From positions 104,174 through 168,173 of the forward strand of contig JBAXXP010000001.1 in assembly GCA_037127815.1 (NCBI GenBank): DNA of 64,000 nucleotides, in the 5' to 3' direction. The position numbers and the translations under genes were made by a program. Source of the stretch: a bacterium. GTDB taxonomy: Bacteria > Patescibacteriota > Minisyncoccia > Phycocordibacterales > CAIZLB01. The notes under the pieces were generated by a model. The model saw only the letters and a program-made list of their open reading frames with translations. It ran no database searches and had not been told where the DNA came from. Shown in pieces: positions 1-64,000 of the stretch; within the stretch, counting starts at the first letter, position 1, and the number at the start of each line of letters is the position of its first letter.

Positions 1-5
1 TGGAT

Positions 6-191
6 CTACCATGATGATTTTTTAATTCCTGGGATTCTGCCTTCGTTAGCAGCCTCTCTAAAGCAGATACGGCACATACCGAAGTCTCGCATGTAACCGT
101 GAACGCGACCGCATCTGAAACAACGTCTCACAATACGACTTGAGAACTTTGGTTTTTTGAGTGATCTTACGAATGTTGATGTTTTTGCCAT
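6..191 (-). CDS. rpsN: 30S ribosomal protein S14 type Z (zinc-binding)
   Basis: 61 aa, CxxC...CxxC pattern, MAKTS..RSLKK start typical of S14Z; position after L5 in spc operon. Confidence 0.9.
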
Positions 192-240
192 ATCTTTTGT
201 GTTTTTGAATCCTAGCAGTTTAATGCCCTAAAGTCAACGT

Positions 241-792
241 TTATTTAACGTCTTCCTTTCGGAACAAGAAGCCAAAATAATCCATTAATGCTTTAACCTC
301 GGCCTTGGTCTTAGCTGTTGTAACTAAAGTTACAGCAAATCCGAAAACATCCTTTAATTCCTCATCAGATGTCTCAGCAAACACTGTATGCTCCTTAATT
401 CCAAGAGTATAATTACCCATAGAATCAATAGCAGTAACTTTAATTCCTCTAAAGTCTCTTGTTCGAGGAAGTGCAACGTTTACCAATTTCTCGATAAAAC
501 TCCACATTCTCTCACCTCTTAAAGTAACTTGCCATCCTACAATGTCCCCCTCTCTAACCTTAAATGATGCAATAGATTTCTTAGCTGCTGTTTGAGTAGC
601 TTTTTGTCCTGCAATCTTTGTTAGACGGTCTCCAATCAAAGCCTTCTTCTTTGGATCTTTAATTGAACCTTGTGTTGCAGAAAGAACAACCTTCAATACC
701 TTTGGAGCTTGAAGCTTGTTTGTATATCCAAACTCACCCTTTAGGGTTTCGTATGTTTTTGCTGCTTTTTCTTTTACTGTTTGATGTTTCAT
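241..792 (-). CDS. rplE: 50S ribosomal protein L5
   Basis: 183 aa, conserved L5 motifs and operon position (L24-L5-S14). Confidence 0.95.
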   Translation of the reverse strand: MKHQTVKEKAAKTYETLKGEFGYTNKLQAPKVLKVVLSATQGSIKDPKKKALIGDRLTKIAGQKATQTAAKKSIASFKVREGDIVGWQVTLRGERMWSFIEKLVNVALPRTRDFRGIKVTAIDSMGNYTLGIKEHTVFAETSDEELKDVFGFAVTLVTTAKTKAEVKALMDYFGFLFRKEDVK

Positions 793-815
793 AATATTTC
801 TTTAATAATCAATAA

Positions 816-1115
816 CTATATTGCCTTCCCTGTCTTTCTATCTATTCTAACCTTCTTGTCTCCAATAACCTTACTTCCAACACGAGTTGGCTTACCGCCG
901 ACAACGATTGCAACGTTAGAAACATGAATTGGCATAGCAACCTCTACAATTTGGCCCTTTTGAGTACTACTTTTAGCACGCATATGCTTCTTTAGAAGGT
1001 TAATACCCTCAACGACAACTTTTGAGTCATCAGGAATAGCTCTGGCAACTTTTCCAGTTTTACCCTTATCTCTACCAGCTATCACTATTATGTTGTCTCC
1101 TTTCTTGATTTTCAT
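816..1115 (-). CDS. rplX: 50S ribosomal protein L24
   Basis: KOW motif [23 protein letters not shown]; ORF extends to 1136 but typical start is MKIKKGD. Confidence 0.9.
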
Positions 1116-1154
1116 GTTTTTAAATTTATGTTGCAATTATTAATATTTTACGAT

Positions 1155-1523
1155 TTATACAACCTCCGCTGCTAAAGAAACGATTTTTTGATATTTTTCT
1201 GACAACTCTCTTGGAATTGGTCCGAAAACACGTCCTCCAAGTGGCTCACCCTTTGTCTTATCAATTAGAACAACTGCGTTCTCATCAAATCTAACATAAG
1301 AACCATCCTTTCTTCTGAAGGCCTTCTTTTGACGAACAACCACAGCGCGGTGAATGTCTTTCTTCTTTACAGGCTTTCTTGGCTCTGCTTTTTGGATTGA
1401 GATAACTACTATCTCTCCGATTTCAGCATATCTCTTTTTTGAAGATCCAAGAACCTTAAACACACGGCCTATCTTTCCGCCGGAGTTGTCTGCTATTGAA
1501 ACTATTGATCGTGGTTGTAACAT
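1155..1523 (-). CDS. rplN: 50S ribosomal protein L14
   Basis: 122 aa, MLQPRSIVSIADNSGGK N-terminus typical of L14. Confidence 0.95.
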   Translation of the reverse strand: MLQPRSIVSIADNSGGKIGRVFKVLGSSKKRYAEIGEIVVISIQKAEPRKPVKKKDIHRAVVVRQKKAFRRKDGSYVRFDENAVVLIDKTKGEPLGGRVFGPIPRELSEKYQKIVSLAAEVV

Positions 1524-1532
1524 ATTGGTAGA

Positions 1533-1802
1533 TTAAATTAACTTAAAGTGTTTATCCTTTGAGATTGGGCGACACTCGACAATCTCTACTTTGTCTCCGA
1601 TGTTCTTTGTGTTTCCAGCATCGTGAGCCTTGTACTTTTTGTGTGACTTAACATACTTATTGTACTTAGGAACCTTTGCATATTGTTGTACAGATACCAC
1701 AATAGTGTCTGTCATCTTATTTGAAGTCACAACACCAGCAAGCACTTTTTTATTTGATGCTACTGATTGAACTTCTTCTGTTGTATTAATTGTCTTTTTC
1801 AT
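1533..1802 (-). CDS. rpsQ: 30S ribosomal protein S17
   Basis: 89 aa, S17 OB-fold signature, operon position. Confidence 0.9.
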   Translation of the reverse strand: MKKTINTTEEVQSVASNKKVLAGVVTSNKMTDTIVVSVQQYAKVPKYNKYVKSHKKYKAHDAGNTKNIGDKVEIVECRPISKDKHFKLI

Positions 1803-1820
1803 AATTTATTTATATTGCAA

Positions 1821-2036
1821 TTATTTAACTGCTTTTTTAGCTTCAAGGATTCCAGCTTTAGTTTGTGTAGTTAATTCTGTAAGGATACGAGCAATATCCT
1901 TTCTTGTGTTACGTCCCTCTTTAACATTTCTAGATTTTGAACCTGCTCCGCTGAAACGGAAGGTCTGCAAAGAATCCTTTTTTTCATATAAGGTCTTCAT
2001 CAAATCTTTTCTGTTTTTATTTTTAAAATCGTTCAT
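1821..2036 (-). CDS. rpmC: 50S ribosomal protein L29
   Basis: 71 aa helical protein between L16 and S17. Confidence 0.85.
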   Translation of the reverse strand: MNDFKNKNRKDLMKTLYEKKDSLQTFRFSGAGSKSRNVKEGRNTRKDIARILTELTTQTKAGILEAKKAVK

Positions 2037-2056
2037 TTCTTTATATTTAAATATTA

Positions 2057-2479
2057 TTATTGCTCTCTACTTACTACACGAATAGTAACTGGTAATTTTT
2101 TACCTGCCTTTATTAGGGCATCCTTTGCTATTGCCTCTGTTACACCATCAACCTCAAAAAGAATTCTTCCTGGTCTGATTTCCATGCAGAAACCTTTTGG
2201 ATCTCCCTTTCCTTTACCCATAGGTACCTCAGCAGCCTTTTGTGTAAAAGGTCTATCAGGAAATACTCTAGTCCACATACGTCCAGTTTTTCCAAGAGTT
2301 TTTGAAATAACCTTTCTAGCAGCTTCAATTTGGTTTGAAGTTATACGGTAAGGGCTAGTTGCCTTTAACCCATAAGAACCAAAACTAACATCAAGCCCAC
2401 GAGTTTCCACTCTAACCTTCTTTGGGTTTTGACGTTGTACTTGCCACTTTCTATGCTTTACTTTTTTTGGTGCTAACAT
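2057..2479 (-). CDS. rplP: 50S ribosomal protein L16
   Basis: 140 aa, MLAPKKVKHRK start, L16 motifs. Confidence 0.95.
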   Translation of the reverse strand: MLAPKKVKHRKWQVQRQNPKKVRVETRGLDVSFGSYGLKATSPYRITSNQIEAARKVISKTLGKTGRMWTRVFPDRPFTQKAAEVPMGKGKGDPKGFCMEIRPGRILFEVDGVTEAIAKDALIKAGKKLPVTIRVVSREQ

Positions 2480-2496
2480 GGTAATATTTTAATTAA

Positions 2497-3153
2497 TTAT
2501 TTCTTGAAAACTTCACCCTTATAAATCCAGACCTTTATACCGATCTTTCCATAAGGTAAGTTGGCCTCGTAGTTCTTATAGTCAATATCTGCTCTAAGAG
2601 TTTGCAATGGAATTTGTCCTTTCTTAAGACTTTCTGTTCTTGCCATTTCTGCACCCCCAAGACGACCTGTCATATAAACTCTTACTCCCTTAACCTCTCT
2701 ACACATCATAACCTTCTCAACCATTTGCTTCATAACACGTCTAAATGGCATACGCTTCTCAAGACCTTCAGCAAGCATTTGTGCAACGATAGGAGCACTT
2801 GATTCTGGTGATCTAACTTCTTCTATTTCTAGTTTAAGTAATGTTGTTACATCTTCACCATTCTTTCTCAAGAATTTCTCAACCTCTTTCTTAAGCTTTG
2901 TAGCTCCTTCACCATTTCTTCCGATTATGATTCCTGGGCGTGATGTTTTAATAATCAAACGAAATGTTTTGTCATTTCTTTCAATTTCAATATCTGAAAC
3001 ATATTGTCCACGCATCTTCTTTTGTAGCCATTCTCTTACAAGAATATCGCACTTAAGGTTACTACGGAATTTTGCATCAGTTGAAAACCATCGAGATTTC
3101 CAGTCTCTGATAATTCCTAGTCTATGTGCATATGGGTGAACTTTATGTGTCAT
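2497..3153 (-). CDS. rpsC: 30S ribosomal protein S3
   Basis: 218 aa, MTHKVHPYAHRLGIIRDWKSRWF N-terminus, KH domain. Confidence 0.95.
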   Translation of the reverse strand: MTHKVHPYAHRLGIIRDWKSRWFSTDAKFRSNLKCDILVREWLQKKMRGQYVSDIEIERNDKTFRLIIKTSRPGIIIGRNGEGATKLKKEVEKFLRKNGEDVTTLLKLEIEEVRSPESSAPIVAQMLAEGLEKRMPFRRVMKQMVEKVMMCREVKGVRVYMTGRLGGAEMARTESLKKGQIPLQTLRADIDYKNYEANLPYGKIGIKVWIYKGEVFKK

Positions 3154-3170
3154 ACTAATTTATTATATTA

Positions 3171-3629
3171 TTATTTGTTATCTTTTTTAGATTCCTTTAC
3201 GACTTCAACCTTTGGAGTTGTTTTTGAAACTGCTTTAACAGCTGTTTTTGTCTTTTCATCTTTAGATGCTTTTGCAACTGCCTTTGTAGCTACAGGAGCA
3301 ACGCCACCCTCAGAAAGGATTATTGATACATGACTTGAACGCTTGTTGATTCTTGAAGCTGACCCACGAGCGCGAGGCATACTTCTTTTTAGAACTCTAC
3401 CTTTGTTTACTTGTATTTCTTGGATCTTAAGAGACTCAAGATTTGTTACTCCAACATTTTTTGCATTAGCAACAGCACTCTCTAATAGTTTACCTATTGG
3501 AAGAGAAGCTCTTTTGTTTGCAAACTTTAAAGCAACACGGGCTTGTGCAACAGTTTTACCACGGATTAACCCAGCCACTAGGGCTACCTTTCTTGGTGAT
3601 TGTCTATAATTACTTAAAATTGCTTTCAT
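3171..3629 (-). CDS. rplV: 50S ribosomal protein L22 (C-terminal extension)
   Basis: 152 aa, L22 core plus K/A-rich tail. Confidence 0.9.
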   Translation of the reverse strand: MKAILSNYRQSPRKVALVAGLIRGKTVAQARVALKFANKRASLPIGKLLESAVANAKNVGVTNLESLKIQEIQVNKGRVLKRSMPRARGSASRINKRSSHVSIILSEGGVAPVATKAVAKASKDEKTKTAVKAVSKTTPKVEVVKESKKDNK

Positions 3630-3649
3630 GACTTTGACTTATTATTAAA

Positions 3650-4000
3650 TTATTTCTTTTTAGCTGGAGCTGCTGTTGTCGCCTTAGCTGACTTAGCTGC
3701 GGTTATTTCTGACTGCTTCTTTGCAGCATCAAGTTCCTTCTGCATCTTTCCTCCATGTCTAACGAACTTTCTTGTTGGTGAAAATTCTCCCAATCTGTGA
3801 CCTACCATTTCCTCTGTTACAAGAACTTCAACATGAGTCTTTCCATTGTGTACACCGAAGATAAACCCAACCATTTCTGGTGAGATTTGACTTCCTCTGT
3901 ACCAAGTCTTAATTACCCCAGTTGTCTGAGGGTTTTTGCCTTCTATCTTCTTTAGAAGTTTTGGGGCTATATATGGTCCTTTTTTTAGTGATCTTGTCAT
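3650..4000 (-). CDS. rpsS: 30S ribosomal protein S19 (K/A-rich C-terminal tail)
   Basis: [11 protein letters not shown]...[13 protein letters not shown]...HNGK motifs. Confidence 0.95.
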
Positions 4001-4042
4001 TGTTTGTGTGAAAATAATAGCCCGTGTTGAGCCAGTTAACGT

Positions 4043-4070
4043 ATACTAGCAAAAATAATGAAAGTGTCAA
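4043..4070 (-). promoter_or_regulatory. Putative sigma70-like promoter (TTGACA-16nt-TAGTAT on minus strand) restarting transcription at rpsS
   Basis: minus-strand TTGACA at complement 4065..4070 and TAGTAT at 4043..4048, about 40 nt upstream of rpsS start; needed because upstream genes carry their own terminators. Confidence 0.4.
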
Positions 4071-4256
4071 CCACTAAAAGGCTTATTTTAGGCATTTCGA
4101 TACTATTATTGTAAAGATTATGGTCTAATTTGGGTTTTTGACTAAAATGGCCAAATTTTGATGTTTTTTTTGCCGTTTTTTTTACTGTTTCTATTAACAA
4201 TAATTTATAGAAAATTAGTAATTATATATAAATTATTCATCATAAGGGGGAGTGAA

Positions 4257-4283
4257 GGCTCGGCGGGGTAACCCCGCCGAGCC
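4257..4283 (-). terminator. GC-rich hairpin GGCTCGGCGGGG-TAAC-CCCGCCGAGCC downstream of inserted gene A
   Basis: perfect 12-bp GC stem 9 nt after stop of 4299..4739; near-identical copy at 4871..4901. Confidence 0.5.
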
Positions 4284-4298
4284 TAAATAAATTGCCGA

Positions 4299-4739
4299 TC
4301 AAGATACGCTTTTAAACGCTTCGATTTCAGCTTCTGCAATAATGAACCGCTGCTCATAACAACGAAGTCTTTCCCACATTGGAAGTAATACAATTGAAGG
4401 ATGGTCCTCTCTAAATTGCTGCCAAAGTGGAGTAAATTCCCAAAAATGGAGCAGGTGCTGAATCTCCTTTAGAGTTACCCCATTTTCCTTATAAAACTTT
4501 TCTACAATCAGATTTTGCTTTACCTGATCTCTAGTCCCAGAGAGCTTTTGACTTGCAAAATAAAGGTTTTCTAACATCTCAACTTTTTTCCTAATTGGCA
4601 CTTCAAGATCAAGGATGCAGGAATCAGCTTCTTGAATATTAACCCAAAAAGCAAGTCTTTCCTCCGGAATACTGTTAACATCCCAAATCTGATACAAAAC
4701 ACGAAAAAATCGAGCTTTAGACATATCTAAAAATTTCAT
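4299..4739 (-). CDS. Hypothetical protein, paralog A of tandem pair inserted between rpsS and rplB
   Basis: 146 aa; shares YQIW(D/G)V..P(E/D)ER(L/M)AF, (E/D)KFY(K/W)E(N/H)GV and ERL(R/E)(C/R)(Y/F)EQR(F/Y)I motifs with 4931..5356. Confidence 0.6.
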   Translation of the reverse strand: MKFLDMSKARFFRVLYQIWDVNSIPEERLAFWVNIQEADSCILDLEVPIRKKVEMLENLYFASQKLSGTRDQVKQNLIVEKFYKENGVTLKEIQHLLHFWEFTPLWQQFREDHPSIVLLPMWERLRCYEQRFIIAEAEIEAFKSVS

Positions 4740-4870
4740 ATTTTTGAGGGTGAGAGGTTGATACTTTGGATTTGACCCGTTTGGTCGATAGAAGGAGCAG
4801 ATTTTGCACTCCGTACTTTATTTTATAACGCCATGCAGTTTTGTCAAAATTTAAAAGACTCATATATTAA

Positions 4871-4901
4871 AAGGCTCGGCGGGGTTCCCCCGCCGAGCCT
4901 T
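4871..4901 (-). terminator. Rho-independent terminator (GGCTCGGCGGGG-TTCC-CCCGCCGAGCC followed by T-run on minus strand)
   Basis: hairpin plus TTTTAATAT on minus strand directly after stop of 4931..5356. Confidence 0.65.
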
Positions 4902-4930
4902 TGCTAAAACTTCAAATCTTAGTATACAAA

Positions 4931-5356
4931 TCACGATAATCCGTCGGCAAACTCACTGTAGATATAACGCTGTTCAAACCTTTCCAGACGCTCCAAAGGA
5001 GGCAGATCTGCAACAGATACGTAATCCAAGAGGTAGTTCTTGAAAGGAAGGTTAGACTCCCAATAACGCAAGCGGAAAGCTGGATCTGGTCCAACACCAT
5101 GTTCCCAGTAGAACTTGTCGCTAAAGAGCCCCCTTTCACTGGTATAGCTACCCCAATCTTCTTCACCAATATGAAAAGCTTCCAATGATTGTAACTGAAT
5201 CTCCTTTGGCAAGCCTTCAATGTTTCCTCCTACAGGCCCAAAAAATTTATCGAGAAAAGCCATTCTTTCGTCTGGTGTTGGGCCGACTCCCCAAATTTGA
5301 TAAAGATTATTCAAGTACTCATTGCGCCCGGTCTTTACTGAACTTAACTCTTTCAT
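4931..5356 (-). CDS. Hypothetical protein, paralog B of tandem pair inserted between rpsS and rplB
   Basis: 141 aa; clear paralog of 4299..4739. Confidence 0.6.
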   Translation of the reverse strand: MKELSSVKTGRNEYLNNLYQIWGVGPTPDERMAFLDKFFGPVGGNIEGLPKEIQLQSLEAFHIGEEDWGSYTSERGLFSDKFYWEHGVGPDPAFRLRYWESNLPFKNYLLDYVSVADLPPLERLERFEQRYIYSEFADGLS

Positions 5357-5475
5357 AGTTTTGTGTTTTTGAGGTTTGTGTACTTATTCAGCGGTCAGAT
5401 GACCTATGTAAGGATGCTATTTGCACTCCTACTTTAGACTACACTCCTTAAAAATTTTGTCAAAAACAGACAAAC

Positions 5476-5504
5476 AAAAAACCCGCATTTCTGCGGGGTT
5501 TTTG
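5476..5504 (-). terminator. Rho-independent terminator after rplB (AAAACCCCGCAGAAATGCGGGTTTTTT on minus strand)
   Basis: GC stem plus T-run 40 nt downstream of rplB stop. Confidence 0.6.
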
Positions 5505-5540
5505 TTATTAAGACCAGCCTTCTGCTAATCAAACAAAATA

Positions 5541-6383
5541 TTATCTTCTCTTTCCTACCTTTCTTCTTGTAACAATATGTTTGTTTGAGTACTTCTTTGC
5601 GCGTCTTGATTTTTGTCCCTTTCCAGTTGGCTTTCCGTAGATAGAAATAGCACGTCTTCGTCCTCTTCCTTGTCTACCTTCTCCTCCTCCATGGGGGTGA
5701 TCAACTGGGTTCATGGCAGTACCTCTAACTGTAGGTCTGATACCACGGTGTCTACTAGCTCCAGCTTTTCCGATATTTTGCAAACGATTTTCATCATTTG
5801 AAACCTCTCCAATTGAAGCCCATGCAGTTTCTAGTATCTTTCTAACTTCAGTTGATGGCATCTTAACAAGGGCGTAACCCGCGTCATGAGCAATAACTTC
5901 AGCAAAAGAACCAGCTGAACGAACAAGCTTAGCACCTCCTTCAAATTTCAATTCTATGTTGTAAACAAATGTTCCAACAGGAATGTTCTTTAATGGAAGT
6001 CTGTTACCTGCTTTTACTTCAACCTTCTCGCCAACGATAAACTTATCTCCAACTTTTAGTGACTTTGGCAAAACGACGTATCGCTTTTCTCCATCAGTAT
6101 AAGTTACGAGAGAAATAAATGATGTACGGTTTGGATCGTATTCAATTGTTTCGATCTTTGCAGGAATATCTTTCTTGTCATACTTAAAGTCTATTTGACG
6201 ATAAAGTCTTTTGTGACCTCCACCTTTGTGTCTAGTTGTAATACGTCCAGTGTTGTTACGTCCTGATCCACGTCTAAACCCGTTTGTAAGGGGCTTGTAT
6301 GGCTCGTCAGTAGTAAGAATCTGAGCGTAATTAACGATAGCCATGTTTCGGCGTGAGGGGCTTGTTGGGTTAAATCTTTTCAT
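5541..6383 (-). CDS. rplB: 50S ribosomal protein L2
   Basis: 280 aa; MNPVDHPHGGGEG and GRNNTGRITTRHKGGGHKR motifs. Confidence 0.97.
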   Translation of the reverse strand: MKRFNPTSPSRRNMAIVNYAQILTTDEPYKPLTNGFRRGSGRNNTGRITTRHKGGGHKRLYRQIDFKYDKKDIPAKIETIEYDPNRTSFISLVTYTDGEKRYVVLPKSLKVGDKFIVGEKVEVKAGNRLPLKNIPVGTFVYNIELKFEGGAKLVRSAGSFAEVIAHDAGYALVKMPSTEVRKILETAWASIGEVSNDENRLQNIGKAGASRHRGIRPTVRGTAMNPVDHPHGGGEGRQGRGRRRAISIYGKPTGKGQKSRRAKKYSNKHIVTRRKVGKRR

Positions 6384-6414
6384 ATAATTTATTTTACTTT
6401 GCGTTTCACGCTGA

Positions 6415-6711
6415 TTATGCTAGGTCTATTTTATCGCCTTTCTTTAAGAAAACATAAGCTTTCTTAATAGCACTTTTCTTTCCGACCTTTCCGCGAACGA
6501 ATACTGCCTTTGCAGGAGTATTAACGATGTTAACTTTTACAGGTTTTACCTTGTATAGCGCTTCAATAGATTTAGCTATAGATGCTTTAGTAGACCTTGG
6601 AGTAACTTCAAAGACGTATTGGTTTTCACCAGCCTTTACAGTTGCCTTTTCAGTAATACGAGGGCACTTTATAACTTCCAATTGATGCTTCTTGATTGAT
6701 ATCTTTGTCAT
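6415..6711 (-). CDS. rplW: 50S ribosomal protein L23
   Basis: 98 aa; position between L4 and L2. Confidence 0.9.
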   Translation of the reverse strand: MTKISIKKHQLEVIKCPRITEKATVKAGENQYVFEVTPRSTKASIAKSIEALYKVKPVKVNIVNTPAKAVFVRGKVGKKSAIKKAYVFLKKGDKIDLA

Positions 6712-6734
6712 AGCTTTTTTATTTAGGGTGTTGG

Positions 6735-7487
6735 TTACTTTATTTTTGACATAAGAGTAACAAACGCGTCTTCAGGTGAAGCAATGACCAAGTACTTATG
6801 CTGAAGAAGCGATATTGGATTAATATTTCGGAGCTCTGAAATTTCGAAGCTTCCTAGATTAGAAAATCCTCGCTTTACATTTTCTTCAAGCGCTGGAACT
6901 GTAATAAGAGCAGCATTTTTCTTCTTTGTTGCTAACTTATCAAAGCCCTTAACGTTTGAGAGTCTATCTATCATAGCTAACGCAAGTTTTGTCTTAGGTT
7001 CAACTAATTCTAGATTTTTGACGAAGAGGATCTCACCATCTCTCCACTTTGCGGAAAGAATTGTAAATAGTGCCTTAGCCTTCATTTTCTTGTTCACTTT
7101 TCTGTCGTAATTTTTCTCTTTACGAGGTCCGTGAGCAACACCTCCACCTACCCAGATTGGAGAACGAGATGATCCGTGACGGGCTTGTCCGGTACCTTTT
7201 TGCTTCCAAGGTTTTTTACCACCTCCAGCAACCTCGCTTCTATCTTTTGTATGTGCAAGTGGTTGTCTCGCAGCTGAACGTATTGAGTTTACAACTTGAG
7301 CGACAAGATCTGCGTTCCAAGGAATTCCGAAGATTTCCTTTGGAAGAGCTACAGTGCCAGCACTATTACCTCCCACATCGTAAATAGTTCCTTCTAGAGG
7401 AGCTACTACTTTCTCTTTTTTAGCTTTTACTACTTTCTCTGTCTTTGCGACTTTGATTGCAGCTGCTTTTCTTGATGTTTGTGCCAT
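6735..7487 (-). CDS. rplD: 50S ribosomal protein L4 (N-terminal K/A-rich extension)
   Basis: 250 aa; GGGKKPWKQKGTGQARHGSSRSPIWVGGGVAHGP motif. Confidence 0.92.
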   Translation of the reverse strand: MAQTSRKAAAIKVAKTEKVVKAKKEKVVAPLEGTIYDVGGNSAGTVALPKEIFGIPWNADLVAQVVNSIRSAARQPLAHTKDRSEVAGGGKKPWKQKGTGQARHGSSRSPIWVGGGVAHGPRKEKNYDRKVNKKMKAKALFTILSAKWRDGEILFVKNLELVEPKTKLALAMIDRLSNVKGFDKLATKKKNAALITVPALEENVKRGFSNLGSFEISELRNINPISLLQHKYLVIASPEDAFVTLMSKIK

Positions 7488-7516
7488 AAATTTAATTTAA
7501 GGTTAAGATAATTGTG

Positions 7517-8116
7517 CTAGGCGCGCACTTCTACTAATGTGCCTCTTCGACCAGGAACTGCCCCGCGAATAAATAATTCGCCGGTTTCCTTATTGTATGA
7601 AATAACAGTTAGATTTTTAACGGTTATTCTATCACCACCCATACGGCCTGCCATACGTGTACCTTTAAATACACGTTGGTAACCTCCGGCACCGATAGAA
7701 CCTGGCTCGCGCTCACTGTGCTTTTGACCGTGAGAACGTGGGCCTCCGTGAAATCCATGGCGTTTTACAACACCCTGAAATCCCTTTGATTTTGAAATAG
7801 CTGACACCTCCACTTTTTCCCCAGGAGTAAGTTCTGGAGTAACGTCATCACCAATTGATGAATCCTTTAAACCAGAAATTTCTCTTAGGTATTGGAAATT
7901 ACCAAGATCTTTCATCTGTCCTTTTTGTGGCTTGTTAATACGACGTGGACTTTTTGAACCAAATCCAATCTGAACAGCCTCATAACCATCTTTATCTGTA
8001 GTTTTAACTTGCGTTACAACCATAGGAGAGGTTTTAAGAACTGTGACAGGGTGGACATTGCCTTTTTCATCAAAAAGCTGAGTCATATTCTGTTTTGTTC
8101 CGAGAATAAATTTCAT
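7517..8116 (-). CDS. rplC: 50S ribosomal protein L3
   Basis: 199 aa; L3 conserved core, operon position. Confidence 0.95.
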   Translation of the reverse strand: MKFILGTKQNMTQLFDEKGNVHPVTVLKTSPMVVTQVKTTDKDGYEAVQIGFGSKSPRRINKPQKGQMKDLGNFQYLREISGLKDSSIGDDVTPELTPGEKVEVSAISKSKGFQGVVKRHGFHGGPRSHGQKHSEREPGSIGAGGYQRVFKGTRMAGRMGGDRITVKNLTVISYNKETGELFIRGAVPGRRGTLVEVRA

Positions 8117-8149
8117 GATAGTTTGGGGGATTCACTGAAGAAAGTAAAA

Positions 8150-8503
8150 CTACATCATTTTTACGTCGATATTCACACCTGATGGCAGACTCAAGTTAGT
8201 TAGAGCTTCAATCACCTTTGCATTTGGATTGATGATATCAATCAGACGCTTGTGTGTTCTCATCTCAAATTGCTCACGTGAATTTTTGAAAATAAACGAT
8301 GAACGATTTACTGTATATTTCTTGATTTCTGTAGGAAGTGGAATAGGACCCACGATAGTAGCATCAAATCTTAGAGCTGTATCCATAATTTGTTTAATGG
8401 ATGCATCAATGATTTTTGACTCATACGCACGAACACGTATACGTAGTCTTGATACGCTATCTTCTTTTGCAGTTTTCTTTTTATGTGCTTCTTTTATTGC
8501 CAT
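8150..8503 (-). CDS. rpsJ: 30S ribosomal protein S10 (short N-terminal extension)
   Basis: RIRVRAYESKIIDASIKQI...GPIPLPT motif. Confidence 0.92.
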   Translation of the reverse strand: MAIKEAHKKKTAKEDSVSRLRIRVRAYESKIIDASIKQIMDTALRFDATIVGPIPLPTEIKKYTVNRSSFIFKNSREQFEMRTHKRLIDIINPNAKVIEALTNLSLPSGVNIDVKMM

Positions 8504-8547
8504 AATGGCGGTTTTTTTAATAGTTTCTGAGTAAAATTCAACTAGAG

Positions 8548-9741
8548 TTAGGCTACGATCTTAGTTACAACGCCGGCTCCTACAGTTCTACCTCCCTCGC
8601 GAATAGCGAATCTTGTATTGTCTTCAAGAGCAATTGGGGCTACCAATTTAACCTTGAAAGTAACTGTATCACCAGGCATAACCATGTCTACGCCCTCCTT
8701 TAGAGTAACCTCTCCTGTTACGTCAGTTGTACGTACGTAGAACTGAGGTTTGTAACCTGAGAAGAATGGAGTGTGTCGACCGCCTTCTTCCTTCTTAAGG
8801 ATATAGACTTCTGCTTCAAAATCTGTATGTGGCTTAACTGATCCTGGCTTTGCTAGAACTTGACCTCTTGCAAGATCATCCTTCTTAACACTTCTTAGTA
8901 GAATACCAGCGTTGTCTCCAGCTTGACCTTCTGACAATTGCTTGTTGAACATTTCAATACCTGTAACAACTGTTTTTTGAGTATCATGTAGTCCGATGAT
9001 TTCAATTTCTTCACCGATCTTGATTATACCTTTTTCAATTTTACCTGTAACAACTGTTCCTCTTCCTTCAATTGAGAAAATATCTTCAATAGGCATAAGG
9101 AAAGGCTTATCAGTCTCTCTAACTGGTTGTGGAATATAGTTATCTAGAGCGTCAACTAATTCAAGAACCTTCTTTGACCATTCATCATCAATACCTGGAG
9201 CTTCAAGTGCCTTAAGCGCTGAACCTCTGATAACTGGTGCATCTTCGTCAAATCCGTTCTTTGCTAGAAGCTCTCTGATTTCTGCCTCAACTAGGTCAAG
9301 CATGTCTGCATCATCAACCATGTCACACTTGTTCATGAATACAACAATCTTTGGAACACCAACTTGCTTTGCAAGTAGAACGTGCTCGCGAGTTTGTGGC
9401 ATAGGTCCGTCAGTAGCAGCAACAACCAAGATTGCGCCGTCCATTTGAGCAGCTCCTGTGATCATGTTCTTGATGTAGTCGGCGTGGCCTGGTGCATCAA
9501 TGTGAGCATAGTGTCTTGCGTTTGTAGTGTACTCACTGTGTGAAAGTGAAATTGTAATACCACGAGCCTTTTCCTCTGGGGCCTTGTCAATATCTCCGAT
9601 TGACTTAATTGTAGCCTTCATACCTGCTCTGTTAAGAACATTAAGAATAGCTGCAGTTAATGTAGTCTTTCCGTGATCAACGTGTCCAATTGTACCCACG
9701 TTAACGTGAGGCTTTGAACGATCAAAAATTTCTATTGCCAT
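8548..9741 (-). CDS. tuf: Elongation factor Tu
   Basis: 397 aa; [20 protein letters not shown]-motifs. Confidence 0.98.
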
Positions 9742-10028
9742 ATATTTGCTTGATAATTAAATGAATATATCGATATTTATATGGATATCTCCATAAATCT
9801 TTATACTCACCAATTAATAAAAATTAAATTAATAAGTTTCTAAATTTTATCCCCAGTGCTTCTCTCAGTAGTTTAGCTTAATTATGTTTGATTCTTAATA
9901 CTGCCTTAAATCAAAAAGAAGATTGGGATAAAAAACCGCCAAAAGGCGTCTAATGGATAATATCAGAAGGTGGGGGTTTGTCAATGTCAAAGCTATAACC
10001 TACCCCCCCCCACTTAAGGTTAATCAAC

Positions 10029-10090
10029 CCTGAATTCTGTTTCGGTCTTTTGACCATCGTCAGACAAGATACACATCTTATGACAGAACC
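10029..10090 (-). ncRNA. Hammerhead ribozyme, type III (HHR2): UUCUGUC|AUAAGAU-GUGU-AUCUUGU-CUGACGA-U-GGUC-AAAA-GACC-GAA-ACAGAA
   Basis: read on minus strand: GUC cleavage triplet, 7-bp stem I with tetraloop, CUGANGA box, 4-bp stem II with AAAA loop, GAA, and 6-bp stem III ACAGAA/UUCUGU; one extra U between A9 and stem II. Confidence 0.6.
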
Positions 10091-10136
10091 CGTTCACTCA
10101 ACGGGCAGAGTTGCACAGTTTATGTGCTTTATTACG

Positions 10137-10376
10137 CTATTCACATAACATTTCGAGGTATTTATCATCAAAATTTTCTACCTCATTCCAATCTTCACCT
10201 TGTCTTTTGACAAAAATGAAGTCTTCAACCCTTAAGGTTGTATTTGAAAAGACGAAGGCACAGCCTTCCTCTAGGGTCTTAACGGTTTGGAAATAAGCCA
10301 TATAGGCAAATCCACCACCCGGGGCAAAACCCCAGCACTTAACCCATGTTACCTTTGCTTTTTGTGTGTTTTGCAT
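10137..10376 (-). CDS. Small hypothetical ORF (79 aa, MQNTQKAKVTWVKCWGFAPGGGFAY...) lying between the two hammerhead ribozymes
   Basis: ATG with AGGA 13 nt upstream on minus strand; no recognised family; coding status unproven. Confidence 0.3.
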   Translation of the reverse strand: MQNTQKAKVTWVKCWGFAPGGGFAYMAYFQTVKTLEEGCAFVFSNTTLRVEDFIFVKRQGEDWNEVENFDDKYLEMLCE

Positions 10377-10439
10377 AGTTATAAACGTCCTAACTTTAGA
10401 GATTAAGGCACTCGTAGCTACACAAAACGTTAAAAAGAA

Positions 10440-10494
10440 CCACTGTTTCGCTTTTTTAAGCTCATCAGTCGAAGTACGCACTTCGAGACAGAGG
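10440..10494 (-). ncRNA. Hammerhead ribozyme, type III (HHR1): CCUCUGUC|UCGAAGU-GCGU-ACUUCGA-CUGAUGA-GCUU-AAAA-AAGC-GAA-ACAGUGG
   Basis: read on minus strand: perfect catalytic core CUGAUGA...GAAA, GUC cleavage site, 7-bp stem I with GCGU loop, 4-bp stem II (G10.1-C11.1) with AAAA loop, stem III formed by flanks. Confidence 0.75.
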
Positions 10495-11384
10495 ACGGAT
10501 AGAACGTCTATCCGTGATTTACTACAAGTACTCTATCGAGCAGTTGTAATTTCTGTTCAAAAGGTAGTTTTCTCTACCTCGGCTTTTCATCTCGCGATAA
10601 AAGCAGAACTCAAAGCAATTATTTGCTTTGAACGTACTCGCGATAATCCGCAAGGGACATCACGAGCCCGTCAACGACGACGTAGGTCATGGTTTATACT
10701 TTTTGAAATGTTCATTGCTATTAACACACTGTATTTTGGCTAATATTTATTAATTCTATTTAAGGACTCAAAATCAGCTCGATTTTGGATTAAATTAACA
10801 GTGTTTACTTATCTGTGTTGTAGTATAGCCATGTTCATATTTTTGTCAAGATGTTTTGACACTTTGTTTTTATTTTGTCATTTGTACCCTTTTATATAGC
10901 CATATTTAATCAATATAAAAGTAAATTGATAACAACAAAACTCTATAAAGGGTATACAAAATTAGAAAATATATTATATTATGTTTTTTTATATTGCCAA
11001 TCTAATTACCCAAGAATAAGGTCGTTTTAGCTTAAATCTATTAAATGTCTAAATTGCTTGACAAAAGAATCAGACATGCTACATTGTGATACGGAATTTG
11101 ACTGTACTTTCGGCTATAAAGCCGACAGATCAAAGTGTTCTAACCCAAAAGTGCAATGCCCGATTAACCCTAAAGGAAAGGTGGCTTGTCGTGAACCTAG
11201 CCGGGTTTTCACGACAGGCCTCTGAGTACTAAAAAAGGGACTTGTTTATAACTTCTGGGCATAGTAACCGCAAGCACACCATATACACCACCACCACAAT
11301 GCATGATTAATTAGAATGATTGTCCTTTTTGAAAACCCTTCATATTTGTAAACCTCCCCACCAAGGTAGTTCACAAACAAAAAA

Positions 11385-11412
11385 AGCTCGGTTCCTACCC
11401 AGGAACCGAGCT
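11385..11412 (-). terminator. Rho-independent terminator after TrmB-like gene (AGCTCGGTTCC-TACCCA-GGAACCGAGCT plus T-run)
   Basis: 11-bp stem followed by TTTTTTT on minus strand, 20 nt after stop. Confidence 0.6.
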
Positions 11413-11433
11413 AATTTTTTACCTAATTTTTTC

Positions 11434-12198
11434 TTATTTACCTTCCTCTATATTTTTAAAGGCTAATTCAAACAAAGAGGTTAGGGTTTCCGCAAAATCC
11501 TTATTATAAACAATCATTCCACCCAATTTTGATCCCAAAGTAGCTATTCTTACCTTATTGTTGTAAATACTAATATCGCAACTTAAAGGATACTTTTTAC
11601 CATCTACGAACAACCTATTCCCCAAGTTAGCACTTCTGTCAATTTCCCCTTTTGAATACGTATATATTGATTTACCGGAAATTTTCTTATCTACCCTTAT
11701 TTTACGGAATCTATTACTATCGGCCTCTGAAAACAGACTTTCTATTAAATCCTTTGGATAAATCATATACATAGTGCCGCCTTTGTCATCTTTTGATTGG
11801 AAAAGCTCCTCAGTCATACTTATAACGCCCTCTTTTCCTTCAAAAAATTTAACTACAGGCTTTTCAGCATCCTCTCTGTAAATACTCTTAAGTTGTGGAA
11901 CTATATCCTTAAGTCTTTTACTTTGTTCATCCAGCTGTATTTTACGTCTTTCAATATAAGTCTCCAGTCTTTCTGGTGGTTCAGCTTGGTATCTAACCTT
12001 TTTATCAACTAAAACTTCAAATATTAGCCCTTTATTTGAAAGCGATTCAAGTACTGGATAGATAGTTGTACGATTAATTTTAGTCTTCTCAGCTAAATCA
12101 AGTACAGAATCATTGTCTACCTCCAAAAGAGACAGGTAAACCTTTGCCTCTTTCTCTGATAAACCTAAATCTTCAAGATATTTTTCAAACATAAGCAT
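11434..12198 (-). CDS. TrmB-family transcriptional regulator (N-terminal winged HTH plus TrmB C-terminal domain)
   Basis: MLMFEKYLEDLGLSEKEAKVYLSLLE...TTIYPVLESLSNKGLI wHTH; ORF runs to 12282 but overlaps upstream gene, so start at 12192/12198 preferred. Confidence 0.7.
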   Translation of the reverse strand: MLMFEKYLEDLGLSEKEAKVYLSLLEVDNDSVLDLAEKTKINRTTIYPVLESLSNKGLIFEVLVDKKVRYQAEPPERLETYIERRKIQLDEQSKRLKDIVPQLKSIYREDAEKPVVKFFEGKEGVISMTEELFQSKDDKGGTMYMIYPKDLIESLFSEADSNRFRKIRVDKKISGKSIYTYSKGEIDRSANLGNRLFVDGKKYPLSCDISIYNNKVRIATLGSKLGGMIVYNKDFAETLTSLFELAFKNIEEGK

Positions 12199-12271
12199 AT
12201 TATACCATAGAATATTTAAATTTCGTTTTAATAGACAATTTTTGGTTTTAAATTGTACTGCAAATGTAGGA

Positions 12272-13354
12272 TTATTTACCAAATATTCCAGATAATAGAT
12301 TGTTTACACCTTGCCAGATTGAAGCAAATAACCCAAAATTAGACAACTGAGATACCTTAGTACTAATTTTAACAACACCGGTACTTGTTGCGTTAAACTT
12401 AGGATTGTTTGTATCCGTAATTACAATTTTGTAAGGTTTATCATACTGAACAGCCTGACCAACAATATCCCAGGTTACACTTGCTTTTCCTCCACCTAAA
12501 TTGGAACCAGCTGTTACTGAGCCTAAAATACTAGTTCCAACCCATCCAAAAGGAACTAACCCAATACTCACAGAATCAGTAGAAGATAAATTATTAGACG
12601 TCCAAACAATATCTTTTGTTACAACTGTTGTTTTTGTCTTAATATAGACCTTCAGATTAGGGTTACTAGTTGTTGTAGTAAAAGGTACCCAAGTCTCATC
12701 AACACTCAGAGATAATAAAGACAATGAACAAGGCAAGGAGATAGTAAGAGGAAATTGATTAGTAGTTTTTCCAGTATACAGAGCTCTTGCTTGAACCTTA
12801 GCTACTTGCCCTATTTCGTAATTATTACACAGAATATAGTTCGGAACTGTCAAAATTTCTGTAGTTGAAGCAGCGTTAATTTGCTTAATTAAAACACTAT
12901 CGATATACAAAGACCAACTATTAACCTTTGAATTTGGGATATATAGATTACCGATTTTAAACGAATGATTACCTGGGTTGCTCTCAGTATCCACAGAATA
13001 TATGTAAGGAGATGTTGTTGCAAGAACAATAGTTGAGGTAGCTACTGTTGAGCTTGCTAATTGCTTATTTAGCGTCTGAAGCTGCAGATTTAATGAGATT
13101 AGATTTTGCTGTAGTGTTGCAACAGAGACATCCGCTGAGGATAACTGGTTTTGAAGTGCTAAAATCTGTGAGTTTATTGATGAAATTTGAGTTCGAAATG
13201 AGCTAATCTGTGCAGTTGTTGATGCAATATCCTTTTTTGTTGAGTCTATCTGAGTTTGAATCTGTGCTGTTGTTGCTGCGTTTGTAATGAAGGGTGACAC
13301 CAGCATGGAAACGCCTATCAGCGATAGTGCAACCAAATATATTTTTATTTTCAT
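12272..13354 (-). CDS. Secreted hypothetical protein (signal peptide, Q/S/T-rich coiled-coil, beta-rich C-terminal domain)
   Basis: 360 aa; N-terminal MKIKIYLVALSLIGVSMLVSPFITNA signal-like; no family recognised. Confidence 0.6.
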   Translation of the reverse strand: MKIKIYLVALSLIGVSMLVSPFITNAATTAQIQTQIDSTKKDIASTTAQISSFRTQISSINSQILALQNQLSSADVSVATLQQNLISLNLQLQTLNKQLASSTVATSTIVLATTSPYIYSVDTESNPGNHSFKIGNLYIPNSKVNSWSLYIDSVLIKQINAASTTEILTVPNYILCNNYEIGQVAKVQARALYTGKTTNQFPLTISLPCSLSLLSLSVDETWVPFTTTTSNPNLKVYIKTKTTVVTKDIVWTSNNLSSTDSVSIGLVPFGWVGTSILGSVTAGSNLGGGKASVTWDIVGQAVQYDKPYKIVITDTNNPKFNATSTGVVKISTKVSQLSNFGLFASIWQGVNNLLSGIFGK

Positions 13355-13373
13355 AAGTTATATTATACAACAA

Positions 13374-13412
13374 AAAAACAACCCCTAGTTTGAGGAGTTG
13401 TTTTTTTTGTGG
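13374..13412 (-). terminator. Rho-independent terminator after fusA
   Basis: minus-strand AACAACTCC-loop-GGGGTTGTT stem followed by TTTTTT. Confidence 0.55.
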
Positions 13413-13427
13413 ATAAGTTTTATCAGA

Positions 13428-15581
13428 TTATTTTCTTGCCTCAACGATAGCCTTCTCAACGTTAGCTGGAACTGTATCGTAGTGATCAAATTCCATTGAA
13501 ACTGAACCTCTTCCCTGTGTCATTGATCTAATATCTGTTGTATAACCGAACATTTCAGATAGAGGAACCATGGCTCTAATAACTCTAATTCCACCTGGTC
13601 TATCATCCATTCCTTCAATTTGACCTCTCTTTGATGAAAGTGAACCGGTAACGTCTCCCATGAATTGTTCTGGTGTTAGAGCTTCAACCTTCATTATAGG
13701 TTCAAGAATAACAGGTCTTGCGCGTCTTGCTCCCTCTTGGAAAGCTTGAGAAGCTGCAATCTTGTAAGCGATTTCTGATGAGTCAACATCATGGTATGAA
13801 CCAAATGTTAATTCACAAGATACATTTGTTAGAGGGAAACCAGCAACAATACCTCTTTCCATAGCTTCCTTAACTCCCTTTTCAACTGCTGGAATGAATT
13901 CTGTTGGAATAACACCTCCCTTAATTGAGTCAATAAACTCAAAGTCAGCTGTTCTATGAACGTTTTTAGGAATTTTAGCTCCTTCCTCAAGTGGCTCTAG
14001 GTGCTTAATTGTCATTCTAACGTGTCCATATTGCCCCTTACCTCCAGATTGCTTAACATATTTATGTTCAGCTTCTGCACTTCCTAGAATTGTCTCTCTG
14101 TATGCAACCTGAGGAGCACCAACATTAGCCTCAACACCAAACTCTCTCTTCATTCTATCAACCATAATTTCAAGGTGTAGTTCACCCATTCCAGAAATAA
14201 CAGTATCTCCAGTTTCTGTGTTTGATGTAACTCTAAAAGTTGGATCTTCATCACCTAATTTCTTAAGTGCAACACCCATTTTCTCTTGATCAGCCTTTGT
14301 TTTAGGCTCGATTCTAAGTGAAACAACAGGTTCTGCAAATTTAATAGGGTCAAGAATGATTGGGTGATTTTCATCACAGAAAGTATGAGATGTCTTTGCT
14401 TCCTTAAGACCAACAGCCGCAACGATTTCTCCTGCAAAAACTTTCTTAACATCCTCTCTTTTATTTGCCTGAAGTCTAACGATACGCCCAAGTCTCTCCT
14501 TATTTCCTGTTGTTGAGTTGTAAATATATGAACCAGCTTCAATTGTTCCTGAATAAACACGGAAGAATGTAAGTTGTCCAACAAACGGGTCAGTTTGTAG
14601 CTTGAAAGCAAGAGCAGAAAAAGGCTCTTCATCTGAAGCGTGTCTTTCAATTACATCTCCTGTTTCTGGATCGAGACCTTTTATAGCAGGAATATCTAAT
14701 GGAGATGGAAGGTAATCGATAACAGCATCCAAAACTAGTTGAACACCCTTATTTTTAAGAGCAGAACCTGTGAAAACTGGGAATACCTTGTTCTCAATAA
14801 CTCCTTTTCTAAGAGAAGCCTTAAGCTCATCTATTGTAAACACAGCGTCATCACCTTGTTCTAGATATCTGTTCATCAACTCTTCATCAAATTCAACACA
14901 CTTCTCTACAAGCTCTTGTCTTCTCAGCTTTGACTCATCAAGCATGTCAGCAGGAATTTCTTCTTCTGTAACAGTACTTCCCATATCTCCTGTAAATGTG
15001 TATGACTTCATCTTAAGAAGGTCAATTACTCCAGACAGATTCTCTTCTTCTCCGATTGGAAGTTGCATTCTTATTGCATTCTTATTTAGTCTATCCAAAA
15101 TTGATTGATATGATCTCTCAAATGATGCACCCATTCTATCTAGCTTATTAATAAAACATATACGTGGAACGTGATATTTATCAGCTTGTCTCCAAACTGT
15201 CTCAGATTGAGCTTCAACACCAGCAACCCCATCAAATACTACAACTCCACCATCAAGAACCTTTAGAGAACGTTCAACTTCAACTGTGAAGTCTACGTGA
15301 CCTGGTGTGTCAATAATGTTGAAACGGTGCATCTTAGAAAGATCCTTACCCATGTAAACTGGATTCCAGAAACAAGTAATAGCAGCTGCAGTAATTGTAA
15401 TACCACGCTCTTTTTCTTGTTCCATCCAGTCTGTTACAGCTTCACCTTCATGAACCTCTCCAATTTTATGGCTCATTCCTGTGTAATAAAGAACACGTTC
15501 TGATGTTGTTGTCTTTCCAGCATCAATGTGGGCGATAATACCGAAGTTTCTAATTTTCTCTAATGGGTAATCACGTTGCAT
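13428..15581 (-). CDS. fusA: Elongation factor G
   Basis: 717 aa; [21 protein letters not shown] motifs and EF-G domains IV/V. Confidence 0.98.
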
Positions 15582-15629
15582 ATATTAATTTAAATTTATT
15601 TATTTGTAAGTTATTTTACCATAAAACAA

Positions 15630-15660
15630 TAAACCCCGCAGGTGTTATTGAGGGGTTTAT
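15630..15660 (-). terminator. Hairpin (AAACCCC-loop-GGGGTTT) with T-run after rpsG
   Basis: inverted repeat 10 nt downstream of rpsG stop. Confidence 0.5.
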
Positions 15661-15670
15661 TGTTACCAAA

Positions 15671-16141
15671 CTACCAAGCGAAGTGAGCAAACGCCTTGTT
15701 AGCATCAGCCATCTTGTGTGTATTCTCCTTCTTTCTTACTGCCTCTCCTTCATTCTTTGAAGCTGCAATAATTTCATCTGCTAATTTAAGGTGTATAGGC
15801 TTTCCCTTCTTTGCGCGAGCTGCATCAATAATCCATTTCATAGATAGGAAAGTTCTTCTTTCTTGTCTAACCTCTCTAGGAACTTGATAGTTTGCACCTC
15901 CAACTCTTCTTGATCTAACTTCAACCATAGGAGCTGTGTTTTTAAGAGCTGTCTCAAAAACTTCCATTGGGTTTTCTGTCTTCAATGTTTCCATTATTGC
16001 ATCAAAAGTACCATAGATGATCTTTGTTGCAGTTTCCTTCTTACCACTCCACATTATGTAGTTGATAAACTTTGCGACAACATCTGACTTATATTTCGTA
16101 TCCGGTTTAATCGTAAACTTCTTTTTTAATTTTCTTCGCAT
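15671..16141 (-). CDS. rpsG: 30S ribosomal protein S7
   Basis: 156 aa; S7 conserved core, str operon order. Confidence 0.95.
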   Translation of the reverse strand: MRRKLKKKFTIKPDTKYKSDVVAKFINYIMWSGKKETATKIIYGTFDAIMETLKTENPMEVFETALKNTAPMVEVRSRRVGGANYQVPREVRQERRTFLSMKWIIDAARAKKGKPIHLKLADEIIAASKNEGEAVRKKENTHKMADANKAFAHFAW

Positions 16142-16270
16142 TGTTCTGTAATTAACGTAATTTTAATAATTTTATTGATAATACGCGGTTCATAGATTTT
16201 ATTCAGTACCTCAACAGCTTTGTTAAAGACTTACTCTACGAACCATTTTGTACATTTTTAGTACAGCAGC

Positions 16271-16687
16271 TTATTTGGCTGCTTTTGGGCGTTTTGCGCC
16301 GTAAGCTGAACGTTGTTTTCTACGCTTTTCAACACCTGCACAGTCTAACTTTCCTCTTACTACAGTATATCTAATACCAACGTCCTTAACGCGACCACCT
16401 CTTAGAAGAACAACGGAGTGCTCTTGTAGGTTGTGACCCATTCCAGGAATGTAGGCAGTAACTTCTATACCATTTGTAAGACGAACTCTTGCAATCTTTC
16501 TGATAGCAGAGTTAGGCTTCTTAGGTGTTTTGGTTGTAACTTTTGTGCAAACTCCTCTTTTGAAAGGTGAGTTATAGAACACTGGTCTATTTTGCTGTGT
16601 GTTAAAACCGCGAGTAAGGGCAATAGCCTTACTCTTCTTGCGAGTTTTTGAACGATTCTTCTTAACTAATTGGTTTAAAGTGGGCAT
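16271..16687 (-). CDS. rpsL: 30S ribosomal protein S12
   Basis: 138 aa; [10 protein letters not shown] and [14 protein letters not shown]-like motifs. Confidence 0.96.
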
Positions 16688-16792
16688 GCTTAAATTTACG
16701 AGTGTATATAAAATACACTAGTTGTCATAGACTACTATACATAGGCATTGAATGCAAGCCTGTTTTAGGGTCAAATGAACAGTGTAGATGAG

Positions 16793-17413
16793 TTAAATCA
16801 TTCTAAGACCTGAAATAGCATAAGCTATAAAATAAACTACGGGGATAATCAATTGCCATAGGAAGAATACGAACAATAAACTAAATAGAAGACCGTATCT
16901 CTCAAGGGTGTGCATTATGTATCTTGCCTTTTGTGGTAAAATTGCTGATAAGATACGAGATCCATCAAGTGGTGGTATAGGTACTAGGTTAAATGTAGCT
17001 AGAACTAGGTTTGTTAACACTATTATCTCCAAAGCTACTATTGCAGGCCCTGGTAGTCCTAATCCAAAAAACCTTATTGTTAGCCCTGCAATTACAGCAA
17101 GCACTATATTTGACAATGGTCCCGCAAAAGCAACCAGTGCTTCACCTTTTTTTCCTGATTTTAAGGCGTTAAAATTAACAGGTACTGGTTTTGCCCAACC
17201 AAGAATGATTCCGCCGGGTAATATGGCGCAAAGTAAGGGTAATATTATAGAGCCAAATGGATCTATATGCTTAATTGGGTTCAAAGTAAGCCTTCCCATT
17301 ATCTTGGCTGTTTGATCTCCCTGACTTAATGCTGCTAATCCATGGGATACTTCATGAATTACTACTGAAAATACTAGTATCGCTATTGAAATTATTATTG
17401 TTGCTATGTCCAT
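16793..17413 (-). CDS. Site-2 protease family (M50) membrane zinc metalloprotease
   Basis: 206 aa, multi-TM, HEVSHG zinc motif and downstream LDG motif. Confidence 0.8.
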   Translation of the reverse strand: MDIATIIISIAILVFSVVIHEVSHGLAALSQGDQTAKIMGRLTLNPIKHIDPFGSIILPLLCAILPGGIILGWAKPVPVNFNALKSGKKGEALVAFAGPLSNIVLAVIAGLTIRFFGLGLPGPAIVALEIIVLTNLVLATFNLVPIPPLDGSRILSAILPQKARYIMHTLERYGLLFSLLFVFFLWQLIIPVVYFIAYAISGLRMI

Positions 17414-17439
17414 AGAACTATGATAACATGCCTACACAT

Positions 17440-17682
17440 ATGGCAAAAGTCTGCGCAATAACAAAAAGAAGTTCATTGAATGGCGGCGGGTATTCAAACC
17501 GTACTCGTGCTACTCAATTCAACTCAACAGGGCTAAGACGTAGATACGCAAATCTTCAAAAGAAGCGTATTTATGTTCCTGAACTTAAACAAACATTAGT
17601 ACTTACAATCTCAACTAGAGCTATTAAGACAATACAAAAGAACGGAGCTTTCGCTACACTTAAGAAAGCGGGAATCATTTAA
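17440..17682 (+). CDS. rpmB: 50S ribosomal protein L28
   Basis: MAKVCAITKRSSLNGGGYSNRTRATQFNS...; ORF begins 17428 but MAKVC is the usual start. Confidence 0.85.
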   Translation: MAKVCAITKRSSLNGGGYSNRTRATQFNSTGLRRRYANLQKKRIYVPELKQTLVLTISTRAIKTIQKNGAFATLKKAGII

Positions 17683-17729
17683 TTAGTTAGTAGGGATTGG
17701 GTAATAAAGTTACAGACACAACAAAGTAA

Positions 17730-18944
17730 CTATTCATTAAAATACACCGTACCAGAAATGGTTCGGTGTATTTTTATTTCTACACCCTTTCTTAATGGTT
17801 CATACGAGAGTCCGTCTATCAAACTTTTGGAAGCAAAAATATCCAGTACCTCTTGATGTGGGTGTCCGTATCTATTATCTATTCCGTACGACAAGACAGC
17901 ATCAGTTGGGTAAAATTTCTTAATGAAATCTTGTGCTGATGAAGTCTTTGATCCATGATGTCCAACTTTTAAAATTATCCTACTGAACTCATTTCTTAAA
18001 AACATCTCACCTGTTATAGATGTAAAATTTGGGAACCACTCAGGAAAGTGCGTTGCTGATTCCGACTTCACCAAGGCTGTAGTTTTATAAACAGAAACAT
18101 TAGGCAGAGCTGAAGCTAAAACTTTTTCAATCTTTTGTGGAGCATCTGCTGTAGCTAGGATTAAATCTTTATTTTTTATTAGAGTAACAACAGAAAATAA
18201 GTTATCTTCTTTGACCTCCGTTTTATTCAAAAAAGTAGTCATACCAGAAAATGATGGGGATAAGAAATATACACCTTCGCTCTTGGAGAAGATTATATTT
18301 TCTCCAGCAAATACTGGTAGCGTATAATTTGTAGACTTGTTGATAATAAGATCCTTAGAATTATTATTGTTGTTGTTGCCATTATTATTGGAATATCTTT
18401 TATTTTTAATAATATTGATTATTTTTTCAGAAGTAGATCTGGCTTCATAAATTGGAGAATACAAAATTAACCCAACCTTATACGAAGCAAGGATGTTGTC
18501 TATTTCTCCAACATGATCAGAATCAGGGTGAGTCAAAATAATCACGTCAATTTTTCTTCTATATTTTCCGAGTATTTTTTGTAGCTTCTCAACTATTCCA
18601 CAGCCTGGTTTACCAGTATCGATTAGCACCGTTTGGTTTTGTTTAGTTATGTAAAGTAGAGAGTCGCCTTGTCCTACATCAATAACATAGGAACCTTGAA
18701 AATTACTTGCATCATCAATATTACTCTGGCTACTGACCCAACTCTTATTTTCCTTGAGTATGGAGATATAGAAATTTCCCGATGTTACAAGAATAATTAA
18801 AATTGCCAAAACTAAAATCGACACAATTTTACTGTGGTACAATAGACGCACACCCACTCTATAGAAGGTGTCGATTTGATACAGAAACAATAGCCCTATA
18901 TTCTGTAGAATCAATTTTAAATAATTATTATATAAATTGTACAT
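17730..18944 (-). CDS. ComEC/Rec2-type metallo-beta-lactamase domain protein (stand-alone C-terminal module of ComEC)
   Basis: N-terminal TM, DVGQGDS...LIDTG...ILTHPDSDHVGE...KVGHHGS...YGHPHQEVL MBL motifs; poly-Asn low-complexity insert. Confidence 0.75.
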   Translation of the reverse strand: MYNLYNNYLKLILQNIGLLFLYQIDTFYRVGVRLLYHSKIVSILVLAILIILVTSGNFYISILKENKSWVSSQSNIDDASNFQGSYVIDVGQGDSLLYITKQNQTVLIDTGKPGCGIVEKLQKILGKYRRKIDVIILTHPDSDHVGEIDNILASYKVGLILYSPIYEARSTSEKIINIIKNKRYSNNNGNNNNNNSKDLIINKSTNYTLPVFAGENIIFSKSEGVYFLSPSFSGMTTFLNKTEVKEDNLFSVVTLIKNKDLILATADAPQKIEKVLASALPNVSVYKTTALVKSESATHFPEWFPNFTSITGEMFLRNEFSRIILKVGHHGSKTSSAQDFIKKFYPTDAVLSYGIDNRYGHPHQEVLDIFASKSLIDGLSYEPLRKGVEIKIHRTISGTVYFNE

Positions 18945-18955
18945 AAACTAAAAAC

Positions 18956-19555
18956 ATGACTTTCATTGAAAAAAAATTTATTATTCCGGAACTTGAAGGT
19001 ATAAGCTCAAAGACAATTGAAGAGCATTTAAAGCTTTACTCAGGGTACGTTAAAGGTGCAAATCTTATACAAGAAAGGATCACAGGACTTCGTAGTTCTA
19101 GTGAGGAAATTACAAATAATACTTATTTGATCTCTGAACTGCAAAGGAGGTTCTCTTTTGAATTTGATGGAATGAGAAACCATGAATACTACTTTGAGCA
19201 ATTTGAAGGAGGTCCAAAGATTATAGATGAGCAAAGTGCGCTAGCTGAAAAAATCAAAGAGACATGGATATCTGTTGAACTATGGCTTGCGAGATTTAAA
19301 GAAATAGCAATGACAAGAGGTATCGGATGGGCTGTCCTTTATTTTGATAAAAAGACAAACACCTTAGAACAATCATGGGTGGAAGAACAGCATCTAGGAC
19401 ATCTTGTTGGAACAAATGTAATCCTTGCGTTAGACATGTGGGAGCATTCATATATGCTAGATTATGTACCAAATGAAAAGAAAAAATATGTAGATGCATT
19501 CTTTCAAAACCTGAACTACTCTGTTGTTGAGAAACGGTTCACAGAAGTGGTGTAG
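18956..19555 (+). CDS. sodA: Fe/Mn superoxide dismutase
   Basis: 199 aa; GIGWAVLYFD and LALDMWEHSYMLDY (D..H ligands), NHEYYF motif. Confidence 0.85.
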   Translation: MTFIEKKFIIPELEGISSKTIEEHLKLYSGYVKGANLIQERITGLRSSSEEITNNTYLISELQRRFSFEFDGMRNHEYYFEQFEGGPKIIDEQSALAEKIKETWISVELWLARFKEIAMTRGIGWAVLYFDKKTNTLEQSWVEEQHLGHLVGTNVILALDMWEHSYMLDYVPNEKKKYVDAFFQNLNYSVVEKRFTEVV

Positions 19556-19684
19556 ATTTAGAAACACGAATCCTCACCTAGGTAATAAAGTGAATATTTA
19601 CCCCTCCCCACCTGCGATATAGAAAAACAATATTATGTTTCATCCATCAATTTTGATGGATGTTTTTATTTTTCTCTAATACTT

Positions 19685-21112
19685 TTATGGAGCAATCGGA
19701 GTTAAGTATTTTCTATAAATTGCTGTGGAGATGGGTATAACTGTTATGTACCAACAAAAGATAAATTGATTTGAGGTTTTTCCAATCTCAAGAATTGCTG
19801 AATCTAAACTCGAAACATACTTAACAACAAAGAGCATGTAGGAAAGAAAAATATGTGAAACAGGAGCGAATAACATACCGAGATCAACATTAATGAAACA
19901 AAGAACCCCCATGAAGAACACAGCAAGCATTGCAAAGGGAATAAGAGGTACCACAATAATATTAGCTAAAATTCCATATACAGATATTGATCCAGAGAAC
20001 TTTAATAATAAAGGAAGAGAAAATATTTGCACAGCAAAAGAAGAAGACACGATTTCTCTAAGTCCAAATCTGTCCGTTACAAAACTGAAGAAATGCTTTG
20101 ATGCATTACCTAGAAGTATAAGTCCTAAAGTACAAGCAAAACTTAATTGAAAAGAAGGATCTCCAATAATAATTAATGGGTTCTGGATTATCATCAAGAC
20201 TCCAGCTGCAAGTACAGCCTCTAGGGCACTATAATTTAGATCAAAGACTCTAGAAAAAATTCCTATCAAGGACATTATCAAGGACCTAATAACTGTAGCT
20301 CCACCACCAACCATTATGCAAAACAATATAGTTCCGATTGATCCTAAAATACCCGTTGCGAGTTTTGGTAAAAATGATAAAACTGAAATTATTACTTGCG
20401 ATACAATGGAGACATTGTATCCAGAAAGTACGACCATGTGAACAAGTCCTGATCTCTTAAAATCTTCTAATGTTTTTTTGGAAAGCTCACCTTTCCCAGT
20501 TATTAATATTCCGGAACCAAGTGCAGACTCCTCTCTGTTACCTAATGAAAGTTTAATCTTCTCTACAAAAGAATTTTTAAAATTACACAGAAAACTCTCT
20601 AATTTATATCTAGGGTCTAGTCCATAACTCTTAGTAATTTTTGCATTTACTATTTCAAATTGTACACCTCGTGCCAGAAGAAAAATATCAGAATCAAAAT
20701 CCTCCGTTACCTTCGGCAGACTCAGTGTTCCTGTGAATTTTATTTTATGACCCAAGCTACAATCTGTGCAATTCGTGATTATTCTTATCTTGTCTTTTCT
20801 GTAGGCTGGATCAAAATACCTTCTAATGTTTAGAATACTAAAAACGCCTTGAGTCCAATTATTTTTACTTTCCCTTTCAGGCGCCTTAATCTCAACAACA
20901 AGACTTTTCTTGAACCCAAAATTATCAGGTTCCTCTGCTATAACACCGATCAGTTGAACTTCCTTGTTTACCCTCTCCATCATGAACAAAGATCTTGATG
21001 TCACAAAAAAATATCTAAAGTAAATTAATATACAAAATATAATTAGTACAACTAACCAAATTGTTATGATTTTGGATTTACTTCTTTTCTTGTAATACCA
21101 ATCTGAGTTCAT
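19685..21112 (-). CDS. comEC: ComEC/Rec2 competence protein, N-terminal OB (DUF4131-like) plus polytopic competence channel domain, lacking MBL domain
   Basis: 475 aa; N-terminal TM anchor, soluble domain then 8 or more TM helices typical of the Competence domain. Confidence 0.75.
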   Translation of the reverse strand: MNSDWYYKKRSKSKIITIWLVVLIIFCILIYFRYFFVTSRSLFMMERVNKEVQLIGVIAEEPDNFGFKKSLVVEIKAPERESKNNWTQGVFSILNIRRYFDPAYRKDKIRIITNCTDCSLGHKIKFTGTLSLPKVTEDFDSDIFLLARGVQFEIVNAKITKSYGLDPRYKLESFLCNFKNSFVEKIKLSLGNREESALGSGILITGKGELSKKTLEDFKRSGLVHMVVLSGYNVSIVSQVIISVLSFLPKLATGILGSIGTILFCIMVGGGATVIRSLIMSLIGIFSRVFDLNYSALEAVLAAGVLMIIQNPLIIIGDPSFQLSFACTLGLILLGNASKHFFSFVTDRFGLREIVSSSFAVQIFSLPLLLKFSGSISVYGILANIIVVPLIPFAMLAVFFMGVLCFINVDLGMLFAPVSHIFLSYMLFVVKYVSSLDSAILEIGKTSNQFIFCWYITVIPISTAIYRKYLTPIAP

Positions 21113-21165
21113 CTATGGATTATAGATAATGAAGATGAGTTTTCTATAAATATTTTCTAAAGAAA

Positions 21166-21195
21166 AAGCCTAGAAATTATAAATTTCTAGGCTTT
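21166..21195 (-). terminator. Rho-independent terminator after rnhA (AAGCCTAGAAATT-ATAAA-TTTCTAGGCTT)
   Basis: perfect 13-bp inverted repeat with flanking A/T runs. Confidence 0.55.
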
Positions 21196-21226
21196 TTAAA
21201 ATTTTATATTTTCACCTCTACCACCA

Positions 21227-22027
21227 CTATCGTGACATAAAATCTTTTGTTATCTTTTCTTGATCAGCTAGTGATACAGCTTTTTTAAACAGAACCCCTT
21301 TTTGTCCTTTAACTTTTTTCTCACAATCTGCCCAACTTTTGTCATAGCTTATAACCCCTCCGACTTTACTAACATAAGAATACGCTTTAGCAGAACTTGA
21401 AGAACTTTTGGACGCTCCATTTTTTTTCTTATCGTCTTTAGCTTCTTTAATTAAATCGGGATTATAAAAAACATCCAAAATTTTTAAGTCTGTATAATCA
21501 GATAATTTCCCATTAAATAACTCTGGTTTTATATCATCAGCAAAACCTGTTGCAATTTGATCACAGATTTCATTACCCTCAACACCGGCATGACCCGGCA
21601 AAAGTATCCAATCAATTTTTTTACCCTTAATTAATTCTGACATTGATTCCCATAAATCCTGATTTTTTACAACATCACCAGATGCAGTTTTCCAGCCATT
21701 TTTTGCCCATCCAAAAACCCACGCAGTTGATCCATTTACAACATATTTTGAGTCTGTATAAATATGAAAAATTGAAGATCCTTCAATTTTAGATTTCTCA
21801 TAGTACTTTAGTCCAGAAATAACGGCCTCCAACTCCATTCTATTATTTGTAGTCACAACCTCCCTCCCCCCTAACTCTTTAACATGCAATCTGTCAAAAT
21901 TACCAGATTCTTTTTTGTCAGAAAAACTACTTGATTCTCCAGTTACTACGATTGCTCCATAACCACCCCTTCCTGGATTTCCTCTGGAAGCTCCATCTGA
22001 AAATATTAAAACTGTGTTTTTTGACAT
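21227..22027 (-). CDS. rnhA: Ribonuclease HI with C-terminal hybrid-binding (Cauli_VI-like) domain
   Basis: DGASRGNPGRGGYG, TNNRMEL, YTDSKYV, GHAGVEGNE catalytic motifs; C-terminal AYSYVSKVGGVISYDKSWADCEKKVKGQKGVLFKKAVSLADQEKITKDF matches the RNase H1 HBD pattern. Confidence 0.85.
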   Translation of the reverse strand: MSKNTVLIFSDGASRGNPGRGGYGAIVVTGESSSFSDKKESGNFDRLHVKELGGREVVTTNNRMELEAVISGLKYYEKSKIEGSSIFHIYTDSKYVVNGSTAWVFGWAKNGWKTASGDVVKNQDLWESMSELIKGKKIDWILLPGHAGVEGNEICDQIATGFADDIKPELFNGKLSDYTDLKILDVFYNPDLIKEAKDDKKKNGASKSSSSSAKAYSYVSKVGGVISYDKSWADCEKKVKGQKGVLFKKAVSLADQEKITKDFMSR

Positions 22028-22032
22028 ATAAC

Positions 22033-23799
22033 TTAGATTATATCAACAATTCTGATTCTTAGCACAGCAGGAAATGAGAAAGTGGATTTCTCTAAATTAC
22101 CCAGGACGGTTCTTCTGACAGGGTTCCCTTTTTTGATTTCTTCATCAATTTCTTCAAAAATAGCCGTGTCTGCAAAAAACTGAATAGCCTTAAGTTTACC
22201 AAAAGTCATCTCCATATGCTCACCTTTCTTACCAAACATCTTAATGCCGTCAATTTTTATGTCTTTAAATACAAACAAGGGCTTCGCATTACCTTCACCA
22301 AATGGCATCATTTTTTCTAATTCGCTCCACATTTTCCAAGTAACCTGTTCTGGTAGCAGGATAGCATCAGCAGTATATTTTTGAACCTTTGACTCTTCTG
22401 AACTTATTCCGTAAAGCGCCTTAAAGCTTTCCTTAATTCTGTCTCTAAATTCATGTATACAATCATCATTTATTGAATAACCTCCAGCAAAGGAGTGCCC
22501 ACCTGCATTTATAAACAATTTTGGGTGTTTTTCCTGAATATCACGCATTATCGAGACAACATCACAGAAACCATCTGATCTACAAGACCCCTTAATCATA
22601 CCTTCGCCTCTTCCCCACAGAAAAACTGGTACCCCATAGTCTTTTACAAGGGTTGTGGAAACTAAACCAAGCAGTGTAGGGCTCCAATCAGGGTTTCCTA
22701 CAACCATAATGTCATCACCATCCAATTTCAGCTCTTTTATCAATTTATGAATGTCCTTACTCATCTTTGCAACTACTACCTTTCTCTCGTCATTGATAGA
22801 ATTCAAGTGTTTCACCATACTTTCAGCCTCAGAAGCATCTGTTGTAGATAAAAGAAGAAAAGCATCCCTTGGATCAGCCATTCTTGATGCAGCATTGATT
22901 CTAGGTGTAATCAGAAAGGTTATATCCTCCTCTACCAGGTCCTTTTGAGACATCTTTAGAGCTCTAAATAGCTTAATAAGGCCAAGTCTTTGGGTTTTTC
23001 TCAGAACCATTAGACCAAATCTGGCAAAAACCCTGTTTTCATTAATCAAAGGCACCATATCAGACAATGTTGCTATACCAACCATGTCCAATAGCCATTT
23101 TTCCCAACCTTCCTTGATATCAAACTTGCTTTCATGGGCTTTATCGTAAGAAATTAAGGCTTGAACGATTTTATAGGCAACCCCAGCTCCACATAGCATC
23201 TTGTCTGGGTATGCGCAATCCAGCCTTTTTGGGTCGACAACGGCACAGGCTGGGGGTAATTCCTTATCTGGCAAGTGGTGATCTGTAATTATAACGTCAA
23301 TTCCAAGCTCATTAGCTCTTTTTACAGTCTCAACATCTGTTATTCCACAGTCTACAGTTATAACAAGCATCCCTTTATGATTAACATCAGCCTTATTCTC
23401 TATCGCTAGAGCTTCAATTACATGCAAGTGAAACCCAAAACCCTCTTTGTGCCTGTGAGGGATGTAATTTACAAAATTAGTGTATGAAACCTTCTTAAAG
23501 AAATCATGCAACACAACAGAAGCGGGGATACCATCGGCATCAAAATCACCATAGATAACAATTTTTTCATTATTATTCATAGCTTTATTGATTCTTATAA
23601 CAGCCTTCTCCATATCCATCATCAAAAATGGATCATGTATGTGATTATCATAGTCTGGATTAAGAAATGCTTCCCTTTCGTCCGGTTTCACACCTCTGGC
23701 ATTCAACAAATGATCAAGCATTGTATTGCCAGACCATTCTCTGACCTCATAATTCTTAATTTTTTTAGTTTTTTTATCTTTAGATCTTTTCAATATCAT
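22033..23799 (-). CDS. recJ: Single-stranded-DNA-specific exonuclease RecJ
   Basis: DHH motifs (GDFDADG, ITDHH) and DHHA1 GGH..AGG; ORF extends to 23862 but MILKR start avoids overlapping HIT gene. Confidence 0.85.
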   Translation of the reverse strand: MILKRSKDKKTKKIKNYEVREWSGNTMLDHLLNARGVKPDEREAFLNPDYDNHIHDPFLMMDMEKAVIRINKAMNNNEKIVIYGDFDADGIPASVVLHDFFKKVSYTNFVNYIPHRHKEGFGFHLHVIEALAIENKADVNHKGMLVITVDCGITDVETVKRANELGIDVIITDHHLPDKELPPACAVVDPKRLDCAYPDKMLCGAGVAYKIVQALISYDKAHESKFDIKEGWEKWLLDMVGIATLSDMVPLINENRVFARFGLMVLRKTQRLGLIKLFRALKMSQKDLVEEDITFLITPRINAASRMADPRDAFLLLSTTDASEAESMVKHLNSINDERKVVVAKMSKDIHKLIKELKLDGDDIMVVGNPDWSPTLLGLVSTTLVKDYGVPVFLWGRGEGMIKGSCRSDGFCDVVSIMRDIQEKHPKLFINAGGHSFAGGYSINDDCIHEFRDRIKESFKALYGISSEESKVQKYTADAILLPEQVTWKMWSELEKMMPFGEGNAKPLFVFKDIKIDGIKMFGKKGEHMEMTFGKLKAIQFFADTAIFEEIDEEIKKGNPVRRTVLGNLEKSTFSFPAVLRIRIVDII

Positions 23800-23822
23800 G
23801 ATTCTAGCATAAAATAGACAAC

Positions 23823-24281
23823 ATGACTGACTCAAACAACGACAATACATTTCAGGACACAAATAATAACCATAATGAAGACTGCGTATTCTGCAAAATT
23901 ATAGATGGAACAATACCTGCTTATAAGGTATATGAGGATAGTGAAACACTTGCGTTCCTAAACATACAACCCAATAACTATGGTCAAACATTGGTTATTC
24001 CAAAGGATCACACAGAAAATATATATACAATATCTGATGAATTACTTTGCAGAGTGATGTTAAGTGCCAAAAAGGTGGCTATTGCCATAAGAAATGGTAC
24101 CGATGTAGATGGAGTAAATATAATAATAAATAATGAAGTTGCTGCAGGGCAAGCTATAAACCACCTTCATGTGCATGTTATACCAAGAATAAATGATGAT
24201 GGATTCAAAAACTGGGAACCAAAGGAATACAAGGAGGGCGACATGAAGGTTTATCAGGACAAGATTGTAGCAGAACTTTAA
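23823..24281 (+). CDS. HIT-family hydrolase (histidine triad HLHVHVIP)
   Basis: 152 aa; CVFCKII...HxHxHxx motif; Asn-rich N-terminal tail. Confidence 0.85.
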   Translation: MTDSNNDNTFQDTNNNHNEDCVFCKIIDGTIPAYKVYEDSETLAFLNIQPNNYGQTLVIPKDHTENIYTISDELLCRVMLSAKKVAIAIRNGTDVDGVNIIINNEVAAGQAINHLHVHVIPRINDDGFKNWEPKEYKEGDMKVYQDKIVAEL

Positions 24282-24291
24282 TCCCAGTATT

Positions 24292-24822
24292 CTATCTGAC
24301 AACAAAACCTATTGGTTCTTTAGGTGTTTCTTTTTCTGTGATAATCAACCTTATAATTCTAAATATCTCTTTAAAATCAGCCTCGTTGTTTAATTCCATT
24401 TCTTCAACTTTTTGCTTGAGGTCCTTGTAATCGTCTACCATCTCACGAAGTCTCGTAAAAACTCTCATAATTTGAATATTTACTTGAATAGCAAGCTTGC
24501 TATTCAGTACGCCAGAAAGCATAGCTACCCCTTGTTCTGTAAATGCCAAAGGAGGTTTTCTTAGGCTTTTTTTAAGGCTGGGATTGGATATCACATTTTG
24601 TGATATCCAATTGTCTGTTTCTTCTCGCGTAAGCTCGAACATAAAATCATTTGGAAATCTATCTAAATTTCTTTTTACAGACTGATTCAAACGCATTGTT
24701 TGCACCTCATATAATATTGCCAAATCTCTATCCAACATCACCTTCTGTCCTCTAATAATATAAATATTATCTTTTATGAGACTAATGTTTAATGAAACTT
24801 CTTCTATCTGTTTTTCTTTCAT
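24292..24822 (-). CDS. ORF6N-domain protein (KilA-N-like, phage antirepressor-related DNA-binding domain)
   Basis: IYIIRGQKVMLDRDLAILYEVQTMRLNQSVKRNLDRFPNDFMFELTREE ... LAFTEQGVAMLSGVLNS signature. Confidence 0.75.
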   Translation of the reverse strand: MKEKQIEEVSLNISLIKDNIYIIRGQKVMLDRDLAILYEVQTMRLNQSVKRNLDRFPNDFMFELTREETDNWISQNVISNPSLKKSLRKPPLAFTEQGVAMLSGVLNSKLAIQVNIQIMRVFTRLREMVDDYKDLKQKVEEMELNNEADFKEIFRIIRLIITEKETPKEPIGFVVR

Positions 24823-24891
24823 AAGGAAGAATATAACAAATAGACATGAAGTTTCTATAAAGAAATTCTAAAGAAAAACAGTAGAGCTTAC

Positions 24892-26127
24892 TTATCTCAA
24901 TGCCTCTATACCCGGCAGAGTCTCATTTACTAAGAAATCAATCATAGCCCCTCCCCCAGTTGATACAAAAATATTATTGTGACTCTTGGCCGCACCACTT
25001 ACACCATTAGTATTTTCTGGCAACTCGTCCAACCCAAGTGATTTTACAGCAGCAACAGTGTCACCTCCTCCAATTGCGCCCTTAACACCACTTTCAATTA
25101 AAAGTTTTGCAAGAGCAATTGTTTGATCGGTGAAACCATTTTCATAATTACCAAGAGGACCATTCCATAGAACAAATTTTGCTGAAGTGATTAGTGGCTT
25201 AATTACATCCATAAGGGACGCGCCTGCATCTACAATAATATCGTTATCAGATACCTCTCCTATTTTTTTAGCAGAAACTTTTTTGATATCATCAAAATCA
25301 TGCACAACAACATCATTTCCGATAATTAATTTTGGATTAGAGACAACATCAGAGATATCTACTGAACCGTCTGAGACTAATGACCTACCAACATTAAATC
25401 CACGAGCTTTATAAACATCGTTAACTAATGCTCCACCCAAAACAACAGAATCTGCCTTATCCAAATATTTTTTAATCAAAGGTAATTTTGTATCAAACTT
25501 AGCACCACCTAAAATAAAAACAAAAGGATGAGGAGGGTCAATTGCTTCACTCAATGAAGTTATTTCCTTCATTAATTGAATACCAGCAAAGTGTGACAAA
25601 AATCTTGGAACTCCAATAACTGATGCATGCTTTCTGTGAGAAACAGCAAAAGCATCATTTACATAATAATCAGCATAACTCGCAAGTTCTTTTGAAAAAA
25701 CTTCATCATTACTTTTTTCACCTTCATTCACCCTAAGATTCTGAAGAAGAATAATTTCACCATCCACCATGGAATCAATAGTCTTTTTTACATTTTCTCC
25801 AACAACCTCACTAATATACCTAACGTTAAGATCAAGTGAGTCATTAAAGTGTTTAGCTACAATTTCCATTCCAGATCCATCCTTTGTTTCTATATGTGAA
25901 ATCAAAACAACTTTTGCACCGCTGTTTTTCAAAAGATTTACAGTAGGAAGAATAGCTCTCATTCTTAGATCTTCAACTATTATTCCATCGATAATTGGAA
26001 CATTAAAATCAACTCTTACCAGGAAGGTTTTAGATCTAATTTTATCGATAGTATCATCATTATTTTTTACAAATTCCTCAATTCCAATTATCCCTTTTGT
26101 GATTTCCGTTAAATTTTTATCTGACAT
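24892..26127 (-). CDS. pgk: Phosphoglycerate kinase
   Basis: 411 aa; VRVDFNVP, hinge and C-terminal nucleotide-binding motifs. Confidence 0.95.
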   Translation of the reverse strand: MSDKNLTEITKGIIGIEEFVKNNDDTIDKIRSKTFLVRVDFNVPIIDGIIVEDLRMRAILPTVNLLKNSGAKVVLISHIETKDGSGMEIVAKHFNDSLDLNVRYISEVVGENVKKTIDSMVDGEIILLQNLRVNEGEKSNDEVFSKELASYADYYVNDAFAVSHRKHASVIGVPRFLSHFAGIQLMKEITSLSEAIDPPHPFVFILGGAKFDTKLPLIKKYLDKADSVVLGGALVNDVYKARGFNVGRSLVSDGSVDISDVVSNPKLIIGNDVVVHDFDDIKKVSAKKIGEVSDNDIIVDAGASLMDVIKPLITSAKFVLWNGPLGNYENGFTDQTIALAKLLIESGVKGAIGGGDTVAAVKSLGLDELPENTNGVSGAAKSHNNIFVSTGGGAMIDFLVNETLPGIEALR

Positions 26128-26128
26128 T

Positions 26129-26941
26129 TTATTTTTTCTTTTTTAATTTTATTTTAGGCTTCTTTTTTTCAATATTAAGTGATTGGCAAATACTTTTAAG
26201 ACCCTCTGGTTGCCACCCTGCGCGCCCCACAAGAAGCCCATCAACATCTCCATTGTGAACCAGGTCTTGCGCATTATCAGGAGTCACAGAACCTCCATAG
26301 ACAATTTTAACGATACTTGCAATACTTTCTCCCCAATTGTCTTTTAAATATTTTCTGATTAAAATTACAATCTGGTGAATTTCATGTGCTGTTATTGCTA
26401 TATTCTGTGAATTATTTACAGCCCATAGTGGTTCATATGCAATAACTAAATTAGCAAACTGCTGACGTGATGTATAAATAAGAACTTCCTTAAGTTGATT
26501 TTTAATAACAGTTAAATATTCTGCGTCATTATCTCTTTCTGCCTCGCCTACACAAACAATGCCAATCATTCCAGCAGCAAGAACTTTTTGCAACTTTTGA
26601 GCTATAAGAGAAGTATCTTCACCTATCGCGCGTCTTTCAGAATGACCAACTATTATATGAGAAACACCTGCGCTTTTAAGCATTACCGCGGAAATCTCTC
26701 CAGTATGGGCACCTGATTCAAATTTGGATATGTCTTGTGCGCCAATTTTTATCTTACCTTTTGGTCCACCAGCCATTTGGGATAATGTCGCAATAAATGG
26801 AAAAGGTGGGCAAATAATAGTCTCCGTCATCTTCAACTTGTCTACACCCCTTTTGATTACAGCCATCTTAGCCTTAGCTTCAACTAAGGTATTTGGCGTC
26901 ATTTTCCAGTTTGCAATTACTAAGATCTTTTTTGGCTTCAT
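26129..26941 (-). CDS. tpiA: Triosephosphate isomerase (poly-Lys C-terminal tail)
   Basis: NWKM, GHSERR, catalytic E and YGGS motifs. Confidence 0.9.
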   Translation of the reverse strand: MKPKKILVIANWKMTPNTLVEAKAKMAVIKRGVDKLKMTETIICPPFPFIATLSQMAGGPKGKIKIGAQDISKFESGAHTGEISAVMLKSAGVSHIIVGHSERRAIGEDTSLIAQKLQKVLAAGMIGIVCVGEAERDNDAEYLTVIKNQLKEVLIYTSRQQFANLVIAYEPLWAVNNSQNIAITAHEIHQIVILIRKYLKDNWGESIASIVKIVYGGSVTPDNAQDLVHNGDVDGLLVGRAGWQPEGLKSICQSLNIEKKKPKIKLKKKK

Positions 26942-27042
26942 ATATTTAAAATTATACCAAAAAAAATAAAGTTATACACAAAATAGTAGTGGAAAACATG
27001 TTGTAATATTGAATACGCAAGCAAAAAACTTTTGAGTCTTAT

Positions 27043-28203
27043 CTACTCTATCTCTTTTAGACTGTTTATACCCCAAATAGTAGAAGTACTTGAATTAAAG
27101 TTTATATTTACTAAATATGGATCATAGGTAATACTTGAAGAATTAGCCATACTTAAATGATTAGCGAAAACAGCCTTTGTGTTTGAAGTATTCGATAAGT
27201 AAATAGCGCCGTATGGAGCAACAAGAAAGGCACTGGCTAGAGCAGAGTTACTTATACTTATAGCCGGGTCACCACCAGTACAATCAATATTGGTGCAACC
27301 GTTTGTACTTTCAGATACTAATATAATATTACTTCCCAAAGTTCCGCTTCCGCCTAAATATGCGGAGTTTTTCATTATAATTGTTCCTCCAACTACTATA
27401 GTTTCTGATTTTGATCCATAACTAGGACTAAGTTGAACTGTGGAGGTGTTATCAAGCTCTACATTGCCTGTTACATAAAGTGGCCCCCCAAGTGTTAAAA
27501 CACTACTTTGATCCAGTTTAAGATTACCAATAATTTTAGCCGCACCAATTGTTGATGTCGCCTTACCGTTTAAATCCAAACCTCCATTAATAATAATTCC
27601 TGAGCTAGCCTGATTCTTCCATCCATTTATGTCACTGTCTGATATTGGCATATTTACGGAGTTGGTGGAGGTTGAAAGGGTTCCTGTTATCAGGGACGTA
27701 TTTAGCAGCAAACTGCCATCTAATGAAAAAACATCACCATGTATTACAGAACTATTATCCATTCTAAGACCACCAGACGAAAGCCATGCTCCATAATTAA
27801 ATGAAATATCCTTGTTTGAACTTAAAATAGTTTTTGTCTTTCTGGCAAACAAACTGTATGCACTACTTGAAATGACTTCTTTTGTACTTGAATTAACATC
27901 AGCAATTGAAATACCTGTATTACTATTCAAAATTGACAAACTAAGTACTGATGGAACAATCTTTCCTTTGTTTAATCGGTATAAAACTTCTTCATCTCCT
28001 GTTAATGAATTCAATAGGGACTGTTTTGATGTTAAGTAATCACTTGTATTTTTAACCTGGTCAGCAATAGGTAAAGATAACCCAAATAGAATAATTGTAG
28101 AAATTGCTAGTGTTAATATAACAGCAATTAAAACAGCTTGGCCAGACTCTCTATTTGGAGCTTTCTTTTTTTTATTCTTTGTTTTTAATATGCGATTACT
28201 CAT
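27043..28203 (-). CDS. Pilus-associated hypothetical protein (N-terminal TM, S/T/N-rich beta-rich ectodomain), last gene of the pilus operon
   Basis: 386 aa; context directly after pseudopilin genes. Confidence 0.45.
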   Translation of the reverse strand: MSNRILKTKNKKKKAPNRESGQAVLIAVILTLAISTIILFGLSLPIADQVKNTSDYLTSKQSLLNSLTGDEEVLYRLNKGKIVPSVLSLSILNSNTGISIADVNSSTKEVISSSAYSLFARKTKTILSSNKDISFNYGAWLSSGGLRMDNSSVIHGDVFSLDGSLLLNTSLITGTLSTSTNSVNMPISDSDINGWKNQASSGIIINGGLDLNGKATSTIGAAKIIGNLKLDQSSVLTLGGPLYVTGNVELDNTSTVQLSPSYGSKSETIVVGGTIIMKNSAYLGGSGTLGSNIILVSESTNGCTNIDCTGGDPAISISNSALASAFLVAPYGAIYLSNTSNTKAVFANHLSMANSSSITYDPYLVNINFNSSTSTIWGINSLKEIE

Positions 28204-28232
28204 TTTAGCTTATTTAATAATACAACAATTGT

Positions 28233-28766
28233 CTATCTTAATATATAGGAATTATAAAAATTCTCTGACAGATATTGATCGGAACTTGTTCCATTATCTA
28301 TCGTCATCTCAACCTTGAAACCATTAAATGTTGATGTAGACATGTTTCTAAAGGTAAGGTTTGTAACCCTTACATCAGACAGACTTAAAGGTCCTACATA
28401 AATATTATTTTGGTCAAGAAAAACCTGATTGTTTAATAAATAAATTTTTGTTGTAGTGGAATGTCCAGCACCATCATAAGCTATCAAGGAAATTGATCCA
28501 GTGGCATTATCAAATTTTGTATTCACAATGTCTATTGCAGAAGCACTATTCACCTGATTTTCAAAGGCAGCAACAACACCTACAGCACTCCTTTCTATAT
28601 CCCTAGAGCTTTTTGAAATTAGATATGTTCTTGAGGCTGAGTCAATCAAGCTCAGTAAGGTAAAAAGCAAAACGGTCATTAGACTTATGTATATAACAGT
28701 CTCCATCAAGGAAAAACCTGATTGTTTATTATTCATGTTTTTATTCATGTGATAGTTGGAATACAT
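28233..28766 (-). CDS. Pseudopilin / minor pilin with prepilin-type N-terminal motif (GFSLMETVIYISLM)
   Basis: class III signal-like G-F-S-L-M-E followed by hydrophobic helix. Confidence 0.65.
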   Translation of the reverse strand: MYSNYHMNKNMNNKQSGFSLMETVIYISLMTVLLFTLLSLIDSASRTYLISKSSRDIERSAVGVVAAFENQVNSASAIDIVNTKFDNATGSISLIAYDGAGHSTTTKIYLLNNQVFLDQNNIYVGPLSLSDVRVTNLTFRNMSTSTFNGFKVEMTIDNGTSSDQYLSENFYNSYILR

Positions 28767-28767
28767 T

Positions 28768-29316
28768 TTATTTATTATATATATTGTGAATATATGAAGT
28801 TAACGACCTTGTGGATGTTGCTCCATTTTCCTGCCACGAAACGCTTACAACATATCCTCTAGTGTCTGTATCCGGCACACCTCCCGAGTCTACAATATTA
28901 AAACTAGCAATATCTCTATTAATTGGTGTAAAAACTACAGTTCTGGTAAATTTATTATCTACCAGCGATATGGTTGTGGTAGCTTGCCAATTTTTATTAC
29001 TCTGATTCCAATATAATCCGTATAAAGTATTATTGCTTAACACTCCTATGTTTTGCCATGAGGCATTTCTCATACTATTAATTGCTGTAACGCCTTCTTC
29101 AGCAAGCATTCCAGCTTGAACTCTTTGTGTAGATCCAAAGCCCAACTTACTTATTCCTGTTTCTAGATTTATAATCAAAATTAAAGATAGACAAATTATA
29201 CTTGAGCCAATTAGTATTTCAGCAAGACTAAAACCTCTATTAAGGTTTGTATGACTAGTACAACTAGTCATATCATGCTTCTTTGATCTAAATTTTAATT
29301 GTTTTTTTAAAAACAT
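28768..29316 (-). CDS. Pseudopilin / minor pilin (RGFSLAEILIGSSII prepilin motif)
   Basis: prepilin-type N-terminal cleavage/methylation motif. Confidence 0.6.
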   Translation of the reverse strand: MFLKKQLKFRSKKHDMTSCTSHTNLNRGFSLAEILIGSSIICLSLILIINLETGISKLGFGSTQRVQAGMLAEEGVTAINSMRNASWQNIGVLSNNTLYGLYWNQSNKNWQATTTISLVDNKFTRTVVFTPINRDIASFNIVDSGGVPDTDTRGYVVSVSWQENGATSTRSLTSYIHNIYNK

Positions 29317-29328
29317 ACCTATTTTTTA

Positions 29329-29799
29329 TTACTTAGCTTCAATTATACCAGTTCCTGAAATTGTTATTGTTTTTGAATATGACGGTGTACCAACAACAAT
29401 AGTGCCGGTTGCATTTGGTGCTCCAGTAATCTTTGCAAAGTCTACTTCATTTTTATGTGACGAAAGATTCACACTTGAAATCTTTATATCAGTTTCCAAT
29501 TCGTATGTCAGTATGTTGTTTCCACCAGCTTTTGTAACGCCAGAAAACATAATTACAGTTGAGGATGAAAAAGATACCCCATAAGACGAATCATTTTTTC
29601 TATTAAGGGACATGTTTTTAGTCTTTTCTATTGTTGAAACGACTGAATCAACATCCTTTTCTATAGCCTTCTTTTCTCTAATATTAAAATAAACTTTTGC
29701 TGAAATACCGGAGATTATAGCGATCAAAGCAATAACAATAATCATTTCCATTAATGTAAAACCAATATTTTTAGTTGTTTTTTTATTTACAGTATCCAT
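29329..29799 (-). CDS. Type IV pilin (GFTLMEMIIVIALIAIISGI N-terminus)
   Basis: canonical prepilin leader plus hydrophobic alpha1 helix, 156 aa. Confidence 0.7.
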   Translation of the reverse strand: MDTVNKKTTKNIGFTLMEMIIVIALIAIISGISAKVYFNIREKKAIEKDVDSVVSTIEKTKNMSLNRKNDSSYGVSFSSSTVIMFSGVTKAGGNNILTYELETDIKISSVNLSSHKNEVDFAKITGAPNATGTIVVGTPSYSKTITISGTGIIEAK

Positions 29800-29802
29800 A
29801 GT

Positions 29803-31014
29803 TTATATATTATTCATCACAGAATACATTGGAGTAATCATTGAAATAGCAAAGAACCCAACAGCAGCACCAATAAATACCATAAGGACTGGCTCAATAA
29901 TTGTGGACAAATCTTTTGTTTTTTGATCAACCTCATTTTCATAAAACGTTGCAACCCCAATTAGCATTGTAGAGAGTTTACCAGTTTCTTCTCCTACACT
30001 AATCATTTCAGTGACAAAAGCGGGGAATATTTTACCCTCCTCTTCAAACACAACAGACATGGGCTCCCCTTTTGTAACAACTATTTCTAGTTTCTTTAGA
30101 GCTCGTTTATAATTGCTGTTTTGTAAAACTTCTCCAGTAATTTTAACAGCGGTTATCATATCCACCCCAGCTGATAGTAAAGAAGACAATGTTCTCGCCG
30201 TTCTTGCGGAATTACTTTCAATTACAATTTGCGAAATCACCGGGATCCTTAGAACAGCATCGTCCAACACCTTCTTTCCCAGTGAGGTTTTGAAAAAATA
30301 ATAAGTTCCCATAAAAAAGACAACTAGCCCGACAAAAGAAAGTATAATATTTGTTGAAAGAAAATCACTTACAGCGATAATAAATTTTGTACTACCAGGT
30401 AGCTCTGTTTTTAAATCTTTAAATGTCTTAGTAAGTCTAGGGACAACATATATCATCATCATAAAACCAACTATTATCATAACCATGAATATTATAGCTG
30501 GATACATCATCGCTCCTTTAATTTTCTTTTGCAAAAGATAGGTCTTCTCCATTTGTATAGACACATCTTTTAGTGATTGAGATAAATTACCAGACTCCTC
30601 TCCTGATTTAACCATAGAAACAAATATGGAGGGGAATATTTTTGGATATTCAGACAAGGCCTCATTAAAAGTCTTACCGCCAGAAATAGAAACATTTAGG
30701 TTTCTAAAAATTTCCTTTAGTTTTGTGTTTGGCGTTTGCTTCTCAGAAACACTGAGTGCACGGGAAAGAGGCAGACCAGCTTCAAGCATATTAGAGGTAT
30801 TTCTCGCAAAATTTATTTTATCGATATTTTTAATGCTAGAAAATAAACTGAACCCCCTTTTGTTACCACCACCTTTAACTTTTTCTTCCTTTACAGAAAC
30901 TAGCGTTTCAGATCTCTTTCTAAACTCCTCAAAAAAAGCAGACTTATTTTGAGCCTCTATATCACCACTATATTTTTTGTTCTGACTATTGATTGCTGTA
31001 AAATGATATTTCAT
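29803..31014 (-). CDS. pilC: Type IV pilus assembly platform protein PilC (GspF family)
   Basis: 403 aa, duplicated GspF domains, 3 TM. Confidence 0.85.
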   Translation of the reverse strand: MKYHFTAINSQNKKYSGDIEAQNKSAFFEEFRKRSETLVSVKEEKVKGGGNKRGFSLFSSIKNIDKINFARNTSNMLEAGLPLSRALSVSEKQTPNTKLKEIFRNLNVSISGGKTFNEALSEYPKIFPSIFVSMVKSGEESGNLSQSLKDVSIQMEKTYLLQKKIKGAMMYPAIIFMVMIIVGFMMMIYVVPRLTKTFKDLKTELPGSTKFIIAVSDFLSTNIILSFVGLVVFFMGTYYFFKTSLGKKVLDDAVLRIPVISQIVIESNSARTARTLSSLLSAGVDMITAVKITGEVLQNSNYKRALKKLEIVVTKGEPMSVVFEEEGKIFPAFVTEMISVGEETGKLSTMLIGVATFYENEVDQKTKDLSTIIEPVLMVFIGAAVGFFAISMITPMYSVMNNI

Positions 31015-31058
31015 ATTTTATTGATGGAAACCCTACCTACCCCTCAACTTCTATATAT

Positions 31059-32843
31059 TTACTCTGATGATGCAACCCTAAGTATTTCCTCTACAGAAGT
31101 CCTTCCTTGTACTGCTTTAAATATACCATCTTCAAACATAGTAAGCATCCCTTCTTTTCTTGCTTGTTCTTGTATTTGATCAGATCCCGTTCCTTTCATT
31201 ATCATTTCCTTTATTGTAGAAGTAACCTTAAGAACCTCGTGAATACCAATTCTACCCTTGTATCCGTCTTCACTCTCTTGATCTGCGACGGGTTTATAAA
31301 AATATATATTTGACCAATCTGCAGTATCGGCAACAATGTGTTCCTCCTTTAAACATGTCAAAACTTTATCTAGATCTGTATATCTTCTTAAAGAATCCAA
31401 TTGTTCTTTGTTTAAAATATACTTTTCTTTAGATACCCCCAACTCCCTAACAAGTCTCTGTGCAATTATTATCTTTAGAGTTGAAACAAGAAGAAACGGC
31501 TCGCATTTCATATCAATTAAACGAGGAATCGCGCCAGCAGCAGAGTTAGTGTGAAGTGTTGATAACACCAAGTGACCAGTTAGGGATGCGTTTATAGCCA
31601 ATGAAGCTGTTTCATTATCTCTAATTTCTCCCACCATTATAATATTTGGATCCTGTCTCAAAAGAGATCTGAGTCCAGAAGCAAAAGTTAGGCCAATTTC
31701 TGGTTTAACCTGAGTTTGATTAACTCTATTCATTTGATATTCAACGGGGTCTTCAATTGTAGAAATATTTACATCCGGTTGATTTAAAATATCCAATAAT
31801 GTGTACAGTGTCGTCGTCTTACCAGATCCAGTTGGTCCTGTTGTTAAAATTAACCCCTCTGAATACTTACAAGCCTCATGAATCAATTCCAAATCTTTTC
31901 CATGGAATCCTAAGTGTTCAAGTGTGAAACCTGTCATATTCTCTCTGAGTAACCTCATAACAGTCTTCTCTCCATAATATGTAGGTAAAACAGAAACACG
32001 AAATGAAACATTTTCTCCGCTTGATTCGATTTTAAATCGCCCATCCTGTGGAAGTCTCTTCTCATCCAGTTTAAGACTGGCTAAAACCTTAATTCTAGCC
32101 GTTATGCTTGGGCCAATATTCTTAGGTAGTACCATTGCATCATGAAGAATTCCATCAATTCTATACCTAATAACTACATCATTCTCCATTTGCTCTATAT
32201 GAATGTCAGATGCACCCTGAAGAATAGCGTGTTTTAACAAGGTATCAACTATTCTAACAACAGGCAGGTCCTCTGCTAGTTTTTTTAACTCTTCACCACT
32301 GGTTTCATCGGCTTTTGGGGCTCCGGGTACAATACCACCGATATTGATTCCTTTTAAACCCTTAAGTGAGGATACTTCTTGTTGAATAATATCCCCAAAA
32401 TCAGCCTTTAGACTTTTTTGATACTGAATTAAGGCCGACTTCATTGACTCTGTTGTCGTCAACCTTGGTAAAATCTTTAAACCAGTCTTCTTTTTAACAA
32501 AATCTATAGCGGAAAAATCTGTAGTATCAAGCATTGCAACCTCTAGAGAATCATCTCTTTTTCTAAAAGCGATGATATTATGTTTTCTAGCAATAGGCTC
32601 AGGGATTAAAGAAAGAATGCTAAACTCCAGTTTTTCACTACTAATATCAATAAAAGGGATACCCAAGATGTATGACTGCATTCTTCTGTAATCATCAGCG
32701 GATATCTTACCCTCAGTAACCAATACCTCACCTAGGGGAATTCCCTCTTTCAAGGATTTTTGTTCAATTTCATTCAATTCAGAACTTGCAACAAGTCCTG
32801 AATCAATAACAAGCTTTTTAAGCTGATTAGGGTCAATAATCAT
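31059..32843 (-). CDS. pilB: Type IV pilus assembly ATPase PilB (GspE family)
   Basis: 594 aa, Walker A GPTGSGKTTTLY, Asp and His boxes, N-terminal GSPII domain. Confidence 0.9.
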   Translation of the reverse strand: MIIDPNQLKKLVIDSGLVASSELNEIEQKSLKEGIPLGEVLVTEGKISADDYRRMQSYILGIPFIDISSEKLEFSILSLIPEPIARKHNIIAFRKRDDSLEVAMLDTTDFSAIDFVKKKTGLKILPRLTTTESMKSALIQYQKSLKADFGDIIQQEVSSLKGLKGINIGGIVPGAPKADETSGEELKKLAEDLPVVRIVDTLLKHAILQGASDIHIEQMENDVVIRYRIDGILHDAMVLPKNIGPSITARIKVLASLKLDEKRLPQDGRFKIESSGENVSFRVSVLPTYYGEKTVMRLLRENMTGFTLEHLGFHGKDLELIHEACKYSEGLILTTGPTGSGKTTTLYTLLDILNQPDVNISTIEDPVEYQMNRVNQTQVKPEIGLTFASGLRSLLRQDPNIIMVGEIRDNETASLAINASLTGHLVLSTLHTNSAAGAIPRLIDMKCEPFLLVSTLKIIIAQRLVRELGVSKEKYILNKEQLDSLRRYTDLDKVLTCLKEEHIVADTADWSNIYFYKPVADQESEDGYKGRIGIHEVLKVTSTIKEMIMKGTGSDQIQEQARKEGMLTMFEDGIFKAVQGRTSVEEILRVASSE

Positions 32844-32946
32844 TTGTGTAAATTATATCATGCAACCTATTTTAATTCTATAAATAATTAATACTTTTTT
32901 GTGTACAAAAAATAATTTTCTTAAATAAAATAATAATAAATTAATA

Positions 32947-34797
32947 TTATATATTTGTTTCGAACGATTTCTTTTGTAACTCGAAAAGGTTCTTGTATAT
33001 ACCACCTTTAATTTTCATTAACTTTGCATGACTATCAAACTCCTTCAATTCTCCATCCTCAATAACCATAATTCTGTCTGCGTTTTTAACAGTATTAAAT
33101 CTATGGGAAATTAAGATAACAGTTTTATCAGCTGGCAAGTTCTCCAGCTCTTGGAATATTTCCATTTCTGCAATTGAATCAATCGAAGCTGTAGGTTCAT
33201 CAAGAATCCAGATTTGTGGATTCTTATAGAACATCCTAGCGAGAGCAAGTTTTTGCCATTGACCAACGGAAGGTTCTACTCCATTATCAAACTCTTTTCC
33301 TAAATGAGTTTCGTACCCAAATTCCCAAGCAGAAATAAATTCATGCGCTCCAGATCTTTTTGCTGAATCAATCACCCTATCTAAATCTAATGGAATGCTA
33401 GTATCACCCAAAGCTATAGCTTCTTTAACTGGTAATTTATAATGCGCATAATTTTGCGATAAAAAACCTAGTTTTTTATAATAACTAGACAGATCAATCT
33501 CGTCTATATTTTTTCCATTAATCAAGATTAGCCCTTCTGTAACATCATAAAATCTCATTATCAATTTTGTTAATGTTGTTTTTCCAGCACCATTAACTCC
33601 AACAATTGCAATTTTTTCCCCTGCTCTAATTTTAAAATCAAAACCACTTAAAATGTTTGTTTTCGTATTTGGGTAGGTGAAAGAAACATTTGAAAATTCT
33701 ATCTCCGGAGTTTCTTCATTAAGTTTTATGTGTCCATTTTTAACAGCCTTCTCTGTACCTAGAAATTTAAAAGTATCATTTATAAAATTATTATTGCTAA
33801 CCAGAATTGCAAAACCTCTAAAGATAGTAGAGAGTGAGTCTCTGATATCTGTCATTCTACCTATAAGGAAAATGAAGGTACCCACCTCTAGTGTCTTATC
33901 CACGACACCACCCATTAAATTGAATACAATTACAGCCATAGCAACCACCTGAATAAGAACCGTTACATTTGTGTACTTAGATCTCCTTGCTTCATTACCA
34001 TTTATTTCATTATTAAATGTACTCAATAGTCCGCCAATTATATTCTTGAAATAATCTTTAGTCTTGAATATTTTTATCTCAGTTAATGTAGGGACATCAG
34101 AAAAGTACCACGCCAACATATGATACTTACGCTTAATTTCAGCTTTTGCATCCCATATACCATAAGCTCTTTCCCCAAATTTAATTTGTAAAAGAAGATT
34201 TGGAATAATTGCAATAATCATCAGTGGGGCATACCACCATTTGAAGTAAAATAACACAAAAACAACTGAAAAAAGAGTTATGAATTTACTGAACATAAAG
34301 AATCCCCAATCACAAAAACGAACTGTCTTATCAATATTCTCATCTACTCTAGACATTAGATTATTAAAATCTGGATTTTCAAAAGTTTGAACATCTATCT
34401 CATTTTTCTTTTCTATAAATACGAGATTAATGTATTGGGCAAAAAAAACATTAAATTTGGCGTCTATATAGTCGTACCAAACATCTGCTAATTCAATAAA
34501 TAAAGGTATGGACAGGTAGACACAAACAATCCCAATTAGAGTTGGATCAAAAAGTGTTGTTAAATTACCAGAGGTTATTTTGTTTATAAACAAAGCAGCA
34601 AACCACGATAAAACAATAGGTAAAACTGCTGAAATAGTTAGTAACCCAATTTCAATCGGTATAAATTTCTTATCAAATACCCACACAAGTTTTAATACTT
34701 TGTAAAAATTTACGATTACAGAGGTACTCTTTGGTTTCTTTTCTCTATCCTTACTGGATTTATTATTTTTTTCGACGGTATTAGTATTTGATGTCAT
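32947..34797 (-). CDS. ABC exporter, fused permease and ATP-binding domains
   Basis: 616 aa; 6 TM then Walker A GVNGAGKTT, signature PSVGQWQ, Walker B ILDEPT. Confidence 0.85.
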   Translation of the reverse strand: MTSNTNTVEKNNKSSKDREKKPKSTSVIVNFYKVLKLVWVFDKKFIPIEIGLLTISAVLPIVLSWFAALFINKITSGNLTTLFDPTLIGIVCVYLSIPLFIELADVWYDYIDAKFNVFFAQYINLVFIEKKNEIDVQTFENPDFNNLMSRVDENIDKTVRFCDWGFFMFSKFITLFSVVFVLFYFKWWYAPLMIIAIIPNLLLQIKFGERAYGIWDAKAEIKRKYHMLAWYFSDVPTLTEIKIFKTKDYFKNIIGGLLSTFNNEINGNEARRSKYTNVTVLIQVVAMAVIVFNLMGGVVDKTLEVGTFIFLIGRMTDIRDSLSTIFRGFAILVSNNNFINDTFKFLGTEKAVKNGHIKLNEETPEIEFSNVSFTYPNTKTNILSGFDFKIRAGEKIAIVGVNGAGKTTLTKLIMRFYDVTEGLILINGKNIDEIDLSSYYKKLGFLSQNYAHYKLPVKEAIALGDTSIPLDLDRVIDSAKRSGAHEFISAWEFGYETHLGKEFDNGVEPSVGQWQKLALARMFYKNPQIWILDEPTASIDSIAEMEIFQELENLPADKTVILISHRFNTVKNADRIMVIEDGELKEFDSHAKLMKIKGGIYKNLFELQKKSFETNI

Positions 34798-34986
34798 GAA
34801 TATTATGTCGTTTATATAGGCCTTATATTACAATTATTAGCCCTGAATTCTTATTTTATCCTTTGTTGGAATATCTTCGTGCCCAACCTCAATAATAGCT
34901 ACGGGCTTTACTGGTTATTGCCACTTTCTTCAAGTTGCATGAGTTTTTCTGTTGAAGATACTTATGTTGAAAATATTAGCATTTTT

Positions 34987-35015
34987 TTGACCTATTTACC
35001 AAAAGATGATATATT
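34987..35015 (+). promoter_or_regulatory. Putative sigma70 promoter TTGACC-17nt-TATATT upstream of nusA leader
   Basis: near-consensus hexamers with 17-nt spacer 140 nt upstream of nusA. Confidence 0.4.
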
Positions 35016-35155
35016 AATGAGGTCTCAAGTTATGTTCGCCCAAAAGGCGGGCTAATTTTTTTCCCAAGACTATCAAGAGCCCAAATATACGGCCATAAAT
35101 ATAGTTTATTATAAAGGAGACACTGCCACTAACAATTAAATAACAACTAAATATT

Positions 35156-36421
35156 ATGTTTGATCTAAAAGTAATTCATTCCGTCCTTGACCAATTAGAA
35201 GAAGAGCGCGGAATTCCAAGAGAAAAAATCCTAGAAGCTATAGAATTAGCCCTAGCAACAGCCTATAAGAAGGAATATGGAAGAAAAGGCCAATATATAA
35301 GAGCAATTTTCGATTTAAATACAGGAAACGTAGAATTCTGTCAGGTAAAAACAGCTGTTGACCCGGAAACAACCATTTTTCCAAATGAAGATGGGACCCT
35401 ACCAGAGTCAGCTTATGAAACAAATGAAGATGGTGAGGAACGTACAATTTTCAATGACGAGCAACACATTCCATTGGATATTGCTAGAAAAATCAAAAAA
35501 GACATTCAAGTTGGTGAGGAACTAGTTTTTCCACTTGAAACTAAGGCAGATTATGGAAGAATCGCAGCTCAAACTGCAAAACAAGTGATTATTCAGAAGA
35601 TTAGAGAGGCAGAAAAGATTTCTGTACTTAATGAATTCGGAAAAAAGGAAGGTGAAATTGTATCAGGAACAGTAGAAAGAAGTGAAAGAGGTACAGTTTT
35701 CATAAATATGGGGCGTGCTATAGGTATTCTTCCATATGATGAGCAAATTCCAGGAGAACATTACAATCAAGGAGAAAGAATCAGAGCCTGTTTGATGCGT
35801 GTTGAGGAAACTCCAAGAGGTATCTTCCTTAGACTTTCTCGTGCTACACCTCAATTTTTAGCAGAATTATTCAAAATAGAAGTACCTGAGATAGGAGCCG
35901 GAACAGTTGAAGTAAAAGCTGTTGCCAGAGAAGCCGGAGCAAGATCTAAGATTGCAGTCACTGCGACAGATTCACATATTGACCCAATTGGATCAATGGT
36001 TGGACAACGTGGAGTTAGAGTAAATACAGTTATGAGCGAACTAGGAGGTGAGAAAATCGATATTATTGACTGGTCTGAGAATCCGGCTGAATTCATAGAA
36101 TCAGCCCTATCTCCAGCAAAAGTAGTAAACATAACACTTAATGAAGTAGATAAGACAGCAACAGTTGAAGTAACGGAGGATCAACAATCACTAGCTATTG
36201 GGAAAAGTGGTCAAAATGCAAGACTTGCTGCCAGATTAACAGGGTGGAGAATTAATATTCAAGCCGTTAAAGGTGATGAGGGGGCTGAAAATGAAGAAGC
36301 TGCTGATCTAAAGGCAGAAAAAGAGGAAGTAATTAATGAAGCAGATGTTGCAAAATTAATTGCAGACGGCGTACTTACAGAAGAAAAGACTGAGGAAGAG
36401 TCAGTTCTGGGAACAGAATAA
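35156..36421 (+). CDS. nusA: Transcription termination/antitermination factor NusA (acidic C-terminal tail)
   Basis: 421 aa; N-terminal domain, S1 and two KH domains. Confidence 0.9.
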   Translation: MFDLKVIHSVLDQLEEERGIPREKILEAIELALATAYKKEYGRKGQYIRAIFDLNTGNVEFCQVKTAVDPETTIFPNEDGTLPESAYETNEDGEERTIFNDEQHIPLDIARKIKKDIQVGEELVFPLETKADYGRIAAQTAKQVIIQKIREAEKISVLNEFGKKEGEIVSGTVERSERGTVFINMGRAIGILPYDEQIPGEHYNQGERIRACLMRVEETPRGIFLRLSRATPQFLAELFKIEVPEIGAGTVEVKAVAREAGARSKIAVTATDSHIDPIGSMVGQRGVRVNTVMSELGGEKIDIIDWSENPAEFIESALSPAKVVNITLNEVDKTATVEVTEDQQSLAIGKSGQNARLAARLTGWRINIQAVKGDEGAENEEAADLKAEKEEVINEADVAKLIADGVLTEEKTEEESVLGTE

Positions 36422-36531
36422 TCTAAGACTCCGACGGAAACATAATTTGACCAAAACAATACAGACCCTTGGGGTGGAGGCTGTTTGACGACATATATTA
36501 GACGAATAACAATTACAAAATTAAAATAAGT

Positions 36532-37080
36532 ATGATGACAAGAATGAATTTATGGCACGACATAGAGCCTGGAACAGCTGATGAGATAGTTACAATTATC
36601 GAAATCAACAAAGGCTCAAAGAATAAATATGAAATAGACAAAAAAACAGGTCTAATTTCTTTAGACAGGGTTGGTTATACAACTCAAGACTATCCATTTG
36701 ACTATGGGTTTGTTCCACAGACCCTCTGGGATGATGGTGACCCACTTGATACAGTAATATTAACGACACACGCGCTTATGCCAGGAATAATGACACGTAT
36801 TCGTCCTGTTGCAATCATAAACATGATTGATGATGGTGATTCAGATGCAAAAATTGTTGCAGTTCCTGTTGGAGACCCGCGATGGAATAATGTAAATGAT
36901 TTATCTGATATAAATCCACACACCATTGAGGAAATTGAACACTTCTTTCTAACATACAAACTTATGCAAAATAAGGTTGTAACGATCGATAGTATTGAGG
37001 GCGCACAGAAAGCAAGGGATGCATTTGAGAGAGCGAAGAAACTTTATCAAGAAAAGTTTGGAAATAGCGAGTCAAAATAA
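36532..37080 (+). CDS. ppa: Inorganic pyrophosphatase (family I)
   Basis: DYPFDYGFVPQTLWDDGDPLDTVIL and DDGDSDAKIVAV motifs. Confidence 0.9.
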   Translation: MMTRMNLWHDIEPGTADEIVTIIEINKGSKNKYEIDKKTGLISLDRVGYTTQDYPFDYGFVPQTLWDDGDPLDTVILTTHALMPGIMTRIRPVAIINMIDDGDSDAKIVAVPVGDPRWNNVNDLSDINPHTIEEIEHFFLTYKLMQNKVVTIDSIEGAQKARDAFERAKKLYQEKFGNSESK

Positions 37081-37107
37081 ATTAATCAGCCAAAATAAAA
37101 AAACAAC

Positions 37108-38157
37108 ATGCCTTTTACAATCACAAATAAACAAAAACTTCCAAATTCAGAATTTGAAATTACTGGGGAACTTAAAGCCGAAACGGTTTCTGGCTTTCGC
37201 GAACAAGCTTTAAAGAGCTTTAATGGAGAGACAAAGGTTTCTGGATTCAGACCAGGTCATATTCCAGAGAAATTATTAATTGATAAGTTTGGAGAATTAG
37301 CAATAACAGAAGAGGCTGGAAGACTAGCTCTTGAGCATCATTACGGAGAGATAATTCAATCTCTTGATATCAAGGCTGTTGGATCTCCTGCTGTAACAAT
37401 AACTAAGGTTGCGCCAAATGAAGCTTTTGGATTTAAAATAAAAACAGCCTTAATGCCTGAGGTTAAGATTGGAGATTATAAAAAAGCAGCAAGTAAAATA
37501 ATGGCGGAGAAAGTAGAAGTTAAGGTGACGGACAAAGAAGTCGATGATTCAGTAGAGGAATTAAGAAAGCAAGTTGCACATGAAGAACATCATGCACAAA
37601 ACCCAGAGGATCATGGGCACGATCATGGCGACCTAGCGCTTCCTGAAGTAAATGAGGATTTTATAAAGAAATTTGGAGACTTAAAGAGTGTAGAGGAATT
37701 TAAGGAGAAAGTTAAAGAAGGAATAACTGCTGAAAAAACTCGCAAAGAGAAGGACAAGAAAAGATTAATGATAATGGAGGAGCTGATTAAGAATTCTACT
37801 ATTGATATGCCTCAAATGCTTATCGATTCAGAATTAGACAAAATGGTTGCAGAAATGTCATCAAACATTTCTCAAATGGGTCTATCTATTGAGGATTATC
37901 TTAAGCATGTTGGAAAGACAATTGAGGATATGAAGAAGGAATGGACACCAGATGCAGAAAAAAGAGCAAAGACACAATTGTTACTTAATAAAATTGCTAT
38001 CGATGAAAAAATAGAAGTTTCAGAAGATGCAATTAAAAAGGAAGTTGATGCATTACTTAATTACTACAAGGATGCAGACCGTGTCAGAGCAACAATTTAC
38101 ATTGAAACAGTGATGCTAAATGAAGCTGTTTGGAAATTCTTGGAGGAGGTTAAATAA
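37108..38157 (+). CDS. tig: Trigger factor lacking the FKBP PPIase domain
   Basis: N-terminal ribosome-binding domain with GFRPGHIP signature, His-rich linker, then TF C-terminal chaperone domain; only 349 aa. Confidence 0.75.
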   Translation: MPFTITNKQKLPNSEFEITGELKAETVSGFREQALKSFNGETKVSGFRPGHIPEKLLIDKFGELAITEEAGRLALEHHYGEIIQSLDIKAVGSPAVTITKVAPNEAFGFKIKTALMPEVKIGDYKKAASKIMAEKVEVKVTDKEVDDSVEELRKQVAHEEHHAQNPEDHGHDHGDLALPEVNEDFIKKFGDLKSVEEFKEKVKEGITAEKTRKEKDKKRLMIMEELIKNSTIDMPQMLIDSELDKMVAEMSSNISQMGLSIEDYLKHVGKTIEDMKKEWTPDAEKRAKTQLLLNKIAIDEKIEVSEDAIKKEVDALLNYYKDADRVRATIYIETVMLNEAVWKFLEEVK

Positions 38158-38170
38158 AATACTTTTAAAA

Positions 38171-38201
38171 ACACGCGCGACCAGAGACTGGCCGCGCGTG
38201 T
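38171..38201. terminator. Bidirectional terminator hairpin ACACGCGCG-loop-CGCGCGTGT between convergent tig and rsmE
   Basis: 9-bp GC stem with A/T-runs on both sides. Confidence 0.6.
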
Positions 38202-38247
38202 TTTTGTATACAAATAAAGAATTACAATATACAAACTTCCTTTAAAA

Positions 38248-39099
38248 CTAGTTATTAACCAACGCAAGCAAAGCAATAGCCGCTGTCTCTGCCCTTAAAA
38301 CATTCTGACTAAATTTAATAGATTTAATTTTTGAATCCTCAAACAACTTAATTTCTTTTGGAGACCACCCCCCTTCTGGACCAATCAAAAATACTAGGTC
38401 TGTATATGAACTCTTCTTCTTAAGGACTTCGTTTAGATTTGAACCATTTTGATTACAAACAAAAGCTCCAACCTTCTTATTATCTATTAGACCCAGCTCT
38501 TTGATTGCCTCAGTAAGCTTTTTTATAGGGTGCATTACAGGCACATCACTTCTTCCACATTGTTCAGATGCCTCAACCAATATTCTTTGAGACCTAGTCA
38601 TATTTAAATCCTTCTTGATTGTTCTGTCTGTAACAATAGGAACGATTTGAGAAACACCAAGTTCTGTTGCTTTTTGAAGAACCAAATCAAAATTATCATT
38701 CTTAATTAATGACATCAACAGTGTTATCGAAGTCTTTGACAGCTGATTATTAGACGTAGAAGTATTTTCATCTTTTTCCACGACTTTGCCAACTGAATTA
38801 CCAGTCTTTGATATTTTTTTTCTAATATCTGCTTTTATATCCTTATTTGGAGCAACATCCTCAGTATTCTCTACTTTAGTTATCTCCAAAACCCTAAGAA
38901 CAGCCTCACTATTATCTAATTTTTCAATAATGCATAGATAATCATATCCTGAACCATCAAAAAGTATTACCCTACTACCTGTAATATATCTAAAAACCTT
39001 CTTCCATTGGCTTAAAACAGGCTCATATTCAAAAGCTCTTAAAACTACCCTTTCCTTTGCGTCAATCTTATCTTTTATAAAAAATCTATGAAATCTCAT
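38248..39099 (-). CDS. rsmE: 16S rRNA (uracil1498-N3)-methyltransferase RsmE with low-complexity insertion
   Basis: PUA-like N-terminus, FLIGPEGGWS and LRAETAAIAAL motifs. Confidence 0.8.
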   Translation of the reverse strand: MRFHRFFIKDKIDAKERVVLRAFEYEPVLSQWKKVFRYITGSRVILFDGSGYDYLCIIEKLDNSEAVLRVLEITKVENTEDVAPNKDIKADIRKKISKTGNSVGKVVEKDENTSTSNNQLSKTSITLLMSLIKNDNFDLVLQKATELGVSQIVPIVTDRTIKKDLNMTRSQRILVEASEQCGRSDVPVMHPIKKLTEAIKELGLIDNKKVGAFVCNQNGSNLNEVLKKKSSYTDLVFLIGPEGGWSPKEIKLFEDSKIKSIKFSQNVLRAETAAIALLALVNN

Positions 39100-39321
39100 A
39101 TTAAATTATGTTAATTGTACTTAAAATTTTAGTTTATTTTCAAATTATACGCTGTTTGATTTTTCTTAAAATTAAGCGTATTCTTTGAACCATACAGACA
39201 TCCAGACAAAGCCCTAGATCAATAATTTTGAACCTACTGTGGATAACTCCACAAAAGTACCAAAACCATGACAAATCCAAAACTCAGATAAACCCACTAT
39301 TATATATAATACACTTTGAAC

Positions 39322-39897
39322 ATGTTAATTCCAACAGTTATAGAAAAATCACAATTTGGCGAGAGGGCATATGATATATATTCAAGACTTCTAAGAGAAA
39401 ATATCATTTTTCTTGGGGGACCAATCGATGATAATGTAGCAAATATTGTTATCGCACAATTACTATTTTTACAAGCAGAAGATCCAAAGAAGGATATCTC
39501 TTTGTACATTAATTCACCAGGGGGTTCAGTTACAGCAACCTTGGCGATGATTGATACAATGAATTACATCAAGAATGATGTTTCAACAATCTGTGTCGGA
39601 CTGGCAGCATCAGGTGGTGCATGGCTACTTTCAGCTGGAAAAAAAGGAAAGAGATATGCATTACAAAATTCAGAAATGATGATTCACCAACCACTACAAG
39701 GCGGAATAGAAGGACAAGCATCAGACATAGAAATCACAGCAAAACAAATCATTAAGACAAAAGAGAGATTGGCAAAAATGATGGCAGAAAACACTGGACA
39801 ACCATTAAAGAAGGTTGAAGCTGATGTTGATAGAGATTTCTATTTATCAGCAGATGAAGCAAAGAAATACGGACTTATCGACAAAGTTCTATCATAA
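39322..39897 (+). CDS. clpP: ATP-dependent Clp protease proteolytic subunit
   Basis: Ser-His-Asp triad context GGSVTA...MIHQP...; ORF track starts at TTG 39316, ATG at 39322. Confidence 0.92.
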
Positions 39898-39906
39898 TTT
39901 AAAAAC

Positions 39907-41460
39907 ATGATTACAAACCAAATAGCCCTTTCATTAGCAGTAATGACAGGTGGCGTAGGTTTTGTTATTGGATACTTAATCAGAATATTGGTTGCGCTAA
40001 GTACAAAAAACTCTCTTGAACTTAATGCAAAGAAAATTAAAACAATAGCAAAAGAGGAGGCCGTTGAAATAATATCTAGAGCTCAAAATGATGCAACGGA
40101 AATCATGTCGGACGCAAAAAAAGAAATAAAAGAAAAGGAAGAAAATATACAGAAGAATGAAGATCGATTAATAAAGAAGGAACAAATGGTTGATAGCAGA
40201 CAGATTGAAGTTGAAAAGGACATCAAAAAAATTGATGAAGAAATAGAAAAGATACGTTCTAGAAAAAATAAACTCTCCGAAGATGAGGAGCAGCTTAAAA
40301 TATTAAAGGATCAAGAGAGCCTTGTTATAGAGCGTATTTCTGGATTAACAAATGAAGAAGCGAAGAAGATTGTGTTTGATAAAATTGAAAAAGACTCAGC
40401 TGATGACCTTGTTAATAGAATGAATAAGTTTGATTTGTTTGCAGAGGATTCACTTGAGGATAAAGCGAGGGAGATACTAACAACGGTAGTTCAAAGACTT
40501 GCTTCTTCTGTTAATGCAGAAATATTTTCTTCTGCTGTTCAAATTCCATCTGAGGATATTAAAGGAAAAGTTATTGGAAAAGAAGGAAGAAATATTAAAA
40601 CTTTTGAAAAAGAAACGGGTGTTGAAGTTTTGGTTGATGAAGGACAGGGATACATTACATTGTCATGTTTTGATCCAATAAGAAGACAGGTTGCAAAAAT
40701 TGCATTAGAAGCACTTATTGCCGATGGAAGAATACAACCAGCAAGAATTGAAAAGGAAGTTGAAATGGCGAGAGACTCAATAATAAAAGAAACAAAGAAA
40801 TTAGGCAGCATGGCATGTTATGAAACAGGTGTCGTTGGACTTGATCCACGTATTTCAACAATCCTAGGAAGACTGCAATATAGAACTAGTTACGGACAAA
40901 ATGTATTGCAACATTCAATAGAATGTTGTCATCTTGCAGGAATGTTAGCAGAAGAACTTGGTGCTGATGTTGCAGTTGCAAAAGCAGGTGCGCTACTGCA
41001 TGACATTGGAAAAGCACTAGATCATGAAGTTACAGGAAGTCATGTTGATATAGGGAAAAAACTGCTGGAGAAGATGGGTGTTGATAAAAAAATAATTCAA
41101 GCAATGCAATCGCATCATGATGAATACCCATATGAAACACTAGAGGCTAGAATTGTTCAAACAGCAGATGCTCTTTCTGGAGGACGTCCCGGCGCAAGAA
41201 GCGACACTATGGAAAACTATATTAAGAGACTTAATGATCTTGAAGATATAGCAAACTCTTTCTCTGGAGTAGAGAAATCTTATGCACTTCAAGCTGGACG
41301 AGAAATCAGAATTTTTGTTTCACCAGAAAAAATATCAGATTATGATGCAAAAAATATAGCTAGGAATATAGCTATTAAAATTGAGAGGACATTGAAGTAC
41401 CCAGGAGAAATAAAAGTTACAGTGATAAGAGAAAATAAGATTGTTGAAATAGCTAGGTAA
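39907..41460 (+). CDS. rny: Ribonuclease Y
   Basis: N-terminal TM, coiled coil, KH domain, HD domain LLHDIGK. Confidence 0.9.
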   Translation: MITNQIALSLAVMTGGVGFVIGYLIRILVALSTKNSLELNAKKIKTIAKEEAVEIISRAQNDATEIMSDAKKEIKEKEENIQKNEDRLIKKEQMVDSRQIEVEKDIKKIDEEIEKIRSRKNKLSEDEEQLKILKDQESLVIERISGLTNEEAKKIVFDKIEKDSADDLVNRMNKFDLFAEDSLEDKAREILTTVVQRLASSVNAEIFSSAVQIPSEDIKGKVIGKEGRNIKTFEKETGVEVLVDEGQGYITLSCFDPIRRQVAKIALEALIADGRIQPARIEKEVEMARDSIIKETKKLGSMACYETGVVGLDPRISTILGRLQYRTSYGQNVLQHSIECCHLAGMLAEELGADVAVAKAGALLHDIGKALDHEVTGSHVDIGKKLLEKMGVDKKIIQAMQSHHDEYPYETLEARIVQTADALSGGRPGARSDTMENYIKRLNDLEDIANSFSGVEKSYALQAGREIRIFVSPEKISDYDAKNIARNIAIKIERTLKYPGEIKVTVIRENKIVEIAR

Positions 41461-41678
41461 AATAAGGGTATTTCTGGATATTTAAAAAAATCTGGCTAAT
41501 TAGTAAATGAAATGTTTTAACAAAATCGGCTCAATTTATTAAAAATTGACGAATATGTCAAAATGTGTCAAAACTTTTTTAATCTATTAAAGCTATTGAT
41601 TCAAAATATGGCTTAATATATAATCAATAGCGAGGTTATAGCGGTCGACAATTATAAAACACAATTACTTGTACAAAT

Positions 41679-41951
41679 ATGAATAAAGCAGCATTGGTTG
41701 ACAAAGTAAATGAAGTACTAGGAACAACAAAAGTTCAATCTGAGGAAGTTGTAAATACTATCTTTGATAGTATTACAGCTACACTTAAGAAAGGCGAAGA
41801 AGTTTCAGTAGCTGGTTTCGGTATCTTTTCTGCAAAGAAGAGAGCCGCACGTTCTGCTCGTAACCCAAGAACAGGAGAAATCGTAAAGGTTGCAGCTATG
41901 AATGTTCCAAAGTTTAGAGCAGCAAAGGCTCTTAAGGAAGCAGTTAAATAA
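41679..41951 (+). CDS. hup: DNA-binding protein HU
   Basis: 90 aa; GFGIFSAKKRAARSARNPRTGE beta-arm motif. Confidence 0.92.
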   Translation: MNKAALVDKVNEVLGTTKVQSEEVVNTIFDSITATLKKGEEVSVAGFGIFSAKKRAARSARNPRTGEIVKVAAMNVPKFRAAKALKEAVK

Positions 41952-41986
41952 TTTCAGTAAGTCGGTTAGATAGTTTCCACTTAACA

Positions 41987-42014
41987 AAATACCCCAGCGC
42001 AAGCTGGGGTATTT
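41987..42014 (+). terminator. Rho-independent terminator after hup (AAATACCCCAGC-GCAA-GCTGGGGTATTT)
   Basis: 10-bp stem plus T-run. Confidence 0.6.
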
Positions 42015-42082
42015 TGTTAGTTTGCTATATTTAATCAATAACTTATACCCCCTATTTTCTATACCCACCAACACAGATATAG

Positions 42083-43153
42083 TTATCTCACAATCACGGC
42101 CTGGTTAGTAACCCCTGGAACTGCATAGAAATTGTCCATTAATTTTTCTGTTGTCCAATACTCAAAACTTCTTCCATTAATAGGATCGTTTAAATAAAAT
42201 CCTGATGGATTGTCCTTTGGACCGGCAACACCAACAAGAACTCTGGCGTGTTCCCCTTTAATTGCTGTGACCTCTCCCCCGCCTGGAACTTTCCATGAAT
42301 AAGCGGGTGTAGCCATTGATGTATAACCCCAAAAAACAATAGGATGACCCGCCCTTATTTCACGAGCCAGTGTTGTGGCAGTTATGATTGTTTCATACGA
42401 CGCGTCTCTCCCGTATGAAATTGCCGCTTTCATAACTGGCGCACCATAAACCCCATACCCCCCAAAATCATCACCTACCCCAATACTACCGACAAACATC
42501 TCCCTCGGATCATCCCATTCGTTTAATTCAACATTTTTTGGCCTAGGTTTATAACCAAATTTCTGAACAATCTCCATGTCATCAGCAATATTTATTCCAT
42601 AATACGCAAGTGCCATTCTAAGTGAAGCAGCTTCACAGCTATTCCTATACTGCTGTGCGAAATATGGAACTTTCAGTTTGAATACATCGGTTGGTTCAAT
42701 TACAACTGGAACCCTAGTCTGTATCAATGCTGGCGTTGATACTGCTACGGGCGCCATTATTGGTGCTTGTTCTGTTTTTGTTTCTATTGGTATTGTAATT
42801 GCAACAACCTTAAGTTCTACTTTCTCCTCAGAAGGCTCGTTTTCAGAAATAGATGCTTCTTTTGTCACTAAATGCACAGTATTTAGTGTACTGTCTTTTT
42901 CATCACTAACTGTGGCGACTACCGTCATGTCATCAGAAGCTCTCATCAAACCACTGTTTGTATTAGCGGTGACAATGAAGCCACCATAGACATTGTCAGC
43001 CTTAGTAGGTGTTCCATTTTGTGATACAGATGATTGTGACTCAGAATAAACAGTATTAACCCTCGTATTTACAGGGGTTACCAAATTTATTCGTATATAC
43101 AACGAAGCCATTATTATCAAAAGAGCGAGAAAGATATAAATCTTTATTCTCAT
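42083..43153 (-). CDS. Membrane-anchored peptidase C39-like (YvpB/C39_2-type papain-fold) protein
   Basis: N-terminal TM; C-terminal VPYFAQQYRNSCEAASLRMALAYYG matches C39-like catalytic Cys region; ORF upstream part overlaps tRNA so start at MMRIK. Confidence 0.65.
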   Translation of the reverse strand: MRIKIYIFLALLIIMASLYIRINLVTPVNTRVNTVYSESQSSVSQNGTPTKADNVYGGFIVTANTNSGLMRASDDMTVVATVSDEKDSTLNTVHLVTKEASISENEPSEEKVELKVVAITIPIETKTEQAPIMAPVAVSTPALIQTRVPVVIEPTDVFKLKVPYFAQQYRNSCEAASLRMALAYYGINIADDMEIVQKFGYKPRPKNVELNEWDDPREMFVGSIGVGDDFGGYGVYGAPVMKAAISYGRDASYETIITATTLAREIRAGHPIVFWGYTSMATPAYSWKVPGGGEVTAIKGEHARVLVGVAGPKDNPSGFYLNDPINGRSFEYWTTEKLMDNFYAVPGVTNQAVIVR

Positions 43154-43155
43154 CA

Positions 43156-43229
43156 TGGTGCGGGATAAGGGAATCGAACCCTTGTCTACTGCTTGGAAGG
43201 CAGTCATTCTACCACTAAACCAATCCCGC
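43156..43229 (-). tRNA. tRNA-Gly (anticodon TCC), CCA encoded
   Basis: GCGGGAT acceptor/ATCCCGC, anticodon stem ACUGC/GCAGU with loop CUUCCAA, T-arm GGGTTCGATTCCC. Confidence 0.85.
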
Positions 43230-43355
43230 TTACTTTTAAACTATACCAAAATTAGGATAAAAGTAAATACTTTTTATTTAATCGTGCTAAAATAGTATTA
43301 ATAAGATATATTTTGATAGGAACAAATAATACTCAGGTAATCATTAAAACTCAAA

Positions 43356-44531
43356 ATGAACAACATTGAATTTATAATAAGCACCATTATGTCCCTTATA
43401 AAACAGGTTTTTATAATTATAGTTGCAGTTTTTAGTCTATTCACGTCAACACTTTCTATCAGCCCAACCATCCCCTCAGCGAGCAATTTAACAGGTACAA
43501 CATCTGATTACACAAAAGAAAGGGCAAACAAAAATACGAATGATATAATCGCTGTTTTTAACCCACTTACACCAAAGGACGACATAATAAATACGTTAGA
43601 TGGAGCGACAAAGAATATTAAACTCAATCTTTTGAACCTTACAGCTCCAACCTATCAGGTGATTGATGTTCAAAACAACAAAACAACATCAAATATTCCC
43701 GAATCACCCAAAACCTCAACAACAATAGATGCTTTAACAAAACCTCAACAAACAGAGTCTGTTATATCGATAAAATCAAAAGGATCCGAAGAAAGCGTTA
43801 TAAATATCAGATGTGAGAACAAGACCAAGAATACTCTAAAGGTAATAACTGGAAGTGGAATAATAATAAGCTCTTCTGGTTTAATTTTAACAGCAGCCCA
43901 TGTTGCAGCACCAGTTTATGCACAACAACTTAATAACTCATATAACTGTTATGCTCGAATAAACAATCCTGCCTCGGGGAAATACCCCCTTAAGGTAGTT
44001 TACATCGATCAAGCTTGGATAAATAAGTACTACTCTGTATTTGATAAGACTTACACAGAGACAGGTGAACATGATGTAGCAATTCTGAAAATAGATAATT
44101 CAAATTCTAAATTGACCCCAAGTGAAATAATTAACCTTAATAATACTGCCTTTGCGGCCTTATCTACTGAAGTTCCAAGCGTTGGTCAATCTATTGTAAT
44201 AAAATCTTACCCAGCTGATGTTTATGGCAAGTTAGGTGTCTTTACGGTGCTTCCAAGAAAGTCAGAAATAAATTCTATCGACAAGATTACAGACTTTAAT
44301 GGAGGCCTAAGTAGTTTGGACCTAATAGAGACCTCACCAAGCAACCTGGGGCAATCTGGGGCTTCAGGAGGGGGTATTTTTAACAACCAAGGACAACTGA
44401 TTGGAATTATATCTAATATGATTTCATCCAATATTTTGTTTAAAAATAAAGTAAGAGCTACGTCTATTAGATATATGAACGATGAAATAACCAAAAATGG
44501 AGGGAGATCTATCTTCGAAGATAACCTATAG
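43356..44531 (+). CDS. Secreted trypsin-like (S1 family) serine protease
   Basis: signal/TM, TAAHV His motif, HDVAILK Asp, GQSGASGGGIF Ser motif. Confidence 0.7.
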   Translation: MNNIEFIISTIMSLIKQVFIIIVAVFSLFTSTLSISPTIPSASNLTGTTSDYTKERANKNTNDIIAVFNPLTPKDDIINTLDGATKNIKLNLLNLTAPTYQVIDVQNNKTTSNIPESPKTSTTIDALTKPQQTESVISIKSKGSEESVINIRCENKTKNTLKVITGSGIIISSSGLILTAAHVAAPVYAQQLNNSYNCYARINNPASGKYPLKVVYIDQAWINKYYSVFDKTYTETGEHDVAILKIDNSNSKLTPSEIINLNNTAFAALSTEVPSVGQSIVIKSYPADVYGKLGVFTVLPRKSEINSIDKITDFNGGLSSLDLIETSPSNLGQSGASGGGIFNNQGQLIGIISNMISSNILFKNKVRATSIRYMNDEITKNGGRSIFEDNL

Positions 44532-44886
44532 GTGCATCGTTCTTTTTTTCATCAGCTTTTAGTCCGCCGCTATTAAATGCATCTAGAACAAATTTTTGCT
44601 GAATTTTAATCACAGTATCCCAATTGTCATCAGGAGATAGATTATTAGTCTTTTCATGACCACAAGTCTCACATCTATTTGTGACTCTATATTTATCTTT
44701 CTTTAGCTCTATCTTTATAGGTTTCATAAGACCTTGGCATTCTGAAAGTCTGTCACCGGGATTAATGTCAACGTGTTTACTCCATAAACAGTTTGAACAG
44801 TGATCTGTGTAACCATCCCCTTTTACCTCAACTCCACATACTTCACATGTAAAGTTCTCTTTTTTCTTTGTGAATTTTTTACTCAT
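44509..44886 (-). CDS. RNHCP-domain zinc-ribbon protein
   Basis: 125 aa; CEVCG...HCSNCLWSKHVD...GDR...RCETCG pattern. Confidence 0.5.
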   Translation of the reverse strand: MSKKFTKKKENFTCEVCGVEVKGDGYTDHCSNCLWSKHVDINPGDRLSECQGLMKPIKIELKKDKYRVTNRCETCGHEKTNNLSPDDNWDTVIKIQQKFVLDAFNSGGLKADEKKNDAPIGYLRR

Positions 44887-44921
44887 ACGAATTTCTTTTC
44901 TTACTTATACTAAACTATTTG

Positions 44922-44994
44922 TCGGGGCGCCGGGATTCGAACCCGGAGTCACTTGCTCCCAAAGCAAGCATGTTAGCCGTTACACCACGCCCCG
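44922..44994 (-). tRNA. tRNA-Pro (anticodon TGG), CCA not encoded
   Basis: CGGGGCG acceptor, anticodon stem CUUGC/GCAAG loop UUUGGGA, T-arm CCGGGTTCGAATCCCGG. Confidence 0.85.
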
Positions 44995-45099
44995 ATTTGT
45001 AGAAATAGCATATCACACATATTTTATTTTTGCCAATATTAGATGTTACATAAACATTAGCTTAGTCTGGTTTAAAAAAATAATGTAAAACACAGTCAA

Positions 45100-45711
45100 T
45101 TAGTTGAAAAGCGGCAAAACCTTAACCTTACAGCTCACAAGGTTTGTTTTTGTTACACGTGAACCAGAATGATGAAGACTTATACAAATACCGAGGAATT
45201 TAAGGCTTTCTTCCTTAATATCAAAGTCCATACAATATTTTAAGGCCATCAATCTGACTTTTCTTAACTTCTCCTTCGTTAGGTTGATCTCTGGCTTCAG
45301 CCACTCCACACCCTTTCCGTCTCTAATAACACTTATACTAGGGCCAAAAAGGTCGTCTCCCCCACTGTCTTGATTAGAAGGGATTCTAAGGGTTTTAACC
45401 TCGACTATGTAATAATAACCGTCTTTTTGCGCAATTATATCAATCTCACCTATTTTATTCCTATAATTTCTATCAACTATCTGAAAACCGCGTTTTTCTA
45501 AAAAAACTACAGCTATACTCTCACCAAGATCACCAACCTTCTTATTTGAATTGCTTTTATCCCCTTTGTCTATCACATCTTCTTTATTATGACTTTTAGA
45601 TCTTATTCCGAGTTTTATTCTTGATTTGTCCTTTTTAGAACCCACCTTACTTACTTCCACACCCCTTCCTGTGTCAACTTTGTCCTTTTTTGATTGTTCT
45701 ATTATGATCAT
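45100..45711 (-). CDS. YraN-family (UPF0102) endonuclease with K-rich N-terminal extension
   Basis: GESIAVVFLEKRGFQIVDRNYRNKIGEIDIIAQKDGYYYIVEVKT motif. Confidence 0.75.
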   Translation of the reverse strand: MIIIEQSKKDKVDTGRGVEVSKVGSKKDKSRIKLGIRSKSHNKEDVIDKGDKSNSNKKVGDLGESIAVVFLEKRGFQIVDRNYRNKIGEIDIIAQKDGYYYIVEVKTLRIPSNQDSGGDDLFGPSISVIRDGKGVEWLKPEINLTKEKLRKVRLMALKYCMDFDIKEESLKFLGICISLHHSGSRVTKTNLVSCKVKVLPLFN

Positions 45712-45990
45712 TGTTTATTATTTATTACTATTAACAAACGGATGATATACAAACCAGATGAAGAACCTATAAAGATTTATTAAAGAAAAGCAAAAGAAAA
45801 GATGTACTTTTTAAGAAAAGAGACAAAATATATAGATCACCTTCAACCTAGTGTTTCTCATGAAACGTTGAAAATGAGGTTACAAACGGGTTAAACATAC
45901 AAAAAAACACCATTTAGTAGCAAAATAAGGGTTTCATAGGAAACACCCCGTATTATTGTCAAGAAAATAGCAATATTTTACTAAAAGACA

Positions 45991-46121
45991 GTGGATAGCC
46001 ACTTATCCACACAATTAAACCTTATTTATAGCCATATATTGCGTTTTTCCTTATAAAATAGCATTTCTGTATAAGCCTGATTTCTATGTCTTTTATACAC
46101 ATATCCACGGAGTTATCCACA
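45991..46121. promoter_or_regulatory. DnaA-box cluster: TTATCCACA at 46004..46012 and 46113..46121 plus degenerate boxes at 45991..45998 and 46101..46109 in AT-rich intergenic DNA
   Basis: perfect 9-mer consensus DnaA boxes, one forming head-to-head pair GTGGATAG-CCAC-TTATCCAC. Confidence 0.4.
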
Positions 46122-46226
46122 GTCTAGGACATTTTATAAGTCACTTAGGGACAAAAATGCCGTCTCATACCAATCTTAACTACACCGCAATAACCAACCA
46201 TTCTTTATGATCTAACTATCAAATTG

Positions 46227-46297
46227 TGCGGGTAGGGAGAATCGAACTCCCGTCTCGTCCTTGGCAAGGACGCATTCTACCACTAAACCATACCCGC
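46227..46297 (-). tRNA. tRNA-Gly (anticodon GCC), CCA not encoded
   Basis: GCGGGTA acceptor, anticodon stem CGUCC/GGACG loop UUGCCAA, T-arm GGGAGTTCGATTCTCCC. Confidence 0.85.
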
Positions 46298-46338
46298 ATA
46301 TTATTTTGCTTTATTATTATAACACTAAATTATAATTG

Positions 46339-46410
46339 TGCACCCGCCAGGACTCGAACCTGGAATAACGGTTCCGAAGACCGTTGTGATATCCATTTCA
46401 CCACGGGTGC
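46339..46410 (-). tRNA. tRNA-Arg (anticodon TCG), CCA not encoded
   Basis: GCACCCG acceptor, anticodon stem ACGGU/ACCGU loop CUUCGGA, T-arm CCAGGTTCGAGTCCTGG. Confidence 0.85.
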
Positions 46411-46491
46411 ATATTCCATATCCTGATCACCACTGAGACAGTCTACATCATAGATAGCAAAAAATCAAAAGGTGTACTAATATTCTATATA

Positions 46492-48018
46492 ATGACTACT
46501 AAAGACATAAACAATAATCCAATAAAAGAACTGAGTAACAAACTACTAAAAAAAATAGACCAGGGTAGTGTTCCTGCCTATATACAGAATATCGTCATCA
46601 AACTGCAGGAAGCGGGCTTTTCAGCTTATTTAGTAGGGGGTTGTGTAAGAGACCTGATATTAAAGAAACAGCCAAAAGACTGGGATATTACAACAAGCGC
46701 AAAACCTGAAGATATAATCAAAACTTTTGAAGAGACATTTTATGAAAATGACTTTGGAACTGTTGGTATAAAAATAAGAAAAGGGACAGGGGAGACAGAA
46801 ATAGTAGAAGTTACACCCTATAGAACAGAAGGTGATTACTCAGATAGCAGACATCCTGATGAGGTAACTTTCAGCAGTAATATAAAGGACGACCTTCTGA
46901 GAAGAGACTTTACAATTAACGCAATGGCATATGATTCAGTAAAAGACACTATAGTTGATGAGTTTGAGGGTTTAAAGGACATAAAAGACAAGGTCATAAG
47001 GGCAGTAGGAGACCCAGTTAAACGATTTCACGAAGATGGACTCAGATTGATTAGGGCGGTTCGTTTTGCTGCCGAATTAGGTTTCATGATTAACATAGAC
47101 ACACAAGAAGCTATCATATCGGAATCCGGGGTTCTTAAGAAAATTGCAACAGAAAGGATTAGGGAAGAATTCGATAAATTACTTATGTCTAAACAGCCTG
47201 CCTTAGGTATAGCGATGGCTCAAAAGCTTGGTTTGTTGAGTATTTTCTGCCCAGAACTTGAGGGAGCGGTTCATGTGAAACAAAACCAAGCCCATTCTTA
47301 TGATGTTTTTGAGCATCTCTTGAGGAGTTGTCAGTGTGCTGCGGACAAAAATTGGAGGCTGGAGATAAGATTAGCTGCTTTATTCCACGATATTGGAAAG
47401 CCACCAACAAAAAGGGGTAGTGAAACAAGTGATATAACCTTTTATGGACATGAGGTTGTTGGCGCTAAAATGTCTAAAGTTATATTAGAAAGGATGAAGT
47501 ATCCAACAAAAGTTATTACAGTTGTTACAAAACTGATCCGTTGGCACATGTTTTTCTCGGATACTGAACAAATAACACCCTCAGCTGTCCGAAGAATGAT
47601 AGCAAATGTTGGCAAGGAATACATTTGGGACTTAGTAGACCTAAGAATTTGCGACCGTGTAGGAACGGGAAGACCCAAGGAAAACCCTTACAGACTTAGA
47701 AAATACAGGGCTCTTATTGAGGAGGTGATGATGGACCCAATTGATGTGGGGATGCTTAAAATTGATGGAAATACGCTGATTAAGGAATTAAACATACCAG
47801 CAGGGCCAATTATAGGACTAATTTTAAATGCTTTACTTGAGGAGGTTCTAGAGAAACCAGAACTTAACACACAAGAGTACCTTACAAAAAGGGCTATAGA
47901 AATTTCTATGTTTCCCATGAAACAACTCAAGGAACTATCTGAAAAGGGGGTATTAAGAAAAAAAGACCTAGAAAATGAGCAAATAGAGGAAATCAGAAAA
48001 AAGCACGATATTAGATAG
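46492..48018 (+). CDS. cca: CCA-adding tRNA nucleotidyltransferase with C-terminal HD domain
   Basis: GGCVRDLIL head motif, RRDFTINAMAY, HD domain FHDIGK; 508 aa. Confidence 0.85.
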   Translation: MTTKDINNNPIKELSNKLLKKIDQGSVPAYIQNIVIKLQEAGFSAYLVGGCVRDLILKKQPKDWDITTSAKPEDIIKTFEETFYENDFGTVGIKIRKGTGETEIVEVTPYRTEGDYSDSRHPDEVTFSSNIKDDLLRRDFTINAMAYDSVKDTIVDEFEGLKDIKDKVIRAVGDPVKRFHEDGLRLIRAVRFAAELGFMINIDTQEAIISESGVLKKIATERIREEFDKLLMSKQPALGIAMAQKLGLLSIFCPELEGAVHVKQNQAHSYDVFEHLLRSCQCAADKNWRLEIRLAALFHDIGKPPTKRGSETSDITFYGHEVVGAKMSKVILERMKYPTKVITVVTKLIRWHMFFSDTEQITPSAVRRMIANVGKEYIWDLVDLRICDRVGTGRPKENPYRLRKYRALIEEVMMDPIDVGMLKIDGNTLIKELNIPAGPIIGLILNALLEEVLEKPELNTQEYLTKRAIEISMFPMKQLKELSEKGVLRKKDLENEQIEEIRKKHDIR

Positions 48019-48091
48019 AGTTTAACCATTACCCAAATTCAAAACAAGTAACTAGACAATAAGGTGCATACTCAATAAATACAAACTAACA

Positions 48092-48118
48092 AAAATACCG
48101 CTCTATAGGCGGTATTTT
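48092..48118 (+). terminator. Rho-independent terminator after cca (AAAATACCGC-TCTATAG-GCGGTATTTT)
   Basis: stem plus T-run 75 nt after stop. Confidence 0.6.
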
Positions 48119-48391
48119 TGTTAGTTTTTTAAAATGTAAAACTCTTTATAGAAAGAGCCTCAGTACTGGACGCAACAAGGTTATAGTTATTATGATGCGG
48201 CCGTACTAAGGCCCTCGAAACAAGTGTGGGAAACGAAACAAGTAGAAACGATTGAGAAAATTGAGATATTTATTTAATTGTTGTGGGTTGTCTCTATGAT
48301 TATGGGGTAGGCCAGTGTAAGTCCTGTATTCTCCATTTAAATGTGATGCCCAGATTAGAGCTCACTAAGCTAATTTTGGGAGAATTTAAAA

Positions 48392-48639
48392 TGTCCTTTA
48401 TTACCAACCAATCCGTATCATTAAGACTTCCTCAAAGAACTATTTGACCCGATGTTGGGCCGCTCATCTGTCCTTTATTCTAATTCATATTAAAGACATG
48501 TAAAGGACATTATCGTAAATTCTTGTGGATAACTTTTTATTTATTTATTATTTCATTCTGACCGCTATGATAAAGGACATTCTAGTGTTAAATATTTTGT
48601 GAAATTATTTAATTATTCTACTGAAATAAGTTATCCACA
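48392..48639. repeat. Array of short repeats: TGTCCTTTA (48392, 48469) and inverted TAAAGGACA (48501, 48572) plus two perfect DnaA boxes (48524..48532 complement, 48631..48639)
   Basis: direct reading of convergent intergenic region between cca and xth. Confidence 0.45.
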
Positions 48640-49445
48640 ACTAATTTTACTGGGCAGTGATCTGAACCTGTAAAATCATCTTCTATTGTGCATGATTTTA
48701 TTTGATTCATAATTTTCTTCGATACAAAAAAATAATCTATTCTCCATCCAACGTTTCTTTCTCGAGCAAACGTTTTCATGTCCCACCAAGTATAAGCGTC
48801 TATTTTATGTGGGTGTAACTCCCTAAAAACATCTACATACCCAGCTTCAATGAATTTATCAATCCAAATTCTCTCTTCAGGTAAAAATCCTATACTTTTT
48901 TTGTTTTGTTTCGGTCTAGCTAAGTCTATTTCCTCATGAGCCACATTAACATCACCACAAAAAACAACACTTAAGCCTTTGTTTGTAAGCTTTTTACAGT
49001 ATTTCAAAAATTCTTTGTAAAAATCAAGTTTATACTGAAATCTCTCTGGGGCGCCCCCTCCATTTGGAAAATAGCAGTTAATTAGTGCCCACTTATCAAA
49101 AATCAAACATATCATTCTACCTTCCTGATCCATCTTTGGTATTCCAAACCCATACTCAATTTTATTTGGAGTTGTTAATATGTCCTTCATATATATTGCT
49201 ATTCCACTGTATCCTTTTTTGAGTTTAGAATGATCAAAATAACTAACGTAACCTTTAGGGTTTAGTATTTTTTCATCTAACTGATCTACGTGTACCTTGG
49301 TCTCTTGCATACACATAAAATCTGTGTTCTGTTGCATAATTAACTCAAAAGACCCCTTTCTGTGTATAGCTCTTAAACCATTTACGTTCCATGAAATTAT
49401 ACTTAATTGTTTTTTCATTTTATTAAAGACATTATTTTTAATCAT
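48618..49445 (-). CDS. xth: Exodeoxyribonuclease III (AP endonuclease)
   Basis: LSIISWNVNGLRA start, ExoIII/APE catalytic motifs. Confidence 0.9.
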   Translation of the reverse strand: MIKNNVFNKMKKQLSIISWNVNGLRAIHRKGSFELIMQQNTDFMCMQETKVHVDQLDEKILNPKGYVSYFDHSKLKKGYSGIAIYMKDILTTPNKIEYGFGIPKMDQEGRMICLIFDKWALINCYFPNGGGAPERFQYKLDFYKEFLKYCKKLTNKGLSVVFCGDVNVAHEEIDLARPKQNKKSIGFLPEERIWIDKFIEAGYVDVFRELHPHKIDAYTWWDMKTFARERNVGWRIDYFFVSKKIMNQIKSCTIEDDFTGSDHCPVKLVVDNLFQ

Positions 49446-50382
49446 TCTTCTCCTTACGTCCGTGAAAGTTTTTGTGTATGTCTTTTAGGTGTTTGTCTGT
49501 TACGTGTGTATATATTTGTGTCGTGACAATACTTGCATGCCCCAGAAGAGCTTGCACAGAGCGTAAATCGGCTCCATTTTGCAATAAATCTGTTGCAAAG
49601 CTGTGTCTTATAACGTGAGGTGTTACTTTTTTGGAAACCCCAGCACTTATTGAATGGTGTTTAACAAGTCTTTCAACAGACCTTGGTGTTATATCAAACA
49701 TCAATCCACTTGTAATATCAACTCGCTTCTTTAAATACTCCCTCAACGCCTGTTTTGCTGTCTCAGACATAAAAACCACTCTGACCTTGTCTCCCTTACC
49801 TCTAATTGAGAATTCGTCTTTATTCAAATCAAGATCCCTGGGCACGGAACATAATTCTGAGACACGAAGCCCTGTTGAAAACAGAAGCTCCATTATAGCC
49901 TTATCTCTTAGCCTCTTTTTTTCATCTTTCTCATTATCTGGAGATTTCAGTATTCTTTCGAGCTCTTCTATTGAAATATGGTCAATTTGCCTCTCCGGGA
50001 CCTTAGCAAGCTCTATATTATCAGGAGATAATATCTGTAGACCTCTTTTAGCCATATACTTTAAATAAGCCCTTAAGGCAATAAGGTAGTAGTTTTGAGT
50101 CCTTTTTTTAATAAAACTAGTGCCTGTTTTTGTTGCAAATGAACGCCTGTTTAGGAAAAGCCTGTATTCTCTTAGTTTTTCCTCAGTTATGTCTGATGGG
50201 CAATCTGATTTAAGAAATTCTAGAAAAAGATCGAGATATCGATTATAGTTATCGACTGTTTTTAAACTCCTACCTTTTTCAATCTCTGTATATTCTAAAA
50301 AGTGGCGTTTTAAAGTCCCCAAACTCGATTTTACATCGGTCTGGCCACCAAACTTATCATCAACAGAGTTATTGTGCGACAT
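49438..50382 (-). CDS. Tyrosine recombinase XerC/XerD family
   Basis: C-terminal R..HVIRHSFAT..GADLRSVQALLGHASIVTTQIYTHV catalytic box. Confidence 0.85.
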   Translation of the reverse strand: MSHNNSVDDKFGGQTDVKSSLGTLKRHFLEYTEIEKGRSLKTVDNYNRYLDLFLEFLKSDCPSDITEEKLREYRLFLNRRSFATKTGTSFIKKRTQNYYLIALRAYLKYMAKRGLQILSPDNIELAKVPERQIDHISIEELERILKSPDNEKDEKKRLRDKAIMELLFSTGLRVSELCSVPRDLDLNKDEFSIRGKGDKVRVVFMSETAKQALREYLKKRVDITSGLMFDITPRSVERLVKHHSISAGVSKKVTPHVIRHSFATDLLQNGADLRSVQALLGHASIVTTQIYTHVTDKHLKDIHKNFHGRKEKND

Positions 50383-50506
50383 GCTTAAATTATATCACCT
50401 ATATTAGACTGTACAAACCTATTGTACCAACAAGACTACTGAGAATAGCCCTGAACACACAAAAACACTTGCCTGCAATGTTCTTTTGTGATATTATCTC
50501 AAAACC

Positions 50507-50785
50507 ATGTTAACCAAGACAAAGAAACAAAAAATTATAAAAGAAGTGCAGATTCACGCAACTGATACAGGAAGCGCTGAGGCACAGATTGGAATTTTAA
50601 GTAAAAGAATTGAAGAATTAACAAAACACCTTAAGATTCATGCTAAAGATAACCACTCAAGAAGAGGGCTTCTTCAAATGGTTGCAGACAGACAAACACT
50701 TCTAAAGTATTTGCAAAAAAAGAACTCTGCTAGATACGATGTTGTAATCAAGAAACTTGATTTAAAGAAAAAGTCAGCCAACTAA
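50507..50785 (+). CDS. rpsO: 30S ribosomal protein S15
   Basis: 92 aa; HATDTGSAEAQIGILS...HLKIHAKDNHSRRGLL. Confidence 0.92.
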   Translation: MLTKTKKQKIIKEVQIHATDTGSAEAQIGILSKRIEELTKHLKIHAKDNHSRRGLLQMVADRQTLLKYLQKKNSARYDVVIKKLDLKKKSAN

Positions 50786-50994
50786 GCATCTAGTCTAGAC
50801 AATATATAAAAACGCTTTCGTCTTTATATATTTTACAAACTCCGTCAGATTCTATATTTTTTAAATAAGCTACCCAGTCAACATTAGGACAATTTTTAAA
50901 TAATTTTTATAAATAGTTTCATTTGGGCTCATGGTATTTTAATAAAACACACTTAGACCATATTAAATGGTTCATTTTAAGCATAATTTAAGAC

Positions 50995-51702
50995 ATGACA
51001 GTAATTAAACACAAACAACAACGTGTTGGAGTTTTTATTGATACACAAAATCTTTATCACAGCGCAAAGAATCTTTATCATGCGCGAGTAAACTTTGGGG
51101 CAATAATGAAGGAAGCTGTAGCGGGTAGATCATTAATAAGAGCGATAGCCTACGTTATAACAACAGAAAGTGGTGATGAAACCAATTTTTTTGATGCACT
51201 TGGTAAGCTAGGGATAGAAACGAAAACTAAAAATCTTCAAATTTTTAGTGGGGGAGCAAAAAAGGGGGATTGGGATGTAGGTTTGGCGGTGGATGCAATT
51301 AAACTAGCACCAAAATTAGATACAGTTATTATTGCTTCTGGCGATGGAGATTTTTGTCCCTTAGTTGAATATCTACAAACAAACGAGGGTTGCCAAGTAG
51401 AAGTTATTTCTTTTGGAAAATCTTCTTCTCAAAAACTAAAGGAAGTAGCTGATGACTTTATCGACATGTGTGACAGTCCTTCAAAATACGTTATGATGCA
51501 GAACTCACAACAAAACACCGGAGAGAGGGGTAATAGGCAAGAGAGACCTAATAAAGAGATTCAAACGAGACCAAAGAATAATCCTGCACCAAAAAAACAA
51601 TCAAAAAACTCTAACGAAAACAAACCTATTACCACAAACACAAGAAAGGATTTTGATTTTTTTGACCCTGAAGAAAGACCAGATTCAAAATTTGATATAT
51701 AA
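50995..51702 (+). CDS. NYN-domain (LabA-like) predicted ribonuclease with low-complexity C-terminal tail
   Basis: VFIDTQNLY, GDWDVGLAVDAI, IIASGDGDFCPLVEYL motifs. Confidence 0.75.
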   Translation: MTVIKHKQQRVGVFIDTQNLYHSAKNLYHARVNFGAIMKEAVAGRSLIRAIAYVITTESGDETNFFDALGKLGIETKTKNLQIFSGGAKKGDWDVGLAVDAIKLAPKLDTVIIASGDGDFCPLVEYLQTNEGCQVEVISFGKSSSQKLKEVADDFIDMCDSPSKYVMMQNSQQNTGERGNRQERPNKEIQTRPKNNPAPKKQSKNSNENKPITTNTRKDFDFFDPEERPDSKFDI

Positions 51703-51710
51703 TAATATTA

Positions 51711-52835
51711 ATGGATCCAATAGAACAAAAACCAGCACGATTATATCCAAATGCAGATAGGGGATCTGCAGGGATTAACGTCATGCCAACTAGACTTAGT
51801 ACCAACGCTGACGATCCTTCAAAAAAAGAAGGCGACACAAAACCGCTAGTCCACATACAAGATGTATTATCTCAGAAAAAAAACGATACACCTTATAAAA
51901 CTAGTTCCGTTCACACATTCAAAGATGATATGGCGGCAGAATCATCGAAGGGAAATTTTTCTATTGGTAAAATTGTTATGGCCAACAGCAAAAAGGCGCA
52001 TGAAGAGGAAAACAATAATAGAAACGCACAAGATACAAACAACCATATCGGGATTAAGTTAGGTGTAATATTTTTATGCATAATAATAATTGGAGCGCTT
52101 GCATACCTGGGTTTAAACTTAGCAAAAACTCCACAAGAGGTAAGCAACCAGGCAAACCCCACAGAACAGGTTGTGAATGGTATTCTGTACTCCGAACAAA
52201 ACGTAACCTTACCGGTTAACAATAAGACAAAAGCCAACATATACAAAGATATTTCCAAAGAAATATCTTCAGTGAAAATCCCAACAGGCAAGATGAAGTC
52301 TCTTATCTTTACATATCAAGAGGGGGCAAGTACCACACAAATATCTGCCTCTGATTTTTTAAACCTGATTGCACCTAGCGCACCCGACATACTTGTTAGA
52401 AATATTAGGAAAGAATATGTCTTCGGATATTATTCTTACGACACAAGTGAGCCTTTTATTATCCTAAAATCATCAAATTACGACTCTGTATTTGCTGGAA
52501 TGTTAGATTGGGAAAAAAGCATGTATGCAGACTTGGGAGAACTACTAGTAAATAAAGATTCTATATCTGTAGCACCAACAAACATCACATCAGCATCAAC
52601 TACCTCAACAACACCAACACCATCAACAACAGATACCGTTATAAAAACAGAATATGATACAGGTTTTGTTGATAAAATAATTTCTAATAATGACACAAGG
52701 GTTTTGTATAGACAAAATGGTAATATTGCGTTCTTTTATACCTTTTTCAATAAAGATACTGTCATTATCGCAACAAGCGAACAATCACTTCGTGAGATTA
52801 TTTACAGACTTACATCAGGTAAAATAACAAGGTAA
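51711..52835 (+). CDS. Hypothetical single-pass membrane protein
   Basis: 374 aa; one TM (IGIKLGVIFLCIIIIGALAYLGL), T/S-rich; no family recognised. Confidence 0.5.
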   Translation: MDPIEQKPARLYPNADRGSAGINVMPTRLSTNADDPSKKEGDTKPLVHIQDVLSQKKNDTPYKTSSVHTFKDDMAAESSKGNFSIGKIVMANSKKAHEEENNNRNAQDTNNHIGIKLGVIFLCIIIIGALAYLGLNLAKTPQEVSNQANPTEQVVNGILYSEQNVTLPVNNKTKANIYKDISKEISSVKIPTGKMKSLIFTYQEGASTTQISASDFLNLIAPSAPDILVRNIRKEYVFGYYSYDTSEPFIILKSSNYDSVFAGMLDWEKSMYADLGELLVNKDSISVAPTNITSASTTSTTPTPSTTDTVIKTEYDTGFVDKIISNNDTRVLYRQNGNIAFFYTFFNKDTVIIATSEQSLREIIYRLTSGKITR

Positions 52836-52947
52836 TCGTCTTTGGTCATTTGGGTGGCAACGACAGTATTATTTCTTTATAAAAACTTCTGTTTTATTTT
52901 ATAATTACTTTATAGAAACTTTATACCTTATTTGATACAATATACAA

Positions 52948-53301
52948 ATGAACTTAGATATACAAAAATACAAAAACAAATTAGAAAATGAATTAACTAG
53001 ACTGGAAAAAGAAATACAAGAAATATCCCAAAAAGAAAATGGAACAACATGGGAAGCTATTCAAACAGAAACAGGTGAGGATACTGCAGACAGGGAAGAC
53101 GTTGCAGAATCTATTGAGAATTACGCATCAAATGTCTCCATCACTTCTGATTTAGAAAAGAATATTATTGATATAAAAGAAGCATTGTTTAAGATACAAT
53201 CAAACACATATGGTCTGTGTGAAGTGTGCCAGACTGAAATAGAAGAAGATAGATTAGATGTTCTTCCTGAGGCTAGGACTTGCAAGGAACACATGAAATA
53301 G
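52948..53301 (+). CDS. DksA/TraR-family C4 zinc-finger protein
   Basis: coiled-coil N-terminus and C-terminal CEVC...EDRLDVLPEARTCKEH zinc finger. Confidence 0.7.
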   Translation: MNLDIQKYKNKLENELTRLEKEIQEISQKENGTTWEAIQTETGEDTADREDVAESIENYASNVSITSDLEKNIIDIKEALFKIQSNTYGLCEVCQTEIEEDRLDVLPEARTCKEHMK

Positions 53302-53387
53302 TTTTGTTTTCTTGATATTTTTATAACAGTATTTGTCTTTTTATATCCTTGGATTTCTGGTATTTTTTAACCTGTCTCATATAAAAA

Positions 53388-54971
53388 TTGTATATATCTT
53401 GCAAAGGAATAACCCAAGAGGGAATCTTGTGCCAACTTGTTGATGTTGAATTAGACATCTCAAGAGGTCTTTTTTCTTTTTTAATTGTAGGTTTAGCTGA
53501 TAAGTGTATTGGAGAATCCAGGGAAAGAATAATTTCTGCTATTAAAAACAGCGGTTTTTCCTCTCCAAAAACAAAAAATCATAAAATAACAGTCTCACTT
53601 GTTCCTGCCGGTATTAAAAAAGAAGGTGTATTATTAGACCTTCCTATTTCCCTTGCTTATCTTGCTGCCTCTGGAGCTGTAAACAAAAAAGCTTTAGAAA
53701 ACTCAATTTTTATTGGAGAACTTGGCTTAGATGGATCTATCAAGCAAAATAATTCTCTAGCCTCCATCATTAGTTCACTTCACAAGGAACAAACCGGTAG
53801 AGTAAATCCAGTTATTTTATATAGCAATTTTGAAGATAAACAGACCAACCTAATTAAACAATTAAGCATTGAGGGAATAATAATTCATAAATTTACCTAT
53901 TTAATGGACTTAATAGTATTTCTAAATACTGGGGTACAGAACAAAGAAAATGATAGTAAGGGGGTGTTGATGGAAAAAAACCTCATTACAAATATAAGCA
54001 ACGGTGCTAGTAATGCAAATGCAAGCAACAGCACTTGTACTGACATAATTTATGAGATTGATTCTGTTGTTGGACAGGAAAAGGCAAAAAGGGCTATTTT
54101 AATATCAATGTGTGCCGGATATAACATAATAATGGCGGGGCCGCCTGGTGTTGGTAAAACAATGCTAGCAAGAAGTATGCACCAACTTCTTCCCACCCTA
54201 AAACCGGATGAATATATAGAAGTACTTTCCACACACAACAAACTAGAGAGACCCTTTAGATCCCCTCATCATACAAGTAGTTATTCCTCAATCATCGGAG
54301 GAGGGAGTCCTATAAACGCAGGTGAAATTACAAAGGCTCACAAAGGAATTTTATTTCTTGATGAACTACCTGAATTCAACAAAAATATTATTGAATCCCT
54401 GAGACAACCCCTTGAACAGGGGATAATACAAATCAACAGAACAGGTAATACTGTCACATTACCTTGTAAAATTATGTGTGTTTGCGCAATGAACCTGTGT
54501 CCCTGTGGTAACAGAGGTATACCAAAAAAAGACTGCATTTGCAATGGAAACAAAATTAGTATCTATCAACAAAAAGTATCACAACCTTTTTTGGAGCGCT
54601 TTCATGTATCTATAAATTTACCTCACGAGGTTAATCACCATAAAAAAACACTAAAGGCGCCAAATGGCCTTATGGGTTATCAAATGACAAAAACCATAAA
54701 TCATTTTAACAAAATGAGCGTCGCTTTTTTATGGAACGATACTGAATCAGAACTACTTGATGAGAATTCAGAGCGAAGAAGTTTTTCCATGAGAGCTATA
54801 AAACAAATCAAGGATATAACAGAAACCATTTGTCTAATAGACTATATTGAGTCAAACTTGCTTAGTATGCAGTTGCAAACCAGGAATACAGAACTTGATT
54901 CAAAACAAAAACTTATTATCCAAAAGAAACATCTAATTGAAGCCTTCTCCTACAAAAACAACCTCTGGTAA
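53388..54971 (+). CDS. comM: YifB/ComM-family Mg-chelatase-like AAA+ ATPase
   Basis: N-terminal Lon-like domain, Walker A GPPGVGKTM, ChlI-type motifs. Confidence 0.85.
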   Translation: MYISCKGITQEGILCQLVDVELDISRGLFSFLIVGLADKCIGESRERIISAIKNSGFSSPKTKNHKITVSLVPAGIKKEGVLLDLPISLAYLAASGAVNKKALENSIFIGELGLDGSIKQNNSLASIISSLHKEQTGRVNPVILYSNFEDKQTNLIKQLSIEGIIIHKFTYLMDLIVFLNTGVQNKENDSKGVLMEKNLITNISNGASNANASNSTCTDIIYEIDSVVGQEKAKRAILISMCAGYNIIMAGPPGVGKTMLARSMHQLLPTLKPDEYIEVLSTHNKLERPFRSPHHTSSYSSIIGGGSPINAGEITKAHKGILFLDELPEFNKNIIESLRQPLEQGIIQINRTGNTVTLPCKIMCVCAMNLCPCGNRGIPKKDCICNGNKISIYQQKVSQPFLERFHVSINLPHEVNHHKKTLKAPNGLMGYQMTKTINHFNKMSVAFLWNDTESELLDENSERRSFSMRAIKQIKDITETICLIDYIESNLLSMQLQTRNTELDSKQKLIIQKKHLIEAFSYKNNLW

Positions 54972-55036
54972 GCCAGAGGTTGTAAAACAAGAACTTCATC
55001 ACTCTAAATTATAAAGAAGGGTTAGCTTGGTGAATA

Positions 55037-56062
55037 TTAGAATGGATTTCTCCCTCCACGAACCTCAAAGTGCAAGTGAACTCCTGTTGATTGACCTGTG
55101 TTTCCCATTCTTCCTATTTGCTGACCTTTGTTAACATGTGATCCTGCGCTTACTGATGTTGAACTTAAGTGACCATACAAAGTTTGTGTTCCATTGGCGT
55201 GCTTGATAACCACATAATCCCCATAACCTCCATTCCAACCACTATTTTTACTAATGATGACAGTTCCTTCAGCAGCCGCTAATATTGGAACGAAAGCCCC
55301 ACCAAATGAGGCTAGGTCTACACCATTGTGTCCATGAAGACCTTGGGTTCTAACACCACCGTTGACTGGTCTTTTAAAATACCCAGCTAAATTTGAAGAT
55401 GGTTTTGGTGAGGGTTTAACTTTGGTTGGAACCACTTCAATTTCAGCGTTTGGAATTATAATCTCTTGGCCAACAATAAGACCTGCAGACTGGTCTATGT
55501 TGTTGTAACTTATGATTTCAGCAACATCTGACTTAAATTTCTTAGCAAGATCTTCTACATGATCACCTTTCTTTACTGTATATTTAATACCGGTGATTGG
55601 TAAAATAACAATTACCTGATCTGGTTTAAGTTCAGTTCCTGATTTTAGATCATTTGCCCAATAGATAGTATTTGATGTAACGCCAAACATTTTGGCAACC
55701 AGCGCGATAGTATCTCCTTTTCTAACTGTGTAAAGACTAATTTGATCAGAGTTGTTTCCTTCATCAACAAGAGACCCATCTAGGGCGCTGTTTTCATTTG
55801 TGACAGCATAGCCATCAACAATAGACTTATCTTGAGCCGCATTAGCACCAGCCACCTCAGCACTGTTCGCCGCCTCCAACAGATTTATGTTGTTTATATT
55901 TAATTCAGGGTATGCCAAAGCCTCTTCTGTGACAGCCACAGCGTTTGAAGAAAGAACCTTGTTTTGTGAATTACCTAAAATACCAGACTTTACCCAATCC
56001 AAAACACCAAAAACATCCGCTTTAGCATAAAACGGATATATCATTACGGTCAAAACAAGCAA
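55037..56062 (-). CDS. Secreted LysM (x2) plus M23 (LytM) peptidoglycan endopeptidase; start codon uncertain
   Basis: YTVRKGDTIALVAKMFG and YTVKKGDHVEDLAKKFK LysM; M23 HxxxD...HLHFE motifs; in-frame upstream extension lacks ATG. Confidence 0.8.
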   Translation of the reverse strand: MLVLTVMIYPFYAKADVFGVLDWVKSGILGNSQNKVLSSNAVAVTEEALAYPELNINNINLLEAANSAEVAGANAAQDKSIVDGYAVTNENSALDGSLVDEGNNSDQISLYTVRKGDTIALVAKMFGVTSNTIYWANDLKSGTELKPDQVIVILPITGIKYTVKKGDHVEDLAKKFKSDVAEIISYNNIDQSAGLIVGQEIIIPNAEIEVVPTKVKPSPKPSSNLAGYFKRPVNGGVRTQGLHGHNGVDLASFGGAFVPILAAAEGTVIISKNSGWNGGYGDYVVIKHANGTQTLYGHLSSTSVSAGSHVNKGQQIGRMGNTGQSTGVHLHFEVRGGRNPF

Positions 56063-56416
56063 AATTATTGATGTTTTTGTGACCTTTTCTATCGCTCGTC
56101 CTTTTTTATGACGCAGAATTTCTGTAGGTCTGTTTTTAGGATCGAGGTCTTGAGGGGTTATTAAAATAACTTTAGATTAATTGATAGAATTTCTCTGGGT
56201 ATAATAGGGCTTAAAATAAAGCATTATTAGTTAGAACAAACTGTGTACCTATATATGTTAGAGATATTTTGAATCAAAGTCAACGGTTTTATTAAGACCA
56301 ACACAATAGTAAAAATAGGTCAAACGAGATAAAAAAAGGGTACTAGCCAGCTTTGTGATATAGTATTTATACTAAAAATAAAAGTAAATAATCGTAAAAA
56401 TAAATTCAAATTAAAA

Positions 56417-58393
56417 ATGCATCCACAAACACAATCACAAGCATTAACCGGTCTAAATGAAATGCAAAAAGAGGCAGTCACAACACTACATGGACCTCTA
56501 CTTATATTGGCTGGGGCTGGGGCTGGCAAAACAAAAACCGTTACACACAGAATTCTAAACTTAATAGAAAACGGTGTTTCCCCTGAATCAATTCTCGCTA
56601 TTACCTTTACAAATAAAGCCGCTAAGGAAATGCGTGAGCGTGTGGAACATTTAATTGGAAGCAGCAGAGAGATGAATCTACCTATTCATAACTTCTCAAA
56701 GCCTTTCGTATCAACATTTCACTCCCTTTGTCTAAATATATTAAAAGAGTCAGGTGACGCAATTGGCATTCCTCGTAATTTTACAATTTACGACAAAAGT
56801 GATTCCAAACAAGCCATAAGAGAGGCCGTAAACTCACTTGGTTATGACATTAAAATGGTTGAACCTAATAAAATAATGTCTATAATTTCAAGAGAAAAGA
56901 GCAATTTTTCATCTATTGGGGCGTATGAAGCGGTAAATGGAGAAGATCATTTTGGGGCGATAGTAACAGCGGTCTGGAAAAAATATGCTGAGGCACTTTT
57001 TAAAGAAAAAGCTCTTGATTTTGACGATTTATTATATAAAGCGGCTGTTCTCCTTAAAACAAAGCCTGAAATTAGGGCTATGTATCAGAATCGATTCAAA
57101 TTTATTCATATTGACGAATATCAGGATACAAATGGTATTCAATATGAGCTTGCTCGTCTTTTGGTAGGACCTGAACATAATATTGCCGTAGTCGGGGATA
57201 TTGATCAGGCTATTTATAGCTGGAGAGGGGCCAATATAAAGAACATTATGAAATTTGAGACTGATTATCCAGAAGCTAAGGTTATTTTACTTGAAGAAAA
57301 CTATAGATCCACAAAAACGATACTCTCTGCAGCAAATGAAATAATTAAGAAAAACATATTTAGAAAAGACAAGAATCTGTTCACAAACAATGAGGATGGG
57401 GAATTAATAACCCTATATAACGCTTATGATGAGAACGATGAAGCAAATCATGTAGCCAATACATCTAGAGATTTAATAGCTGAAGGCAAAAAAGCGGAAA
57501 AAATAGCCGTTTTATACAGAACAAACTCACAGTCGCGTGCTCTTGAAGAGGCTTTTCTTAGAAAAGGCATAGATTACCAACTCCTAGGAACAAGATTCTT
57601 TGAAAGAAGGGAGGTTAAAGATGTTATTTCCTACGCACGAGCAGCACTTAATCCAGAAAGTCTTGCTGATATAAAGAGAATAATAAACACCCCAGTAAGA
57701 GGAATCGGAAAGGTGACGCTCATTAAGATAATGGCTGATCAAACAGCGGGACTTCCTTCTGCAACAAAACTTAAGGTTGATAACTTTTACGCATTACTAT
57801 CCAGTATTAAGAACCAAATTGAAACACAAAGACCATCGGTTGCAATAAAATTTATTATTGAAAAAACAGGAATAGAGGCAGCACTCAAAGCAGAGAATGA
57901 TAAAGAAGAAGACCGAGTTGGAAACATTAGAGAATTAGTAACACTTGCTACAAGATACGATGACATGCCAGGAAAAGAGGGAATTGAAAAACTTATCGAA
58001 GATGCCGTGCTCGCTAGTGATCAAGATTCTTTAAATGAAAAGACTGCAAAAAATAACGGAACAGGTGTGAAACTTATGACCGTTCACGCTTCCAAAGGTC
58101 TAGAGTTTGATTATGTTTTTATAACCGGACTGGAGCAAGATTTATTTCCAAGTGGTAGATCATCAGAAGGAAAATCCGGAGAAGATCAAGAGGAAGAAAG
58201 GAGATTATTTTATGTTGCCTTAACCCGTGCTCGCACAAAACTTTATTTATCTTACGCTAACATGAGAACAATCTTTGGAAGCAAACAAATCAATTTACCA
58301 TCTGAGTTTATAAAGGACATTAGTGATACACTTATCGAGAGACATGATCAGGAAATATCTGGGGGAATAAAATCTATTTTTATAGATTTCTAG
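56417..58393 (+). CDS. pcrA: ATP-dependent DNA helicase PcrA/UvrD family
   Basis: 658 aa; Walker A AGAGAGKTKT, UvrD helicase motifs I to VI. Confidence 0.9.
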   Translation: MHPQTQSQALTGLNEMQKEAVTTLHGPLLILAGAGAGKTKTVTHRILNLIENGVSPESILAITFTNKAAKEMRERVEHLIGSSREMNLPIHNFSKPFVSTFHSLCLNILKESGDAIGIPRNFTIYDKSDSKQAIREAVNSLGYDIKMVEPNKIMSIISREKSNFSSIGAYEAVNGEDHFGAIVTAVWKKYAEALFKEKALDFDDLLYKAAVLLKTKPEIRAMYQNRFKFIHIDEYQDTNGIQYELARLLVGPEHNIAVVGDIDQAIYSWRGANIKNIMKFETDYPEAKVILLEENYRSTKTILSAANEIIKKNIFRKDKNLFTNNEDGELITLYNAYDENDEANHVANTSRDLIAEGKKAEKIAVLYRTNSQSRALEEAFLRKGIDYQLLGTRFFERREVKDVISYARAALNPESLADIKRIINTPVRGIGKVTLIKIMADQTAGLPSATKLKVDNFYALLSSIKNQIETQRPSVAIKFIIEKTGIEAALKAENDKEEDRVGNIRELVTLATRYDDMPGKEGIEKLIEDAVLASDQDSLNEKTAKNNGTGVKLMTVHASKGLEFDYVFITGLEQDLFPSGRSSEGKSGEDQEEERRLFYVALTRARTKLYLSYANMRTIFGSKQINLPSEFIKDISDTLIERHDQEISGGIKSIFIDF

Positions 58394-58446
58394 ATCTTAA
58401 ATATTGTAAATCAATTAAGAGTTTCAAGCAGAAAAATATATTTCAA

Positions 58447-59355
58447 ATGAAAAATCCAAATTTAAAAAACAACAGAAGAAGACTCACAAAACAAACAGAA
58501 CAAGAAGGTTTCATTTCTTCAGGTGAGCCAGTGGGGGAAACAATGAAGGATTCTGTGTTTGCAAAAAAATCTCTTGGTCAAAATTTTTTAAAGTCCCAAA
58601 AGGCACTCAATCAAATTATTGAGGGTGCTGGTGACCTAAGGGATAAGACAGTCCTTGAAATTGGCCCTGGAATGGGTTCATTAACCGAAAGACTAATCAA
58701 AACCCCCGCAAGCAAAATAATTCTAATTGAGATGGATGATAGGCTAATTCCAATACTTACTGAGAAATTTGCTGATGAAATTAAAAACAAAAGAATGGAA
58801 ATTGTTCATGATGATATTTTAAAAGTAAATTTAAATTCAATTGGTCTTACAAAAGGTAATTACAGTTTGATTGCAAATATTCCATATTACATAACAGGTG
58901 CAATTATAAGAAATATTATTGGTGGTGATATTTATCCAGAAAGAGCTGTGGTTTTAGTACAAAAAGAAGTTGCAGAAAGAATAATTTCTCGTGATAAAAA
59001 AGGAAGCCTATTGTCTATCGCCGTGAAAGCAATTGGCGATCCAAAAATAATTGGCAAGGTTCCAAAAGGTGCCTTTGTTCCATCGCCAAAAGTTGATTCC
59101 GCAATACTATTAATTGATAATATTTCAAAAAAAACATTTGACGAAAGTTCTAAAAAAGAAAAAAGGTTTTTTGATATCCTACACGCTGGTTTTGCACACA
59201 AAAGAAAATTATTGAAGAGCAATTTAAAAGAACATAATATTTTTATTGATGCTGAAAAAGCATTAGAGGTGTGTAATATAAAAAGTGACGCAAGATCTGA
59301 AACATTAACATTAGAACAGTGGAAAAAATTATCATCTCTTGATATACTTTACTAG
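58447..59355 (+). CDS. rsmA: 16S rRNA (adenine1518/1519-N6)-dimethyltransferase with N-terminal extension
   Basis: LGQNFL, EIGPGMGSLTE SAM motif. Confidence 0.9.
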   Translation: MKNPNLKNNRRRLTKQTEQEGFISSGEPVGETMKDSVFAKKSLGQNFLKSQKALNQIIEGAGDLRDKTVLEIGPGMGSLTERLIKTPASKIILIEMDDRLIPILTEKFADEIKNKRMEIVHDDILKVNLNSIGLTKGNYSLIANIPYYITGAIIRNIIGGDIYPERAVVLVQKEVAERIISRDKKGSLLSIAVKAIGDPKIIGKVPKGAFVPSPKVDSAILLIDNISKKTFDESSKKEKRFFDILHAGFAHKRKLLKSNLKEHNIFIDAEKALEVCNIKSDARSETLTLEQWKKLSSLDILY

Positions 59356-60194
59356 TGAAAAATTCTAATTCTCATAATAAAGTTTTAATACTTGGTGCGA
59401 TATGTATTTCAATTCTAGCTGGAGTTCTATCTTACAGAATTGCAGATATTAAAAATCAGCAAGACTTAAATAAGCGACCAAAAATTTCTGATGTTTTTGA
59501 CATAACGGGGGAAAAAGAGGACCCTACAACCAACAGAATTTTAACAGCCATAGATAATTCAAACAATTCACTTGAAGCATTGTTACCCCAAGTTGATCCA
59601 TTCACAATAACAGATAGTGATTCAGCAACAGCGAGAATGGCAAAACAAGTTTATTCTGACTATGTTAATCAAGAGGCAGGAAACTCTGATCTAACCGTAG
59701 CAGACATAGCCCAGAATGCCTTAGGTCAAATGTCAGGTTCAGACATGCCAAGGCTTAAGTATAATTTTAATAATATTACACTAACCGAGAGGTCTGATAG
59801 TGAGGATTTGAGACTTTATGGAAATAATTTTGCGGAAATATATACCAGAAATTTAAACTTAGTCGCACAGAATCAACAAAAATACTCAAATAGCTTAGCA
59901 GCATTGGCGGATGTTTATGAGAATATAAGCAAGGAATTACTCAAAATTAAATGTCCAATCGGTCTTTCTTCGTATCATCTAACAGTTGTAAATAATTTTC
60001 AAGTTCTAGCTGACTCATTTAGATTAATAGACATGCAAAGTCAAGATCCTGTTAAATCTCTTCTTGGTGTTAAATCAGCCAAGGAAGCAGGAGCCGAAAA
60101 CGATCAAATGTTTATAAATATTAGTAAGTATTTTAAAAAGAATGGTATAATTTTTAGCAATAATGAAATAGGGGTGATATGGAACTCCAACTAA
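59355..60194 (+). CDS. Hypothetical membrane-anchored protein
   Basis: 279 aa; N-terminal TM anchor; no family recognised. Confidence 0.5.
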   Translation: MKNSNSHNKVLILGAICISILAGVLSYRIADIKNQQDLNKRPKISDVFDITGEKEDPTTNRILTAIDNSNNSLEALLPQVDPFTITDSDSATARMAKQVYSDYVNQEAGNSDLTVADIAQNALGQMSGSDMPRLKYNFNNITLTERSDSEDLRLYGNNFAEIYTRNLNLVAQNQQKYSNSLAALADVYENISKELLKIKCPIGLSSYHLTVVNNFQVLADSFRLIDMQSQDPVKSLLGVKSAKEAGAENDQMFINISKYFKKNGIIFSNNEIGVIWNSN

Positions 60195-60204
60195 ACAATT
60201 AAAA

Positions 60205-62034
60205 ATGAACAAAACAAAAGACAGCAATATTTGCAAAAAAGATGGTGGAAAAAAAATTGGCATAGTAATATTTTTTTCTTTAGCTTTTTTAATTTTTAGT
60301 TTGGGTGTCGCCAGTGCTCAAACAAATCTTACGGACAACCCACTTTTAAATCTAGCTCCTGAACCACCAGCTGCATCAACTCAAACCAAAGTAGACACAG
60401 CAGGAGCTCCAAAAGCAACAGTAGTTACAGAGGGTGCACCAAAAGCAACAATTGTTGATGAAAGTGGGGCCAGTAACGCTTCAGCAAATAAAAGTAATAC
60501 TGGAACAACGGCGGCCGCACCAGGTGGAGCAGCATCCTCTGTAACATCAACTGGAGCTTGCGTTGGTGGTCAAATGCTTGCAAAACTAATGACAAGCGCC
60601 ATTTCAGCTGGAATAGGCGCCTTAAAAGGAGGAACAATGGGTGTTGCAGAACGTTTGTTAAATGTACCATCAACAAACGCACTAACGGAGTCAGCAAGAA
60701 ACCAGGAAGCTAAATTAAATGCTGAAAATGGTATATTTATTTTTGGTGTTCAAACTGGAATAAGTTGGGATGGAATTGCATACTGTATTGTAAACACAGT
60801 AATAGATTATATTGTTAATTCAACAATTCAATGGGCAAACTCAGGATTCAAAGGAAACCCTGCCTTTATCAGAAACCCTCAGCAATTTTTTAAGGGATTA
60901 GCAGACCAAACAGCAGCACAATTTATTAGAGAGGTTGCGTATAATGAAACAGGTATAGATGTCTGTAAGCCATTTAGAGTTGTAATTGCAACAGGTTTAG
61001 CTGGTAGTTATTCTAATTTAACAAACGGAAAGTCTATACAGTCTTGTTCACTATCACAAATGCAGCAAACAGCAATGCAGTCAGGAAAATATTCAATAAC
61101 AACCCCTACGGATTGGATTGCTTTAACAAAACCTCAGAACAATAAGTATTATTCATATATAAACGCAGGGGAAGAGATGAGCAAAAGAGTTGCTGTCAAA
61201 AATAACACAGCAAGACTTGACCTTTCAATAAACAGAGGGTTTCTTAGTTACAAAAAATGTAAAGATGAAAGCAAGCCAGAAAGCAAAACAAACCCTTGTG
61301 ACACACTAACACCGGGATCAATGATTGCTGATTCGCTGTCTACAACACTAAATATACCAAAAAACAGACTTGTATCAGCTCAAAAATTTGATCAAATGGT
61401 TGATGCGATTGTGAACAACCTGATAAAGATAGCGTTGAGCAAGACGCTTGAAAGCGTAACTGGACAGGCCCCAACAGCCGCTGTTCAATCAGACTATTAT
61501 AATATAGTAGCAAACAACGCAACAGCTTATAATGCTGCAAATATACCTACAGGCCCAGTTGGGCAAGGTGGAACTATAGGTACTTCCGGAGGGCCTCTTC
61601 TTCAGCAAATATTGAGTGGTGCCACTTTTTCTAATAACGATTGGAATACCTATGCCGTACAACAATTGGTTGCATCGGGTATAGCCAACCTACCAGTTAG
61701 TGATGCTTCAACATATTTTTCAGGCGGGGTACCATCAGTTCAAGGATACTTAAGTATAATGGCAGCAATAGCACAAAAAGAATCTGGTGGTCAAGCAAAA
61801 CCAGCAAGATACCAGGAGACAAAGATTGGTAATGGTACCACATATTCAGTGGGATTAATGAGTCTAACACCCGGAGATTTGGGCACAGGAAATATGACAT
61901 ACGATGACCTAGAAGATCCATATAACAACATTAGAATTGCCGTAGGAATTATGGCCAACTTAGTAAGAAAATATGGTGTTCTTCATGGGCCAAACAACAC
62001 AGGATTATCAGCATATTGGTCAACGTTTAGATAG
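60205..62034 (+). CDS. Secreted protein with C-terminal lytic transglycosylase (SLT-like) domain
   Basis: signal peptide; C-terminus AIAQKESGGQ ... VGLMSL ... NIRIAVGIMANL resembles SLT ES.../GLMQ/ NIRAGAAYL motifs. Confidence 0.55.
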   Translation: MNKTKDSNICKKDGGKKIGIVIFFSLAFLIFSLGVASAQTNLTDNPLLNLAPEPPAASTQTKVDTAGAPKATVVTEGAPKATIVDESGASNASANKSNTGTTAAAPGGAASSVTSTGACVGGQMLAKLMTSAISAGIGALKGGTMGVAERLLNVPSTNALTESARNQEAKLNAENGIFIFGVQTGISWDGIAYCIVNTVIDYIVNSTIQWANSGFKGNPAFIRNPQQFFKGLADQTAAQFIREVAYNETGIDVCKPFRVVIATGLAGSYSNLTNGKSIQSCSLSQMQQTAMQSGKYSITTPTDWIALTKPQNNKYYSYINAGEEMSKRVAVKNNTARLDLSINRGFLSYKKCKDESKPESKTNPCDTLTPGSMIADSLSTTLNIPKNRLVSAQKFDQMVDAIVNNLIKIALSKTLESVTGQAPTAAVQSDYYNIVANNATAYNAANIPTGPVGQGGTIGTSGGPLLQQILSGATFSNNDWNTYAVQQLVASGIANLPVSDASTYFSGGVPSVQGYLSIMAAIAQKESGGQAKPARYQETKIGNGTTYSVGLMSLTPGDLGTGNMTYDDLEDPYNNIRIAVGIMANLVRKYGVLHGPNNTGLSAYWSTFR

Positions 62035-62116
62035 GGATAATGTGTAAGTTAAAAATAACCAAAATGGTTAATAAACAACTTATTATTTTTTTAAAGATGG
62101 TATATAATATTAACGA

Positions 62117-64000
62117 ATGAATCTGTTTAAAAACACAACAATAAAAACAAAAGTTTCTTTAGTGGTGGTGTTTTTATTCTTATTTTTAACACACAATAAA
62201 GTGGTATCGGCTAGTCCGTTCGATGACCAAGTTAAAGCTGCAACACAGCAGGAGTCTGGGATTGTTAAAGACTCTAATGGCCAAATAAGTACAGCACCAG
62301 TAGGGTGGTTCTCAACTAACTATGGCGAACTATACAATGCGGCGACCCCTGAAAAAAAAGCATTGATGACTCCAGAGATGTCAAAGTTATATGACACTAT
62401 ATTACCTTTAGAACAACAACTTATTGGTCTAAATAATGATGCGAATGCAGGCAATCAAAGCCAAAGAACACAACTTGCTTTATCAATTGCACAAGCAAAA
62501 GTAGCCTTTAAGACAAACCTTGGTCTTGGTGCTACAACCGAAGAAGCTACTGCTGCACAACTTCAAGGTCAGGTTATTTTTTGTCTAGGTGGATCCGGCG
62601 TCATTCCAACATTGAATATCCCTGGATGTATTGCAATCGTATCATATGAAATACTATATTTAACATCTTGGGTTCTTTGGGTTGCAGCACTGATGTTTGA
62701 TTGGACAATTGCATGGAGCCTTTCCATGCGAGATATTGTTAACAGCTTTGCCGCAATACAATATGGATGGGAGACCTTTAGAAATGTTATTAACTTGTTC
62801 TTCATACTTATTCTTGTTTACATATCTATAGCTACAATACTTCAAATAAGTGGATATGGTTACAAGCAATTACTTGGAAAATTGGTTATTGCAGCTTTTT
62901 TAATTAACTTTAGTATGTTCTTTACTGAAATTATAATAGATCTAAGTAATATGACAGCCCTTGTTTTCTATAAGCAAATAATGGTCGATGCAGATAAGTT
63001 TGCGTCCTTAGGATCAGCTGGAGCACCAGGCGGAGCTTCTACTACAACAAATCAAAACCTTTCTCTTGGAATAATGAATGCACTTGGTTTGCAGACAATT
63101 TGGGGTGTAGGCCAAGCCAATAAAGGACTTGGTACGGCTTCTTCATCACAAACACAAGGAAACAATCCGGCTGTAACTGGGGGAGGAAGTGTTGCTGCAG
63201 CTGGAACTGGTCAGGCTGCTATTATTGACCCTTGGAAGATGACTCTTGTTGGTCTTGGTGGATCTGTCTTCATACTAATCCTGTCTTTTATTTTCTTTGC
63301 TGCTTCCTTAATGTTTATGGTAAGGGTACTTATATTAATTATTCTTATAATTACCTCACCAATCGCATTTTCAGCAAACGTGCTACCTGGTACAAAATTC
63401 TTGTCCGATAAATGGTGGAAACAACTCAATAGTAATGTTTTGTTTGCACCCGTCTACATGGCTTTAATGTTTATTACATTAAAAATGATTTGGGGAGGAA
63501 GTAATCATGTTACAAACTTGCTGTCCTTGCTTGCTAACGAGAGCGCAAGTGGTATGCAATCTATAGTATTCTTCTTGTTACTATCTGCCATGTTGGTTGC
63601 CTGCCTTACTGTAGCGTCATCCTTAGGTGCAACAGGGTCTAAGACAATGCAAAGCTGGGGAAAGAGTGCTAGTTCAGGTGCAAAGAAGTTTGCAATAAAC
63701 AGAGCGGCAGCTCCAGTTAGTTACATAGCAGACAAGGCATCTAAAAATGCTTTTATAGCAAGAAATGCACCTATACTTCTTCAGGGCGCAGACAAACTTG
63801 CTCAAGCAAAACTTGGTGGAACTTCAACATATAGATCTAGAGTTGCTGATGACAAAAAGATGTATCAAGCAAGAGGGGATTTAGTTAAAAATGCAGTTAC
63901 AGGAGAGCTTATCAGAGGTAGAAACGAAAGCTTAAAAGCTTTTGATGATAGAAAGAAAAACCAAACAGAAGCCGGGGAGATGGCACAAAGGAAACAATTA
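62117..64000 (+). CDS. Polytopic membrane protein with signal peptide, VirB6/TrbL-like architecture (partial, continues beyond window)
   Basis: manual translation from ATG 62117 is open to the window end (628 codons); signal peptide, 150-aa periplasmic domain, 6 to 7 TM helices, then K/R-rich soluble tail. Confidence 0.45.
   Translation, partial: MNLFKNTTIKTKVSLVVVFLFLFLTHNKVVSASPFDDQVKAATQQESGIVKDSNGQISTAPVGWFSTNYGELYNAATPEKKALMTPEMSKLYDTILPLEQQLIGLNNDANAGNQSQRTQLALSIAQAKVAFKTNLGLGATTEEATAAQLQGQVIFCLGGSGVIPTLNIPGCIAIVSYEILYLTSWVLWVAALMFDWTIAWSLSMRDIVNSFAAIQYGWETFRNVINLFFILILVYISIATILQISGYGYKQLLGKLVIAAFLINFSMFFTEIIIDLSNMTALVFYKQIMVDADKFASLGSAGAPGGASTTTNQNLSLGIMNALGLQTIWGVGQANKGLGTASSSQTQGNNPAVTGGGSVAAAGTGQAAIIDPWKMTLVGLGGSVFILILSFIFFAASLMFMVRVLILIILIITSPIAFSANVLPGTKFLSDKWWKQLNSNVLFAPVYMALMFITLKMIWGGSNHVTNLLSLLANESASGMQSIVFFLLLSAMLVACLTVASSLGATGSKTMQSWGKSASSGAKKFAINRAAAPVSYIADKASKNAFIARNAPILLQGADKLAQAKLGGTSTYRSRVADDKKMYQARGDLVKNAVTGELIRGRNESLKAFDDRKKNQTEAGEMAQRKQL

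Follow-up and report, generated by a model that had tools for sequence, protein, structure and literature searches.

In this study, we describe a 1.31-kb variable islet (positions 4162 to 5473) between rplB and rpsS in the S10 ribosomal protein cluster of a bacterium; the window, the whole stretch of DNA that was analysed, is 64 kb long, and the islet and its flanking genes lie on its minus strand. This segment is probably a lineage-specific accessory islet of autonomous genes with high turnover, placed at an ancestral, clade-wide transcriptional break in the S10 cluster. The rplB-rpsS pair is normally among the most stable gene adjacencies in bacteria, and the sequence-only reading of this DNA had taken the insertion of two genes for an exceptional breach of that adjacency. 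This was not borne out, as the L2-S19 junction is interrupted in about four fifths of 75 relatives while the neighbouring junctions are tight. The extent given by that reading, 4252 to 5356, includes both genes but leaves out the first gene's promoter and leader (5408-5463) as well as the terminator of rplB, and it stops short of the islet's actual right edge at 5473.

The L2-S19 junction and its flanks

According to the open reading frame list of the window, the minus-strand order is tuf, rpsJ, rplC, rplD, rplW, rplB, gene A, gene B, rpsS, rplV, rpsC onwards. The conserved left flank, rplB (5541-6383), encodes ribosomal protein L2 of 280 aa, which is 97% identical at the amino acid level to L2 of the relative L108; Ribosomal_L2_N and Ribosomal_L2_C (Pfam) are recorded on the identical rplB of locus L002. 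The conserved right flank, rpsS (3650-4000), encodes S19 of 116 aa, whose Ala/Lys-rich C-terminal tail is of the Parcubacteria type, a clade-specific extension (bioRxiv 10.1101/2022.01.07.475337). The gap between the two genes is 1,540 nt with two genes inside, and the S10 operon is not contiguous here. An intrinsic terminator of rplB, composed of an A-run, CCCGCAGAAATGCGGG and a T-run, was found by terminator scan at 5474-5505 (CCCGCAGAAATGCGGG with the T-run at 5482-5497; fold -17.7 kcal/mol), in agreement with the earlier claim that rplB has a terminator of its own. It is also present 3' of rplB in L001, L101, L103 and L108.

On the other side of the islet, the promoter scan predicted an rpsS promoter, TTGACA-16-TAGTAT with TG before the -10 hexamer, at 4043-4070. 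This element had been noticed before as a new promoter of rpsS; it does exist, but it is not new. Of 82 sequences (80 relatives, the window and L001), 68 have an equivalent promoter, and downstream of it a conserved leader hairpin, GGCUC-loop-GGGCU with a U-rich run after it (4013-4035), is shared throughout the clade. Among 54 aligned sequences, 80% of the cells of this hairpin are paired, and the covariation of 0.271, compared with 0.21 in shuffled alignments, was reached in none of 500 shuffles; the leader matched no Rfam family. Promoter and hairpin are kept even where the gap between rplB and rpsS is only 55-130 nt. Their clade-wide presence indicates that they are older than the A/B cargo.

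The E. coli S10 operon runs from rpsJ to rpsQ as a single transcript, with L4 regulation at the S10 leader (see also PMC3616713). On either side of the islet, the genes of the window follow the E. coli order, and the rpsS leader hairpin with its U-rich run recalls attenuator-type ribosomal protein leaders. Unlike the E. coli operon, however, the cluster is predicted to be split by a terminator after rplB in the window sub-lineage and by a second promoter before rpsS throughout the clade, and the rpsS leader measures only ~35-50 nt. The earlier proposal that the ribosomal protein cluster is transcriptionally split at the islet is thus upheld at the level of these predicted signals.

To place the junction in a wider context, we surveyed the 80 best S19 relatives (GTDB), of which 75 were informative for the L2-S19 gap. 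All 80 are Patescibacteria, e.g. Nomura-, Zambryski-, Taylor-, Yonath- and Vogelbacteria, and the window organism is a Paceibacteria (Patescibacteria/CPR) bacterium. Adjacency of rplB and rpsS, with a gap below 200 nt, was found in 10 of the 75; the gap is 200-499 nt in 6, 500-999 nt in 15 and 1 kb or more in 22, and in another 22 there is no L2 within at least 1 kb of rpsS. The junction is open in 59 of the 75, either by at least 0.5 kb of unrelated cargo or by the lack of rplB within 1 kb. The cargo includes DAGK_prokar/dgkA (15 loci), PyrE-like (pyrE), OMPdecase (pyrF), MscS-like, DUF3298 and pilin-like genes together with many singletons and orphans, whereas the A/B family occurs in the gap of none of the 80 GTDB relatives. 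Interruption of the junction is therefore common, and with unrelated cargo in most relatives. The median spacing is 812 nt at L2-S19 as against 22 nt at L23-L2, 65 nt at S19-L22, 100 nt at L22-S3 and 41 nt at S3-L16, and gaps above 300 nt were seen at L2-S19 in 42 of 53 loci but at neighbouring junctions in at most one locus. The hotspot is confined to the L2-S19 junction and does not reflect general loss of synteny. In Paceibacteria, L2-S19 serves as a general slot whose additional genes change rapidly, and the islet is no isolated break. A limited literature search found no description of such a hotspot in CPR.

In the explanation that we favour, the sigma-70-type promoter and short leader hairpin that rpsS has for itself in Paceibacteria would make L2-S19 a boundary, so that DNA could be gained, lost or swapped there without polar effects on the ribosomal genes. 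The slot might turn over through homologous recombination in its highly conserved flanks, through differential loss of genes that formed an ancestral array, or through both processes, the recombination mechanism being read from homology boundaries only.

Genes A and B as predicted transcription units

Two paralogous genes of about 140 aa had been reported between rpsS and rplB, and both were recovered. Gene A (4931-5356) encodes 141 aa with a pI of 4.7, and gene B (4299-4739) encodes 146 aa, or 141 aa from Met6, the second Met and the NCBI call, with a pI of 5.7. Both products are all-alpha and have the same architecture, with two helix-hairpin-helix-like repeats. They share 27% identity over 131 residues (BLASTP, E=1e-14), and the motifs quoted previously, YQIWxV, PEERxAF (more exactly P[E/D]ERxAF), KFYxExGV and ERLxxxEQRxI, are common to both; by their sequences, A and B are paralogues.

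The promoters, transcription starts and termination sites discussed here are consensus-level predictions. The putative gene A promoter at 5436-5463 consists of TTGACA (5463-5458), a 16-nt spacer and TAGTCT (5441-5436); it was read by eye and from an alignment of the regions upstream of A and B, the consensus promoter scan not having listed it, and AGTGTAGTCTAA of this region is kept at the locus of an A-type orthologue, L101. The putative gene B promoter at 4820-4847, TTGACA-16-TAAAAT, was found by the scan and agrees with the consensus at 11 of 12 positions. The leader of gene A starts at 5408-5435 with the motif AAAGTAGGAGTGCAA and a 5'-proximal stem-loop (pattern match; fold -15.1 kcal/mol, z-score -2.7) and continues as CA-rich sequence down to the ATG at 5356; that of gene B starts at 4794-4818 with the AAGTACGGAGTGCAA motif and, as 5' stem-loop, GGAGU...GCUCC (sequence motif and folding) and is likewise CA-rich beyond it. 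Neither leader has a Shine-Dalgarno motif after the stem-loop, which is normal for this genome: of the 48 gene starts in the window, a single one shows a motif of that kind. Downstream of each promoter, A and B share the 15-nt motif AAGTA(C)GGAGTGCAA, which opens the 5' stem-loop, is confined to the islet locus within the 64-kb window and, for gene B, has an exact match in L001; the stem-loop itself is the AAGUACGGAGUGCAA stem-loop. Metagenome contigs searched for the leader motif yielded 0 hits, in a collection from which the samples in question are missing, whereas the same pattern does recover the window and the related loci. In both genes the stem-loop starts 3-6 nt past the -10 hexamer and may accordingly lie at or near the mRNA 5' end. 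Rfam searches of the locus at E<=10 and of the whole window at gathering thresholds returned only terminator-like chance matches and four tRNAs, so the long leaders of the islet genes do not belong to a known riboswitch or leader. A near-consensus promoter for each gene and a shared leader motif had gone unseen in the sequence-only reading. At L101, an unrelated 65-aa ORF is preceded by a very similar promoter and leader module.

The identical 12-bp GC stem previously noted after each gene was found at both sites, as GGCTCGGCGGGG-N3-CCCCGCCGAGCC at 4257-4283 and at 4873-4899; the 64 kb contain no further copy. Four matches to the hairpin arms were counted in the window as against 0.36 expected, a number reached in none of 100 shuffles. 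The hairpin 3' of gene A (4870-4902) has the 12-bp GC core within a 15-bp stem, folds at -31.2 kcal/mol, has UUUUAAUAU after it and resembles a terminator. For the hairpin 3' of gene B (4256-4284), the fold is at -27.8 kcal/mol and the next bases are UUCACUCC; as these include no U-tract, the hairpin may fail to terminate transcription. The consensus terminator scan called neither of the two. A GC hairpin with two compensatory pairs occupies the gene B hairpin position in L001, the hairpin of L104 is related, and the related hairpins in L001, L103 and L104 are likewise without a U-tract. Such GC hairpins might give insulated, stable transcripts. Judged by these predicted signals, A and B appear to be stand-alone, monocistronic genes, each with its own promoter, leader and 3' GC hairpin.

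Near-identical ends (TTTTGACAAAA...GGAGTGCAA plus the 12-bp stem) bound both units, whose coding DNA cannot be aligned and which recur at an exact period of 616 nt. It had been suggested that they form a duplicated gene-plus-terminator cassette. With identical hairpins in the genome this is plausible, but the duplication would not have been a simple one, since the A- and B-types are old: each has its own orthologue in other lineages, P0004 (37% identical to A, at the same site in L101) and P0002 (55% identical to B, the sole gene between rplB and rpsS in L001). The identity of the A and B hairpins within one genome is not accounted for by the accessory-islet model. Stems of the form GCTCGGCG...CGCCGAGC after distant homologues (L016, L020) were considered as a sign that the hairpin travels with the gene and were rejected, as the GCTCGG/CCGAGC core also occurs in unrelated terminators (window 11379-11418; an upstream unit in L104).

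The A/B protein family and its turnover in the slot

The A/B family is very rare and without annotation, and its proteins are small, acidic and all-helical, with an internal repeat of about 30 residues. The repeat, [FY]Y-x3-GVG-x5-RL-x-[FY][WF], is helix-hairpin-helix-like, occurs twice per protein and is followed by C-terminal helices; the match between the copies has a probability of 90% and E=1.6e-6 in hhalign. The AF2 models of gene A (pLDDT 83.6, pTM 0.74) and gene B (pLDDT 83.5, pTM 0.74) show the same helix order. Members are acidic, with net charges of -3 to -18, and lack hydrophobic stretches. Searches of A, B and 15 relatives against Pfam, PHROGs, NCBIfam and PADLOC gave no match above threshold, the single PADLOC match being weak, at chance level and in one member only; the family profile and the repeat profile found no match in PDB sequences, and fold comparison gave no significant match, with no superposition on HhH or (HhH)2 domains. 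The earlier description of both proteins as uncharacterised agrees with the outcome of these profile and fold searches, AF2 models included. The family is known so far from Patescibacteria-like contigs only. More distant members lie elsewhere in genomes, adjoining dprA or a VTT-domain gene; an attempt to derive function from their conserved neighbours was dropped, as they have no neighbours in common.

In addition to the window, long or short family members occupy the L2-S19 slot in at least 7 other related lineages (L001, L101, the P0010 contig, L103, L104, L108 and L109), several of these loci being short metagenomic contigs of 0.8-1.6 kb. By blastn, which also set the islet boundaries, L108 is 87.8% identical to the window up to 5474 and 82.8% identical from 4161 on, with nothing alignable between, and a 0.63-kb segment with a single short-form gene takes the place of A and B. 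Between the two, L2 and S19 are 97% identical and 4-fold sites 73-78% identical. In four other relatives, homology to the window resumes at 4082-4087. The islet edges are sharp homology breakpoints. Locus L009 was considered as a second genomic context for the A/B pair and dropped, as the 3' end of rplB is found just before the pair on this contig too; the contig is probably a chimera or comes from a variant strain.

No two slot proteins share more than 55% identity. Gene B and its L001 orthologue have codon-position identities of 0.67/0.80/0.45, which points to purifying selection on B, and ten contigs from other samples, 100% identical or only 7 SNPs apart, hold too little signal for pN/pS. 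The A/B proteins probably bind a partner and are not enzymes, a weak inference from conserved positions that are aromatic and aliphatic core residues. Fast diversification, copy-number change and truncated forms seem less in keeping with a core ribosomal role than with a conflict- or immunity-like one, or another in which a partner is tracked, though this too is weakly inferred. Polymorphic-toxin loci can carry arrays of orphan immunity or antitoxin-like genes. Like them, A and B are small, acidic, probably non-enzymatic, fast-diverging tandem paralogues with truncated forms and patchy presence, but no toxin, nuclease, secretion or recombinase gene lies near A/B and no known immunity family matches, and the likeness is purely circumstantial.

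Origin and role of the islet

Variable islets and integration hotspots between core genes, with defence or accessory content, are known in Escherichia and Pseudomonas genomes. The islet resembles them in its fixed slot between conserved core genes, in content that differs between close relatives, in sharp boundaries (5474, 4161) and in mixed cargo. It differs in lying inside the S10 cluster, in its tiny size (0.3-3 kb, one to few genes), in showing no integrase, tRNA or prophage signature, and in a sub-lineage cargo that is one diversifying small-protein family instead of known defence systems. We also considered, with much reserve and as rather unlikely, a more far-reaching version, in which L2-S19 would be a dedicated cassette-exchange slot with rplB and rpsS serving as homology arms, e.g. 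after natural transformation. In the window sub-lineage the slot would then shuffle a fast-evolving helical-repeat family for conflict with hosts, phages or competitors or for tuning the CPR ribosome, and the leader motif and hairpins would be recognition sites of a co-evolving factor.

Other explanations have to be weighed against the accessory islet. A selfish insertion had been among the earlier suggestions, and one could imagine that each unit of promoter, leader, ORF and GC hairpin was inserted as a mobile cassette comparable to those of integrons, to REP- or hairpin-associated elements or to miniature elements, with the conserved ends as recombination sites. The near-identical unit ends around unalignable coding DNA, the exact 616-nt period, the different slot content of close relatives and the L101 module upstream of an unrelated ORF are in line with this, and integron cassettes (ORF plus attC) are likewise tandem short units, an ORF and then an inverted repeat, whose content varies between relatives. 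However, each A/B unit has its own predicted promoter, the hairpin pairs perfectly over its 12-bp GC stem and has a 3-nt loop and no extrahelical bases, as opposed to the imperfect attC palindrome, there is no intI or attI, and the units keep one orientation and one place, between two housekeeping genes. In the window, the ~4-5 kb on either side of the islet contain no recombinase ORF, and the gene tables of the identical locus, annotated with Pfam, list none either. Integrase, transposase or RAYT-like genes are likewise absent from the vicinity of the islet, both here and at related loci, and neither direct repeats nor a target duplication flank the units. Hairpin and leader motif occur at the islet locus only, within 64 kb, and viral contigs gave no A/B family match. 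The supposed ends are ordinary promoter- and terminator-like signals, the GCTCGG...CCGAGC stem being found in other terminators too, and orthologues hold the same locus across saturated synonymous divergence, with gene B under purifying selection. These observations speak against a selfish insertion, and we regard the mobile cassette as improbable.

A tie to the ribosome, another earlier suggestion, would explain the location differently: acidic A and B would work with the neighbouring ribosomal proteins, e.g. as chaperones or regulators of the basic L2 C-terminus or the Lys/Ala-rich S19 tail, and would hence be kept at the junction. In the window and at least 7 other lineages, a family member immediately follows the rplB terminator or immediately precedes the rpsS promoter, and a fixed place beside rplB in eight lineages could mean such a tie; moreover, all members are acidic and the L2 and S19 tails strongly basic, the S19 extension is clade-specific (bioRxiv 10.1101/2022.01.07.475337), and the strong predicted promoters of A/B adjoin highly expressed genes. 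On the other hand, with their own promoters and 3' hairpins the two genes are predicted not to be co-transcribed with ribosomal protein genes, the gap holds the family in 0 of 80 GTDB relatives, in a relative whose L2 and S19 are 97% identical the slot is taken by a short form that differs greatly, distant members sit elsewhere by dprA or a VTT-domain gene, and identities of 55% or less are hard to square with binding to near-invariant ribosomal partners, all of which makes this role unlikely. It is also doubtful that A and B are HhH nucleic-acid binders, whose repeats would be true HhH motifs and which would bind DNA or RNA, maybe their own leader or hairpin, in autoregulation. The repeat (...IWGVGxxxAE+L...) resembles the G-h-G hairpin signature of HhH proteins (Pol lambda/beta fingers, IMS_HHH, RuvA), its consensus h-x2-h-x-G-V-G-x3-A/E-x2-L fits that signature, weak Pfam matches fall exactly on the motif (DNA_pol_lambd_f, E=0.0028; IMS_HHH, E=0.16-0.2), in the two AF2 models each repeat folds as helix-loop-helix, and a conserved 15-nt leader motif with genome-specific identical hairpins would suit a sequence-specific trans factor. 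Yet the Pfam scores are far below gathering thresholds (best 17.9 bits, cut-off 29.8), PDB searches with the repeat profile (E<=10) and with the whole-family profile brought up no HhH protein, the repeats are ~65 residues apart compared with ~30 in (HhH)2 domains, net charges of -3 to -18 are unusual for nucleic-acid binders, and the gene B protein lacks both glycines of the first hairpin (WDVN). The HhH resemblance may serve as a lead only.

The rplB-rpsS adjacency is treated as near-universal and underlies the syntenic ribosomal-protein blocks used for binning, phylogeny and operon models. A junction that is routinely open in a large CPR class bears on CPR gene order and on the regulation of the ribosomal protein cluster, and it points to another promoter, with a leader, in front of rpsS. 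The slot offers a compact, well-bounded site for the study of gene gain and loss in tiny, streamlined genomes. The A/B family adds uncharacterised repeat proteins with confident predicted structures and without known relatives, which would be tractable for structural and binding work.

The L2|S19 junction and the promoter of rpsS

In the first 10 kb of the window, the minus strand carries tuf, rpsJ, rplC, rplD, rplW, rplB, two unannotated ORFs, rpsS, rplV, rpsC, rplP and onwards, with rplB at 5541-6383 and rpsS at 3650-4000 in the ORF list. The sequence-only reading took the two ORFs for a unique breach of a conserved adjacency, a claim that comparison with relatives does not support. The 80 closest S19 genes, drawn from GTDB species representatives, all belong to Paceibacteria-type Patescibacteria (Nomura-, Zambryski-, Taylor-, Yonath-, Vogelbacteria and others), and the rplB-rpsS distance was informative at 75 loci. 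The two genes are adjacent (gap <200 nt) in just 10 of the 75, with gaps of 200-499 nt in six, 500-999 nt in 15 and at least 1 kb in 22, and no rplB lies within at least 1 kb of rpsS in the remaining 22. Median spacing at L2|S19 is 812 nt (>300 nt in 42 of 53 loci) vs 22 nt for L23|L2, 65 nt for S19|L22, 100 nt for L22|S3 and 41 nt for S3|L16, each of which exceeds 300 nt in at most one locus. The slot bounded by rplB and rpsS is thus variable across the clade, and the variability is specific to this junction. Its cargo includes a prokaryotic diacylglycerol kinase (15 loci), a PyrE-like phosphoribosyltransferase, OMP decarboxylase, MscS-like, DUF3298, pilin-like and large surface proteins, and 112 singleton ORFs; no relative of the two window ORFs was found in the rplB-rpsS gaps of the 80 GTDB relatives.

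Of 82 sequences (the 80 relatives, the window and the related locus L001), 68 have a sigma-70-type promoter no more than 160 nt upstream of rpsS, even where the gap is 55-130 nt. This indicates that both the promoter and the break in the cluster at L2|S19 are ancestral to the clade; neither is a consequence of the insertion of the two ORFs. The TTGACA/TAGTAT element that had been read as a new rpsS promoter is therefore present (TTGACA-16-TAGTAT) but not new. With its leader hairpin it occupies 4013-4070 on the minus strand, and the same arrangement is conserved upstream of rpsS in the clade (L021-L100, L001, L104 and L105-L109), following the pattern TTGAC[A/T]-N16-17-TAnnnT. In most cases a short hairpin comes 6-10 nt after the promoter; its usual form is GAGCUC-N4-5-GAGCU, covarying variants include CCCGC/GCGGG, and a U-rich run lies between it and the nearby rpsS start. 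Across 54 aligned sequences, the 7-pair stem has 80% of its cells paired and two-sided changes at six pairs, and its covariation score is above all 500 shuffles and all slid controls; Rfam has no match to this leader. The leader may stabilise the 5' end, or may control the S19-L22-S3... half by attenuation or autoregulation.

Two further features of the region were observed. S19 ends in an Ala/Lys-rich extension of about 25 aa (3650-3740), which is reported to be confined to Parcubacteria and allied CPR groups (bioRxiv 10.1101/2022.01.07.475337). In the str cluster, an insert of about 3.7 kb on the minus strand (9742-13427) likewise separates tuf (8548-9741) from fusA (13428-15581); this insert encodes a TrmB-family regulator (11434-12282) and a 360-aa coiled-coil-like protein (12272-13354), and a further stretch of about 1.7 kb (9742-11433) gave no long ORF and no Rfam match.

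Two promoter-to-hairpin units and their protein family

In the window lineage, the slot holds two units, predicted to be autonomous, whose products are old paralogues within a novel family of small proteins. Both lie on the minus strand: gene A spans 4931-5356 and encodes 141 aa, while gene B spans 4299-4739 and encodes 146 aa (141 aa when counted from the second Met). They share 27% identity over 131 residues (E=1e-14), and the motifs quoted in the sequence-only reading occur in both, as that reading had it for a paralogous pair. Also borne out were its near-identical GC hairpins, GGCTCGGCGGGG-N3-CCCCGCCGAGCC at 4873-4899 (A, predicted -31.2 kcal/mol) and 4257-4283 (B, -27.8 kcal/mol), which are absent elsewhere in the 64 kb (four arm matches vs 0.36 expected), and a terminator for rplB, which is canonical (5482-5497 plus a T-run). 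What it overlooked is that each gene is a complete unit. Both promoters lie within TTTTGACAAAA: that of B is TTGACA-16-TAAAAT, matching 11 of 12 consensus positions in the promoter scan, and that of A is TTGACA-16-TAGTCT, recognised by inspecting the sequence and aligning A with B, and not listed by the consensus scan. Directly 3' of both, the motif AAGTA(C)GGAGTGCAA opens a small stem-loop, followed by about 70 nt of CA-rich sequence without a Shine-Dalgarno motif before the start codon. This lack is normal here, since only one of 48 gene starts of long ORFs in the window has such a motif (vs 9% background); the organism apparently initiates translation without a Shine-Dalgarno lead and has A/CA-rich leaders instead.

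Promoter and hairpin repeat at an identical 616-nt period, and outside the promoter, leader and hairpin signals the DNA of the two units is unalignable (31% ungapped identity vs 26% baseline). The hairpins are identical within the genome, whereas orthologous hairpins differ, which may reflect conversion or a genome-specific recognition factor. Terminator stems with a GCTCGG...CCGAGC core also recur after unrelated genes in several of the related genomes (window 11379-11418; L104 315-357; L016 1634-1665; L020 571-600) in what looks like a lineage-wide terminator idiom, and partly for this reason the hairpins of the slot resemble those after distant family members.

When 5.8 billion proteins were searched by a word index, only A, B and one homologue (P0002, 55% to B) emerged. 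A profile searched exhaustively against 1.84 billion cluster representatives gave 17 matches at E<0.001, one of which (P0005) was rejected as a spurious low-complexity eukaryotic repeat protein. Family members are about 85-150 aa long, without name or Pfam domain, and searches of Pfam, PHROGs, NCBIfam, PADLOC and PDB sequences gave no match above threshold. AlphaFold2 models are confident (pLDDT 83.6 for A and 83.5 for B, pTM 0.74 each) and both place seven to nine helices in a shared order, and Foldseek found no structural relative at E<=0.001 in PDB and BFVD. Residues 8-37 are related to 75-105 (hhalign probability 90%, E=1.6e-6), the consensus of this repeat being [FY]Y-x3-GVG-x5-RL-x-[FY][WF], a predicted helix-loop-helix; short members consist of the second repeat and the C-terminal helix LPPxEQLxxFEQRFIHAE only. 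With few exceptions the members are acidic, at pI about 4.4-5.7, and nearly all are aromatic-rich; none is hydrophobic overall, and those of the slot subclade have no long hydrophobic stretch. Conservation falls on residues typical of a protein core (Y, W, F, L, G) and not on catalytic ones. Distant members (18-24% identity to B) lie outside the slot, are also monocistronic and adjoin dprA, a VTT-domain gene and others, with no conserved neighbour in common.

Turnover of the slot between relatives

The occupant of the slot differs between close relatives. L001 has the rplB end, a terminator, one B-type gene (P0002), the hairpin GGCCCGGCGGGA...TCCCGCCGGGCC, with two compensated changes, and the rpsS promoter. 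In L101, the rplB end and terminator precede an A-type gene (P0004, 37% to A) whose promoter resembles that of A; the second unit there pairs a closely similar leader with an unrelated ORF. A short form follows L2 directly on the P0010 contig; in L103 the rplB terminator is followed by the short form P0014, whose GC hairpin differs and lacks a T-tract, and another unit; and L104 has an unrelated small unit, the short form P0008, GGCCCGGCGGGG...CCCCGCCGGGCC and the rpsS promoter. Five further relatives came from a search of JGI metagenomes with the rpsS promoter pattern, among them L108 and L109, each with a single short form, and L106, with no family member within 1.4 kb upstream of rpsS. The most informative of these loci is L108. 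Its L2 and S19 are each 97% identical to those of the window (78% and 73% at 4-fold degenerate sites), and nucleotide homology is 88% as far as window 5474, where it stops, and 83% from 4161 onwards; between these breakpoints one 113-aa protein stands in place of A plus B.

All pairs of the nine slot proteins are at most 55% identical. Between B and its L001 orthologue, identities by codon position are 0.67, 0.80 and 0.45 with 4-fold sites at chance level, so the proteins are under purifying selection but deeply diverged. The unrelated small ORFs of L101 (626-760, a basic 65-aa product) and L103 (480-655) stand behind a promoter, 5' stem-loop and CA-rich leader that closely match the module of the family gene next to them; within a genome, this regulatory shell seems to undergo re-use or homogenisation. 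In L009 (1-1460; GCA_964546385.1, CAZJJP010000173.1), which has 7 SNPs against the window in 1.37 kb, unrelated sequence is joined to mid-rplB just upstream of the A/B pair, probably by chimeric assembly or strain-level rearrangement.

Possible explanations and significance

We consider it fairly probable that the locus as a whole is a variable slot filled by autonomous units, and hold any specific protein function with much less confidence. The pre-existing rpsS promoter would make the site permissive, the rplB terminator and GC hairpins would insulate the units, and the 5' stem-loop and 3' hairpin may stabilise their mRNAs. Recombination between the strongly conserved flanks, differential loss, or a combination of the two might drive the turnover. 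The proteins putatively act by binding, and their diversification would suggest a changing partner, as in conflict or an immunity-like role.

A ribosome-linked factor would account for the fixed position of the family and the acidity of its proteins, but is unlikely given the autonomous signals of the units, the absence of the family from most relatives and its fast divergence. While conserved unit ends and the turnover of slot content recall a mobile cassette, we found no recombinase near the slot, no extra copies in the 64 kb, no link to viral contigs and no attC-like structure, and orthologues persist at the locus, making this improbable. We are equally doubtful of a true helix-hairpin-helix (HhH) nucleic-acid binder regulating itself through the conserved leader or hairpin: the repeat resembles the HhH signature, and weak Pfam matches fall exactly on it (Pol lambda fingers, E=0.0028; IMS_HHH), but every formal test, by PDB profile searches and Foldseek, was negative, leaving the resemblance as a lead only.

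Islets of variable content flanked by core genes are already known; what is new here is the position inside the S10 cluster, the whole-clade extent and a novel protein family as cargo. A limited literature search found no description of a variable slot at L2|S19. Although the claim of a unique breach is deflated, the slot phenomenon and its orphan family deserve specialist attention.

Follow-up and report, generated by a model that had tools for sequence, protein, structure and literature searches.

Why are fusA and tuf, which are neighbors in the str operon of ordinary bacteria, separated by 3.6 kb in the uncultured Patescibacterium studied here, and what occupies the gap? The window, that is, the whole 64,000-nt stretch of DNA that was analyzed, carries all of these genes on the minus strand, and their coordinates bear out the split reported in a preliminary description. 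Its premise that fusA normally abuts tuf holds for ordinary bacteria (gaps of 23–150 bp in the non-Patescibacterial loci compared) but not for Patescibacteria, in which the gap ranged from 248 to 5956 bp among the ten closest relatives measured. Part of the gap recurs elsewhere: a TrmB-family regulator gene, palindromes, a structured RNA and hammerhead ribozyme arrays co-occur in ~80 metagenomic Paceibacterota loci, and this block is referred to here as the module. In the window, the gap contains the fusA terminator, a gene for an orphan, putatively secreted protein of 360 aa, the regulator gene with a terminator, and 1.7 kb without long open reading frames (ORFs). The features that frame it are as follows.

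15671–16141, minus strand: rpsG
13428–15581, minus strand: fusA
13363–13416, minus strand: fusA intrinsic terminator, a 15-bp A/U-rich hairpin followed by a U-run (inverted repeat I1; MFE −19.7 kcal/mol, z = −5.1)
12272–13354, minus strand: gene for the orphan 360-aa protein
12205–12213, minus strand: promoter-like extended −10 box TGGTATAAT, read from the sequence
11434–12198, minus strand: gene for the TrmB-family winged-helix regulator, 254 aa (Pfam PF01978)
11385–11412, both strands: bidirectional intrinsic terminator; its 12-bp stem includes 7 G-C pairs, and each strand carries a T-run (z = −5.3)
9742–10031, minus strand: tuf-adjacent region, without homology to the module or to relatives
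10003–10011, in the tuf-adjacent region: G9 run
9984–9957, minus strand, in the tuf-adjacent region: promoter-like TTGACA-16-TGnTATTAT (11/12 matches, with TG)
9930–9948, in the tuf-adjacent region: small, weak 4-bp hairpin and T-run, between hammerhead 2 and tuf
8548–9741, minus strand: tuf

The terminator attributed to fusA was located, as a 15-bp hairpin with a U-run, at ~13372–13407; its region forms a hairpin when read from either strand. At the other end of the gap, the tuf-adjacent region, which also includes an AT-rich stretch, is probably tuf's own promoter and 5′ UTR. The gap had been proposed to be an accessory island lodged in a core operon. The spacer content is indeed lineage-specific, since homologs of the 360-aa protein, the regulator and the ribozyme-flanked mini-ORF were found in none of the fusA–tuf spacers of 80 related str loci, which hold unrelated genes instead, and the regulator–ribozyme block lies elsewhere in other genomes. 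However, neither an integrase or recombinase, nor boundary repeats, nor a compositional anomaly was found at the gap, and 14 contigs of the species, from different samples, were identical over its whole length (one of the contigs differed solely inside fusA, at its end, and two solely at their tuf-side ends). The spacer is variable across the clade, yet its arrangement is fixed within the species.

The N-terminus of the 360-aa protein (MKIKIYLVALSLIGVSMLVSPFITNA/A) resembles a signal peptide, and residues 28–105, of which 46% are Q, S or T, matched coiled-coil families only (Pfam and NCBIfam), in agreement with the secreted, Q/S/T-rich coiled coil described earlier. Beyond the coiled coil are an uncharacterized C-terminal domain and a C-terminal hydrophobic helix; the beta strands previously ascribed to this domain appear in a low-confidence AF2 single-sequence model alone (pLDDT 47). 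Coiled-coil matches aside, searches of 5.8 billion clusters and 1.84 billion representatives returned no homolog but the protein itself, and the gene upstream of the regulator is different and unrelated in every close relative. The protein is not cargo associated with the ribozyme element, as had been suggested, and is no part of the conserved module.

The regulator matched PF01978 with 57.7 bits (cut-off, 25.6; 1e-15), and the 12-bp terminator at 11385–11412 ends its gene, so that the TrmB-like assignment and the terminator both stood; this terminator probably also ends a convergent plus-strand RNA. Homolog alignment (A1) placed the start at ATG 12198 (254 aa) and not at TTG 12282. The TGGTATAAT box, which may belong to the regulator's own promoter, is placed right upstream of this ATG, within the 73 nt that separate it from the 360-aa gene. 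A total of 630 homologs were found at E ≤ 1e-5, the best 120 of the 630 being 52–79% identical, and on sequence grounds the regulator belongs to a well-conserved Paceibacterota family of ~250 aa. The NCBIfam TrmB/TrmBL1 equivalogs cover residues 7–133 only, with scores far under their cut-offs, and no PDB sequence matched at E ≤ 0.001.

Downstream of the regulator, 9742–11433 contains no credible long ORF except that of 79 aa at 10137–10376, as had been stated, but this stretch is not filler; regulatory and RNA elements are tightly packed there. The part described as AT-rich, 10740–11380, is so only at ~10740–11040 (24–27% GC), and 11040–11380 has ~41% GC and holds a structured RNA gene.

11075–11245, plus strand: gene for a conserved structured RNA, oriented antisense to the regulator (RNAalifold, model R2)
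11046–11063, both strands: putative operator O_L, palindrome TGTCTAAATTGCTTGACA
10844–10861, both strands: putative operator O_R, perfect palindrome TGTCAA-N6-TTGACA
10493–10715, minus strand: structured leader, block B, with a 3′ end predicted to be made by hammerhead 1
10442–10492, minus strand: hammerhead ribozyme 1, type III, canonical core (Rfam, descriptor scan and model R1; the MFE fold is a three-way junction)
10137–10376, minus strand: cassette gene for a 79-aa protein, with no function assigned by family match
10032–10091, minus strand: hammerhead ribozyme 2, type III, canonical fold (descriptor scan; R1 match at 10036–10087)

The TTGACA half of O_L coincides with the −35 box of a predicted plus-strand promoter, P_L (−10 box TACATT at 11080–11085; TGnTATACT in relatives), and that of O_R (10849–10844) with the −35 box of a predicted minus-strand promoter, P_R (−10 box TATACT at 10827–10822), which is directed into the hammerhead cassette. 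The predicted start site of the P_R transcript is near 10815. The window thus holds one perfect and one one-mismatch copy of the palindrome, exactly on two predicted −35 boxes, compared with 0.2 copies per window expected in shuffled sequence, and the −35 and −10 boxes are unchanged across 6 genomes. Within 1.5 kb downstream of regulator homologs the palindrome is 46-fold enriched (99 matches, 0.96 per kb versus 0.02 per kb elsewhere), with 13 copies outside this zone, and it is typically paired, at conserved positions ~370 and ~570 nt past the regulator stop codon. In principle, each palindrome could be two back-to-back −35 boxes instead of a protein-binding site. The regulator, previously viewed as cargo, instead anchors the module, and both it and the operators are conserved.

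The plus-strand RNA, with a predicted start at ~11092, has as its core a hairpin of ~20 bp centered on 11188–11215 with CCUAGG in the loop. The GTCGTGAA/TTCACGAC stem, noted earlier as a 9-bp stem at 11196–11228, actually lies at 11188–11215 and forms the core of this hairpin, which shows compensatory changes. RNAalifold on 5 genomes gave compensatory changes in 19 of 40 pairs; in alignment A8, which was fitted to model R2, covariation is seen in 35 of 40 pairs and pairing in 90% of cells, a figure that falls to 36–43% with partner columns shifted. C.A mismatches on the minus strand read as G.U pairs on the plus strand. Model R2 yielded 18 matches in regulator-centered loci, 16 of them lying shortly after the regulator gene and on the strand opposite to it; of the other two, one is the window itself and the second, inside the match of locus L100, is short, partial and on the strand of the regulator. 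None was detected in 1.25 Mb of control loci. No Rfam family matched the RNA at E ≤ 10.

Block B, the structured leader, contains the hairpins and repeats noted earlier (GGATAGAACGTCTATCC at 10497, AAAGCAATTATTTGCTTT at 10612, and CTCGCGATAA at 10591 and 10637), together with two ATCGCGAG repeats and a conserved 23-aa micro-ORF (10619–10690). It shares 73–82% nucleotide identity with loci L100, L095 and L128, with invariant hairpins, and RNAalifold predicted 6 hairpins, with compensatory changes at 11 of 61 pairs in 4 sequences. Because tblastx matches were spread over all frames, this conservation is not explained by one reading frame.

Both ribozymes reported to flank the mini-ORF are real. 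The descriptor scan detected exactly two compact type III hammerheads in 64 kb, both on the coding strand with intact cores, and the family-specific covariance model R1 scored them at 72 and 60.8 bits, respectively, hammerhead E-values under R1 being 1e-13 to 1e-17. Hammerhead 1, with predicted cleavage 3′ of C10487, matched Rfam RF00008 with 44.2 bits (E = 1.3e-7), under the gathering score of 48.5. Hammerhead 2, with predicted cleavage 3′ of C10082, was not reported by Rfam at E ≤ 10; it has a 9-bp stem III and one extra U after A9, an insertion also present in L114 and L144. The pair would release a 405-nt RNA (10486 down to 10082). The enclosed mini-ORF is a real gene, under purifying selection: a homolog in L095 (48% amino-acid identity, E = 2e-21) likewise lies directly upstream of a hammerhead, and the differences by codon position are 25/22/49, with saturated dS. 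No homolog other than that of L095, and no Pfam or NCBIfam match, was found for the 79-aa protein, whose AF2 model has a pLDDT of 54.

The link between regulator and ribozymes was likewise upheld. Of the 46 homolog loci in which 2.5 kb or more of sequence follows the regulator, 33 carry hammerheads downstream of it on its strand, and 13 had no detectable hammerhead. R1 gave 94 matches in 0.81 Mb of regulator-centered loci, 90 of them downstream of the regulator on its strand (the remainder were the window's own pair and two on the opposite strand), versus 1 marginal match in 1.25 Mb of fusA-centered loci of similar organisms. Stems I and II covary heavily around an invariant core; the 97% pairing is partly circular, because the R1 seed was chosen by a pairing-demanding scanner, but the many double changes and the matches outside the seed are free of that circularity. 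The first hammerhead lies at a median of 1.44 kb past the regulator stop codon, and hammerheads are spaced 214–2692 nt apart. Elsewhere, the same promoter precedes arrays in which variable accessory genes are set apart by as many as six hammerheads, and the window represents a minimal, one-cassette version of such an array.

The usual neighbors of the module are rny, hup, cca, xth, xer, rpsO and an NYN-domain gene. Of 43 loci at least 6 kb long, 27 had the regulator homolog among these genes and none had it beside fusA; in L120, the homolog is located 3.7 kb after tuf, behind rplB and rplS. The window's own copies of the usual neighbors occupy 39952–52832 (40–52 kb), with no regulator or hammerhead among them. 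Since this neighborhood is present in the window without the module, which relatives carry elsewhere, the module was inserted or relocated.

To the observed anatomy, conservation, covariation, linkage of parts and changed genomic position we add a proposal for function. On balance, we think it probable that a conserved Paceibacterota module accounts, as a single copy, for ~2.2 kb of the gap (12270 down to 10032), having relocated into an already variable fusA–tuf spacer, beside an unrelated orphan surface-protein gene, and that it works as a regulator acting on operators, divergent promoters and a self-cleaving transcript. A TrmB-family dimer would bind both TGTCAA-N6-TTGACA palindromes, each over the −35 box of one divergent promoter. 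The leftward promoter P_L would produce the plus-strand structured RNA (~150–320 nt), ending at the shared bidirectional terminator, and the rightward promoter P_R a transcript comprising the structured leader, hammerhead 1, the 79-aa gene and hammerhead 2. Co-transcriptional self-cleavage in vivo after C10487 and C10082 would yield three pieces, namely a leader RNA of ~330 nt, a 405-nt monocistronic mRNA with 5′-OH and 2′,3′-cyclic phosphate ends, and whatever follows downstream, and would thereby insulate every unit from its neighbors and from tuf.

We consider it unlikely that the block is instead what is left of a decaying prophage or other integrated element, namely an "immunity region" composed of a repressor, divergent promoters and early genes, whose hammerheads would be passively inherited from the phage and useless to the cell. 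The same hammerhead subfamily (R1, 60–75 bits) does occur in 62 IMG/VR viral contigs, often with 3–5 per locus, but these loci share neither proteins nor the operator motif with the module, and no member of the regulator family was found in 2.9 million viral contigs. The content is hypervariable, its position shifts, cassette genes of relatives include Bro-N, STIV_B116-like, MazF and Ro60-type proteins, and the clusters of this kind described by Perreault et al. belong to prophages and lie close to integrase and marR genes (PMC3088659); nevertheless, the island in the window has no integrase, capsid, tail or replication gene, nor is there one within 10 kb in relatives, and the "integrase" near many homologs is a core xer-like gene, 60% identical to that at 49453–50322 of the window. 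The purifying selection on the mini-ORF also speaks against decay, and the persistence of the regulator, operators, plus-strand RNA and promoters over 43–79% protein identity points to long-term selection in cellular genomes. Slightly less probable again is a hammerhead pair serving a circular RNA, in which the 3′ end of the 405-nt RNA (...UUCUGUC>p) would pair with GAAACAG of its own 5′ hammerhead core and be ligated, by the reverse reaction or an RtcB-type ligase, into a stable circle (mRNA or ncRNA), in the manner of retrozyme and viroid-like systems. Hammerhead cleavage generally yields the chemical ends that such ligation needs, and the CUGUC/GAAACAG stem III is common to both window hammerheads, so the ligated junction would rebuild hammerhead 1. 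Unlike the freely covarying stems I and II, stem III is near-invariant (0–2 double changes in 41 sequences), which fits neighbor compatibility but is equally explained by common descent or ribozyme duplication; many units are 250–500 nt, but many in relatives are 1–2.7 kb with several genes. The window's ribozymes lie outside long direct repeats, unlike those of retrozymes, and Perreault et al. sought circular or spliced products of bacterial clusters and found none (PMC3088659).

Service to tuf, with hammerhead 2 as a natural insulator defining the 5′ end of the tuf mRNA and the regulator tuning EF-Tu expression, seems improbable. Hammerhead 2 and tuf share a strand, the ribozyme preceding the tuf start codon by 290 nt, with just the weak hairpin and T-run between them, and the L120 module likewise adjoins ribosomal-protein genes; however, the latter is downstream of tuf, not upstream, the module is unconnected with tuf in ~80 other loci, and the strong promoter-like site at 9984–9957 separates hammerhead 2 from tuf. 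Ordinary spacer growth, by which unrelated bits of DNA piled up between fusA and tuf and the motifs arose by chance, is scarcely credible even in a clade whose fusA–tuf spacer is variable and often enlarged: it is already contradicted by the E-values of the hammerheads under a model near-silent in control DNA, and by operators, RNA and leader conserved elsewhere in the same order.

The relocated, regulated module that we favor resembles several known systems. Like the temperate-phage immunity switch, it has a repressor-like gene adjoining two back-to-back promoters with −35 boxes inside palindromes, and small variable genes downstream of the rightward promoter. Unlike in that switch, the regulator is a TrmB-type winged helix, not of the cI or Cro type, is transcribed towards the switch from its own predicted promoter, and the leftward promoter is predicted to produce a structured RNA, not the repressor mRNA; lysis, lysogeny and structural genes are absent. 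Integron cassette arrays likewise combine one upstream promoter, a row of variable, mostly orphan cassettes and conserved structured boundaries, a likeness that is analogy only: here, in place of an attC recombination site, a catalytic RNA motif whose ribozyme core is invariant forms the boundary, an IntI gene is lacking, and the neighboring xer-like gene is a core gene not beside the window's module copy. In synthetic insulators such as RiboJ, a self-cleaving ribozyme between the promoter or 5′ leader and the coding sequence standardizes the mRNA 5′ end and decouples parts; the module would be a natural insulator with hammerheads at both ends of each unit. In retrozymes and viroid-like circular RNAs, a pair of type III hammerheads bounds an RNA a few hundred nucleotides long, and a hammerhead can be re-formed from the ends of that RNA, whereas here long direct repeats around the ribozymes are absent, the unit encodes a protein, and it is DNA-encoded in a bacterium, with a promoter under putative protein control.

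The closest precedent, from Perreault et al. (2011), is that of clustered hammerheads in prophage regions, where they flank either one gene or a short block, the identity of which changes; these hammerheads cleave in vitro, one triple set also in E. coli, and the authors could not say what the clusters do (PMC3088659). Shared with those clusters are several same-strand hammerheads bracketing genes that vary between genomes, a nearby winged-helix regulator (marR in the Agrobacterium example) and the proposed processing of a long transcript into gene-length RNAs (PMC3088659). The present hammerheads differ in being all of type III and of one subfamily, in residing on Patescibacterial chromosomes without phage genes or an element integrase, and in being tied to one conserved TrmB-family regulator, a palindromic operator pair and a divergent structured RNA. 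No mention of hammerheads together with Patescibacteria, the candidate phyla radiation or Parcubacteria was found in the literature searched. Clustered hammerheads flanking variable genes are thus already known from prophages, and the Patescibacterial setting, the linkage to a TrmB-family regulator and putative operators, and the RNA without an Rfam family match are new.

The interval between fusA and tuf (9742–13427, minus strand) was read in the preliminary description as a 3.6-kb insertion splitting the str operon, and the split was borne out with small coordinate corrections. All genes of this part lie on the minus strand, and the main features, in the regulator's direction, are as follows.

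13428–15581, minus strand: fusA, preceded by rpsG.
12272–13354, minus strand: a 360-aa ORF between fusA and the regulator gene.
Ending at 11434, minus strand: a TrmB-like ORF (the regulator), followed by 1.7 kb without long ORFs.
About 11092–11245 (11075–11245 in fullest extent, perhaps to 11412), plus strand: a conserved structured element, antisense to the regulator.
11046–11063: palindrome O_L, which includes in its TTGACA half the −35 box of the predicted plus-strand promoter P_L; the −10 box is TGnTATACT in relatives.
10844–10861: palindrome O_R, a perfect TGTCAA-N6-TTGACA, the TTGACA half serving as −35 box of the predicted minus-strand promoter P_R (TTGACA-16-TATACT).
8548–9741, minus strand: tuf, followed by rpsJ, rplC and onwards.

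A 15-bp hairpin with a U-run lies 3′ of fusA (fold z = −5.1), and a strong 12-bp terminator with T-runs on both strands lies 3′ of the regulator gene. Alignment of six genomes, together with motif counting, revealed a fixed layout beyond this point, which in the regulator's direction runs terminator, structured element, O_L, AT-rich spacer, O_R, leader, first hammerhead (HHR1), cassette gene and second hammerhead (HHR2). The 1.7 kb that had been described as devoid of credible protein genes other than the mini-ORF is packed with RNA, candidate operator and predicted promoter elements, and the lesson for annotation is that this “gene-free” 1.7 kb is functional sequence. The comparison with related genomes suggested for finding the insertion boundaries placed the end of similarity at ~10032; the interval is variable in the clade and fixed in the species. 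The final 290 nt before tuf, which include a strong promoter-like site, probably serve as the control region of tuf itself. A G9 homopolymer (10003–10011) between HHR2 and this site is one G shorter in a same-species contig (L093), which reflects either an assembly error or length variation. The host is an uncultured member of the Patescibacteria, of Paceibacterota/Parcubacteria type. In species-representative genomes, fusA finds its best matches at 79% identity, and the same proteins also occur on a 413-kb contig of an NCBI metagenome-assembled genome (MEI6042073 and MEI6042075).

An Rfam search of the gap assigned HHR1 (10440–10494) to the type III hammerhead family (RF00008) at 44.2 bits (E = 1.3e-7), below the Rfam gathering threshold of 48.5 bits, and HHR2 was absent from the results at E ≤ 10; nothing else credible was returned, and no tRNA, tmRNA or known RNA family besides the hammerhead was found in the gap. 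A descriptor scan of the 64 kb detected exactly two compact hammerheads (10491–10443 and 10091–10032), both on the minus strand, and R1, a covariance model specific to this hammerhead family, scored HHR1 at 72 bits and HHR2 at 60.8 bits. Both possess the type III core, defined as CUGANGA, GAAA, an A15.1–U16.1 pair and an NUH cleavage triplet. The core of HHR1 is intact (GUC, CUGAUGA and GAAA), and that of HHR2 (GUC, CUGACGA and GAAA) has one extra U after A9, an insertion also seen in two related arrays (L114 and L144). In both cases the minimum free energy fold is the three-helix junction, in which loops cap stems I and II and stem III is left open. Judged from the sequence, self-cleavage is predicted after C10487 and C10082 and would release a 405-nt RNA carrying the 79-aa ORF (10376–10137).

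Hammerheads of this family accompany the regulator in other organisms. Scanning JGI metagenomes with the regulator alignment yielded 80 more loci, and on the contigs of the closest regulator homologs the regulator has other gene neighbourhoods and precedes, in each case, a gene-poor stretch like 10434–11255 of the window and two to four same-strand hammerheads. R1 matched 94 hammerheads in 0.81 Mb of regulator-centred DNA, many of them outside its seed set, compared with one marginal match in 1.25 Mb of fusA-centred control DNA. Ninety of the 94 lay downstream of a regulator gene on its strand, two were the window pair and two were on the opposite strand. At least one hammerhead was present in 33 of the 46 loci with at least 2.5 kb of downstream sequence; the distance from the regulator stop codon to the first hammerhead was 0.94 kb in the window (median across loci, 1.44 kb), and the arrays comprised one to six hammerheads spaced 214–2692 nt apart. 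The genes between relatives' hammerheads are mostly orphans of varying identity, recognisable domains being confined to a few units (STIV_B116-like, receiver, Ro60/TROVE, Bro-N, MazF, kinase and ECF S-component), and some hammerhead-bounded units have no ORF at all. One cassette (L174:13434–15631) encodes a Ro60/TROVE–vWA protein (PHROG “RNA-binding protein”, E = 5e-41). Relatives of Ro60/TROVE act together with small structured Y RNAs, and we remark on this cassette only because the module too has an unexplained structured RNA. In some metagenomic loci (L144:2646–6536 and L171:878–9794), two or three copies of the regulator family occur within 10 kb, which suggests duplication or tandem modules.

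R1 was built from 41 hammerheads; because the scanner that selected them demands pairing, the figure of 97% pairing in its alignment is partly circular; with the same seed, compensatory double changes occurred in 12 of the 16 pairs. Stems I and II covary across the family, and stem III is nearly invariant in sequence. This invariance could reflect common descent, or it could arise if the 3′ end of each unit must pair with its own 5′ ribozyme core, as a nicked hammerhead requires for ligation into a circle.

The N-terminal part of the regulator (residues 36–104 of the 282-aa ORF) is a TrmB-type winged helix-turn-helix domain (PF01978; 57.7 bits against a cut-off of 25.6). The NCBIfam TrmBL1 and TrmB models aligned only with residues 7–133, at 17–29 bits against cut-offs of 500–650, the PDB structure of TrmB (3qph) was matched only at E = 0.19, and in the C-terminal half no Pfam domain, including the sugar-binding effector domain of TrmB, was found. 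The search for homologs returned 630 proteins at E ≤ 1e-5, all of ~250 aa, of which the best 120 are 52–79% identical and those with names come from Paceibacterota; none was found in viral contigs. When one mismatch was allowed, the loci together had 99 copies of the palindrome in the 1.5 kb that follow the regulator (0.96 per kb) compared with 13 elsewhere (0.02 per kb), typically as two copies ~370 and ~570 nt past the stop codon, and in five loci a third copy lies just upstream of the regulator's own start. The conserved TGTCAA-N6-TTGACA pairs beside the gene are putative operator sites of the regulator, and provide a candidate operator for a widespread Patescibacterial regulator. A third palindrome in the window (62379–62396) lies in coding-looking DNA and was taken as a chance occurrence.

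The structured element was assigned to the plus strand because it shows compensatory changes and because C·A mismatches on the minus strand become G·U pairs on the plus strand. RNAalifold analysis of five sequences identified compensatory changes in 19 of 40 pairs. R2, a covariance model of this RNA, gave 18 matches: 16 in other genomes, each between a regulator gene and the next element and antisense to the regulator, the window itself, and one short, partial match that lies within the match of locus L100 on the strand of the regulator; it had no match in the 1.25 Mb of control DNA. In the resulting alignment, which was fitted to R2, covariation occurred in 35 of 40 pairs and 90% of cells were paired, compared with 36–43% when partner columns were shifted. 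The RNA has no match in Rfam, and its loop carries the self-complementary CCUAGG. These data make it a well-supported new structured RNA family.

The leader comprises 230 nt conserved in four genomes and includes invariant hairpins, which are those noted in the preliminary description. It also contains one hairpin showing compensatory changes, the ATCGCGAG repeat in two copies, and a micro-ORF of 23 aa. An nhmmer profile of the leader, searched against more distant loci, matched only these four genomes. A protein-coding origin of the conserved blocks A and B, the latter being the leader, was considered and rejected, as tblastx matches fell in all frames and only the micro-ORF was consistently open. 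The micro-ORF (10619–10690, minus strand; MTYVVVDGLVMSLADYREYVQSK) is open with a similar sequence in all four leader-bearing genomes, and its stop codon lies in the loop of the hairpin showing compensatory changes; it is either a leader peptide or a coincidence. When the 79-aa cassette protein was searched against a database of 5.8 billion clusters, only the protein itself was recovered. Its one true homolog came from the comparison of loci: an 80-aa ORF of L095, 48% identical (E = 2e-21), immediately upstream of a hammerhead. The differences between the two genes at the three codon positions (25/22/49) indicate purifying selection on the cassette gene. The predicted structure of the 79-aa protein (pLDDT 54) was too poor for a fold search.

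The preliminary description took the interval for a likely accessory island, with the regulator and the secreted 360-aa protein as possible cargo. The view that fusA normally abuts tuf is correct for ordinary bacteria, in which 23–150 bp separate the two genes, but not for the ten closest Patescibacterial relatives, in which the spacer measures 248–5956 bp. The genes in those ten spacers are lineage-specific and unrelated, being orphans of membrane or secreted type and nucleotidyltransferase/HEPN-like pairs, and the spacers have no nucleotide similarity to the window beyond the start of tuf, which indicates a slot at the fusA–tuf junction that is generally permissive in this clade. Of 80 fusA-centred loci from species-representative genomes, none has beside fusA a homolog of the regulator, the mini-ORF or the 360-aa protein. 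Among 43 regulator loci of at least 6 kb, 27 have the regulator among rny, hup, cca, xth, xer, rpsO, an NYN-domain gene and fam39 (our name for a gene family), as in L145, where the order is rpsO, NYN, regulator, hammerhead array and fam39; in the closest relatives (L095, L096 and L098) the module is still in the rny...NYN neighbourhood. The window copies of these neighbour genes lie at 39952–52832, and there the NYN gene (50995–51495) directly precedes fam39 (51909–52832) with no regulator or hammerhead between them. Since the usual site is empty in the window and is occupied in relatives, the regulator, RNA, operators and hammerheads have moved as a unit, in the window into the fusA–tuf junction. 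In a second case of residence in a ribosomal gene cluster, the module of L120 (5075–10753) directly follows tuf-rpsJ-rplC-rplD-rplW-rplB-rplS.

The reading as an accessory island with cargo is only partly right: a relocated module occupies a variable slot, but the 360-aa protein is a separate occupant, and neither a recombinase nor boundary repeats were identified that would explain the move. In every close relative the regulator is preceded by different genes, none of them related to the 360-aa protein, which is what separates this protein from the module; word-indexed and exhaustive HMMER searches returned only the protein itself and coiled-coil noise, and the proposed structure prediction was carried out but, with a pLDDT of 47, was too poor for a fold search. 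For a mobile element speaks the position of the module, which differs in relatives or is absent from them. Against it, no recombinase, transposase, phage or integrase gene was found in 9742–13427, the search for boundary repeats, att sites or copies elsewhere in the window gave nothing convincing (the boundary repeats look like chance), and composition is not deviant, the GC content of the coding part (0.30–0.37) being like that of the flanks. Within the species the arrangement is fixed and offers no variation for mapping selection: 14 contigs, drawn from JGI, ENA and Logan samples, do not differ over the gap. The only differences are a block of mismatches within fusA, where one contig ends, and changes at the ends of two short contigs next to tuf, including a single base in a G-run. 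An integrase beside the module in relatives, considered as a sign of a mobile element, proved to be a core xer-like gene in conserved synteny (window copy, 49453–50322). A second ribosomal operon is split in the window (3650–6383, minus strand), where rplB (5541–6383) and rpsS (3650–4000) lie ~1.5 kb apart and enclose two paralogous orphan ORFs (4931–5356, 141 aa; 4299–4739, 146 aa; 27% identical, E = 1e-14). Neither ORF occurs in 39 related loci, where the distance from rplB to rpsS is 8–974 bp. The analysis provides evidence that junctions in ribosomal and elongation-factor operons of these genomes are insertion-tolerant slots.

The anatomy of the relocated module and the linkage of its parts are well established. 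By layout and precedent, the regulator would repress both promoters through the palindromes, the hammerheads would cut the P_R transcript into leader, 405-nt mRNA and downstream part, and cleavage may insulate the units from one another. A more ambitious reading, which we consider improbable as a whole, is a dedicated, chromosomally maintained “RNA cassette” system of Paceibacterota, in which a TrmB-type repressor and a partner structured RNA would gate the promoter, hammerheads would cut its transcript into exchangeable units, the invariant stem III would yield self-closing units as stable and possibly circular mRNAs and ncRNAs, and the module hops between core operons. If true, this RNA-level counterpart of the integron would assign bacterial hammerheads a definite function in the cell and reveal a new class of RNA. 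To our knowledge, 15 years of cataloguing have given bacterial hammerheads no clear job. The module places them in a fixed, recognisable circuit of regulator, operators and promoter followed by leader and cassettes. This circuit is conserved throughout a large group of bacteria that are uncultured and have reduced genomes, and the question of function thereby becomes experimentally concrete.

The same hammerhead subfamily (R1 scores, 60–75 bits) is also found in 62 IMG/VR viral contigs (L181–L242), mostly of 50–65 kb, often as three to five copies per locus on one strand; these contigs lack both regulator homologs and the TGTCAA-N6-TTGACA palindrome and share no proteins with the module. In the literature searched, no paper linked Patescibacteria, Parcubacteria or the candidate phyla radiation to hammerheads. 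Clustered hammerheads have been described previously, three clusters being shown to cleave in vitro and one in E. coli; the role proposed was the processing of long transcripts, and circular or spliced products were not detected (Perreault 2011; PMC3088659). As in those clusters, at least two same-strand hammerheads flank one or more genes of changing identity, the window having two around the 79-aa gene, but the window module is neither in a prophage nor beside the integrase of an element. Unlike retrozymes and viroid-like RNAs, the two window hammerheads share only ~15 nt of ribozyme core and stem III, rather than long direct repeats. What is new here is the host group, the fixed association with a regulator of TrmB type and with conserved candidate operators, the divergent structured RNA, and residence among core genes instead of in a prophage.

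Follow-up and report, generated by a model that had tools for sequence, protein, structure and literature searches.

The window, by which we mean the whole 64,000-nt stretch of DNA analysed here, derives from a Paceibacteria-like genome and carries, between fusA and tuf, a strain-specific island. The island contains a 360-aa coiled-coil gene, a TrmB-like gene and a hammerhead array (Table 1). Read along the minus strand, the array would run from the TrmB-like gene and its terminator through the candidate promoter or promoters, a micro-ORF unit and a hairpin to the first hammerhead (HHR1), and on through the unit of a 79-aa gene (ORF79) and further hairpins to the second hammerhead (HHR2).

Table 1. 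Coordinates of the features at the locus, in window positions
Feature	Position	Strand	Basis or remark
Strain-specific island, fusA stop codon to conserved tuf promoter	9985-13427 (~3.4 kb)	minus	
TrmB-like HTH gene	11437-12198	minus	Pfam TrmB
Strong terminator after TrmB-like gene	11412-11385	minus	Terminator scan
Second promoter-like site	11000-10973	minus	Consensus scan
Promoter-like site TTGACA-16-TATACT, putative driver of the array	10822-10849	minus	Consensus scan only, 11/12 matches
Conserved upstream unit: micro-ORF and ~100 nt of structured RNA	10525-10692	minus	
Hairpin adjoining HHR1 stem III	10495-10515	minus	Covariation in L240, L199, L153, L212
HHR1, type III hammerhead	10494-10440	minus	Predicted cleavage C10487/U10486; sequence, minimum-free-energy fold, Rfam, model R1
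5'-UTR hairpin, 3' arm holds ORF79 start codon	10368-10428	minus	Minimum-free-energy folds, window and L132 units
ORF79, 79 aa, predicted OB-like beta-barrel	10376-10137	minus	AGGA 12 nt upstream
3'-UTR hairpin A (GCACA-UAAAC-UGUGC)	10113-10127	minus	Kept in 4/4 ORF79 lineages
Hairpin B (CCCGUU-GAGUG-AACGGG), adjoins HHR2 stem III	10089-10105	minus	Compensatory change in L124, L129
HHR2, type III hammerhead	10091/10088-10035/10032	minus	Predicted cleavage C10082/A10081; sequence, minimum-free-energy fold, model R1
Conserved tuf promoter TTGACA-16-TGnTATTAT	9957-9984	minus	Genome backbone, outside the element

The initial annotation described two complete hammerheads on the same strand, and their cores, stems, loops and coordinates are borne out here. 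In both motifs the catalytic core is intact (C3-U4-G5-A6-N7-G8-A9, G12-A13-A14, A15.1-U16.1 and C17), stem I consists of 7 bp with a GCGU or GUGU loop, and stem II consists of 4 bp with an AAAA loop. Stem III is open, stems I and II are closed by loops, and the three-way junction is the minimum-free-energy fold of each. Stem III of HHR1 is short, with 4 bp followed by a mismatch and then two more pairs. In HHR2 an additional U separates A9 from G10.1 in an otherwise complete core; this U is kept in three ORF79 lineages, and comparable insertions of a single nucleotide after A9, next to a 5-bp stem II, are found in viral members. The cuts, predicted after C10487 and after C10082, would delimit a unit of 405 nt, and the positions previously given for them agree with the sequence.

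A full-length hammerhead pattern matches twice in the window and in none of 100 shuffles, and a purpose-made hammerhead descriptor gave 0 matches per shuffled window. A covariance model (R1), trained only on 30 viral (phage) hammerhead copies with the window sequences excluded, scores HHR1 at 62.9 bits (E ~1e-13) and HHR2 at 57.0 bits (E ~1e-12), in agreement with the folds. The next score in the 64 kb is 11 bits, and R1 finds no hammerhead in the window beyond these two. The Rfam Hammerhead_3 model (RF00008), which the initial annotation had named as a check, supports the assignment only in part. HHR1 reaches 44.2 bits, which is significant in a local scan (E 6e-8) but below the gathering score of 48.5, and HHR2 is not reported. 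At the gathering threshold Rfam finds only four tRNAs in the whole window, and a permissive Rfam scan of 9700-11500 reveals no other ribozyme class. Six compensatory differences separate HHR1 from HHR2, and the counterparts of HHR2 in three other lineages also carry compensatory changes, with GUC or GUA as the cleavage triplet. Judged by sequence, HHR1 and HHR2 are genuine type III hammerheads in tandem, chance being excluded, and both are predicted to self-cleave.

ORF79 is present as first described, with its AGGA ribosome-binding site. It is under purifying selection and reads as a real gene for a conserved small protein. Its modelled OB fold resembles RNA-binding domains, and the protein may possibly bind RNA. 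It has no match in Pfam, PHROGs or PADLOC, homologs were found neither in annotated phages (tblastn) nor in viral contigs (protein patterns), and Foldseek searches against the PDB and BFVD gave weak matches only. A 1491-aa repeat protein (P0005) was rejected as a relative, the match being confined to a stretch of 27 residues.

ORF79 is known from four lineages, among which hammerheads and hairpins carry compensatory changes. In all four the stop codon is followed by two 3'-UTR hairpins and, ~45 nt after the stop, by a hammerhead. Gene, UTR hairpins and hammerhead are conserved together as a module in these lineages. The arms of the 5'-UTR hairpin likewise differ among the window, L129 and L132 with pairing retained. 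A probe made from the ORF79 3'-UTR found one extra contig in the metagenome collection and no match in the genome or viral collections. The P0004 lineage (L124) has a downstream hammerhead only, with a tRNA-like element upstream of the ORF79 homolog. In the P0007 lineage (L132) there are two hammerheads, which differ in stem III (UGCU/AGCA versus CUGU/ACAG), and the two-hammerhead layout around a single small gene is also seen in L131/L132.

This conservation bears on whether the motifs could be decaying leftovers of a phage insertion, devoid of present function. Both hammerheads fall under the Rfam threshold, HHR2 has its extra core nucleotide, and the locus is absent from close relatives, all of which would be in keeping with decay. 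However, every catalytic position is intact in both ribozymes, the stems are kept by compensatory changes across lineages whose proteins are only 44-66% identical, and the 3'-UTR and hammerhead are better conserved than ORF79 itself. We regard decay as extremely improbable.

The unit upstream of HHR1 begins with a micro-ORF of 23 codons (10690-10619, minus strand; translation MTYVVVDGLVMSLADYREYVQSK), the stop codon of which lies inside a hairpin loop. With nhmmer, the unit recurs in four further CPR genomes at E 1e-46 to 1e-51, and in every case a hammerhead follows after 32-34 nt. Variable sites in the micro-ORF are distributed 7/4/13 over the three codon positions, and 17 of the 40 predicted pairs of the unit show compensatory changes. 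Its DNA is 83-86% identical between the window genome and both L240 (a MAG labelled Saccharibacteria) and L199 (an unclassified MAG). At both of these loci a hammerhead follows the unit and no ORF79 homolog is found, and in L153 and L212 tRNA-like domains lie upstream of the unit.

In 10 of 11 CPR loci, an ortholog of the TrmB-like gene (45-55% identity) precedes hammerheads of the same strand by 1.0-2.0 kb. We limit the claim to this oriented synteny of close orthologs; TrmB-family genes occur about once per 35 kb in these genomes, and we make no claim that TrmB-like genes are enriched around hammerheads in general, the excess being only about 2-fold on a small background. At the other loci the interval from the TrmB-like gene to the first hammerhead has no conserved protein ORF, and apparent ORF matches within it were hammerhead sequence in translation.

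The synteny would also fit a regulated switch, with cleavage or translation controlled, for example, by the TrmB-like protein, by the OB-fold protein bound to the RNA that encodes it, or by micro-ORF translation that opens or closes nearby helices. The sequestration of the ORF79 start codon in a conserved hairpin, the micro-ORF stop codon in a covarying hairpin loop and the likeness of the predicted OB fold to RNA-binding domains would suit such control. On the other hand, no competing pairing that would break up the hammerheads was identified, the TrmB family consists of DNA-binding regulators that are common in these genomes, and the proposal is drawn wholly from anatomy. A switch of this kind seems highly improbable to us.

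Homology to relatives (EF-Tu 92% identical) ends at 13428 and restarts at 9984/9985, and in the junction alignment no more than about 20 nt separate the island's right-hand border from the end of HHR2. The interval between fusA and tuf is hypervariable in this lineage, a hotspot in which each relative has different accessory genes and one has a phage Bro-N gene. The P0004 homolog of ORF79 sits in a phage-like contig. The array probably lies on DNA that a Patescibacteria (CPR) chromosome gained by horizontal transfer. The str operon had been described as split by a 1.7-kb non-coding insertion. The island does interrupt fusA-tuf, but the 1.7-kb stretch is neither wholly non-coding nor wholly insertion, as it holds ORF79, the conserved micro-ORF element and ~245 nt that belong to the conserved promoter and leader of tuf. 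The G9/C9 hairpin that was proposed 3' of HHR2 is not present: the G9 run is real (10011-10003) and is a lengthened form of the G4-5 run seen in relatives, but there is no C9, and its only partner is a C5 (9976-9972) inside the spacer of the conserved tuf promoter. A short GC hairpin followed by U6 (9948-9930), with 4 GC pairs, is part of the conserved tuf leader and was not called by the terminator scan.

The borders raise the question of whether hammerhead-bounded units are exchangeable modules of CPR phages or integrative elements, with ribozymes at their borders and processing either secondary or a by-product. Homology among the ORF79 lineages begins near the pre-hammerhead hairpin and ends right past the downstream hammerhead, with different flanks, and the micro-ORF unit of L240 and L199, so similar in DNA, is followed by a hammerhead where ORF79 is absent. 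The position of the right border, ≤20 nt from the end of HHR2 in a hotspot that elsewhere holds a Bro-N gene, also fits. Yet the island lacks an integrase, transposase, reverse transcriptase, phage structural genes and terminal repeats, its boundaries lack direct repeats, and blastn of its non-coding DNA against phages gave one insignificant 50-nt match. Moreover, homologous recombination would need longer stretches than the conserved cores provide, and most of the contigs bearing homologs are too short to define borders. Exchange of modules is compatible with a processing explanation, not an alternative to it, and we consider it unlikely as the account of the locus.

The two ribozymes belong to a large subfamily, with members in viral contigs and, for the most part, in CPR genomes, CPR making up ~83% of the taxon-named matches. 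Its architecture is fixed, with a 7-bp stem I and GNGU loop, a 4-bp stem II and RAAA loop, and a CUGU/ACAG stem III. An alignment of 125 hammerheads, itself fitted to the model, has 97% of its cells paired and compensatory changes at 13 of 16 pairs, a level reached by 0 of 500 shuffles. The family also follows rules of position. At viral loci, hammerheads are intergenic in 70 of 89 cases between flanking genes that are mostly co-oriented (148 versus 23), starting a median of 36 nt past the upstream stop and ending ~35 nt before the next start. The 32 nt upstream of the hammerhead fold with a median of -12.7 kcal/mol at viral loci, versus -2.7 in controls (p 1e-25), and the pre-hammerhead hairpin at CPR loci has -8.2 versus -3.4 kcal/mol in controls. 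Multiple copies occur at 42 of 120 CPR loci, 40 of these 42 being single-stranded arrays, with spacings that cluster at 285-945 nt. Same-strand hammerheads bracket single small genes at 15 viral and 42 CPR loci. Across 13 loci of the subfamily only one hammerhead passes the Rfam gathering score, so that the subfamily is under-detected. By these features HHR1-ORF79-HHR2 is a typical case of the known phage and bacterial hammerheads flanking small genes. In L124, successive intergenic gaps hold a twister candidate, a tmRNA-like tRNA domain, which the Rfam tmRNA model calls and ARAGORN does not, and a hammerhead. We predict that hammerheads, tRNA-like domains and twister are interchangeable processing elements between cistrons. 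In mitochondria, tRNA punctuation provides a parallel, the structured RNAs between cistrons serving as cleavage signals. The related loci resemble it in having tRNA-like domains where hammerheads stand elsewhere, but tRNA punctuation uses RNase P and RNase Z, whereas cleavage in the window is predicted to be mostly autocatalytic.

The locus is probably a hammerhead-punctuated small-gene array, and its most likely function is intercistronic mRNA processing. Upon transcription of the minus strand, each hammerhead would fold and cut itself. Cleavage by HHR1 would part the micro-ORF RNA from the ORF79 mRNA, and cleavage by HHR2 would part the latter from read-through toward tuf, no convincing terminator having been found in between. 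At its 3' end, each upstream product would carry a stable hairpin and then ...CUGUC bearing a 2',3'-cyclic phosphate, and each downstream product would begin with a 5'-OH and a compact ribozyme body of stems I and II. The outcome would be discrete, context-insulated single-gene RNAs with ends that are probably shielded from exonucleases, as with RiboJ in E. coli.

This reading agrees with what is known of the clustered hammerheads of prophages and bacteria (PMC3088659, PMC6155905). Like those in the window, they share one orientation, lie a few hundred nucleotides apart in intergenic positions, and enclose small ORFs of low conservation on DNA that is acquired or related to phages, and their proposed role is to cut polycistronic transcripts into single-gene RNAs. 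For tandem hammerheads that flank genes, efficient cleavage has been demonstrated both in vitro and in E. coli (PMC3088659; Perreault et al. 2011). The window differs in that its host belongs to the CPR/Patescibacteria and its context is no recognisable prophage, all copies are of one fixed-architecture type III subfamily that Rfam under-detects, a hairpin stands before each of them, and a TrmB-like gene lies upstream of the array. RiboJ, an engineered sTRSV type III hammerhead with a hairpin, similarly stands between leader and gene; it removes the leader, so that the RNA begins with a 5'-OH and a structured end, and it makes expression both higher and more uniform (transcript ~2-fold, protein 2-10-fold; PMC6206723). 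Unlike the window elements, RiboJ is synthetic and has its hairpin downstream of the ribozyme, whereas the window hairpin lies upstream and would consequently remain at the 3' terminus of the RNA before it. The window also has a second ribozyme, predicted to trim the 3' side of the gene. To expect simply higher expression from processing may be naive, since the start codon of ORF79 is enclosed in a hairpin.

The initial annotation favoured another fate for the 405-nt unit, namely that its ends are joined, by RtcB or by the hammerhead itself, into a viroid- or retrozyme-like circle that might be translated or mobile. Retrozymes and viroid-like RNAs (PMC4918200, PMC7761336) do share with the window tandem type III hammerheads, a unit of a few hundred nucleotides and ligatable ends; same-strand pairs of this kind yield the 5'-OH and 2',3'-cyclic phosphate of RtcB-type chemistry. 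The unit is also significantly structured (z -4.4 to -5.9). Units of retrozymes and viroid-like RNAs are non-coding, highly base-paired and multi-copy, and their circles have been observed experimentally (PMC4918200, PMC7761336). The window unit, in contrast, encodes a conserved protein under purifying selection, folds into a branched rather than rod-like structure with 64-66% of bases paired and gains no stability upon circular closure. It is single-copy in the 64-kb window, where it has no flanking direct repeats or tandem multimers, and it lacks the retrozyme hallmarks of LTRs with PBS/PPT and target-site duplications. The L124 lineage, moreover, has a single hammerhead and none upstream. 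Circular products were sought for other tandem arrangements and none was found (PMC3088659).

The claim that joining would recreate a hammerhead is correct insofar as the ends of the window unit are able to form a 4-bp hybrid stem III, but this property is not specific. It arises in the window because stem III is conserved family-wide: CUGU/ACAG is nearly fixed across the subfamily, and as a result a hybrid stem III of at least 4 bp could form in 80% of 71 tandem pairs, no higher than the 88% between unrelated members. In L132 the two stems III are incompatible, so end-joining would not recreate a hammerhead there. A circle formed from the window unit is in our view very unlikely. The broader proposal, that hammerhead-delimited units of CPR bacteria are in general excised and circularised, with the fixed CUGU/ACAG docking the 3' end on the 5' ribozyme body so that RtcB or the ribozyme could ligate them, strikes us as highly doubtful as well; if true, it would imply DNA-encoded circular RNAs that are translatable or transmissible, a bacterial counterpart of retrozyme and viroid-like RNAs.

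With intercistronic processing as the probable function, the locus leaves the known category unchanged and offers an unusually clean test case for the role of bacterial and phage hammerheads, a role regarded as open in the field (de la Pena et al. 2017, PMC6155905). The cassette, with its two ribozymes, belongs to a large and uniform subfamily, concentrated in CPR bacteria and largely missed at the standard Rfam threshold. The compact modules of hairpin and hammerhead might serve as natural insulator parts. If such arrays, with a regulator gene, hairpins and ribozymes as punctuation and now and then a twister or tRNA-like element, are confirmed as a general means of cutting operon transcripts into RNAs of one gene each, they would constitute a distinctive layer of gene expression in the mostly uncultivated CPR bacteria.

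Two tandem hammerheads were placed on the minus strand of the window by the initial annotation, and both are present there with complete cores. All catalytic positions of the hammerhead are found in the upstream (HHR1) and downstream (HHR2) motifs, HHR2 having a single extra U between A9 and G10.1, and the three-way junction is the minimum-free-energy structure of either segment. The full-length hammerhead pattern matches twice in the window and never in 100 shuffles. At the gathering threshold, Rfam detects no ribozyme in the whole window. The expected match to Rfam Hammerhead_3 holds in part: a local permissive scan recovers HHR1 (44.2 bits, E 6e-8), though under the 48.5-bit cut-off, and HHR2 is absent from its hits. 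In an unfiltered run over all of the window, a covariance model made from 30 viral hammerheads, with no window sequence among them, recovers HHR1 with 62.9 bits (E about 7e-14) and HHR2 with 57.0 bits (E about 2e-12); the next-best match reaches 11 bits. Between the two motifs, six base pairs of stems I and II have also changed in a compensatory manner, around an identical core. By this viral-only model and these changes, their identification as ribozymes is correct. The predicted cuts, after C10487 and after C10082, delimit a 405-nt RNA containing the 79-aa ORF (ORF79), as had been proposed.

Coordinates of ribozymes, genes and companion elements in the window and in related loci
Feature	Location	Strand	Remarks
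HHR1	window 10494-10440	-	CCUCUGUC/UCGAAGU-GCGU-ACUUCGA-CUGAUGA-GCUU-AAAA-AAGC-GAA-ACAGUGG
HHR2	window 10091-10032	-	GGGUUCUGUC/AUAAGAU-GUGU-AUCUUGU-CUGACGA-U-GGUC-AAAA-GACC-GAA-ACAGAAUUC
ORF79	window 10376-10137	-	79 aa
ORF79 start-codon hairpin	window 10368-10428	-	11-22 bp; also L129, L132
114-aa reading of ORF79	window 10137-10481	-	GTG start, reads through HHR1; gene callers Logan, JGI
Micro-ORF unit	window 10525-10692	-	relatives: L240 865-1033, L199 539-706, L153 6390-6214, L212 6048-6224
Stretch of 83-86% DNA identity	window 10443-10708		L240 854-1113, L199 528-748
Promoter-like sites	window 10849-10822; 11000-10973		
TrmB-like gene	window 11437-12198	-	
fusA-tuf interval	window 9985-13427		
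tuf promoter with the hairpin and U6 behind it	window 9925-9984	-	promoter TTGACA-16-TGnTATTAT
Twister-P1 candidate	L124 392-455		53 bits, below gathering
tmRNA-like tRNA domain	L124 858-941		84 nt, without mRNA part; 74 bits, above gathering; uncalled by ARAGORN
Hammerhead	L124 1430-1484		
tmRNA-like tRNA domain	L153 6449-6513	-	65 nt; above Rfam gathering; Saccharibacteria MAG
tmRNA-like tRNA domain	L212 5922-5986	+	65 nt; above Rfam gathering; Saccharibacteria MAG

The same architecture recurs in viral contigs, where a pattern scan returned more than 120 loci, many with hammerheads built exactly as in the window. In the common form, stem I has 7 bp and a loop of the GUGU type, and stem II has 4 bp and an AAAA or GAAA loop; some viral variants also carry one extra nucleotide after A9. 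In a 125-member alignment, which is fitted to the model and so favours pairing, 97.2% of cells are paired and 13 of 16 pairs change on both sides; none of 500 shuffles matches these values, and slid registers reach at most 48% paired. Across 259 hammerheads, stems I and II vary freely whereas the inner four pairs of stem III are nearly fixed, with CUGU/ACAG in 235 members and in 67% of those left after one pattern-selected copy per locus is dropped. The viral hammerheads are intergenic in 70 of 89 cases, between genes that are mostly co-oriented (148 versus 23), starting a median of 36 nt past the upstream stop and ending about 35 nt ahead of the next start. The 32 nt directly upstream of them fold at a median of -12.7 kcal/mol, compared with -2.7 at random positions (p 1e-25). 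Most family members have a stable hairpin adjoining the 5' strand of stem III (CPR loci, -8.2 versus -3.4 kcal/mol in controls), which may protect the 3' end or stack on the short stem III.

A strict pattern scan (7-bp stem I with GNGU loop, 4-bp stem II with RAAA loop, CUGUC...GAAACAG) of one genome per prokaryotic species gave at least 120 loci. Among the matches listed, 85 of the 102 taxon-named loci are from the CPR (Saccharibacteria, Paceibacterota, Parcubacteria, Kaiser-, Nomura-, Giovannoni-, Taylor-, Wolfe- and Kerfeldbacteria, and Minisyncoccia). The 120 listed loci hold 171 hammerheads; 42 are multi-copy, 40 of these on a single strand, with spacings clustered at 285-945 nt and up to five hammerheads in succession. 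Neighbours include ordinary chromosomal genes (aminoacyl-tRNA synthetase, helicase, ComM-like ATPase), and the loci are therefore not simply prophages. In 13 such loci, only one hammerhead reaches the Rfam gathering score.

Searching sequence collections for ORF79, as the initial annotation had suggested, recovered three homologs in which gene, hairpins and hammerhead stay together. A word-indexed protein search returned only the self-match, an exhaustive comparison with 1.8 billion cluster representatives gave a single homolog (P0004), and a profile search added P0006 and P0007, with 44-66% identity to ORF79. Differences between the lineages fall mostly at third codon positions, and the uncorrected pN/pS is 0.32-0.47 with pS close to saturation. 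Past the stop codon, each of the four lineages has two conserved hairpins and then a hammerhead of the same architecture, with GUC or GUA, both allowed, as cleavage triplet; conservation is higher in the 3'-UTR and ribozyme than in the coding region. Judged from sequence, the gene between the two hammerheads is real and its module is conserved. The upstream hammerhead is found in the window and in contigs L131/L132 (391-nt unit) and is missing from L124, and contig L129 stops just where it would end. Three lineages place the start codon in the 3' arm of a long 5'-UTR hairpin whose arms have diverged in sequence with pairing kept, which suggests translational control. The homolog alignment favours the 79-aa start of NCBI over the longer 114-aa reading.

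The DNA upstream of HHR1, at first sight a spacer, is conserved in four MAGs. Window positions 10692-10525 are 83-86% identical to L240 (a MAG labelled Saccharibacteria) and L199 (unclassified), and more distantly conserved in L153 and L212; in each relative a hairpin and hammerhead follow 32-34 nt on. The unit starts with a micro-ORF of 23-25 codons (MTYVVVDGLVMSLADYREYVQSK in the window) whose frame is open in all five sequences, with 7/4/13 variable sites by codon position and a stop codon that falls in the loop of a hairpin with covarying arms. Roughly 100 nt of structured RNA comes next, in which several hairpins covary and single-stranded stretches are invariant; compensatory changes occur in 17 of 40 predicted pairs, from five sequences only. 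The unit has no Rfam match. The window array therefore reads micro-ORF unit, HHR1, ORF79 unit, HHR2, an order that makes HHR1 intercistronic by position and more than a leader remover. Such identity between a Paceibacteria-like genome and L240/L199 suggests either that the micro-ORF-plus-hammerhead unit moved horizontally in recent times or that contigs were mis-binned.

By its EF-Tu, the host belongs to the Paceibacteria group of the CPR. On the minus strand, rpsL, rpsG and fusA are followed by a gene for a 360-aa coiled-coil protein, then by a TrmB-like HTH gene and its strong terminator, some 1.7 kb without a long ORF, tuf and the S10 operon. Three relatives (EF-Tu 92% identical) have wholly different genes between fusA and tuf, namely Fic/AAA genes (L134), one 133-aa ORF (L135) and three ORFs including a phage-type Bro-N protein (L136), and none has hammerheads there. 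Homology to them ends at the fusA stop codon (13428) and restarts at 9984/9985, the -35 box of the conserved tuf promoter; this bounds an island of about 3.4 kb, and the end of HHR2 lies at most about 20 nt from its right border. The annotated insertion that splits the str operon holds in part: the island is larger than the 1.7 kb of non-coding sequence described, and that stretch contains the micro-ORF unit and ORF79. Likewise, the G9 run of a supposed G9/C9 hairpin exists without a C9 partner and is a lengthened G4-5 run of the relatives' junction. Within this Paceibacteria lineage, the DNA between fusA and tuf forms a hypervariable hotspot. In the relatives' S10 operon, accessory genes (TrmB-like, periplasmic binding protein, methyltransferase) are inserted between rplB and rpsS. 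At about +1 of the tuf promoter lies a short GC hairpin plus U6, kept in relatives with loop variation, which might serve as 5' stabiliser, as attenuator or to terminate upstream read-through.

Among the matches listed, 11 of the 120 loci encode a close ortholog of the TrmB-like protein (45-55% identity), and in 10 of these (L138, L147, L160, L185, L188, L211, L212, L223, L234, L249) same-strand hammerheads begin 1.0-2.0 kb downstream; the distance in the window is 943 nt. No conserved protein ORF lies between gene and hammerheads in these loci, and the viral loci (1.09 Mb) contain no close ortholog. Other RNA elements accompany the arrays. In L124, a 3-kb phage-like contig carrying the ORF79 homolog P0004, a twister-P1 candidate, a tRNA-like domain and a hammerhead fill three successive intergenic gaps, and the tRNA-like domains of L153 and L212 lie within hammerhead arrays, about 60 nt ahead of the micro-ORF unit.

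The initial annotation took the 405-nt unit for a viroid- or retrozyme-like, possibly circular RNA, a reading that is not supported. The 405-nt and 391-nt units exceed shuffled sequences in structure (z -4.4 and -5.9). Both fold into branched shapes in which 62-66% of bases pair, and folding them as circles brings no gain in stability over the linear form. The window unit is single-copy without flanking repeats, L124 lacks the upstream ribozyme, and in L132 pairing between the 3' end, UUCUGUA, and the 3' strand of the upstream ribozyme, AGCAAG, is impossible. Joined ends could re-form a hammerhead as far as pairing goes, but a hybrid stem III of at least 4 bp is available to 80% of 71 tandem pairs and to 88% of random pairs from different loci, because CUGU/ACAG is nearly fixed family-wide. 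The recreated hammerhead thus follows from a trait of the whole family and is no evidence for or against circles.

Closely spaced multiple hammerheads flanking small non-conserved ORFs, with a persistent phage link and a role considered open, have been described (Perreault et al. 2011, PMC3088659; de la Pena 2017 review, PMC6155905), and the window locus is the same in kind. Our literature search found no relevant work joining hammerhead or self-cleaving ribozymes with CPR/Patescibacteria, and no description of a uniform type III subfamily concentrated in CPR genomes, of the upstream hairpin, of synteny with a TrmB-like gene or of the conserved micro-ORF unit. These four features come from pattern-selected samples and are leads rather than established.

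Of the readings, autocatalytic punctuation of a small-gene transcript has the best support. The hammerheads are genuine and selected, their placement is strictly intergenic and co-oriented, the gene-plus-hairpins-plus-ribozyme module is conserved, and at each hammerhead the 3' end of the upstream product would carry a hairpin. Transcription would start at one of the promoter-like sites and the hammerheads would cut co-transcriptionally, leaving products protected by a hairpin and cyclic phosphate at the 3' end and by a 5'-OH and ribozyme body at the other. The array would also be uncoupled from the tuf transcript, because a convincing terminator is absent between HHR2 and the tuf promoter. Tandem hammerheads that flank prophage genes cut efficiently in vitro and in E. 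coli (PMC3088659), and with RiboJ, an insulator engineered from a type III hammerhead, transcript rises about 2-fold and protein 2-10-fold (PMC6206723). The locus is a typical, well-preserved case of small genes punctuated by hammerheads on DNA that a CPR bacterium has acquired.
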